From contig JBGAOA010000043.1 in NCBI GenBank assembly GCA_044222065.1, positions 1 to 35,265 on the forward strand: a stretch of 35,265 nt of DNA, read 5' to 3'. Below the pieces are notes generated by a model. The model saw only the letters and a program-made list of their open reading frames with translations, ran no database searches and had not been told where the DNA came from. This DNA is from Candidatus Eiseniibacteriota bacterium. GTDB taxonomy: Bacteria; Eisenbacteria; RBG-16-71-46. The number at the start of each line of letters is the position of its first letter. Within the stretch, counting starts at the first letter, position 1. Positions 1 through 35,265 of the stretch are shown here, in pieces. The position numbers and the translations under genes are program-made.

Positions 1-128
1 CCTCGGTGCGCGTGCGCCGGTCGGTGCTCGACCTGCGTCCGACGTACTTCGCCATCTCGCCCGTGGACGGCGCCGAAATGTGCGACGCCGTCGACGCGGC
101 GATTCATCGGCGCCGCGCCGCCAGCTGA
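1..128 (+). CDS. 3' end of a hypothetical protein, truncated by the window edge
   Basis: Open frame from base 3 (SVRVRRSVLDLRPTYFAISPVDGAEMCDAVDAAIHRRRAAS) to TGA 126-128, with G/C-rich third positions; converges on the USP gene. Confidence 0.5.
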   Translation, partial: SVRVRRSVLDLRPTYFAISPVDGAEMCDAVDAAIHRRRAAS

Positions 129-192
129 CGCGGCGTCGAACGATACGAGGGCCGGACGCACGCGCGTCCGGCCCTCGAAGTTTTCGGCGCGA

Positions 193-636
193 CTAGCGCT
201 TCGGCAGTTTCACGACGAGCACGCTGCACGGCGCGTGCGCGACGACGTGACTCGCGACGCTGCCCATCACGAGCTTCGACAGACCGGTGCGCCCGTGCGA
301 GCCGAGCACGATCAGGTCCACGCCGAGATCGCGCGCCGTCGTGACGAGCGACTCGCGCGGGTCGCCCTCGGCGACCTTCGCCCGCGTCTTGAGCCCGGTC
401 TCCTTCAGCTGTCGCTCGTAGCGCGTGGCGATCTCCTGGTGCGCCCGCACCTCTTCCTCGAACAGTTCGCTCGTGTAGGTGGAGGCCGGGAACTCCGGAT
501 TGGCGTACGCCACCATCACGCCGCGCGCGACCGACATCACGATCACTTCCGTGTCGCTGGGCCAGCTCGTGCGCCGGACCCAGTCCAGGGCCGCCTGCGA
601 GTAGGCGGAATCGTCCACACCGATGAGGATCTTCAT
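193..636 (-). CDS. Universal stress protein (UspA family), 147 aa
   Basis: MKILIGVDDS start, DLIVLGSHGRTG...MGSVA and APCSVLVVK USP motifs; AGGAGG RBS just upstream of ATG 636. Confidence 0.95.
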   Translation of the reverse strand: MKILIGVDDSAYSQAALDWVRRTSWPSDTEVIVMSVARGVMVAYANPEFPASTYTSELFEEEVRAHQEIATRYERQLKETGLKTRAKVAEGDPRESLVTTARDLGVDLIVLGSHGRTGLSKLVMGSVASHVVAHAPCSVLVVKLPKR

Positions 637-679
637 GGCTGCCTCCTGGGCGCCCGGCGGCGCCCGCGGGGAACGATCC

Positions 680-694
680 GCATCGGGCGTGCCA
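680..694 (-). promoter_or_regulatory. Sigma-54 (-24/-12) promoter of the USP gene
   Basis: Minus strand reads TGGCACG-CCCG-ATGC with exact GG-N10-GC spacing, about 45 bp upstream of the start codon. Confidence 0.7.
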
Positions 695-875
695 CCCGGC
701 GTCGCGGCCGCGCCGCGCGCCGAATTCCGGGGAACTCCGCCGCGCACAGCGGCCCACTACGACGCTCCGCGCGCCGCCGCCGCGCTCTCGGGCCGCCCGG
801 CCGGGACAGGCTGGCAGTGCCGCGCGCCGACTGGCAGGATGCGCCGGCGCTCCCGCGCTCAAGGAGAAAGCCCCG

Positions 876-2021
876 ATGCCCGATCACGACGCCGTGACCC
901 CCGCGCTCGCACCCTGGCCCGTTCGGCGGTCCGGGCTCCGCCCGGCGCTCGCGATCGCGCTCCTCGCGGCGATGGCGCTCCTCCCCGTGCTCGGCGGGTG
1001 TTCGAAGAAGCCGACGAAGCCGGCTCCGACCGCGGGCCCTCCGCGCAGCTACCGCATGGGCTTCATGGCCAACGCCCCGCGGGCCGACTTCAACCTCCTG
1101 CTCCAGGCGATCAACCTGCTGATCCAGCACTCGGACGTCGCGATGATCAGCTTCGAGGCTCCGTGGGACTCGCTGCTCGCCGGCACCCGCGCGGACTCGA
1201 TCGTGCTGCGGCAGATCAAGCCGCTCGCGGACTACTACCGCGGAAACGGACTCCGCGTCTGGGTGTACGTGGATCCCGCGAACGGCCTGAACCGCGCCGC
1301 CGAGTCCGACCCGCTCGTCGCCGCGGGCCACCACATCACCGAGCCCGCGATCCAGCAGCTCTATCGGAACTGGTGCGTCGCGCTCGACACGCTCATCCAT
1401 CCGGACGTGATGGGGCTGGCGCTCGAGACGAACCTGATCCGCGCGGCCTCCTCGCCGACGCTCTACAACGCGATCAAGCAGGTGGTGAACGACGCCGCGG
1501 CGGACGTCCGCGCACACGACCCTGCGGCGACGTTGTCGGCGAGCGTGCAGGTCGAGACCGCGTGGGGGCTCCTGCCTAACGTCGGGAGCTATCAGGGTGT
1601 CGCGACCGACTTCACGGACTTCCCGTTCATCCAGGTGCTCGGGCTGTCGTCCTATCCCTACTTCGCCTGGGCCGAACCGGAGAGCCTGCCGCTCAACTAC
1701 TACTCGCGCCTCGTCCAGGGGCGCACCACGCCCGTCGGCATCACCGAGGGCGGGTGGACGTCCGAGAGCTTCAGCACCGTCGTCGGCACTGCCGACAAGC
1801 AGCGCCGCTTCATGGTCCGGCAGGCGCAGCTGCTCGACGATGCGCACGCGGCCGCCGTGTTCCAGCTCGTCTTCACCGACATCGAGGTGGCCTCGCTCCC
1901 CGCGCCGCAGGGGCAGGGCATCGCGCCGTTCTCGCGAACGGGCGTCGTGGACACGCTGCTCGCGGCGAAGCCCGCGCTCGCGGCGTGGGATCAGACGCGC
2001 CAACGGCCGTTCCAGCCGTAG
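876..2021 (+). CDS. Lipoprotein with putative clan GH-A glycoside-hydrolase-like TIM barrel
   Basis: AAGGAG RBS; hydrophobic signal with lipobox LGGC; GLALETN (candidate acid/base Glu), GLSSYPY and GITEGGW (candidate nucleophile Glu) motifs. Confidence 0.65.
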   Translation: MPDHDAVTPALAPWPVRRSGLRPALAIALLAAMALLPVLGGCSKKPTKPAPTAGPPRSYRMGFMANAPRADFNLLLQAINLLIQHSDVAMISFEAPWDSLLAGTRADSIVLRQIKPLADYYRGNGLRVWVYVDPANGLNRAAESDPLVAAGHHITEPAIQQLYRNWCVALDTLIHPDVMGLALETNLIRAASSPTLYNAIKQVVNDAAADVRAHDPAATLSASVQVETAWGLLPNVGSYQGVATDFTDFPFIQVLGLSSYPYFAWAEPESLPLNYYSRLVQGRTTPVGITEGGWTSESFSTVVGTADKQRRFMVRQAQLLDDAHAAAVFQLVFTDIEVASLPAPQGQGIAPFSRTGVVDTLLAAKPALAAWDQTRQRPFQP

Positions 2022-2107
2022 CGACGGAGCGGCGCGCGATCGGATAGGCTGCGGGCGTCGTCGCGCCATCGGCGCGCCGCGACCTTCCCGCGCAGCGGAG
2101 ACCCCCG

Positions 2108-2791
2108 ATGCCTCAACAGACCTCGCGCGACGTCCAGCGCCTGCTCGGCATGCTGTTCCAGGCGCACCCGTGGCACGGCCTCTCGGCCGGCGCGAGCGCG
2201 CCCGAAGTCGTCACGGTGTTCATCGAGCTCGTGCCGACCGACACCGTGAAGTGTGAGATCGACAAGTCGAGCGGTTTCCTGCGCCTCGACCGTCCGCAGC
2301 GCTACTCGTCGCTCTCGCCCGAGCCCTACGGCTTCATCCCGCGCACGCTGTGCGACGAACGCGTCGCCGCGCTCGCGGGACGCCCGGGCTCCCGCGGCGA
2401 CCAGGATCCGCTCGACATCTGCGTGCTGACCGAGCGCACGATCAACCACGGCGCGCTGCTCGTGCAGGCGCGGCCGATCGGCGGCCTGCGGATGTTCGAC
2501 GGCGACGAAGTGGACGACAAGATCATCGCCGTGCTCGAGAGCGATCCGACGTACGCCGACTGGAGCGACCTCACCGACTGTCCCGACGTGCTCGTGGACC
2601 GCATCCGCCACTACTTCCTCACCTACAAGGACATGCCCGGCGAGGGGGCGCGCCGCATCGAGGTCACCGACGTCTACGACGCCGCGGCCGCCCGCACGGT
2701 GATCGCCGCGGCGCAGGCCGACTACGCCGCCCGCTACGGCGATCCGGAGGCGTTGTTCGAGGACCTGCTCAAGCGCCGCGAGCCGCGTTGA
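2108..2791 (+). CDS. ppa: Inorganic pyrophosphatase, family I
   Basis: HPWHG, YGFIPRT, GDQDPLDI, DDKIIAV and YFLTYK motifs; GGAGA RBS. Confidence 0.93.
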   Translation: MPQQTSRDVQRLLGMLFQAHPWHGLSAGASAPEVVTVFIELVPTDTVKCEIDKSSGFLRLDRPQRYSSLSPEPYGFIPRTLCDERVAALAGRPGSRGDQDPLDICVLTERTINHGALLVQARPIGGLRMFDGDEVDDKIIAVLESDPTYADWSDLTDCPDVLVDRIRHYFLTYKDMPGEGARRIEVTDVYDAAAARTVIAAAQADYAARYGDPEALFEDLLKRREPR

Positions 2792-2800
2792 GCGACGGCG

Positions 2801-4204
2801 TCACTCGCCGCCGATCGTCATCTCCTCGATGAGCAGCGTCGGGCTCGACACCGCGCCGTCGCGGCGCGGGTCGTTCGCGATCGCGACGACGCGCTTCAGC
2901 ATCTCGAGCGAGGTGGACGCGACCGTGACGCCGTCCACCGGGTAGGCCTTCGCGCCGTTCTCGATCCAGAAGCCCGAGGCCTGGAACGAGTAGTCGCCCG
3001 TCACCGGGTTGAAGCCGTACGAGCCCGTGTCATCGAGGTAGAAGCCGCGGTCCACGCGCGCGAGCAGCGCGTCGGGCGATTCGTCGCCCGGGACGACGAA
3101 CAGGTTGTGGCAGCCGATGCCGGGAACGGAGCCGGCGGAGCGCACCGCGTTCCCGGTCGAGCGCGTGCCCGCGCGGCGCGCGAAGTACGAGTCGTACTCG
3201 AACATCGCGAGCGTCCCGCGGTCCACGAGCACGTTGCGGCGCGTCGGCACGCCTTCGCCGTCCCAGGCGGTCGAGCCGGGGCCGCGCGGCAGCCGGCCGT
3301 CGTCCACGATCGTGACGAGCGGCGCCGCGATCGGCTGGCCGAGGCGGCCCTCGAGCCACGACGTGCGCTTCACGACCGCTTCGCCCGTGAACGCGTCGTA
3401 CATCTCGCCGAGCCACGACGCCGCGACGTCCGGGTGCATGACGACCGGCACCTTCGCCGTCGAGACGCGGCGCGCGCCGACCTTCGCGACCGCGCGCGCG
3501 ACGGCGGCGCGCGCGATCGCCTCGGCGCTCTCGAGTTCGGCGAGGTGGCGGCGGCTCGAATAGTGGATGCCGATCTGCTGCTTGCCGTCGCGATCGTCGG
3601 CGAGCGGCACGACGTACGCGCTCGCCGACGTGCCGCGCGTCGAGCGCACGACGCCGTGCGAGTTCGCGATCGCGCTCGCGCCGTCGCGCGTGCTCACCTG
3701 CGAGCCGTCCGTGCGGAGGATGCGCGGATCGGCGGCGAGCGCGAGGCGTTCGAGTTCGAGCGCGAGCGCGATGCGCGCCTCGGCCGGCCACGCCGGCACC
3801 GCCGGATCCCACAGCTCGAGGTCGCCGGGATCGGGGCCCGAGGCTTCGTCGGCCGTCGGCAGCCGGTTCGCCTCGTCGGGGGTCGAGAAGCGCGCGAGCG
3901 TCACCGCGCGCTCGGCGAGGTCGTCGAGCGAGGCGGGCGAGAGGTCGGAGGACGACACGAAGCCCACGGCGCCGTCGACGATGACGCGCAGGCCCAGCAG
4001 CCGCGTCGCGCTCTGCTTGAGCGACTCGATCACGCCGCCGCTCGCGCGCACGGTGAACGCGCGGCTCGCCGCGACGACCGCCTCGGCCTCGCCGGCGCCG
4101 GCGCGTCGCGCGCGCTCGACGGCGTCGGCGGCGAGGGACTCGAGCGCGGCGGTCTCGCGCGCCGGATCGGGGGCGGCGCCGGCGGCGAAGCGGCGCGCGC
4201 TCAC
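2801..4204 (-). CDS. pmbA: PmbA/TldE family metalloprotease subunit
   Basis: GTG 4204 overlaps the TldD stop (GTGA); WDGEGVPT, STGNA, NPVTGDYS, GFWIENG and SPTLLIEEMTIGG motifs; no HExxxH. Confidence 0.9.
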   Translation of the reverse strand: MSARRFAAGAAPDPARETAALESLAADAVERARRAGAGEAEAVVAASRAFTVRASGGVIESLKQSATRLLGLRVIVDGAVGFVSSSDLSPASLDDLAERAVTLARFSTPDEANRLPTADEASGPDPGDLELWDPAVPAWPAEARIALALELERLALAADPRILRTDGSQVSTRDGASAIANSHGVVRSTRGTSASAYVVPLADDRDGKQQIGIHYSSRRHLAELESAEAIARAAVARAVAKVGARRVSTAKVPVVMHPDVAASWLGEMYDAFTGEAVVKRTSWLEGRLGQPIAAPLVTIVDDGRLPRGPGSTAWDGEGVPTRRNVLVDRGTLAMFEYDSYFARRAGTRSTGNAVRSAGSVPGIGCHNLFVVPGDESPDALLARVDRGFYLDDTGSYGFNPVTGDYSFQASGFWIENGAKAYPVDGVTVASTSLEMLKRVVAIANDPRRDGAVSSPTLLIEEMTIGGE

Positions 4205-5622
4205 GCCGTGCCTCCAACCGTGATCTCGCGGAACTTCACCGTCGGCTGGCCGACGCCGACGGGCTTCCACTGACCGTCCTTGCCGCACGAACCCATGCTG
4301 CCCTGCACCGCGAAGTCGTTCGCGACCGCATCGATCTTGAGCATCGCGTCGTTGCCGTTGCCGGCGAGCGTCGCGTTGCGCACGGGGTGCGTGAGCCGGC
4401 CGTTCTCGATCATCTGGCCCTCCGTGACCTCGAACGAGAAGTTGCCGTCGGCGGGGCTCACCGAGCCGCCGCCGAGCTTGCGGCAGTAGAGTCCGCGCTT
4501 CACCGATGCGATCAGCTCCTCGGGCGTGTGCGGGCCGGGCTCGATGTACGTGTTCGTCATCCGGCACAGCGGGAAGTCGCGGTACGAGGCGCGGCGGCCG
4601 TTCCCGGTCGGCGCGTGGTTCGTGAGCCGCGCGTTCAGCAGGTCCCACAGGTAGCCGACGAGCACGCCGTCCTCGACGAGCACGGTGCGCTGCGCCGGCG
4701 TGCCTTCGTCGTCCACGCGGAACGAACCGCGGCTCCCCGGCACGAGTCCCGAGTCCACGATCGTCACGCCCTTCGACGCGACGAGCTGCCCGAGCTGCGA
4801 GGCGCGAATGGAGGTGTTCTTGCGGATCGAGTCGCCTTCCATGCTGTGACCGAAGCACTCGTGCACCATCACGCCGCCCCAGCCCGGCGAGACGACGACC
4901 GGGTACGTGCCGCCCTCGGGTTCGCGCGCCGACAGCAGCCGCACGGCCGTCTCGGCCGCCTCGCGCGCGACGGCCTCGGGCGTGCGCACGCGCTCGTAGT
5001 ACGCGCCGTCCACGCAGCCGCCGCCCGACGTGTGCGCGCTCTGGCGCTGGCCGCCTTCGAGCGCGAGCGCCGCGACCGAGAGACGCGAGAGGAAGTTCGT
5101 GTCCTCCGCCCAGACGCCGTCCGAATTCGCCACGGCGAAGCGCTTCGAGGAGTCGGCGAACGAGACCGTGACCTCGTGCACGCGCCCGTCCACCGCGCGC
5201 GCCGCGTCGTTCGCGCGCCGGACGAGCGCGATCTTCGCGCGCTCGTCCAGGGCGAGCGGCGCGGGCGACTCGAGCGTGAACGGCGCCGGCGCGTCCACGA
5301 CGCGGAACGCCGTCGCCGCCGCGGCCGCGCCTCCGCCCTCGCGCGCGATGCGCGCCGCGACGCGCGCCGCCTCGCGCAGGTCGTCGGGCGCGAACCCGTC
5401 GGCGTAGGCGTAGCCCGTCTGCTCGCCCGCGATCGCTCGCACCCCGACGCCGCGGCTCACCGAGTACTGCGAGGTCTTGAGGCGGTTCTCTTCGAGCGTG
5501 AACGCGGTGTGGACCGTGGCCTCGGCGTAGACCTCGGCGAACGCGGCGCCGTGGGTGCGCGCGAGCGCGAGCAGTTCGGAGGCGAGTTCGCGGGGGAGCA
5601 GCGGGGCTTCGGGAGCGGGCAT
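4201..5622 (-). CDS. tldD: TldD family metalloprotease
   Basis: HECFGH metal motif, DDEGTP, TGNGRR, RMTNTYI and CGKDGQ...VGVGQPT; start placed at ATG 5622. Confidence 0.95.
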   Translation of the reverse strand: MPAPEAPLLPRELASELLALARTHGAAFAEVYAEATVHTAFTLEENRLKTSQYSVSRGVGVRAIAGEQTGYAYADGFAPDDLREAARVAARIAREGGGAAAAATAFRVVDAPAPFTLESPAPLALDERAKIALVRRANDAARAVDGRVHEVTVSFADSSKRFAVANSDGVWAEDTNFLSRLSVAALALEGGQRQSAHTSGGGCVDGAYYERVRTPEAVAREAAETAVRLLSAREPEGGTYPVVVSPGWGGVMVHECFGHSMEGDSIRKNTSIRASQLGQLVASKGVTIVDSGLVPGSRGSFRVDDEGTPAQRTVLVEDGVLVGYLWDLLNARLTNHAPTGNGRRASYRDFPLCRMTNTYIEPGPHTPEELIASVKRGLYCRKLGGGSVSPADGNFSFEVTEGQMIENGRLTHPVRNATLAGNGNDAMLKIDAVANDFAVQGSMGSCGKDGQWKPVGVGQPTVKFREITVGGTA

Positions 5623-5874
5623 GGGGCCATCCTGGCTCGGGGGTTCGACGGCGCGCGCGCGGCGCGGGCAAAGGCGCGCGGCAGTGTAGGGGCTCGACTC
5701 CGGGGCGTCACGGCGCGCTCGCGCGCGGCGCCTCGACCTCGTCTCGAGCCGCACCGTGCGCGGGCGTGTCGCGTCGCCGGATCACGGCGGACCGGCGCGC
5801 GATCGCGTTCGCCCGAGGCGCTCGCAGTCGCCGCGTCCGAACGCATTTTGGGCTCCGTTCCGGCTTCGCGCCGC

Positions 5875-5883
5875 TGCTACAAT
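5875..5883 (+). promoter_or_regulatory. Extended -10 promoter element (TGcTACAAT)
   Basis: TG-n-TACAAT in a locally AT-richer stretch about 80 bp upstream of ATG 5961. Confidence 0.55.
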
Positions 5884-5960
5884 TTCGCGGCCATCTTTCC
5901 CCTTGCCGTCCCCTCCGAGCGAAGGCCGAAGCGCCCGATCGCTCCCTGGAGATCGTTCGC

Positions 5961-8780
5961 ATGCGTCGCATCTCGCTCCTCCTCGCGGTCTTCGTGCTGG
6001 CCGGCGGCCTCGCAATCGCTCCGCGGCACCTGGCCTCCAAGTCCGCGACGAGCCCCGACTTCGTCCACTTCGAGAGCCCGCACGTCCACCCGGTGGCGAT
6101 GACGCCGGACCAGGCACGGCTGCTCGTCGTGAACACGCCGGACGGCTACCTCACGACGTACTCGCTCACGGCCGACACGGTGCCGACGCTCCAGCGCGAG
6201 ATCGCGGTCGGCCTCGAGCCCGTCTCGGTGCGAGCGCTGAACGACTCGATCGCGTGGGTCGTGAACTTCCTCTCGGACGACGTCAACGTCGTGAACCTGA
6301 ACCTCGGACACACGATCGCGACGCTGCGCGTCGGCGACGAGCCGGGCGACGTCGTGTTCGCGAACGGCAAGGCGTACGTGAGCGTCGGCGGGCAGGACGT
6401 CGTCAAGGTGTACGACCCGGCGACGCTCGCGCTGCTCTCGACGATCACGATTCCCGGCCGCACGCCGCGCGCGCTCGCGACGAATCCCGCCGGCACGCGC
6501 GTCTACGTCGCGAACTTCATGGCCGGCAACCGCACTTCGATCCTCGGACCGTCGAAGATCCCGAGCGGCGGCATGCCCGAGGACCCCGAGCTGCCGATGG
6601 ATCCCGGCCTGCCGGCCGCGCCCGCGCAGGGGCTGATCGTCCAGCAGCTCGGCTCGACCTGGTACGACATGTACGGGAACAACTGGAACTCGAAGGTCCC
6701 GTACTCGATGCCCGACAACGACATTTCCGAGATCAACACCGCGACCGACGCGATCGCGCGCAACTTCACCGGGCAGGGCACGACGATCTTCGCGATCGAC
6801 GTGTGTCCGGCGAACGGCCGCATCGTGGCCCCCGTCACCGAAGGCCGGAACCTCAACCGCTTCGAGTTGCGCGTGTCGGGCTACCAGGTCGAGACGAACC
6901 TCGCGACCGTCTCGTTCGCCTCGGGCACCGGCGTGCCGGTGAAGCTCGACGCGCACATCGACTACTTCACGCTGCCCGGCACGCAGGCCGAGGCCGACTC
7001 CGCGATCGGCATCCCGACGGGCATCGCCGCCGGCAGCGACACGCGGCGCGTGTACGTGTCGTCGTTCGCGACCAACAAGATCGCGGTGTGCGATCCGCTC
7101 GCGGGCGCGCTCTCGGCGGTGAAGGCGCGCGTCGCGTGCGTCGCGGGCCCGACCGGCGTGCTCGTGGACGAGGGCCGCAACCACCTGTACGTCGTCGGCC
7201 GCTTCCACAACCAGCTCCAGACGCTGAAGCTCGACACGTTCCAGCAGGCCGCGCTCACGAAGGTCGGCAACGACCCGACGCCCGACGAGATCGTGAACGG
7301 CCGGAAGTTCTTCTACGGCGGCTTCACCTCGACGCACGGCGACCAGTCGTGCGCGACGTGCCACCTGTTCGGCGACCTCGACGGGCTCGCGTGGGACCTC
7401 GGCGATCCCTACGGCTCGTTCGTGCCGCCGACGCCGCCGAACACGCAGGGCCTCGCCGGCTTCCATCCGATGAAGGGCCCGATGGTGACGCAGACGCTGC
7501 GCGGCCTGACGAACACCGAGCCGCTCCACTGGCGCGGCGATCGCGTCGACCTGAGCGCCTTCAACGCCGCCTTCATGTCGCTCATGGGCCGCAGCGCGCC
7601 GCTCGCCGACTCCGAGATGACGGCGTTCGGCGCGTTCGTGATGCCGCTCACGCACGCCCCGAATCCGAACCAGCACCTGAACCGCCAGTTCCCCGACGCG
7701 CCGCCCGGCCAGCCGAGCGCGCTGCGCGGCCGCGAGTTCTTCGTGGACAGCCTCTCGTTCGGCGGCACGCGCACGTGCGAGAGCTGCCACGCCGAGGCGA
7801 ACTTCGGTCCCGGCACGAACCGCCAGATGGTCCACCGCGACACGATCTTCGAGCCGCAGGACTTGAAGGTGCCGCAGCTCAGGAACCTCTACCGGAAGAC
7901 CGGATTCCGCGACGAGCCCGGCGCGCAGAACAAGCGCGGCTTCGGCTACACGCACGACGGCTCCTCCGACACGCCGTTCCGCTTCCTGCACCGCCCGCAG
8001 TTCGCCTTCGGTCCCGATTCGATCGCGGCCGACGAGAAGCGGCGCGACATGGAGGCGTACCTGCTCGCCTTCGACACGGGCATGTCGCCCGCGGTCGGCT
8101 TCCAGATGACGTTCGACGGCTCGAACAACCTGGACCCGACGATGCTCACGCGCATGGACACGCTCGAGTCGCAGGCGCAGCTCGACTACTGCGACGTCGT
8201 CGCGCGCGGCCGCGTCGGCGGCCAGCCGCGCAGCTGGTACTACAACGGCCCCGACTCGTGGAAGCCCGACAAGGCGGCCGAGGCGCCGCTCACGTCCGTG
8301 CAGCTGCGCGCGCTCGCGGGCCCGGGCAGCGAGCTGACGCTGCTCGGCGTGCCGAAGGGCAGCGGCCAGCGCATGGGCAACGATCGCGATCGCGATACGT
8401 ACCTGGACGGCGACGAGCGCGACCACGGCAGCGACCCCGGCGACTTCCTCTCGATCCCGTCGCTCGTGGACGTCGGCACGCCGCCGCGTCCGGGCGCGCC
8501 GTCGTTCGCGCTGCGCTCGATCGCGCCGAACCCGTTCCGCGCTTCGACCGAGATCGCGTTCACGCTCGGCCGCGCGGGAACGGTGGATGCGCGTATCTAC
8601 GATCTCTTCGGCCGCGAGGTGAAGCCGCTCGCCGCGGGCCGCGCGTTCCCGGTCGGGCCTTCGTCGCTGCGCTGGGACGGCCGCGATCGCGACGGCCGCA
8701 CGGTCCCCGCGGGCGTGTACTTCGTGCGCATGAAGACCGAGGCCGGAACCACGACCCGCTCGCTCGTGCGGCTCTGGTAG
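5961..8780 (+). CDS. Secreted YVTN-type beta-propeller + diheme cytochrome c peroxidase/MauG-like domain + C-terminal FlgD-Ig domain (paralog 1, 939 aa)
   Basis: GGAGA RBS, signal peptide, VGLEP/VGDEP propeller blades, CATCH (7350-7364) and CESCH (7776-7790), LHWRGDR, KVPQLRN and HDGS CcP-like motifs, DRDRDTYLDGDE acidic loop, APNPF...WDGRD...AGVYF tail. Confidence 0.85.
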   Translation: MRRISLLLAVFVLAGGLAIAPRHLASKSATSPDFVHFESPHVHPVAMTPDQARLLVVNTPDGYLTTYSLTADTVPTLQREIAVGLEPVSVRALNDSIAWVVNFLSDDVNVVNLNLGHTIATLRVGDEPGDVVFANGKAYVSVGGQDVVKVYDPATLALLSTITIPGRTPRALATNPAGTRVYVANFMAGNRTSILGPSKIPSGGMPEDPELPMDPGLPAAPAQGLIVQQLGSTWYDMYGNNWNSKVPYSMPDNDISEINTATDAIARNFTGQGTTIFAIDVCPANGRIVAPVTEGRNLNRFELRVSGYQVETNLATVSFASGTGVPVKLDAHIDYFTLPGTQAEADSAIGIPTGIAAGSDTRRVYVSSFATNKIAVCDPLAGALSAVKARVACVAGPTGVLVDEGRNHLYVVGRFHNQLQTLKLDTFQQAALTKVGNDPTPDEIVNGRKFFYGGFTSTHGDQSCATCHLFGDLDGLAWDLGDPYGSFVPPTPPNTQGLAGFHPMKGPMVTQTLRGLTNTEPLHWRGDRVDLSAFNAAFMSLMGRSAPLADSEMTAFGAFVMPLTHAPNPNQHLNRQFPDAPPGQPSALRGREFFVDSLSFGGTRTCESCHAEANFGPGTNRQMVHRDTIFEPQDLKVPQLRNLYRKTGFRDEPGAQNKRGFGYTHDGSSDTPFRFLHRPQFAFGPDSIAADEKRRDMEAYLLAFDTGMSPAVGFQMTFDGSNNLDPTMLTRMDTLESQAQLDYCDVVARGRVGGQPRSWYYNGPDSWKPDKAAEAPLTSVQLRALAGPGSELTLLGVPKGSGQRMGNDRDRDTYLDGDERDHGSDPGDFLSIPSLVDVGTPPRPGAPSFALRSIAPNPFRASTEIAFTLGRAGTVDARIYDLFGREVKPLAAGRAFPVGPSSLRWDGRDRDGRTVPAGVYFVRMKTEAGTTTRSLVRLW

Positions 8781-8801
8781 CGCTGCCGCGCGCCGCGCGG
8801 C

Positions 8802-8827
8802 CGCCGGCGGAGGCGCGTCCGCCGGCG
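8802..8827 (+). other. GC-rich intergenic hairpin between the paralogs
   Basis: CGCCGGCGGA-GGCGCG-TCCGCCGGCG perfect 10-bp stem, no U tract. Confidence 0.4.
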
Positions 8828-8886
8828 ATCGCGCGACGGGCGCGCGGAACGCTCGACGTGCCGCGGCCGCAGGAAGGCGTCCCCCG

Positions 8887-11682
8887 ATGAAGCGCATCGC
8901 TCCGCTGCTCGCCGTCGCGCTGCTCGCGTTCGGACTCGCGGCCCTGCCACCGCGGCTCGCCTCGCGCGTGCAGGACGTCACCGACTTCGTCCACTTCGAG
9001 AGCCCGCACGTCCACCCCGCGTGCCTCACGCCCTCGGGCGCGCGGCTGCTCGTCGTGAACACGCCCGACGCGCGCCTCGCCGTGTTCGACCTGACGGGCG
9101 CGACGCCGCGCCGCATCGCCGAGATCCCGGTCGGCCTCGAGCCCGTGTCGGTCGCGGCGCTCGACGACTCGACCGCGTGGGTCGTGAACCAATTGTCGGA
9201 CGACGTGAGCGTCGTGAACCTGAACACGCTCGCGACGCGCGCGAGCGTGCGCGTCGGCGACGAGCCGTGGGACGTCGTGTTCGCCGCCGGCTCGGCGTAC
9301 GTGAGCGTGGGGCAGGAGGACGTCGTGCGCGTCTACGACTCGGGAACGCTCGCGCTGCAGAAGACGATCGCGATCCCGGGCCGCCAGCCGCGCGCGCTCG
9401 CGCGCAACGCCGCCGGCACGCTCGTCTACGCCGCGGTGTTCCACGCCGGCAACCGCACGTCGGTGCTGGCAGAGAGCGAAGTGCCGAACGACTCGATGCC
9501 GCCCGCGAGCCCTTCGCCGCCCGATTCGATCGGGCTCATCGCGCCGAACGTCGGGCTCATCATCCGGCAGCAGCCGAACGGCACCTGGGCCGACGAGAGC
9601 GGGAAGACGTGGAACCACAAGGCGAAATATTCGCTCGCCGAAGTGGACGTGGCCGAGCTCTCGACCGCGACGCGCGCGATCGCGCGCACGTTCGGCGACC
9701 TCGGCACGGTGAACTTCGGGCTCGCGGTCGCCGCCGACGGCCGCATCGCGACGACCGGCACCGAGGCGCGCAACCTCGTGCGCTTCGAGCCGAACGTGCG
9801 CGGCCACCTCGTGGACACGCGCGTGTCGTTCGTCGCGCCGTCGGGCGCGACGACGATCCGCTCGCTCGACCCCGACGCGAACTACGCCGTCACGCCGGGC
9901 CCGCAGGCCGAGCGCGACTCGGCGGTCGGCATCCCGATGTGCGTCGCGTGGTCCGCGGACGGCCAGCGCGCCTACGTCACGTCGCTCACGAGCGACCGTC
10001 TCGCGGTCGTCGATCCGAACGCTGGCGCCGACGCGATCGTCGCGCGCGTGCCGACGGTCGCGGGCCCGAGCGCGGTCGTCGAGGACGCCGCGCGCGGCCG
10101 GCTCTACGTGGTCGGCCGCTTCCGCAACCAGCTCCAGACGCTGTCGGCGGCGACGCTCCAGCCGCTCCACACGATCGGCATCGGCTTCGATCCGACGCCC
10201 GACGCGATCGTGAACGGGCGGAAGTTCTTCTACGGCGGCTTCACGTCGGGCCACGGCGACCAGGCGTGCGCGACGTGCCACGTGTCCGGCGATTTCGACG
10301 CGATCGCGTGGGACCTGGGCGATCCGCTCGGACACACGCAGGCGTCGCCGCCGGGCATGCTCGATCCGCTGCTCGAGGGCTTCCACCCGATGAAGGGCCC
10401 GATGACGACGCAGACGCTGCGCGGACTCAACGGCACGGGGCGGCTCCACTGGCGCGCGGACCGCGCGAACCTCGACGCGTTCAACGGCGCGTTCGTGAGC
10501 CTGATGGGCCGCGGCGCGCAGCTGCCGGACAGCGAGATGGCGGCGTTCGACGCGTTCACGCTCGCGCTCGTGAATCCGCCGAACCCGAACCAGCGCCTCG
10601 ACCGCGGCTTCGCGGACGCGCCGCCCGGCCAGCCGAGTGCGGCGCGCGGGCAGGCGTTCTACCTGAACGCGATCGTGGACGGCCCGCTGCGCTGCAACGA
10701 CTGTCACACCGCGACGAACTTCGGTCCCGGCACGAACGGTCAGATCATCGACGACGCGGCGCTGCTCGAGGATCAGGACATCAAGGTGCCGCAGTTGCGG
10801 AATCTCTATCGCAAGACCGGATTCCGCGATTCGATCGGGCTCGTCGTGAAGCGCGGCTTCGGCTACCTGCACGACGGCTCGATGGACAACCTGTTCGACT
10901 TCCTGCGCATTCCGGTCTTCAACTTCGGCGTTGGGCCGGCGGCCGACGCGAACCGGCGCGACGTCGAGTCGTTCCTGCTCGCGTTCGACACCGGCATGGC
11001 GCCGGCCGTCGGCTTCCAGCTGACGTTCTTCGGCGCGAACAACTCGGACGCGCCCGCGATCGCGCGGCTCGACACGCTGAAGGCCCAGGCCGCGCTCAAC
11101 TACTGCGACCTCGTCGCGAAGGGGCGCCGCGCCGGGCAGCCGCGCGGCTGGCTGTACCTCGGCGCGGACGCGTGGAAGAGCGACAAGGCCGGCGAGCCGA
11201 ACGTCACGACGGCGGCGCTGCGCGGCTTCGGCGGCGCCGGCGGCGAGATCACGATCACGGGCGTTCCCGACGGCACCGGGCAGCGCGCCGGGCTCGACCG
11301 CGACCGCGACGGCTACCTGGATGGCGACGAACTCGACGCGGGCAGCGACCCCGGCAATCCGCTCTCGACGCCGCTGAATGCCGGCGTCGAGGAGGGCGCG
11401 CGCGCGTTCGCGCTGCGCGCGATCGCCCCGAACCCGTTCCGCGACGCGATCGAGGTGCAGTTCACGCTCGGCGCGCGCAGCCGCGTCGACTTCGCCGTGT
11501 ACGACGTGCTCGGCCGCGAGGTGCGGTCGGTCGCGAACGGACTCGTGCTCGAAGCGGGCCCGCAGTCGCTGCGCTGGGACGGCCGCGACCGTTCGGGCGC
11601 GCGCGCGCCCGCGGGCGTGTACTTCGCGCGCGTCGTCACCGACGGCGGCCGCTGGACGCGCGCGATCGTGCGCGTGAGGTGA
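8887..11682 (+). CDS. Secreted beta-propeller + diheme CcP/MauG-like + FlgD-Ig protein (paralog 2, 931 aa)
   Basis: Colinear with 5961-8780 (shared DFVHFESPHVHP, IVNGRKFFYGGFTS, FHPMKGPM, KVPQLRNLYRKTGFRD); CATCH (10267-10281) and CNDCH (10693-10707). Confidence 0.85.
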   Translation: MKRIAPLLAVALLAFGLAALPPRLASRVQDVTDFVHFESPHVHPACLTPSGARLLVVNTPDARLAVFDLTGATPRRIAEIPVGLEPVSVAALDDSTAWVVNQLSDDVSVVNLNTLATRASVRVGDEPWDVVFAAGSAYVSVGQEDVVRVYDSGTLALQKTIAIPGRQPRALARNAAGTLVYAAVFHAGNRTSVLAESEVPNDSMPPASPSPPDSIGLIAPNVGLIIRQQPNGTWADESGKTWNHKAKYSLAEVDVAELSTATRAIARTFGDLGTVNFGLAVAADGRIATTGTEARNLVRFEPNVRGHLVDTRVSFVAPSGATTIRSLDPDANYAVTPGPQAERDSAVGIPMCVAWSADGQRAYVTSLTSDRLAVVDPNAGADAIVARVPTVAGPSAVVEDAARGRLYVVGRFRNQLQTLSAATLQPLHTIGIGFDPTPDAIVNGRKFFYGGFTSGHGDQACATCHVSGDFDAIAWDLGDPLGHTQASPPGMLDPLLEGFHPMKGPMTTQTLRGLNGTGRLHWRADRANLDAFNGAFVSLMGRGAQLPDSEMAAFDAFTLALVNPPNPNQRLDRGFADAPPGQPSAARGQAFYLNAIVDGPLRCNDCHTATNFGPGTNGQIIDDAALLEDQDIKVPQLRNLYRKTGFRDSIGLVVKRGFGYLHDGSMDNLFDFLRIPVFNFGVGPAADANRRDVESFLLAFDTGMAPAVGFQLTFFGANNSDAPAIARLDTLKAQAALNYCDLVAKGRRAGQPRGWLYLGADAWKSDKAGEPNVTTAALRGFGGAGGEITITGVPDGTGQRAGLDRDRDGYLDGDELDAGSDPGNPLSTPLNAGVEEGARAFALRAIAPNPFRDAIEVQFTLGARSRVDFAVYDVLGREVRSVANGLVLEAGPQSLRWDGRDRSGARAPAGVYFARVVTDGGRWTRAIVRVR

Positions 11683-11717
11683 GGGCCCGCGCCGGGGTGC
11701 ACGGCGTTGCGCCCCGG

Positions 11718-11726
11718 TGCTAGATT
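11718..11726 (+). promoter_or_regulatory. Extended -10 element (TGcTAGATT), probably giving a leaderless mRNA
   Basis: Ends 9 nt before ATG 11736; no SD sequence between. Confidence 0.5.
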
Positions 11727-11735
11727 CGCGGCGTC

Positions 11736-14120
<2,385 letters not shown>

Positions 14121-14126
14121 ACGCGC

Positions 14127-14159
14127 GCGGGCGGCGCGCGGGATCCGCGCACCGCCCGC
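14127..14159. terminator. Hairpin between convergent genes (probable terminator)
   Basis: GCGGGCGGCGCGCGG-GAT-CCGCGCACCGCCCGC, 15-bp stem with one mismatch (G.U on the minus strand); no U tract. Confidence 0.5.
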
Positions 14160-14175
14160 CGCCGTCGCGACTCCG

Positions 14176-15384
14176 CTACCGCGCCACCGCCCCCATGACC
14201 TCGTCCAGGCAGCGCTCGATCGTGTCCGCGGTGCGCTCGATCTCCTGGTCGAGGCCGATCGAGAAGCGGATCAGCCCTTCGCTCAAGCCCATCGCGAGGC
14301 GTTCCTCGATCGGGATCTCGGACGACGTGCTGTGGCCCGGGGCGCTGAAGAGCGTCTTGAAGTAGCCGAGGCTCACGGCGAGGTAGCCGACCTTCTCCTG
14401 CTGCATGCGCACCATGAGACGGTTCGCGTTCTCGAGCGTGCCGACGTCGAGCGCGAGCATGCCGCCGAAGCCGAAGCCGTGGTTCATGAGCTTGTGCATG
14501 CGGTCGTGGTGCGGATGGTGCGCGAGGCCCGGGTAGTGGACGCGAAGCCCCCGCTTCTCGAAGCGCGCCGCGAGCCGCATGGCGTTGTCGCCGTGGCGGC
14601 GCATGCGGATGTGCAGCGTGTGCAGGTTCTTCAGGATGCTCGCCGCGCGCAGGCTGTCGAGCACCGGACCGAGCAGCATGGACGGTCCCGCGTTCACGTC
14701 GTTGAGCTTCGCGATGAAGTCGTGCGTCGAGACGACGCAGCCCGCGACGCAGTCGCTCGTGCCGTTGATGAACTTCGTCATGCTGTGCACGACGACGTCG
14801 GCGCCGTGACGGAGCGGCGACAGGATCATCGGGCTGAACGTGTTGTCCACGACGAACCGCGCGCCGTGCTCGTGGGCGAGTGCTGCGAGCGCGGGCAGGT
14901 CGGCGACCTCGAGCAGCGGATTGCTGATGCTCTCGGCGTAGATCACGCGCGTCCTCGGCGTGATCGCGGCGCGCACGGCCGCGGCGTCGCTCGTGTCCAC
15001 GAAGCGCGTCGTGATTCCGAAGCGCGGCAGCAGGTTCTTCATGAGCGCGTACGTGCCGCCGTAGATCGTCCTCCCGGCGACGATCTCGTCACCGGCGGAG
15101 CACAGCGCGAGCAGCGTCGTCGAGATCGCGCCCATGCCGGACGCCATCACCTGCGCGCACTCGCCGTCCTCCATGCGCGCGAGCGCGTCGGCGAGGAACT
15201 TGTTCGTGGGGTTCCAGTGGCGCGAGTAGAGGAAGCAGCCCTCGATCTCGTGCTCGAACGACTCGGCCATGCGCTCCGGCGAGAGGAACGTGTAGGTGGA
15301 CGAGTCGGTGATGGACGGATTGACGTCGCCGAACTCCCCGAACACGAGGAAGTCCTGGACGCGGGTCGCAGGGTCGAAGGTCAT
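14176..15384 (-). CDS. PLP-dependent methionine gamma-lyase / Cys-Met metabolism family enzyme
   Basis: YSRHWNPT, ASGMGAI, YGGT, ESISNP, DNTF, HSMTKFING (PLP lysine), AVSLG and IRFSIG; GGAGA RBS. Confidence 0.9.
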   Translation of the reverse strand: MTFDPATRVQDFLVFGEFGDVNPSITDSSTYTFLSPERMAESFEHEIEGCFLYSRHWNPTNKFLADALARMEDGECAQVMASGMGAISTTLLALCSAGDEIVAGRTIYGGTYALMKNLLPRFGITTRFVDTSDAAAVRAAITPRTRVIYAESISNPLLEVADLPALAALAHEHGARFVVDNTFSPMILSPLRHGADVVVHSMTKFINGTSDCVAGCVVSTHDFIAKLNDVNAGPSMLLGPVLDSLRAASILKNLHTLHIRMRRHGDNAMRLAARFEKRGLRVHYPGLAHHPHHDRMHKLMNHGFGFGGMLALDVGTLENANRLMVRMQQEKVGYLAVSLGYFKTLFSAPGHSTSSEIPIEERLAMGLSEGLIRFSIGLDQEIERTADTIERCLDEVMGAVAR

Positions 15385-15461
15385 GGCCGTTCTCCGCGTT
15401 GCGAGCGAGCGGCGCCATGGTAGCCCCGCGGCGGGGGCTCACGGAAACGCGTGCGATCCGC

Positions 15462-16136
15462 TCAGCGGTTCTCGGCGGTCTCCGGAAGCAGCGGCGTCAC
15501 GACGACGTTGTCGTAGTACACCGTGCACTGGCCGACGCCGCCGGTGTAGGCCGGCAGCGCGATGCGGCCGTTCGGCCGCGCGCGGCGCGAGTCCACGCGC
15601 TCGAGCGTCAGTTCGCCGTTCACGAACACGCGGTAGGCGTGTCCGCGCGCCTCGACGCGAACGTGGTGCCACATGCCGTTCGCGTTCAGCACCGGCGCGC
15701 GCCCCATCGGCCACTCGCGGCGCTGCAACACGACGTCCTGATAGCCGGGGCCGCGCAGGTCCACGGCGATGCCGCTCTCGGAGTCCACGCGCACGACGAC
15801 GCCCTTGTCCACGCCGCGCATCTGGCACACGTCGAGGTCCACCGCGAGATCGGTCCACGCCGGGTCGCCCGCGTAGATGAACGAGCGCTCCTGTTTCGCG
15901 TCCGGGAGGTCGGCGCGCAGGAAGCCGCGCGTCACGCTCCACACGCCTTCGCGGTCGGTGATCCAGTGCTTGAGGCCCTGCGAGAAATCGTCGGCGAACA
16001 GCGCGTCCGCCGGCGGCGCGAAGCGCGGCGACGGCGTCGGCAGCGCGAAGCGCACCGTGTCCGCCGTCGCTCCGAGGCAGAGCGCGGCCGAAAGCAGGAA
16101 GAGTCCCCGCCGGATGCCGGTTGGTTTCAGGCGCAT
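15462..16136 (-). CDS. Secreted DUF1080 / LamG-like beta-sandwich protein
   Basis: Signal peptide, LFADDFS..L..W, W.V..G, WHHVRVEARG...VFVNG, GRIAL and YDNVVV pattern; start could also be 16160. Confidence 0.7.
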   Translation of the reverse strand: MRLKPTGIRRGLFLLSAALCLGATADTVRFALPTPSPRFAPPADALFADDFSQGLKHWITDREGVWSVTRGFLRADLPDAKQERSFIYAGDPAWTDLAVDLDVCQMRGVDKGVVVRVDSESGIAVDLRGPGYQDVVLQRREWPMGRAPVLNANGMWHHVRVEARGHAYRVFVNGELTLERVDSRRARPNGRIALPAYTGGVGQCTVYYDNVVVTPLLPETAENR

Positions 16137-16317
16137 TTCGAGTGGCGCGGCCCGCGACAACGGTGCCCGAGTCCGCGGCTCCGTCCGTTATCGGCGCGTC
16201 AAAGCCGGTTCCCAAGGGCGCGATTCGCCGCGCCGGGCGCGCCCGCGCAGGCGTTCCGCGTTCCGGCGAGTCGCGCGGACGCATCCGGGCGCCCCCGTCG
16301 TTGCGGCGCGTGCGCGC

Positions 16318-17942
16318 TCAGAAGCGCCAGCTGAGCGCCGCCGTGGCCTGGAAGAGGTCGTTCGTGCCGCCCTGGTCGCGCTCGAACGAGCCGTTCAGGA
16401 ACCAGCGCCGCGCGATCAGCAGATCGCCGTCGGCCCCGTACCAGGTCACGGTCTCGGTGAGGCCCGCCTCGAAGCTCTGCGTCACGCGCCGTCCGGCGTC
16501 CACGCCGACGTTGAGCACCGAGACGGGCTGGGCCGAGAGGCTCATCGTCCACAGCGAGCTGCGCGACGGGTCGCTGTCGTAGAGCGAGAAACGCGAACGC
16601 AGCGAGACCGCGCGGCTCGTGAGTCCGTCCAGCGAACCGCCGACGGACCACGTGTTCGAGCGGTCGCTCTCGCTGCCCGCGCGCAGCCGCATGTCGCCGT
16701 CCAGGTGCAGGTGCCGTCCGAACTCGAGCGCCGAGCCGACCCAGCCGCCGGAGCGGTAGCGGTCGTCGAACTGGGTCGCGGGCGTCTCGCGGTCGCGCCA
16801 CAGCCGCACGTTGCGGCGTGTGTCGTAGCCCGCGCGCAGCGACCACCCCTTCACGACGTCGTAGCGGCCGAACGCGAACGCGCTCGTCGCCTCGAACGCG
16901 CTGTGGCCGGGCTGGCGGCGCCAGCCGCGATACCAGTCGAACTCCTGCGCGACGTACGCCGAACCGCGCTTCGACATCCAGTCCGCCTGGGCGAACAGGA
17001 AGTCGCGGTTCACCTCGCCGCGGTGCGTCGAGGTGACGGCGCCGAGCGTGAACGCCTTGCGGTCCACGCCGTGGTAGGAGCGGGCCGACGCATAGAGCCC
17101 GTGCTGCAGGATCTCGCTCGAGAAGCCGTCCGTTTCGGGATCGGGCTGAGTGCCGCTGAAGAGGCCGCCGGACCAGATGCCCGACGTCGCCTCGGCGAGC
17201 GCGCCGTCGAACACGCTCACGCTCGCGAGCGTCGGCGACACCTGCCGGCCGAGCGTCATGCGCTTGTGGCTCTGCGCGTCGTGCAGCGAGAGCGACGCGC
17301 GATAGATGCGGGTCGAGTTGTCGCTCACGAGGCTGCCGTCGCTCTGCGTGCGCGTGCTGCGCCGTGCGCGCACGTCCACGCCGAAGTCGAGGCCCGAGCC
17401 GCCGAGGTTCACGCCGTCCACGCGCGCGTCCACGGACGGCTGCTTCAGGTCCCCGGCGCCGCCGGCGCCGGCGTCGATCCACAGCATGCGCGCGCCGAGC
17501 CGGCCGCGGATCGGAGCCACGCGCCGCGCGGGGCGAGGCGCCGCGGGCTTCGCCGCGACGAGCACGCGAGCCGTGTCGGGCTTCGCGGCCGAGGCGTTCC
17601 CACGACGTACGAGACGAGGTCGCCGACCGCGGCGGGCTCCACGAGCGCCAGCGTGTCGCACGACGCGCGGTGCGACGACACGAACGTCACCCGCAGCGCG
17701 CCGATCTCGCGACCCTGCCGCATCAGCCGGACGGTGTCGCCTTCGGAGATGCCGTCGAGACTGCCAGCGTCCACGTAGACGGACGCGCCGGTGAGGAACG
17801 AAACCTTCGCGAGCGCCGTGCGGCGCACGAGCTTCGCGAGCGAGTCCGCGTGCGCCGACGGTTCGAGCGGGCGCGCGGCGTGCGCCGGCACGGCGAGCAG
17901 GGCGAGGAGCAGGAACGGCAGCAGGCGTCGCGGCAAGGTCAC
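16318..17942 (-). pseudogene. Outer-membrane beta-barrel protein with N-terminal FlgT-C-like domain, interrupted by a 1-nt frameshift near 17600 (sequence error or true lesion)
   Basis: GTG 17942 overlaps the cytochrome stop and encodes a signal peptide and domain (VTLPRRLLPFLLLALLAVPAHA...GDLVSYVV) in one frame. The barrel (alternating strands, C-terminal ALSWRF) is in another frame. Adding one G to the GGG at 17599-17601 gives a single 541-aa ORF. Confidence 0.8.
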
Positions 17943-20548
17943 ACCCTCGGATGGCACGAATAGCAGGCGGCGCTGTTGTACTGGTAGTTGCGCACGCCGC
18001 CGTGATTGGAGTCCGTCTGGGTCTTGCTGCTGTGCGGATGACACGCCAGGCAGTTGAACTGACGGAAGTCGGTCGCGACCGTGTGGCACTCGATGCAGCG
18101 CGTCCATCGGGCGCGGTGCCGGCCCGAGTAGATGCGGAAGTACTGCGTGTCGTGGTTCCACGTGGACGGCGCCCACGCGGTCGTCGTGTGGCACGACTGG
18201 CACGTGTTCGGGAAGCCGGCCGACGGGTGGTTCGGGTTCGTCGCGGCGTTGTAGTCCGTCTGATGGCACGACACGCACGCCGTGCTCTTGCCGTCGAACA
18301 CGTTGTCCGCGTGGCACGTCATGCACGCGACCGCGACGTGCGCGCCCGTGAGCGGGAACGATGTCGTGTTGTGGTTGAACGACGCGCCGCTCCAGGTCGC
18401 CGTGCCGTGGCAGTTCTGGCACGCGGTCGGGAATCCGGCCGCGACGTGGTTCGGGTTCGTGACGCCGTTGTAGTCCTGCTGGTGGCACGAGACGCACAGC
18501 GTGCTCTTGCCGTTGTAGACGTTGTCCGCGTGGCAGCTGTTGCACGCGAGCGGCACGTGCGCGCCCGTGAGCGGGAACGACGTCGTGGAGTGGTTGAACG
18601 TGCCGCCGACCCACGTCGTCGTGTTGTGGCACGACTGGCAGGCGGTCGAGAACGCGGCCGCGACGTGGTTCGGATTCGTGGCGCCGTTGAAGTCGCTCTG
18701 ATGGCAGGATGCGCACAGCGTGCTCTTGCCGTCGTACACGCCGTCGCCGTGGCAGCTCGAGCACGAGGCGCTCACGTGCGCGCCCGTGAGCGGGAAGCTC
18801 GTCGCGTTGTGATTGAACGACGCCGGACTCCACGCCATCGTCGTGTGGCAGCCCTGGCACGTCGTCGGGAAGCCCGAGTGGCTCGGCGCGGTCGCGCCGT
18901 TGTAGTCGGTCTGGTGGCACGAGACGCACGTCGTGCTCTTGCCGTTGAAGACGTTGTCGCCGTGACAGCTGTTGCACGCGAGCGGCACGTGCGCCCCCGA
19001 GAGCGGGAACGACGTCGTGTTGTGGTTGAACGTGCCGCCGTCCCACGCGGTCGTCGTGTGGCACGTCTGGCAGGCGTTCGAGAAGCCGGCGGCCGTGTGG
19101 TTGGGATTCGTGGCGCCGTTGAAGTCGGTCTGGTGGCACGACGCGCACGCGGTGCTCTTGCCGTTGTAGACGCCGTCGCCGTGGCAGGCGAGGCACGCGG
19201 TCGTGCGGTGCGCGCCCGTCAGCGGGAAGCTCGTTCGCGAGTGGTCGAACGTCGCGCCGCTCCAGTTGATCGTCGAGTGGCAGTCGGCGCAGGTGGTCGG
19301 GAAGCCGGAGTGGCTCGGGTTCGTCGCGCCGCTGTAGTCCGTCTGGTGGCACGACAGGCACGCGGTGCTCTTGCCCGCGAACACGCCGTCGCCGTGGCAG
19401 CTCACGCACGAGGCGCTCGTGTGCGCGCCCGTGAGCGCCCAGCCGGTCGTCGCGTGGTCGAACGACGCGCCCGTCCACGTCGCGGTCGAGTGGCAGCTCT
19501 GGCACGTCACCGGGAACGCCGCCGCCTGGTGGGGCGGATTCGTCGTCGCGTTGTACTCGGTCTGGTGGCACGACGCGCACGCGGCGCTCTTGCCGCGGTA
19601 GACGCCGTCGCCGTGGCAGTCGAGGCAGCGCTGGTTCGCGTGCGCGCCGGTGAGCGGCCAGCCCGTCGTCGCGTGGTCGAACGACGCGCCCGCCCACGAC
19701 GCGGTGCCGTGGCAGTCCTGGCAGGTCATCGGGTAGCCGGCGCCCGTGTGGCTCGGATTCGTCGTGCCGTTGTAGTCGGTCTGATGGCACGAGGCGCACG
19801 CCGTGCTCTTGCCCGCGAACACGCCGTCGCCGTGGCAGCTCTGGCAGGCGGTCGTGCGGTGCGCGCCCGTGAGCGGGAACGCCGTGCGGTTGTGGTCGAA
19901 CTTCGACGTGTTCCACGAGAGCGTGTTGTGGCACGTCTCGCACTCGAGCGGATAGCTGCCGGCCGCGTGATCGGGGTTCTTCGCCGCGTCGTAGTTCGAG
20001 CGGTGGCACGTCACGCACGCCGCGGCCGTGCCGACGAAGCGGTTCTGGCCCTGCGCCGTCGGCTTGTGGCACGACTCGCACTCGATGCCCGCGTGGCTGC
20101 CCGTGAGCGGGAAGCGCGTCGTCTGGTGCGCGCGGACCATCGGGCCGCGCTCGGTGAAGCTCTTGTCCCCGTGGCAGCGCGCGCACTCGGTGCCCAGCTC
20201 GCCGCGGTGCGGGTCCTCGTGGCAGGTCACGCACTGCGTCTTGCTCTGCGCGAAGTCGAGCGAGCCGTGGCACGACAGGCACGGCGTGCCCGCGTGCGCG
20301 CCGCCGAGCGCGAAGCCGTACTTCTCGTGCTTGAAATCGGGGCTGATGCGCGCCGGCTTCCAGCTCTTCGCCGAGTGACAGCTCGCGCACGGTTCCTTGA
20401 TCGGCCCGTGCGGATTCTCGACCCGCGGCTTCAGGGCCGCGACCGACTGCGCGGCGAGCACCGCGAACGGCAGCAGCAGGAGCAGCGCGGCGGCGATTTG
20501 CCGGACGCGCGCGGCGCGGGGCGTGGGGTCAGATCCGGATCGCAGCAC
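17939..20548 (-). CDS. 34-heme c-type cytochrome built from tandem triheme repeats, 869 aa
   Basis: 34 CxxCH motifs counted; Sec signal peptide without lipobox; GAGGTG RBS before GTG 20548. Confidence 0.95.
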   Translation of the reverse strand: MLRSGSDPTPRAARVRQIAAALLLLLPFAVLAAQSVAALKPRVENPHGPIKEPCASCHSAKSWKPARISPDFKHEKYGFALGGAHAGTPCLSCHGSLDFAQSKTQCVTCHEDPHRGELGTECARCHGDKSFTERGPMVRAHQTTRFPLTGSHAGIECESCHKPTAQGQNRFVGTAAACVTCHRSNYDAAKNPDHAAGSYPLECETCHNTLSWNTSKFDHNRTAFPLTGAHRTTACQSCHGDGVFAGKSTACASCHQTDYNGTTNPSHTGAGYPMTCQDCHGTASWAGASFDHATTGWPLTGAHANQRCLDCHGDGVYRGKSAACASCHQTEYNATTNPPHQAAAFPVTCQSCHSTATWTGASFDHATTGWALTGAHTSASCVSCHGDGVFAGKSTACLSCHQTDYSGATNPSHSGFPTTCADCHSTINWSGATFDHSRTSFPLTGAHRTTACLACHGDGVYNGKSTACASCHQTDFNGATNPNHTAAGFSNACQTCHTTTAWDGGTFNHNTTSFPLSGAHVPLACNSCHGDNVFNGKSTTCVSCHQTDYNGATAPSHSGFPTTCQGCHTTMAWSPASFNHNATSFPLTGAHVSASCSSCHGDGVYDGKSTLCASCHQSDFNGATNPNHVAAAFSTACQSCHNTTTWVGGTFNHSTTSFPLTGAHVPLACNSCHADNVYNGKSTLCVSCHQQDYNGVTNPNHVAAGFPTACQNCHGTATWSGASFNHNTTSFPLTGAHVAVACMTCHADNVFDGKSTACVSCHQTDYNAATNPNHPSAGFPNTCQSCHTTTAWAPSTWNHDTQYFRIYSGRHRARWTRCIECHTVATDFRQFNCLACHPHSSKTQTDSNHGGVRNYQYNSAACYSCHPRV
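18161..19900 (-). repeat. Intragenic tandem array of eight 213-219 bp (71-73 aa) triheme units
   Basis: Unit F[DN]H..T.[FW]PLTGAH....CxxCH.D.V..GKST.CxxCHQ.D[YF]N..TNP.H...CxxCH....W; 6x73 + 2x71 aa = 580 aa = 1740 nt. Confidence 0.95.
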
Positions 20549-22421
20549 GGGTCACCTCGTGGACGGAGAGGGGCAGCGGGTGGAGCGTGCCGGCGAGGGC
20601 CGCGAACGAAGCGGCGAACGCACCGGCGGGACGGGGGAAGGAAGGCGCGTAGGCGCCGTCGCCCTCGCGGGGCGTGGTCTTGTGACAGTCTTCGCAGCGC
20701 TTGCCGAGCGGCCGGTAGACGACGCGCGACTTGCCGTTCGGGAGCGTCAGGCTCGGGTGGCAGTCCGCGCACGCGACCTTGAGGTGCGCGCCCTCGAGCT
20801 TGTACGAGGCGCCCTTCACGTGGTCGAAGCGGCTCGCGGGCTTCCACGCGAGCCCGTCGTGACACGACTCGCACACGCCCTTGTCCTTGCGTTCGGCGAA
20901 TTGCTCGCCGTGCGGGCTCTGCGGTCCGTGGCACGCGACGCACGTGCGCTTCGGCTCCTCGAACTTGAGCGCGCGCGCGCCCGCGGTGTCGGCCTTGAGC
21001 GTGCGCGCGCCCGGCACGGCGGCGAGTTCGCCGTGGCACGACTGGCACGGCGTCGCGCGATGCGCGCCATCGAGCGCGAACGCGAACTTCGCGTGCGCCG
21101 TGAGATCCACGCCGGACGGACGGAAGCCGTCGTGCGTGTGGCAGTCGAGACATTCCTTCGCGTGCGGGCGGTTGCCGCCGGGCGAGAAGCGGCCGGCGTG
21201 CGGGTCGCGGTGGCAGTCCACGCACTTCGCGCGCGCCGGGCGCATCGCGACGCGCGCCGTGCCGAGCGTCGCGGCGAGCTTCGATCCGGCGGGCGCCTTC
21301 GAGTGGCACTTCTCGCACGCCGCCGCCGCGTGCTTGCCCTCGAGCGGGTACGGCGTCGTCTGGTGCTGGGCGAGCGTGTAGATCGAGCGTTCGAATCCGG
21401 AGACGTCGTGGCACGCGGCGCAGTCGGCGGGCTTGCCCGCGAGCGTCGCCTGGCCGTTGTGAGCGTCCTTGTGGCAGTCGGTGCACTTCGCGAACAGCGG
21501 CTTCGGCCCCCACGCGGTCTTCTCGTCGTGGCACTTCTCGCACGCGACACCCTGGTGCTTGCCGCGCAGCGGGTAGCGCGTCTGGTCGTGGTTGAAGCCC
21601 GTCGACTTGATGCGGTGGAAGTCGTCCGTCACGTGGCAGCTCGCGCACGCGCCCTTGAAGCGGCCCGCGTGCGGGTCCTTGTGACAGTTCACGCAGTCCG
21701 CGTGCGGCAGCGGCTTCCACAGCGGCACGGGCTGGCCCTTCGCGTCGAGCGGCCGGCCGAGCGCCGCCGCCGCGTGGCACTTCGCGCACTCGACCTTCGC
21801 GTGCTTGCCCGTGAGCGGGAACTTCGTCTTCGCGTGGTCGAACTCCTTCTGCGCCGAGGACCAGTCCACGAACGTGTGGCACTGGAGGCAGTCCTTGCCG
21901 AGCTGCCCCTGGTGCGGGTCGCCGTGGCACGACTCGCAGTTCGTCTCGAGTCCGAGCCACGACTTCGCGCGGTCCTTCTTGCGGATGAGCTTCACGACCG
22001 CCGACTTCTGGTTCTTCGGCGCGTGGCACTTCTCGCACGCGAGCTTCGCGTGAGCGTCCTTCAGCTCGTAGCCGGTCTCGAGGTGATCGAACTTCTCCTT
22101 CGATCCCGCGTCCCACTTCACGAGCTGGAAGTCGCGCCCGGCGTGGTCCGGGTGGCACTTCGCGCAATCGCGCTTCGCCTTCGAGGCGTGGTAGCCGCGC
22201 TTCGCCGTCAGCATGCCCGCGATCTCCGTGTGGCAGTCGAGGCAGCGCTGGTCCATCGCGCCGGCGCCGCCGCGCGAATGGCACTGCAGGCACTTCGTCT
22301 GCGCGTCGAGTTCGGCGTGCGGGGCGCTGAGCGGACCCGGTGAGAGCTGGGCGCGTGCGGCGCCGGGTGCGCCGGCGAGGAGCAGCAGCAGGAGGAGGGC
22401 GCGCGCATGCCGGGGCCTCAC
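20529..22421 (-). CDS. 20-heme c-type cytochrome, Lys-rich, probably periplasmic, 630 aa
   Basis: 20 CxxCH motifs counted; signal peptide ending AARA followed by QLSPGPLS..H; FDH..T.[FY]PL.GKH repeats; GTG overlaps the upstream TGA. Confidence 0.95.
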   Translation of the reverse strand: MRPRHARALLLLLLLAGAPGAARAQLSPGPLSAPHAELDAQTKCLQCHSRGGAGAMDQRCLDCHTEIAGMLTAKRGYHASKAKRDCAKCHPDHAGRDFQLVKWDAGSKEKFDHLETGYELKDAHAKLACEKCHAPKNQKSAVVKLIRKKDRAKSWLGLETNCESCHGDPHQGQLGKDCLQCHTFVDWSSAQKEFDHAKTKFPLTGKHAKVECAKCHAAAALGRPLDAKGQPVPLWKPLPHADCVNCHKDPHAGRFKGACASCHVTDDFHRIKSTGFNHDQTRYPLRGKHQGVACEKCHDEKTAWGPKPLFAKCTDCHKDAHNGQATLAGKPADCAACHDVSGFERSIYTLAQHQTTPYPLEGKHAAAACEKCHSKAPAGSKLAATLGTARVAMRPARAKCVDCHRDPHAGRFSPGGNRPHAKECLDCHTHDGFRPSGVDLTAHAKFAFALDGAHRATPCQSCHGELAAVPGARTLKADTAGARALKFEEPKRTCVACHGPQSPHGEQFAERKDKGVCESCHDGLAWKPASRFDHVKGASYKLEGAHLKVACADCHPSLTLPNGKSRVVYRPLGKRCEDCHKTTPREGDGAYAPSFPRPAGAFAASFAALAGTLHPLPLSVHEVTRAAIRI

Positions 22422-23854
22422 GTCTCGGCCCCGGCCGCAGCGCGCGACTCCGTCGCGATCGCGATTTCCTTTCGCACGATGCGGATCCCGAGGCGTTGGA
22501 GGAATGGGGTCGGCGCTTCACCGCCGATGCGCACGATCACGGCGTCGTTCTGCAGCACGTGGAGGGCGCCCTGGTACTCGAGGACGACGACGTCCTCGCG
22601 GATTTCCTTCACCTGGCTCTCGAGCAGCAGGTGCACGGTCTTGTTCTGCACCGCCTCGTCGAGCTTCTTGCGGTTGCGCTCCTTCGCGCGGCTGAAATCC
22701 GTGCCGCGATAGGACAGCACGACGTGCGTGCCCTCCTGGTTCGCGAGCCCGAGCGCGGACTCGATCGCGCTGTCGCCGCCGCCGACCACGACGACGCGCT
22801 GTCCCTCGAACGCCTCCATCTCGACGATGTCGTAGAGCACCTTGTCGAGGTGCTCGCCCGGGACGCCGAGCTTGCGCGGGGTGCCGCGGCGGCCCATCGC
22901 GAGCACGACGCGGCGGCCGTGCCACGAATGGCCCGTGTCGCACGTGAGCTCGAACACGTCGCCGGGGCGCTCGATCTTGACGACGCGCTCGCCGGTGCGG
23001 ACGTGCAGGCCGGTCTCCTGGATCACCTTCGTCCAGACCGCGAGCAGCTCTTCCTTCGTGCCGTCGGCGATCCACAGGTCGCCGTACATCGGCACGCGGA
23101 TCGGCTCGGCGAACAGCAGCTTCTTGCGCGGGTACTTGCGGATCGTGTCCGACAGCGAGCCCTGCTCGACGACCATGTAGGACAGCCCGCACTGGTGCGC
23201 CTCGAGTCCGGCGCTGATGCCGGCGGGGCCCGAGCCGACGATCAGCACGTCGAACACGTCGAGCCTCCCGTCGCTGCGCGGCTGGTGCGGCGGCAGCTCC
23301 TTCGCGACGTGCTCGATCGCGAGCCGCCCTTCGTTCACCGCGTTCTTGATGAGGCCGCGGCCGCCGAGCTCGCCGACGACGTAGAGCCCCGGCACGTTCG
23401 ATTCGAAGTTCACGTTGACGTGCGGCACCTCGACCCGCTGCACCGACGCGCCGCTCGTGAGCGCGATGCCGCCGACCGGGCAGGCCGCGACGCACGAGCC
23501 CGCGCCCTCGCAGCGCTCGGTGTTCACGACCGCGAGCTTGTGCACCATCTGGATCGCGCCCGGGTGCGGGCACGCGTCCACGCACGTGCCGCAGCCGACG
23601 CACATGTCGGCGCGCACGATCGCGTGCAGCTTCTCGCCGGCATCGGGGGTGTCCTCGACGATCTTCGCCGCGACGATCTCGAACGCCTGCAGCGGCGCGC
23701 CGCACTCGGTGCAGATCTCGGTGCCCTGCAGCAGCGTCGCGCTGCAGCGCGGGCACGCCACGCTCCGGATCGGCGCCTCGGCGGACTTCTTGCGCACCTG
23801 GAGCACGACGAAAAGCGTCGTCAGCACGAAGAAAGCGATCGTCGTGTAGAGCAT
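22418..23854 (-). CDS. Membrane-anchored zinc-ribbon + dicluster ferredoxin + thioredoxin-reductase-like FAD/NAD(P)H oxidoreductase
   Basis: N-terminal TM; CPRC..CTEC; CVGCGTCVDACP and CEGAGSCVAACP; SNVPGLYVVGE; IVGSGPAG; VVLAMG; VVGGGDSA; TAGGAG RBS. Confidence 0.9.
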   Translation of the reverse strand: MLYTTIAFFVLTTLFVVLQVRKKSAEAPIRSVACPRCSATLLQGTEICTECGAPLQAFEIVAAKIVEDTPDAGEKLHAIVRADMCVGCGTCVDACPHPGAIQMVHKLAVVNTERCEGAGSCVAACPVGGIALTSGASVQRVEVPHVNVNFESNVPGLYVVGELGGRGLIKNAVNEGRLAIEHVAKELPPHQPRSDGRLDVFDVLIVGSGPAGISAGLEAHQCGLSYMVVEQGSLSDTIRKYPRKKLLFAEPIRVPMYGDLWIADGTKEELLAVWTKVIQETGLHVRTGERVVKIERPGDVFELTCDTGHSWHGRRVVLAMGRRGTPRKLGVPGEHLDKVLYDIVEMEAFEGQRVVVVGGGDSAIESALGLANQEGTHVVLSYRGTDFSRAKERNRKKLDEAVQNKTVHLLLESQVKEIREDVVVLEYQGALHVLQNDAVIVRIGGEAPTPFLQRLGIRIVRKEIAIATESRAAAGAET

Positions 23855-23869
23855 GGCGCGGGCGTTCTC

Positions 23870-24808
23870 CTACATCCCGACCGCGCCGACCCACAGCGCG
23901 ACGACGACGTGGATGAGCACCGCGAGCAGCGCGGTGATCGAGAACGGCCGGTGGGCGACGTGCCACAGGGCGAACACCTTGCGCGTGCCCTCGAGCATGC
24001 GGGCCTGCTGGTGCAGCGCGATCTCGCGCCGCGCGAGCCGCAGCACTTCGCGCAGCGTCTCGCCGCTGATCGGCGAGGGGCCCGAGCGCCGCGACGTCAG
24101 GTGGCCGCGCAGCGCTGCGATCGCGCGCCGGCGGCGGAGGTCGTCCGAGACGAGGCGGCGCACGGTGCCGAGCAGGCCGAGCCCCGCATACGTGCGCGTG
24201 TCCGGCGCGAGCACCTTCTCGATCTCGCGCGGGTCGAATCCGGTCGCGGCCGCGATGCGCGTGATGAGCGCCCGCCGCTCGCCGGCCGTTTCCTCGGCGG
24301 TCAGTTCGGCGCCGTCACGGCCGCGCGGGATGTGCGTGTAGAGGTAGCGTCCGACGAGCCCGCTCAGCGACACGACGAACATGGACAGGTAGCCGAGCCC
24401 GATGAGCCCGTCGAAGCGCCAGCTCGCGTGCACCGCGACGATCAGCGGAATGAGCAGACCGACGACGCTGTGCACCTGGATCCACGCGCCAACCGGCCCC
24501 GTCCACGACAGCCAGCTGAACTTGCGCCGCAGCGGGTAGAGCCACATGAACACGAACAGGCCGAACCCGATGAAGCCGAGCGCGAGTCCGAGCGGCCCCG
24601 AGGACTTGAGAGCGGGATGCAGGTCGGAGCGCAGCCGGGCCGCGCGATCGAGCAGGTAATAGGGCAGCCCGAAGGCCGTGATCGCCGCGGGGATCGAGAA
24701 CACCACGAAGATCGCGATGGCCCTGAAACCCGGCAATTTGAAAGCGGTACGGCGGACCTCGGGGGCGCCGAGGATGTCGGTCGTGGACGTCAATTGTGCA
24801 TCCTGCAA
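23870..24808 (-). CDS. Integral membrane protein with TM histidines (ferric-reductase / cytochrome b-like)
   Basis: About 5 hydrophobic helices; WIQVH, AVHAS, SGLVGRYLY, WHVAHRPF and LIHVV; start codon uncertain (TTG 24808). Confidence 0.75.
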   Translation of the reverse strand: MQDAQLTSTTDILGAPEVRRTAFKLPGFRAIAIFVVFSIPAAITAFGLPYYLLDRAARLRSDLHPALKSSGPLGLALGFIGFGLFVFMWLYPLRRKFSWLSWTGPVGAWIQVHSVVGLLIPLIVAVHASWRFDGLIGLGYLSMFVVSLSGLVGRYLYTHIPRGRDGAELTAEETAGERRALITRIAAATGFDPREIEKVLAPDTRTYAGLGLLGTVRRLVSDDLRRRRAIAALRGHLTSRRSGPSPISGETLREVLRLARREIALHQQARMLEGTRKVFALWHVAHRPFSITALLAVLIHVVVALWVGAVGM

Positions 24809-24887
24809 GAAAGAGGACGGCGAAACGCGCGGAAGACCTGCGGAATCAGGGAAATCCCGTAGGCCGAGCGTGGTTGCCGCTACATCG

Positions 24888-24902
24888 GCAAGGTCGGTGC
24901 CA
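24888..24902 (-). promoter_or_regulatory. Sigma-54 (-24/-12) promoter of the cytochrome operon
   Basis: Minus strand reads (C)TGGCAC-CGACC-TTGC, matching TGGCAC-N5-TTGC, about 80 bp upstream of the first gene. Confidence 0.8.
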
Positions 24903-25098
24903 GAGGTTTAGGCGAGATACACCGCCTGGGGCCGGGCGCTTCACTTCGGTCGTGAAAACCGCTGAAACGCCTTGCGGGCCGGAGAGACTGCGTGGGGCGG
25001 GGAGAGTACCGGAACGAGGTCGCAGCACGAGAGAGAAATCGCGTTTGGGGCGCGACGGGCGCGAACCCTCGGCCCCGCGCGCACTGCGCTCCGCGCGT

Positions 25099-25127
25099 TT
25101 GCCGCCCCCGAGGGGCGCGGCTATTCT
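25099..25127 (+). promoter_or_regulatory. Sigma-70-type promoter of arginase, probably leaderless
   Basis: TTGCCG-17 bp-TATTCT, ending 9 nt before ATG 25137; no SD. Confidence 0.65.
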
Positions 25128-25136
25128 GCGCCGCCC

Positions 25137-26057
25137 ATGGCCACCAAGAAGCGGAACATCGAAATCATCGGCATCCCCGTCGACCTCGGCGCCGGACGGC
25201 GCGGGGTGGACATGGGGCCGTCCGCGATCCGAATCGCCGACCTCGAGCCGCGGCTCGAGGCGCTCGGCCACAAGGTCGTGGACTTCGGCGACATCGACGT
25301 GATGATCGCCGAGACGCAGAAGGTCGGCGCGACCAAGCTGCGCTACAAGGCGCCCATCCTGGCCGCGTGCGAGGAGCTTCGGAAGCAGGTCGAGCGCAGC
25401 CTCGGGGAGACCCGGCTGCCGCTCGTGCTCGGCGGCGACCACTCGATCGCGATCGGCTCGGTCGCGGGCTCGAGCAACCACCACGCGCGCCAGAACGAGA
25501 GCATCGGCCTCATCTGGTTCGACGCCCACGGCGATGCGAACACGCCCGAGACGACGCCGAGCGGCAACATCCACGGCATGTCGCTCGCCGTGTCGCTCGG
25601 CCTCGGCGATCCGGATCTCGTGAACCTGGGCGGCCGCGCGCCCAAGGTGCACCCGAGCAACACCGTGCTGATCGGCGCCCGCGATCTCGACCCGGGCGAG
25701 CGCACGACGCTCAAGAAGAGCGGCGTCACGGTGTACACCATGCGCGACATCGACGAGCGCGGCATGAAGGAAGTCGTGGACGAGGCGATGGCGATCGCGA
25801 GCGACGGCACGGCGGGCATCCACCTGTCGTTCGACCTCGACGTCGTGGACCCCGAAGACGCGCCGGGAACCGGAACGCCGGTGTGGGGCGGCATCACGTA
25901 TCGCGAGGCGCATCTCGCGATGGAGCTGCTCTCGGACCGCGCGACGATCATCGCCGTGGATCTCGTCGAGGTGAATCCGGTCATCGACAGCCAGAACATG
26001 ACCGGGATCCTCGCGGCCGAACTCGCGCAGAGCGTGCTCGGCAAGCGCATCCTGTAG
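25137..26057 (+). CDS. rocF: Arginase
   Basis: GVDMGPSAIR, GGDHS, DAHGD, TPSGNIHGM, SFDLDVVDP and VEVNP Mn-binding motifs; start ATG 25137. Confidence 0.95.
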   Translation: MATKKRNIEIIGIPVDLGAGRRGVDMGPSAIRIADLEPRLEALGHKVVDFGDIDVMIAETQKVGATKLRYKAPILAACEELRKQVERSLGETRLPLVLGGDHSIAIGSVAGSSNHHARQNESIGLIWFDAHGDANTPETTPSGNIHGMSLAVSLGLGDPDLVNLGGRAPKVHPSNTVLIGARDLDPGERTTLKKSGVTVYTMRDIDERGMKEVVDEAMAIASDGTAGIHLSFDLDVVDPEDAPGTGTPVWGGITYREAHLAMELLSDRATIIAVDLVEVNPVIDSQNMTGILAAELAQSVLGKRIL

Positions 26058-26088
26058 CGCGGCCGCAGCGCCGCGAACCGGAGGGGCC

Positions 26089-26559
26089 GTGGGCCGCCGG
26101 CACGTCGTTCGACTCGTCGTCCTGCTCGTCTTCGCCCTGATCGGGCTGCTGTACCGCTCGGTCACGCACGTGCCGGCGCCGCCGCGCGAGGCCGGAACGA
26201 CGGCCACGCCGGCGCCGCGCGCCGAACCGCCCGCCACGGCAGCGCCGATCTCGCATTCCGAGATCGGATTCCGTTCGGACGAGCGCCTGCGCGAGCACTT
26301 CGAGAAGCACGGCGCCGAGTTCGGCGCCGCGAGCGCCGCCGACTACCTCGCGCGCGCGCAGGCGCTGCGCGACGCGCCCGCGGGCGGCGACGTGCTCGAA
26401 GAGACGCGCGCCGACGGCGTCACGTGCCGCTTCGACCGCGCGAGCGGGGCGTTCCTCGCGTTCGATCGCGATCTCGTGATCCGCACGTACTTCCGCCCGA
26501 ACGACGGCGAGCGCTACTTCCGCCGCCAGCTCGAACGCGAGCACCGGTCCGGGCGATGA
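26089..26559 (+). CDS. Membrane-anchored/exported protein with a domain resembling BECR-fold RNase toxins
   Basis: GGAGG RBS, N-terminal TM, Pro/Ala/Thr linker, HFEKHGAEFG...DYL...FD...F......IRTYFRP pattern. Family assignment is from memory. Confidence 0.55.
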   Translation: MGRRHVVRLVVLLVFALIGLLYRSVTHVPAPPREAGTTATPAPRAEPPATAAPISHSEIGFRSDERLREHFEKHGAEFGAASAADYLARAQALRDAPAGGDVLEETRADGVTCRFDRASGAFLAFDRDLVIRTYFRPNDGERYFRRQLEREHRSGR

Positions 26560-26966
26560 ACGACCGCGAGGAATCCGTCCGGGAGTTCCTGCGCCGCCGC
26601 GGCGCCCCCGACACGGTCGTCGCGCGCGGCCTCGAGGGCCTCGTCGAGCAGTGGAGCCGGACGGCGCGCGCGCTCGAGCGCGGCTACGCGTACGGGCTCG
26701 ACGACTACCTGAACGACCTCGACGCGCGCCAGCTCATCGAGGAGGCGCTCGAGTTCGCGGCGCTGCACGAGATCGAGCGAGTGCGCGAGGCGCTCGAGGC
26801 GGCCGACGCGATGGCGCGCGCGGCGCTCGAGCCGAGCGCGCGCTGCGTGTGGGGCGAGGGCTCGGCGCGCTACCACGGCTGGTCGGCGGAGCGGAACTGG
26901 TGGTACTTCGCCGTGCCGAAGCACCCGGGCGAGGACCTCGCCGCGGAGCTGCGCGAACGGTCGTAG
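26556..26966 (+). CDS. Small acidic hypothetical protein, possible immunity-like partner
   Basis: ATG overlaps the upstream TGA (ATGA); 136 aa with GYAYGLDDYLNDLDAR and WWYFAVP. Confidence 0.65.
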   Translation: MNDREESVREFLRRRGAPDTVVARGLEGLVEQWSRTARALERGYAYGLDDYLNDLDARQLIEEALEFAALHEIERVREALEAADAMARAALEPSARCVWGEGSARYHGWSAERNWWYFAVPKHPGEDLAAELRERS

Positions 26967-26973
26967 GCGCGCG

Positions 26974-27840
26974 CTACCTCGCTCCGCCCTCCAGCCGGTC
27001 GAGCGCGCGCTTCACCATCGCCTGCACGCGCTCGTCGCCGGGGTGCGCGGCGCGCACCGTCTCGAGCCGCACGCGTCCCGAGTCGACCTGTCCGAGCGCG
27101 GCGTAGGCGCGCGCGGCGATCGAGGCGCGGCGCAGCTCGAAGCGCACGTTGTCCTTCGGTCCCTCGAGCGCGTCCGCGGCGAGCAGCGCGCCGCGCGCGT
27201 CCCCGAGGTCCTCGAGGCGCGACTCGACGCTCAGGAACTTCACGTCGGCGTCTTCGGGATGCTCGCGTGCGAGTTCCGCGACCCAGCGCGCGGCGTCCTC
27301 CTTCGCACCCGCGTCGCGGGCCTGCATCGCGTTGTGGTAGAGCGCGGCGTTCATCAGGTGTCCGAGATCGGCGGGGTCGCCCGAACGCAGGCCGACGCCG
27401 CCCGCGTAGGAGTACACGAGCTTGCCGCCCGCTTCGCCCGCGGCGTACACGCGCGTCACCGCGAACAGGCCGACCGCGGCCGCGAGCACGCGCGCTGCGG
27501 CCGCCGCCTTCGGCCAGCGCAGGAGCGCGAGCGCCGCCAGTTCCACCGCGCCGAGCACGAACAGCCACTGGTGCGCGGACTCGCCGGCCTCTTCGTGCTC
27601 CTGCACCGCCTCGCGCGCGCCGGGCACGCGCTCCGCCGGACCGTGCGCCGCGAATCCCGACTTCGCCGCCGGATACGACGCGACCGCTGCGATCAGCAGC
27701 AGCGTCGCCGCCATCGGCCCGAGGAACGTCACGCGTCCGCCGGTCGGGACGAGCGACAGCACGCGCGCGGCGACGCCGACGACGGACAGCGCGACGACGA
27801 AATGGACGAGCTGCGGATGGAACGGAGCGAGGTCTGGCAC
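26974..27840 (-). CDS. DUF2231-like membrane protein with C-terminal TPR-like helices
   Basis: GGGAGG RBS before GTG 27840; FHPQLVHF motif, four TMs, EHEEAG, GGKLVY..GVG, helical tail. Confidence 0.75.
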   Translation of the reverse strand: MPDLAPFHPQLVHFVVALSVVGVAARVLSLVPTGGRVTFLGPMAATLLLIAAVASYPAAKSGFAAHGPAERVPGAREAVQEHEEAGESAHQWLFVLGAVELAALALLRWPKAAAAARVLAAAVGLFAVTRVYAAGEAGGKLVYSYAGGVGLRSGDPADLGHLMNAALYHNAMQARDAGAKEDAARWVAELAREHPEDADVKFLSVESRLEDLGDARGALLAADALEGPKDNVRFELRRASIAARAYAALGQVDSGRVRLETVRAAHPGDERVQAMVKRALDRLEGGAR

Positions 27841-27878
27841 GGTGCCTCCCGGAGCGAGACGGACGGCGATGCGGCGGA

Positions 27879-29606
27879 TCAGGGATCTTCGATGCGGGCG
27901 TCGGCCGCGAGCCTGCGGATCGCGGCGCGGAGCTTCCGGTGCGCGTCGAAGCGGCGCACGAACTCGGATTCGCGCCGTCCGCCCTTCGCGCGGATGACGG
28001 CGGCGAGCGCCTTCCGTTCGGCCGCGCTCCAGCGTTCGGCGCCGAGCAGCGGCACGATCGTGCTCCAGCGCCGCCACCACAGGCGTTCGCCCGCGCCGAA
28101 GCCCGCGAACGAGCGCACGCCGAGGAGCCGCCCGGCCTCGCGCGCGCACTCGCGCTCGGCGCGTGCGCGGTCGCCGCCGAAGCGCGTCGCGACGAGGCGT
28201 GTCGCGTGCAGGCCGATGCGGCCGAGCGCGAGCACGGCGAGCACGTCGCGCCGCTCGCGGCCGCGGAACCAGAACAGGTTCGTGCTCGCGAGCCGCTCGA
28301 GCCGCGCGCGCGGCGTGCGGTGGCGCGGGTCGCGCTCGAGCCGCGCCAGCTCCTCGCGCATGAGCGCGCGCGTCGCGGGATCGAGCGGGCGGAAGCCGGT
28401 CTTCTGGTAGAACCACCACGCGCCCGAGTCGAGCGCTTCGTCGTTGTGGTAGCCGAGCTGGTAGGGGTCGATCGTGAAGACGGTCGAGCCGAACAGCGCG
28501 TGCACCATGGACAGCACGCGGCCGTACACGCGCCCCGCCTCGGCGCCGCGCCAGGTCTCGAACACGTTGTAGGCGACCTCGGACGAGCCGAACAGCCCGC
28601 TCGCGAGCACGTAGCCGATCGGTACGCCGTGACGCAGCGTGAGCATCGCGTACACGGACTCGAGCGCGAGCCGGCGCTCGGGCCGCACGCCGAAGCACGC
28701 GAACTGCAGCCCGTCGCCGCACTCGACGAGCCGCGCGTCGTCCGGGTCGCCGTAGGCGAACGCGTCGAGGTCGCGGCTGCGCGTCACCATCGCGGCGCGC
28801 GCGAGGTCGAGCAGCGCCTCGCCGTCCGCGCGCGACAGGTCGCGCCACGCGAGCGGCGGGCGGCGGAGTTCGCGCGCGACGTCCGGCCGGCTGCGGTCGA
28901 GCGGGGTCCGGCGCGGCGCGAACGCCGGCGCGAGGTGCTCGGGCGCGGCGTCGAGCGTGCGCGACGGCGTCGCGGCGCCGCGGCCGTCCAGCACGAGCGG
29001 CGCGTCGAGTTCGTCCCACAGCGCGTCGCGCACCGCCGCGTCCACCGGCAGCTGCGAGAACGCGCGCACGAGGAACGCGGCGTCGGTCTCCGCGGGCGAC
29101 CTCAGCCGGTCGACCCAGCCGCGCACGCCGAGGTCGAACTCGTCCACGCCCGGCGCCTCGCCGCCCTGCACGAGGAGCGGCAGGAACGTGTTCAGCCGCT
29201 CGGCGTTCTCGAACGCCTTCCAGTCCACGCGGAGCCGCGGCCCGAAGCGCGCGGCGAGCCAGCGCGCGGTCGGCGCGAAGAAGCGGAAGCGCACGTCGGC
29301 GCCGGCGATGCCGCTGTCCTCGAGTGCCGCGCGGTGGCGCGCGAAGTCGCGCCGCGCCGGGAAGCGCGCGAGCGCCTCGTAGGCGACGGCGCGGGTCGCG
29401 AGGTCGTCCGGGTAGGCGAGCAGGAACAGCAGCGTGTCGTGGAAGGCGAGCACCTGCGCCGCGCTCGCGAGCCGCGCGCGATCGAGCGCGCGCACGAGCG
29501 CGCGCTTGCGCTCGGCCGCGCCGTCGCCGAAGCGGCCGCGCAGCTCGACGAGCGCCTTGAGCGCCGCCGCCGCCGTCGCGCGCCGCGCGCGTTCAGCTGC
29601 GGCCAT
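27879..29606 (-). CDS. Hypothetical protein, 575 aa, with GNAT-like motif in the C-terminal half
   Basis: Long ORF with G/C-rich third positions; LLFLLAYP, IDPYQLG and GAWWFYQKTGFRP; overlaps the upstream gene. Confidence 0.75.
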   Translation of the reverse strand: MAAAERARRATAAAALKALVELRGRFGDGAAERKRALVRALDRARLASAAQVLAFHDTLLFLLAYPDDLATRAVAYEALARFPARRDFARHRAALEDSGIAGADVRFRFFAPTARWLAARFGPRLRVDWKAFENAERLNTFLPLLVQGGEAPGVDEFDLGVRGWVDRLRSPAETDAAFLVRAFSQLPVDAAVRDALWDELDAPLVLDGRGAATPSRTLDAAPEHLAPAFAPRRTPLDRSRPDVARELRRPPLAWRDLSRADGEALLDLARAAMVTRSRDLDAFAYGDPDDARLVECGDGLQFACFGVRPERRLALESVYAMLTLRHGVPIGYVLASGLFGSSEVAYNVFETWRGAEAGRVYGRVLSMVHALFGSTVFTIDPYQLGYHNDEALDSGAWWFYQKTGFRPLDPATRALMREELARLERDPRHRTPRARLERLASTNLFWFRGRERRDVLAVLALGRIGLHATRLVATRFGGDRARAERECAREAGRLLGVRSFAGFGAGERLWWRRWSTIVPLLGAERWSAAERKALAAVIRAKGGRRESEFVRRFDAHRKLRAAIRRLAADARIEDP

Positions 29607-29838
29607 CGGCCGGCGGCTCCTCGTCGCCGCGCCACGCGTCTTCGATCGGCGTCCAGCCGTCGCCCGGCAGCAGCACGTCGGCGTGCCCCGTGATGCGATC
29701 GATGCGCACGGGGTAGGTCTCGCCGCTCACCGTGACGTGGTCCCAGCGCCAGCGCGTCGGCCACACGTACGCGAAGCACGCGCCGGCGAGCAGCGCGCAC
29801 AGCACGATCGCGAGGACGAGGAGGCGGCCGAGCTTCAT
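29593..29838 (-). CDS. Small membrane-anchored hypothetical protein, 81 aa
   Basis: N-terminal hydrophobic helix, then WPTRWRWD...PVRIDRITG; fills the gap in an operon-like run. Confidence 0.65.
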   Translation of the reverse strand: MKLGRLLVLAIVLCALLAGACFAYVWPTRWRWDHVTVSGETYPVRIDRITGHADVLLPGDGWTPIEDAWRGDEEPPADGRS

Positions 29839-29854
29839 CGCGCGCGTACGGTGG

Positions 29855-31831
29855 CTACGGGATCCAGCGGTCGAACCACGCGAGCTGGCGCGTTTGCCAG
29901 TCCCAGCGGTGGCGGTACTCGCGCGGACCGTGTGGCTCGCGCGGGTAGTGGACGAACGCGCTCGGCACGCCGAGCGCCTGCAGCGCGGTGTAGAGCTGCT
30001 GCGACTGCGGGTACGGCACGCGCACGTCCTGCTCGCCGACCTGGACGAGCGTCGGCGTCTTCACGTTCGCGACGTACGTGATCGGCGAGATCCGGCGGTA
30101 GCCGTCCGGGTTCTCCCACGGCCAGCCCTCGAACTCGAACGCACGATACTTCTTCGTGTCGCTCTGCCCGACGAACGAGGCGTAGTCCACCGCGCCCGCG
30201 CCGCTCACCGCGGCCTTGAAGCGGTTCGTCTGCGTGATGATCCAGTTCGTGAGGTGGCCGCCGTACGAGTGCCCGTACACGCCGAGGCGCGCGGGATCGG
30301 CGAGGCCCCAGGCGACGAGGCTGTCGACGCCGCTCATCACGTCCTCGTAGTCCTGGCCGCCCCAGTCGGCGCGCTTGCGCACCATGAAGGCGGTGCCGTA
30401 GCCGCCGCTCGAGCGGAAGTTCGGCATCAGGATCTGGTAGCCGTGCGCGACGAAGAACTGCTGCAGCGGCAGGAAGCCGAGCGAGTAGCGCGAGGCGTAC
30501 GGGCCGCCGTGGATCAGCAGCAGCGTCTTCGGCTTCGCCGTCTTCGCGAGCCCGCGCGGCCGCAGCAGCACGCCTTCGATCGGCGTGCCGTCCTTGCTGC
30601 GCCACGTCACGGTGCGCGTTTCGCCGAGCGCGAGCTTCGACACGGCCGCGTTGAGCGACGTGAGCGCGCGCCCCGGCTCGCCCGGCCGCTCGGCGACCCA
30701 CACCTCGTTCGGCTGCTCCGAGCGCGACTGCGTCCACGCTGCGCGGCCGTTCGATGCGATCGAGAGGTTCGTGCCGTCGCCGCCGAGGTCGGCGCCGAAC
30801 GACACCGCGCCGTCGCGGCCGAGCGCCACCCAGCGCGTGCTCGCGCCCTTCCAGCCGAGGAACCACGCGCGGCCGTCGGGCCCGAAGTCGGGCTCCTTCG
30901 CGTCCTCGTCGTAGTTCGCCGTGAGCTTGCGCGGCGCGCCGGCGGCGGCGCCGTTCGCGACCGGGACGAGCCACAGGTCGGTCTTCTCGACGTGCACCTC
31001 GCGGTGCTCGGTCGTCGCGACCGCGATCGCATCGCCCGCCGGCGACCACGCGAAGTCGTTCCCGATCACGCCGAGCGTCTTCACCGCGCCGCCCGCGACC
31101 GGCACGAGTCCGACGTCCTGCGCGTTGCCGTCGTCCACCTTGCCCGTGGGGCTCGTGAGGAACGCGAGCGTCTTCGAGTCCGGCGACCAGCGCACGTTCC
31201 ACAGGTACAGCGGGCCGCTCGTGAGCTGGCGCTGCTTGCCGGTCGCGAGCTCGGTGACCCAGAGCCGCGGCCACTGCAGGCGCTCGTCCTCGACGACGTG
31301 GTCCCACTTCTTCTTCTGCCACTCCTTCGCGCGCTTCGGCAGCGTGTCGGCCATCACCCACGCGAGGAAGCGTCCGTCGGGCGACCACTGCACCTCGCTC
31401 ACGCCCTCGGGGGTGCTGCCGTACGCCCACGGCTCGCCGCCCTGGAGCGACAGCATCCAGATCGCCGCGCGCGCGTCGTCGCCCGTGCCGCGGTTCCCGA
31501 TGAACGCGATCGTGTCGCCGCCGGCCGAGAACGTCGGCATGAAGTCGTTCTTCGGGTGGCGCGTGAGCCGGCGCGGCTCGCCGCCGCGCGCGAAGTCCGC
31601 GAGCCACACGTCCTGGTTCGTCGCGTTCTCGGCGGTGTCCTGCTCGGTCACGACGAACGCGAGCTTCGAGCCGTCGCGGGACCACGTGAGGCCCGAGATC
31701 GAACGCAGCGTGAGCGCGTGCTCGAGCGTGTAGGGCGGGAGCTTCACGGCCGGCGCGGCCGCGAGCGGCGCGGCGGCGACGAGCGTCGCGAGCGCGGCGA
31801 CGCGGACGGCGCGGCGGAATTCGGGGAACAT
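29855..31831 (-). CDS. Secreted S9 family (prolyl oligopeptidase / acylaminoacyl) peptidase
   Basis: Signal peptide, WSPD propeller repeats, IHGGP, GHSYGG (Ser), EQDVRVP (Asp) and EPHG (His); GGAGG RBS. Confidence 0.95.
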   Translation of the reverse strand: MFPEFRRAVRVAALATLVAAAPLAAAPAVKLPPYTLEHALTLRSISGLTWSRDGSKLAFVVTEQDTAENATNQDVWLADFARGGEPRRLTRHPKNDFMPTFSAGGDTIAFIGNRGTGDDARAAIWMLSLQGGEPWAYGSTPEGVSEVQWSPDGRFLAWVMADTLPKRAKEWQKKKWDHVVEDERLQWPRLWVTELATGKQRQLTSGPLYLWNVRWSPDSKTLAFLTSPTGKVDDGNAQDVGLVPVAGGAVKTLGVIGNDFAWSPAGDAIAVATTEHREVHVEKTDLWLVPVANGAAAGAPRKLTANYDEDAKEPDFGPDGRAWFLGWKGASTRWVALGRDGAVSFGADLGGDGTNLSIASNGRAAWTQSRSEQPNEVWVAERPGEPGRALTSLNAAVSKLALGETRTVTWRSKDGTPIEGVLLRPRGLAKTAKPKTLLLIHGGPYASRYSLGFLPLQQFFVAHGYQILMPNFRSSGGYGTAFMVRKRADWGGQDYEDVMSGVDSLVAWGLADPARLGVYGHSYGGHLTNWIITQTNRFKAAVSGAGAVDYASFVGQSDTKKYRAFEFEGWPWENPDGYRRISPITYVANVKTPTLVQVGEQDVRVPYPQSQQLYTALQALGVPSAFVHYPREPHGPREYRHRWDWQTRQLAWFDRWIP

Positions 31832-31948
31832 CGGGCCTCCGTGCGGTGAGGGTCGGGCCGCAGGATAGCGAACGGCGCGGGCCCCGGGAAACGCTTCGGC
31901 CGGACGCCTCGCGGCGCCCGGCCGGACGTTTCGGGGCGCGAAACCGCG

Positions 31949-32323
31949 TCAGCGCGAGTCGCCGCGGGCCGCGTTCTTCTTCACGACGACCTTGTGCGCG
32001 ACGGCGCGGCCGCCGTCGTCGCGGAAGTACACCGTGACGTGCGCGTCCTTCACGACGTCGCCGGTCGAACGCATCTCGTCGTCCCGCGCGAACACCTTCG
32101 TCTCGGGCTTCGAGCCGCGCTTCTCGACCGTGATGCTGGTCTTGTCCATCGCGGTGACCCAACCCGTGAACTGGCGGTAGGTCGTCCGCGGCGCGGTCGA
32201 GCGTCCCTCGCTCTTCGGCGCCGCGCCCTTCGCCGCGTGCGCGGCGATCGGGGCCGACGCGACGAGCATCGCGAGCGCCACGGCGCCCGCACAACGCATC
32301 CATCCCTGCCTCATCCCACTCAC
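31949..32323 (-). CDS. Small secreted basic protein, probable OB-fold
   Basis: Signal peptide ending AHA; FTGWVTAMDKTSITVE...VKDAHVTVYF...AHKVVV pattern. Start may be ATG 32314. Confidence 0.7.
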   Translation of the reverse strand: MSGMRQGWMRCAGAVALAMLVASAPIAAHAAKGAAPKSEGRSTAPRTTYRQFTGWVTAMDKTSITVEKRGSKPETKVFARDDEMRSTGDVVKDAHVTVYFRDDGGRAVAHKVVVKKNAARGDSR

Positions 32324-32359
32324 CTCCCCTCCGTGTCCCCGGGGGCAGGGCGTGCGCGG

Positions 32360-32389
32360 TTTCTAGCGCGGAGCGCGGGAGGCCGTCAA
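32360..32389 (-). promoter_or_regulatory. Sigma-70-type promoter candidate
   Basis: Minus strand TTGACG-18 bp-TAGAAA upstream of 32323. Confidence 0.45.
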
Positions 32390-32426
32390 GCGTTTCGACC
32401 GCGATTTCAGCGGGTGGAAACGGCGT

Positions 32427-33398
32427 TCACGCCTTCGTCCACGGCGTGCGCGCCGCACGCCGGTCGCGCGCCGCGCGCGCCGCGCGCCACACGTTCGCGT
32501 GCGCCTCGACCGTCGCTTCGAGCGGCCGGCCATAGCCGCCGCCGAGCGTGACGACGACCGGCAGGCCGCGCGTTTCGCACCACGCGAAGACGCGCGCGTC
32601 GCGCGCCGCGAGCCCGTCGTGCGTGAGCGCGAGGCGCCCGAAGCGGTCGCACGCGAGGCCGTCCACGCCGGCCTGGTAGAACACGACGTCGGGCGCGTGG
32701 CGGTCGAGCGCCGCGGGGACGTGGCGGTCGAGCGCTTCGAGGTACGCGTCGTCCGCCGTGCCGTCGGCGAGCTCGACGTCGAGCGTCGAGCGCTCTTTCT
32801 CGAGCGGGTAGTTGCGCGCGCCGTGCACCGACAGCGTGAACACGCTCGCGTCGCCCGCGAACAGCGCGGCCGTGCCGTTGCCCTGGTGCACGTCGAGGTC
32901 GAGCACGAACGGCCGCGCGGCGCGCCGCTCGCGCCGCAGGCGCGCGATCGCGACCGCGACGTCGTTGAACAGGCAGTACGCCTCGCCGCGATCGCGGAAC
33001 GCGTGGTGGGTGCCGCCCGCGAGGTTGCCCGCGACGCCGTGCGCGATCGCCGCGTGCGCCGCGGCGACGGTGCCGAACACGGCGGCGCGCGCGCGCGTCA
33101 CGAGCGCGGGCGACCAGGGCAGTCCGAGGCGGCGGATCGCGGCGTCCGCGAGCCGGCCATCCGTCGCGGCCGCGACGTAGTCCGCGTCGTGCGCCTCGAG
33201 CAGCCAGTCGAGCGGCGCGGGCTCCGAGCGCGCGACGTCGGCGTCCGAGAGGACGCCGTCCGCGACGAGCCGTTCGCGCACGGCGCGGTACTTCGTTATC
33301 GGGAACGGATGGCCCTCGGGGAGCGGCACCTCGTGGTGGTCGCTCGCCCAGGCGAGCAGCGGCGCGCGCGGCGCCGTTGCGGCGTCTGCGTTACCCAC
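32427..33398 (-). CDS. Histone-deacetylase-family (Zn-dependent) deacetylase
   Basis: HPFP..KY, GGTHHA, CLFND, DLDVHQGNGT, QAGVD and GGGY motifs. Confidence 0.95.
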   Translation of the reverse strand: MGNADAATAPRAPLLAWASDHHEVPLPEGHPFPITKYRAVRERLVADGVLSDADVARSEPAPLDWLLEAHDADYVAAATDGRLADAAIRRLGLPWSPALVTRARAAVFGTVAAAHAAIAHGVAGNLAGGTHHAFRDRGEAYCLFNDVAVAIARLRRERRAARPFVLDLDVHQGNGTAALFAGDASVFTLSVHGARNYPLEKERSTLDVELADGTADDAYLEALDRHVPAALDRHAPDVVFYQAGVDGLACDRFGRLALTHDGLAARDARVFAWCETRGLPVVVTLGGGYGRPLEATVEAHANVWRAARAARDRRAARTPWTKA

Positions 33399-33436
33399 CC
33401 GTCGGGTCCGTTCGCGTCGTCGTCACGCCGCCGTCA

Positions 33437-34204
33437 CTACGCACCCGCCGCGTCCGCGCGCCGCGGGTTCCTCACGCCGAGCTTCTTCATGCGCGACTCG
33501 AGCGTCGTCGGCTTGAGCCCGAGGATCGCGGCCGCGCCGCGCGCGCCGCTCACACGTCCGCCCGTGTGGCGGAGCACCGCCTCGATCGCGTCGCGCACGA
33601 CGTCGTCGAGCGGGCGCAGCGCGGACTCGGCCGCGCCCGCGCCGCCGCCGAGCGCGGCATCGAGCGCCGCGGCGAACGCCTCGAGCAGCGGGCGCTCGGC
33701 GTCCGCGACCGGGCGGCGCGCGAACGCCGCGACGACGCCGCGCGGCGCCTCGCCCGGGAGCGGAGCCGCGGCGAGCGCGCGCACGCGCGCGCCCGTGATC
33801 CACGCGGGGTCGGCGAGGCCCAGCGCATCGAGCCCGTCGTTCGAGACGAACGCCCGACCCGCGCGCGCGACCTCGCCGAGCGTGCGGGCGCCGAACGGCA
33901 CGCGCGCGAGCCGCTCGAAGCCCGCCTCCTCGCCGCGCACGGCGACGCGGTGCAGGCAGCGCGCGCGGTCGGCACACTCGGCGCGCAGCGCGCACGTCTC
34001 GCAGCGATCGCCCGGGCCCGTGAGCCACAGGCCGACGCTCGCGGCGTCGAGCGCGCGGGCGAGGGCGTCGAGCGGGGCCGTGGGCTCGGGGGGCGGGGCT
34101 GGAAGGGGCCCGGGGCGGGCCGGCCTCGGCCGGAAGAGGGGCCGAGCGGCGTCGCGGCGGACGACTTCGACTTCGACGAGCGGATTCCCGGGATTTCGGG
34201 ACAT
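33437..34204 (-). CDS. GAF domain + Fis-type HTH regulator (FhlA-like ends, no AAA+ domain)
   Basis: GAGG RBS; GAF-like core with CETC...C.....C; C-terminal TGGRVSGARGAAAILGLKPTTLESRMKKLG; no Walker A or GAFTGA. Confidence 0.8.
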   Translation of the reverse strand: MSRNPGNPLVEVEVVRRDAARPLFRPRPARPGPLPAPPPEPTAPLDALARALDAASVGLWLTGPGDRCETCALRAECADRARCLHRVAVRGEEAGFERLARVPFGARTLGEVARAGRAFVSNDGLDALGLADPAWITGARVRALAAAPLPGEAPRGVVAAFARRPVADAERPLLEAFAAALDAALGGGAGAAESALRPLDDVVRDAIEAVLRHTGGRVSGARGAAAILGLKPTTLESRMKKLGVRNPRRADAAGA

Positions 34205-34268
34205 GGTGGCCTCGGTCCTTGAGGGTCCTGCGTTGGAGTCCGTTCCATCCCGACTCTCGGGACGTGTT

Positions 34269-34499
34269 TCACGATATGTCGTGAGTGTGGCGATCGTGGG
34301 CCCAAGACACCTGTGGACGCTCCGACGACGGTGCGTCGGCTCGATCCACGTGATCGCCCGGCGGCATGATCACGCCTGCAGTCCGGGCTGTCACGCGATT
34401 TCGTGAATGGTGCCGCTCCGAGTTCGCCGCGGCGCCAGTTGGACACTCGCAACGCTCACCGCTCACCGCACTCTCTCAGGCATTCACGATATTTCGTGA
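34269..34499. promoter_or_regulatory. Three copies of palindromic box TCACGA-N4-TCGTGA
   Basis: 34269-34284 TCACGAtatgTCGTGA; 34391-34406 TCACGCgattTCGTGA; 34484-34499 TCACGAtattTCGTGA. Confidence 0.8.
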
Positions 34500-34508
34500 T
34501 TCATCTCC

Positions 34509-34547
34509 AAGAAGAAGGCCCGCCCGCCAGACTTCGGCGAGCGGGCC
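34509..34547 (-). terminator. Rho-independent terminator
   Basis: Minus strand GGCCCGCTCGCC-GAAGTCT-GGCGGGCGGGCC followed by TTCTTCTT, just downstream of stop 34566. Confidence 0.8.
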
Positions 34548-34565
34548 GAGCTTCGTTGCCGCGTG

Positions 34566-35265
34566 TCAGTCGAGCCGGACGATGCGCCGCTCGAACTGCT
34601 CGGGTCCCGCCTGGAGCCGGACGAAGTAGATCCCCGCGGCGGCACTGCGGCCCGACTCATCGCGGCCGTCCCACGCGAGCGAGTAGGTGCCGGGGTCGTA
34701 CGAGCCCTTCGCGACCGTGCGGACGCGGCGGCCCTGCGCGTCGAACACCGCGAGGTCGGCGTTGCCGCCGTGCGCGAGTCCGAAGCGCAGCTGCAGCTGG
34801 CCCGCGAACGGATTCGGCGTCGCCGGCGCGAGGAACGACACGACCGGCGTCTCCGGGGAGGCGACCGGATCGGTTCCGTTCACGCGCACCGACAGCGCGC
34901 TCGCCGCGCCCCAGTTGCCGTTCGCGTCGCGCGCCCGCACCCACAGCGTGCGCGTGCCGCTGAACATCACCGCGGTATTGAGCGCCGCGCTGACGTGCAC
35001 CGTGACCGAGTCGAACGTGCTCGTCATCGGCGTGCCCGCGCCCGCGGCGGCGGGCGAGGCGCCGAGCGAGTACTCGGCGGCCGTGACCGTCGAGTTGCCC
35101 GTCAGCAGGTCGCTCGCGATCGCCTGCAGCGTTGCCGGGCTCCCGATCGTGATCGGGTTCGGCAGCGACTGGATCGAGCCCGCACGGATCACCGGGCCGA
35201 GGGCGTCCGCGCCGCTGCGCTGCAGGCTCGCGTTCGCGTTCGAGGCGTCGAGGCCCGCGAGCGAC
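34566..35265 (-). CDS. 3' part of a protein with Ig-like domain and C-terminal FlgD-Ig sorting domain (truncated by the window edge)
   Basis: Frame is open to the window end; VRARDANGNWG Ig-like motif; TPNPF...VFDAQGRRVR...WDGRDESG...AGIYFVRL tail. Confidence 0.85.
   Translation of the reverse strand, partial: SLAGLDASNANASLQRSGADALGPVIRAGSIQSLPNPITIGSPATLQAIASDLLTGNSTVTAAEYSLGASPAAAGAGTPMTSTFDSVTVHVSAALNTAVMFSGTRTLWVRARDANGNWGAASALSVRVNGTDPVASPETPVVSFLAPATPNPFAGQLQLRFGLAHGGNADLAVFDAQGRRVRTVAKGSYDPGTYSLAWDGRDESGRSAAAGIYFVRLQAGPEQFERRIVRLD

Follow-up and report, generated by a model that had tools for sequence, protein, structure and literature searches.

A PCC3-type porin–cytochrome cluster from Candidatus Eiseniibacteriota carries a dedicated flavoprotein gene and may link NADPH to the cell exterior

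The window analyzed here is a 35,265-nucleotide stretch of DNA from a Candidatus Eiseniibacteriota bacterium. Its minus strand holds five genes encoding, in order, an inner-membrane protein (IMP), a flavoprotein, a 20-heme and a 34-heme cytochrome c, and an outer-membrane β-barrel (Table 1). The genes are co-oriented and tightly packed, with a 15-bp gap (23855–23869), a GTGA overlap (22418–22421), a 20-nt overlap (20529–20548), and a second GTGA overlap (17939–17942), exactly the junction sizes given in an earlier sequence-only reading. That reading also counted 54 c-heme motifs, and our CxxCH count agrees (20 + 34). Of 11 loci from relatives in which the whole cluster is covered, 10 have all five genes in the same order, which argues that the arrangement is not due to chance. 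No promoter-like site was found, and terminators are not in excess. Short contigs from RNA run X17 lie inside all five genes, which does not by itself show transcription.

Table 1. Positions of the five genes and of the frame-shifting gap in the window.
Feature	Position	Strand	Details
IMP	23870..24808	-	312 aa from TTG 24808 or 307 aa from TTG 24793
Flavoprotein	22418..23854	-	478 aa; Pfam Fer4 + Pyr_redox_3
20-heme cytochrome c	20529..22421	-	630 aa, signal peptide, 15% K+R
34-heme repeat cytochrome c	17939..20548	-	869 aa, signal peptide
Outer-membrane β-barrel gene	16318..17942	-	541 aa when intact; one base missing behind 17596
One-base gap shifting the barrel frame	17596..17597	.	extra base in X2/X3 contigs

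The IMP gene had been given a start near 24902; its actual start is one of two TTG codons, more likely that at 24793, which is also the database call. Hydropathy analysis gives five helices with the N-terminus inside, and the K/R bias places loops 2 and 4 inside. The protein was described as His-rich, but His accounts for only 9 of 312 residues. Specifically, it carries the motif WX3HX13H twice, together with SGLVG; H113, H127, H286, and H300 are conserved in all 110 aligned homologs, both His motifs occur in 92 of 93 IMP homologs, and SGxxG in 88 of 93. The paired histidines fall on helices 3 and 5, as the two-heme pattern of FRD proteins requires, and the IMP is predicted to hold two b hemes, one at H113/H286 near the cytoplasm and one at H127/H300 near the periplasm. 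A helical insert of ~115 aa, predicted to be cytoplasmic, separates helices 4 and 5. Fold searches with a structure model (pLDDT 90.2) returned no match above background and no FRD row, a result compatible with either an FRD or a cytochrome b fold. The best heme-binding match, CybB (5oc0, Z 7.3, rmsd 3.6, 134 aligned), a superoxide oxidase that reacts with quinone, lies within background. A profile search against solved structures found no relative, the window IMP has no match in Pfam, and atlas searches gave it no family name. Among the 110 homologs, 27 match Ferric_reduct (PF01794), all weakly (best E 1.5e-4), and 25 match Ni_hydr_CYTB, also weakly. A tblastn search of plasmids with the IMP gave no match, although an Emticicia plasmid carries one, and a complex prediction of IMP, flavoprotein, two hemes, and FAD scored 0.01, which weighs neither way.

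The second gene had been assigned to an FeS/FAD enzyme, and its Pfam matches bear this out. Its product consists of an N-terminal membrane anchor, a zinc ribbon limited to this lineage, a two-cluster ferredoxin, and an FAD/NADP(H) fold. The cluster cysteines number seven rather than the eight counted earlier, and ligand position 118 is His in 79 of 81 sequences. The flavin domain is a circularly permuted YpdA/TrxR-type fold whose closest solved relatives are Bdr/YpdA (7a7b, E 5e-48), followed by TrxR and TrxR-type FNR. The redox CxxC is absent: at none of positions 341–347 is Cys the commonest residue in the same 81 sequences. Basic residues are conserved at R383 (81/81), R389 (77/81), and K391 (79/81), which we place, from knowledge of TrxR, at the NADP 2'-phosphate site. 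Scores against curated families are below cut-off for both TrxR (76 versus 343 bits) and YpdA (168 versus 340 bits), atlas searches gave generic family names only, and a Tat-like motif was found in 0 of 16 flavoproteins. The same genome encodes a paralog that combines this permuted flavin domain with a NapH-like membrane FeS domain in one protein, a type presumably linked to quinol; this paralog counts against a quinone-free reading of the flavoprotein.

The 20-heme cytochrome, predicted to be periplasmic, shares 28–33% identity (about 200–240 bits) with the intact 21-, 24-, and 27-heme proteins of betaproteobacterial PCC3 clusters. The 34-heme protein is composed of 42% T/S/A/G, with 25.6 aa per heme, and it is predicted to be an outward-facing wire. 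It scores about 200–320 bits against the periplasmic and about 85–165 bits against the outer betaproteobacterial cytochromes, and because it is nearer to the periplasmic type, a location outside is tentative. In relatives, the 34-type cytochrome ranges from 13 to 63 hemes and the 20-type is steady at 20–23; either one can be absent, as the 34-type is from locus L024 and the 20-type from locus L036.

The barrel gene is not intact in the window, a frameshift having been missed in the sequence-only reading. From the GTG at 17942 runs a frame of 165 aa, ended by a stop at 17445; the barrel itself is encoded in another frame. Contigs of runs X2 and X3, from two studies, contain an extra base behind 17596, and adding this base yields a single stop-free frame; X1 and X17 gave no contig with the extra base, and none of their listed long pieces spans the site. 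The gene is one ORF in 11 of 11 whole-cluster loci of relatives. A programmed frameshift or a pseudogene was rejected, since the gene is whole in two other assemblies and in all relatives; a rare strain variant may be the source of the missing base. The intact protein comprises a signal peptide, a small β domain, a linker, and about 22 strands. The expectation that the last gene would model as a barrel held for the L024 ortholog (pLDDT 73.4), where 22 strands were counted within residues 147–540. In fold searches, this model resembles outer-membrane barrels, with MtrB (6r2q_B; Z 13.1, rmsd 4.8, 332 aligned) one among many matches. The suggested comparison with Mtr families did not yield an assignment: the DmsE model scored 40–66 bits against a cut-off of 192, and the barrel had no NCBIfam match.

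The window cluster is a copy of the published PCC3 plus a fifth gene, the flavoprotein being the new part. As described in He 2017 (PMC5566968), PCC3 consists of a porin, multihemes with medians of 21 and 34 hemes, and an IMP, for which ferric-reductase-like His motifs were noted. The barrel profile matches 17 betaproteobacterial PCC3 porins (hhalign 98.6%, E 6e-16), and in a quick IMP tree the protein encoded here falls among betaproteobacterial PCC3 IMPs and outside the PCC4-like group (support 89).

The flavoprotein travels with the IMP across genomes. In a set of 61 genomes, our own and relatives, 21 have a flavoprotein ortholog (E<1e-95), and each of these is among the 22 that have an IMP (E<1e-29). 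A survey of 351 genomes from one betaproteobacterial order placed 24 top-tier IMPs and 24 full-length flavoproteins in one and the same set of 23 genomes; at the loci fetched, the flavoprotein is the divergent neighbor of the IMP cluster in 22 of 23 and lies about 7 kb past the porin in the remaining one. These co-occurrence counts include kin genomes and hence are not independent. Because a scan of named genomes with a single IMP query gave no match, and a broad IMP alignment proved too divergent to use in it, named loci were anchored on the flavoprotein. In this sample of 43 loci, drawn from the matches listed, the IMP is present in 39, and in 22 of the 22 that measure at least 19 kb, versus 0 of 11 control loci of other TrxR-like proteins. 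Five Planctomycetota records, one clade and thus one event, contain a single ORF that joins anchor, ferredoxin, flavin domain, and IMP. Through this fusion, the flavin domain shares the side of the IMP N-terminus, which is inside by K/R bias. In Emticicia oligotrophica DSM 17448, the five genes are all plasmid-borne. In Sideroxydans ES-1, whose reference PCC3 clusters are Slit_0867–0870 and Slit_1446–1449, the flavoprotein Slit_0866 adjoins the former, and a second one, Slit_0525, lies far from any PCC3. The coupling of flavoenzyme and membrane protein suggested earlier is thus well supported as a genomic link, through co-occurrence, adjacency kept through rearrangements, and fusion; heme binding and contact between the two proteins are the part that we infer.

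We propose, at roughly even odds (about 0.5), that in this PCC3-family cluster the IMP draws electrons directly from NADPH via the dedicated flavoprotein and passes them outward. The proposal starts from what was observed: which genes are present, their motifs and predicted folds, and how the IMP is linked and fused to the flavoprotein. From these we infer direction and independence of quinone. The anchored cytoplasmic flavoprotein would oxidize NADPH at FAD, and its two FeS clusters would divide the electron pair into single electrons. Two bis-His b hemes would carry these over the inner membrane, as in NOX and ferric reductases, the 20-heme protein would bridge the periplasm, and the barrel-held 34-heme protein would present electrons outside, possibly to metal oxides, humics, partner cells, or electrodes. 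Such a wire would consume membrane potential and generate none, and would therefore act as a redox valve or a source of strong extracellular reductant, not as an energy-conserving respiration or an Fe(II) oxidase. Electrons passing outward from NADPH move downhill in both redox and membrane potential. Together with the lower transcript levels of both ES-1 PCC3 clusters on Fe(II) than on thiosulfate (PMC8788666), this favors the outward direction. Weighing against the proposal are the failure of the IMP model to match any solved structure clearly, the weak Ferric_reduct and Ni_hydr_CYTB matches of its homologs, the single origin of the fusion, and the distance of Slit_0525 from any PCC3.

A quinone-linked variant, in which the flavoprotein and IMP together pass electrons from NADPH to quinone, or the IMP serves both routes, so that quinol feeds the wire, seems to us rather unlikely. 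It accords with the quinone-active cytochrome b proposed to feed PCC3 in He 2017 (PMC5566968) and with the weak Ni_hydr_CYTB matches of the IMP homologs. By our own reasoning, a neutral quinol shuttle would also spare the membrane potential. MsrQ, the nearest analogue, binds ubiquinone, which counts against the quinone-free reading, but its measured potentials speak against ubiquinone as the donor. A quinone link alone would also leave unexplained the dedicated flavoprotein found for all 24 top-tier IMPs, and likewise the fusion.

Inward uptake, where Fe(II) minerals, metal, or a cathode supply electrons that run down the wire to reduce NADP+ for carbon fixation and the flavoprotein is a ferredoxin:NADP+ reductase, is in our estimate improbable. 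The TrxR-type FNRs among the solved relatives and the frequency of PCC3 in iron oxidizers (PMC10734462) speak for it. In ES-1 proteomes, relative to Fe-citrate, Slit_0866 (quantified from 4 unique peptides) changes by log2 +2.35 and +2.55 on late fresh and aged magnetite, and Slit_0525 by +1.22 and +1.76, a joint rise that fits uptake equally and counts against the outward reading; Slit_0525, however, falls on early aged magnetite (−2.03) and is unchanged in three of six comparisons. A co-variation of Slit_0525 with Slit_1446 (rho 0.88, 24 proteome samples) was rejected because an unrelated neighbor reaches 0.84. Uptake would run uphill in redox and membrane potential, requiring donors near −0.45 V by our own estimate, and it conflicts with the transcript drop on Fe(II) and with the frequency of the cluster in lineages known as heterotrophs, such as Bacteroidota and Gemmatimonadota. 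Least probable is that no wire leads outside and that the periplasmic and barrel multihemes are an NADPH-charged store, or provide reductant for repair, metal uptake, or oxidant removal. Loci that lack one cytochrome and PCC4-like sister clusters that make do with smaller hemoproteins point that way, as do the failure to detect the extracellular cytochrome Slit_1448 in ES-1 proteomes (PMC11429942) and the many hosts not known as metal reducers (He 2017, PMC5566968). Against it stand the barrel, retained in every one of the 11 complete loci from relatives and in 32 of the 43 named loci among the matches listed, many of them incomplete, and the widely varying heme number of the outer cytochrome beside a steady inner one, the pattern expected of a free-standing outer wire.

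To our knowledge, characterized porin–cytochrome conduits all draw on quinol, and PCC3 is widely cited as a quinone-linked candidate iron oxidase. More tentatively than for the window, and short of even odds, we suggest that PCC3 as a whole is a five-part, quinone-free NADPH-to-outside wire with a NOX-like engine and a 50–80-heme cable, spread over at least 12 phyla. If so, membrane potential would help, and electrons would leave at a lower potential than quinol allows, enough for crystalline iron oxides, sulfur, and methanogen partners, with outward flow even in iron oxidizers. A one-to-one NADP-type flavoprotein would revise the PCC3 model and predicts outward flow. The range of PCC3 is extended to Eisenbacteria, Bacteroidota, Acidobacteriota, Gemmatimonadota, and Planctomycetota of sludge, soil, and sediment. 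The natural single-chain fusion, or the two membrane proteins, open the question to in vitro assay, cultured hosts exist in E. oligotrophica DSM 17448 and in ES-1, which makes the flavoproteins, and the module would supply a direct NADPH-to-electrode part for bioelectrochemistry.

The cluster shares with PCC3 a porin and two large repeat multihemes, a ~300-aa five-helix IMP with two WX3HX13H motifs and SGXXG, and a T/S/A/G-rich second cytochrome within 22–39 aa per heme. Unlike the published PCC3, a four-gene proteobacterial cluster with a quinone-linked model, it has the flavoprotein inside the operon, its barrel is 541 aa compared with about 730–900 aa, and its host belongs to Eisenbacteria. 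Proteobacterial PCC3 is also accompanied by the flavoprotein, usually divergent; the accessible PCC3 descriptions make no mention of it, although Figure 6 of He 2017 may draw neighbors. The novelty suggested earlier therefore holds in part: four of the five genes match PCC3, and no characterized example of such a module was found in the literature searched.

PCC4 (ptdABCDEFG) has the same IMP motifs and, within the cluster, an oxidoreductase and a 2×4Fe-4S protein. The accessible text of its description (bioRxiv 10.1101/2023.11.21.568154) already lists an FAD/NAD(P) oxidoreductase, a 4Fe-4S protein, a ferric-reductase-like protein, a porin, and multihemes, and contains no NADPH-direct mechanism that we could find. 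In contrast to the window, PCC4 has 4-, 5-, and 10-heme cytochromes, a cNMP domain (absent from the window flavoprotein by Pfam), and an unpermuted flavin fold. Its barrel is unrelated to ours (hhalign 0.2%), PCC4-like IMPs split off on a long branch of their own in the IMP tree, and their clusters contain smaller hemoproteins than PCC3. Of the second-tier IMP copies, 19 of 21 have a TrxR-like protein of ~790–830 aa in the genome. With MtrCAB/CymA and Geobacter Pcc (ImcH/CbcL), the cluster shares the porin–cytochrome layout, but it lacks their quinol-oxidizing c-type cytochrome. Bdr/YpdA and TrxR-type FNR likewise have a flavin domain without CxxC, whereas that of the window is permuted, ferredoxin-fused, and membrane-anchored. 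A precedent for a cytosolic reductase feeding a membrane heme is provided by FRD proteins, Fre/MsrQ, and STEAP, and both fused and two-component forms occur in the FRD superfamily (PMC12525009). NOX/SpNOX, STEAP, and MsrQ with Fre thus share with the window a flavoenzyme that feeds a paired-His membrane protein. The window IMP differs from NOX in having five helices instead of six, and its partner is a TrxR fold with a ferredoxin instead of an FNR-type or Fre domain; homology to FRD systems is detected weakly, and, unlike in those systems, the output is a multiheme wire.

The five-gene layout and the junctions described by the sequence-only reading are seen again at 24808-16318 on the minus strand, and a recount of CxxCH motifs returned the same heme numbers for both cytochromes. 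The outer-membrane β-barrel (porin) gene is present in fifth place, but that reading missed a change of frame within it. Contigs of two sequencing runs from two studies (X2 and X3) carry one extra base at 17596, which yields a stop-free frame of 541 aa that scores 692 bits against the family profile; the break in the window is therefore most likely an assembly error. The extra base was not seen in runs X1 and X17, whose listed long contigs do not span the site. The runs in which the window DNA occurs come from metagenomes of sludge, biofilms, and bioreactors, and the nearest named homologs belong to Candidatus Eisenbacteria. By Pfam, the flanking genes are ordinary.

Coordinates of the cluster, its flanks, and related loci (L-numbers, fetched loci; G000, the window's own genome; C-numbers, its contigs)
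Feature	Position	Strand	Remark
Inner-membrane protein (IMP)	24808-23870	minus
Flavoprotein	23854-22418	minus
20-heme cytochrome	22421-20529	minus	20 CxxCH motifs
34-heme cytochrome	20548-17939	minus	34 CxxCH motifs
Barrel	17942-16318	minus	frame change near 17596 in window assembly
Flanking genes	876-15384; 24972-31831		pyrophosphatase, beta-propeller with FlgD-Ig domain, P-type ATPase, Cys/Met PLP enzyme, arginase, S9 peptidase
Paralog fusions	G000:C32:26492-28765; L044 9932-12286; L083, L085, L087, L089, L090		C32 copy in own genome
Adjoining cytochrome c maturation genes	L043 7896-10982; L069; L102
61-63-heme outer cytochromes	L031, L080, L127, L131, L132, L165		single ORFs
Own-genome multihemes	C35, C72, C75, C78, C89		C35, run of 8-, 13-, 5-, 19-, 18-, 9- and 10-heme ORFs; C89, 42-heme ORF beside 6- and 9-heme neighbours
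Own-genome CcmF-like maturation genes	C58, C89

Judged by its sequence, the window cluster is a PCC3, the porin-cytochrome cluster defined in the available text of He et al. 2017 (PMC5566968) by a porin, an extracellular T/S/A/G-rich cytochrome (median 34 hemes), a periplasmic one (median 21), and an IMP of five helices that carries WX3HX13H/SGXXG-type motifs. These features recur here, the extracellular placement of the 34-heme protein being a prediction, with the caveat that in sequence comparison the window 34-heme protein lies nearer to the periplasmic than to the outer proteobacterial cytochrome. Matches to the IMP profile occur in 47 of 351 genomes of one betaproteobacterial order; the best 24 have the PCC3 layout and periplasmic cytochromes with 21, 24, or 27 hemes, the counts given for Gallionellaceae PCC3 in the consulted part of PMC10734462. 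In profile comparison, betaproteobacterial PCC3 porins match the window barrel family at 98.6% (E 6e-16), versus 0.2% for a porin control of the sister type PCC4. A quick IMP tree (93 rows, long outgroup branch) groups the window with betaproteobacterial PCC3 IMPs, PCC4-like ones apart (support 89).

The gene that extends this definition is the flavoprotein, which, on the evidence of gene linkage, belongs to PCC3, a finding that reaches the entire family. Among 22 relatives with an IMP match, 20 loci were fetched, of which 11 span the whole cluster; gene-neighbourhood comparison found the window's five-gene order in ten and no second cytochrome in the other. Flavoprotein orthologs occur in 21 of 61 genomes, every one among the 22 with an IMP, and the sole IMP genome lacking one is 82% complete, its IMP lying at the edge of a contig. 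Across the 351 genomes, the 24 full-length flavoproteins and the 24 top IMPs share the same 23 genomes; one extra, split flavoprotein copy is found where the IMP profile has no match. Because kin are not independent, these counts and those below do not amount to a statistical test. In 22 of the 23 betaproteobacterial loci fetched, the flavoprotein gene sits next upstream in divergent orientation, a placement that may be why it was overlooked; in the remaining locus it is found past the porin.

Of 80 named loci among the matches listed, 54 were examined and 43 carry flavoprotein orthologs. Many of these 43 are incomplete; 39 have the IMP, and 26 the IMP, barrel, and two cytochromes, rising to 22 and 20, respectively, of the 22 listed loci that reach at least 19 kb. 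None of the other 11 has an IMP, barrel, or cytochrome set. IMP and flavoprotein occur together in at least 12 phyla by record label, in various gene orders; on plasmid pEMTOL02 of Emticicia oligotrophica DSM 17448 the genes follow the window order behind ccsA, the IMP and flavoprotein pair being EMTOL_RS21090/21095. Five Planctomycetota records (L075, L079, L082, L084, L086) encode both proteins in one ORF (anchor, ferredoxin, flavin domain, five-helix predicted heme protein), at loci ordered IMP, cytochrome, barrel, cytochrome; they form one clade and thus count as one event. In Sideroxydans ES-1, proteome tables of PMC12016527 list Slit_0866, a 430-aa FAD oxidoreductase adjoining PCC3 Slit_0867-0870, whose five peptides best fit betaproteobacterial orthologs (mean 35.6 of 49 residues vs 22.4 for other TrxR-like proteins). 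A second copy with the permuted motif, Slit_0525, stands alone, so the consulted records tally two flavoproteins and two PCC3 clusters. Cytochrome c maturation genes adjoin the cluster in Emticicia, a Hyphomicrobium, and a betaproteobacterium. At locus L102 (394-11158), the IMP, 24-heme, and flavoprotein genes stand head-to-head with a second set made up of a 4-heme gene, two others, one of barrel-like type, and an 11-heme gene; this second set is Uet-like, a label from the available part of PMC10734462, and the inner module of IMP, cytochrome, and flavoprotein may serve a different outer conduit there.

The flavoprotein begins with a membrane anchor, after which comes a basic stretch (none of 16 sequences has a Tat-like motif), and joins a ferredoxin to a TrxR-type fold whose nearest solved relative is Bdr/YpdA. 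It is circularly permuted: the segment terminal in YpdA-like proteins precedes the GxGxxG motif. Across 81 aligned orthologs, six cluster cysteines are invariant, position 88 is C/S/T in 44/30/6, 79 have His at position 118 (where the window copy has Ala), no CxxC occurs, and R383/R389/K391 are retained in 81/77/79. With the NADP site assigned as in TrxR, we read the protein as a probable NADP(H)-specific one-electron transferase. Of the 16 closely aligned sequences, 15 have a zinc ribbon (residues 34-55) between anchor and ferredoxin; it is missing from the flavoproteins of Emticicia and L036. A paralog family of about 760-900 aa fuses the same permuted flavin domain to a membrane FeS domain, presumably NapH/NosR-like by its look; the Pseudoalteromonas copy sits among glycosyltransferase genes.

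Hydropathy gives the IMP five hydrophobic helices, and its structure model is confident (pLDDT 90.2) with no solved-fold match in fold searches. Helices 3 and 5 each carry a WX3HX13H motif, and helix 4 carries SGLVG; H113, H127, H286, and H300 are invariant in 110/110 aligned homologs. Loops 2 and 4 are richest in K/R (5.5 and 2.8), and the N-terminus is therefore placed inside, with one His pair probably near each membrane face. A structure model of the L024 barrel ortholog has about 22 strands (pLDDT 73.4) and matches many outer-membrane barrels, none outstanding. Shorter conduits exist, L024 lacking the 34-heme-type and L036 the 20-heme-type cytochrome.

The best-supported reading, to which we give a probability of about 0.5, is an outward wire from NADPH to the cell surface. 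NADPH would reduce FAD and then two FeS clusters of the flavoprotein; electrons would pass to the inner and outer b hemes of the IMP, then to the 20-heme cytochrome and, through the barrel, the 34-heme cytochrome. Parts and linkage of this proposed wire are observed, and from them we infer every electron-transfer step. Outward flow from NADPH is downhill and aided by the membrane potential; inward electron uptake would need donors near -0.45 V to reduce NADP+ (our estimate), and we consider it unlikely. ES-1 PCC3 transcripts drop on Fe(II), according to the available part of PMC8788666. Counting against the outward wire are the missing fold match of the IMP and the rise of both ES-1 flavoproteins on late magnetite (PMC12016527), which would fit uptake, with proteins of the adjoining cluster largely undetected in the consulted proteomes.

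The flavoprotein and IMP may be likened to the reductase-membrane heme pairing of the ferric reductase domain superfamily, in which, as the consulted text describes, two redox centres link a reductase in the cytosol with an acceptor outside; reductase and membrane part form one protein in STEAP and two in Fre/MsrQ (PMC12525009). MsrQ also binds ubiquinone, which counts against the NADPH wire and lends some weight to a quinone-linked variant of PCC3, a quinone link being proposed in the available text of He et al. 2017 (PMC5566968); we regard this variant as possible but doubtful. That the multihemes serve as a periplasmic store seems very unlikely.

PCC3 itself is already published, without experimental test in the parts consulted (bioRxiv 10.1101/2025.02.27.639646; PMC13386937). 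The literature searched, with most subscription journals and figures outside it, did not tie the flavoprotein to PCC3, and its main texts did not mention Slit_0866. Table S6 of He et al. 2017, as available, places IMPs beside 608-805-aa redox proteins (PMC5566968). Giant cytochromes are described in sludge Bacteroidota (available part of PMC11495043), and a Lentimicrobium 61+20-heme cluster, said to resemble no characterised module (PMC13013709, in part), is similar to L080 by heme counts alone. The ptd/PCC4 cluster has an FAD/NAD(P) oxidoreductase, an FeS protein, and a ferric-reductase-like protein, with function given as unknown in the available text (bioRxiv 10.1101/2023.11.21.568154). Known already are PCC3 and the similar ptd/PCC4 parts; new, as far as the searched literature shows, is the flavoprotein as part of PCC3.
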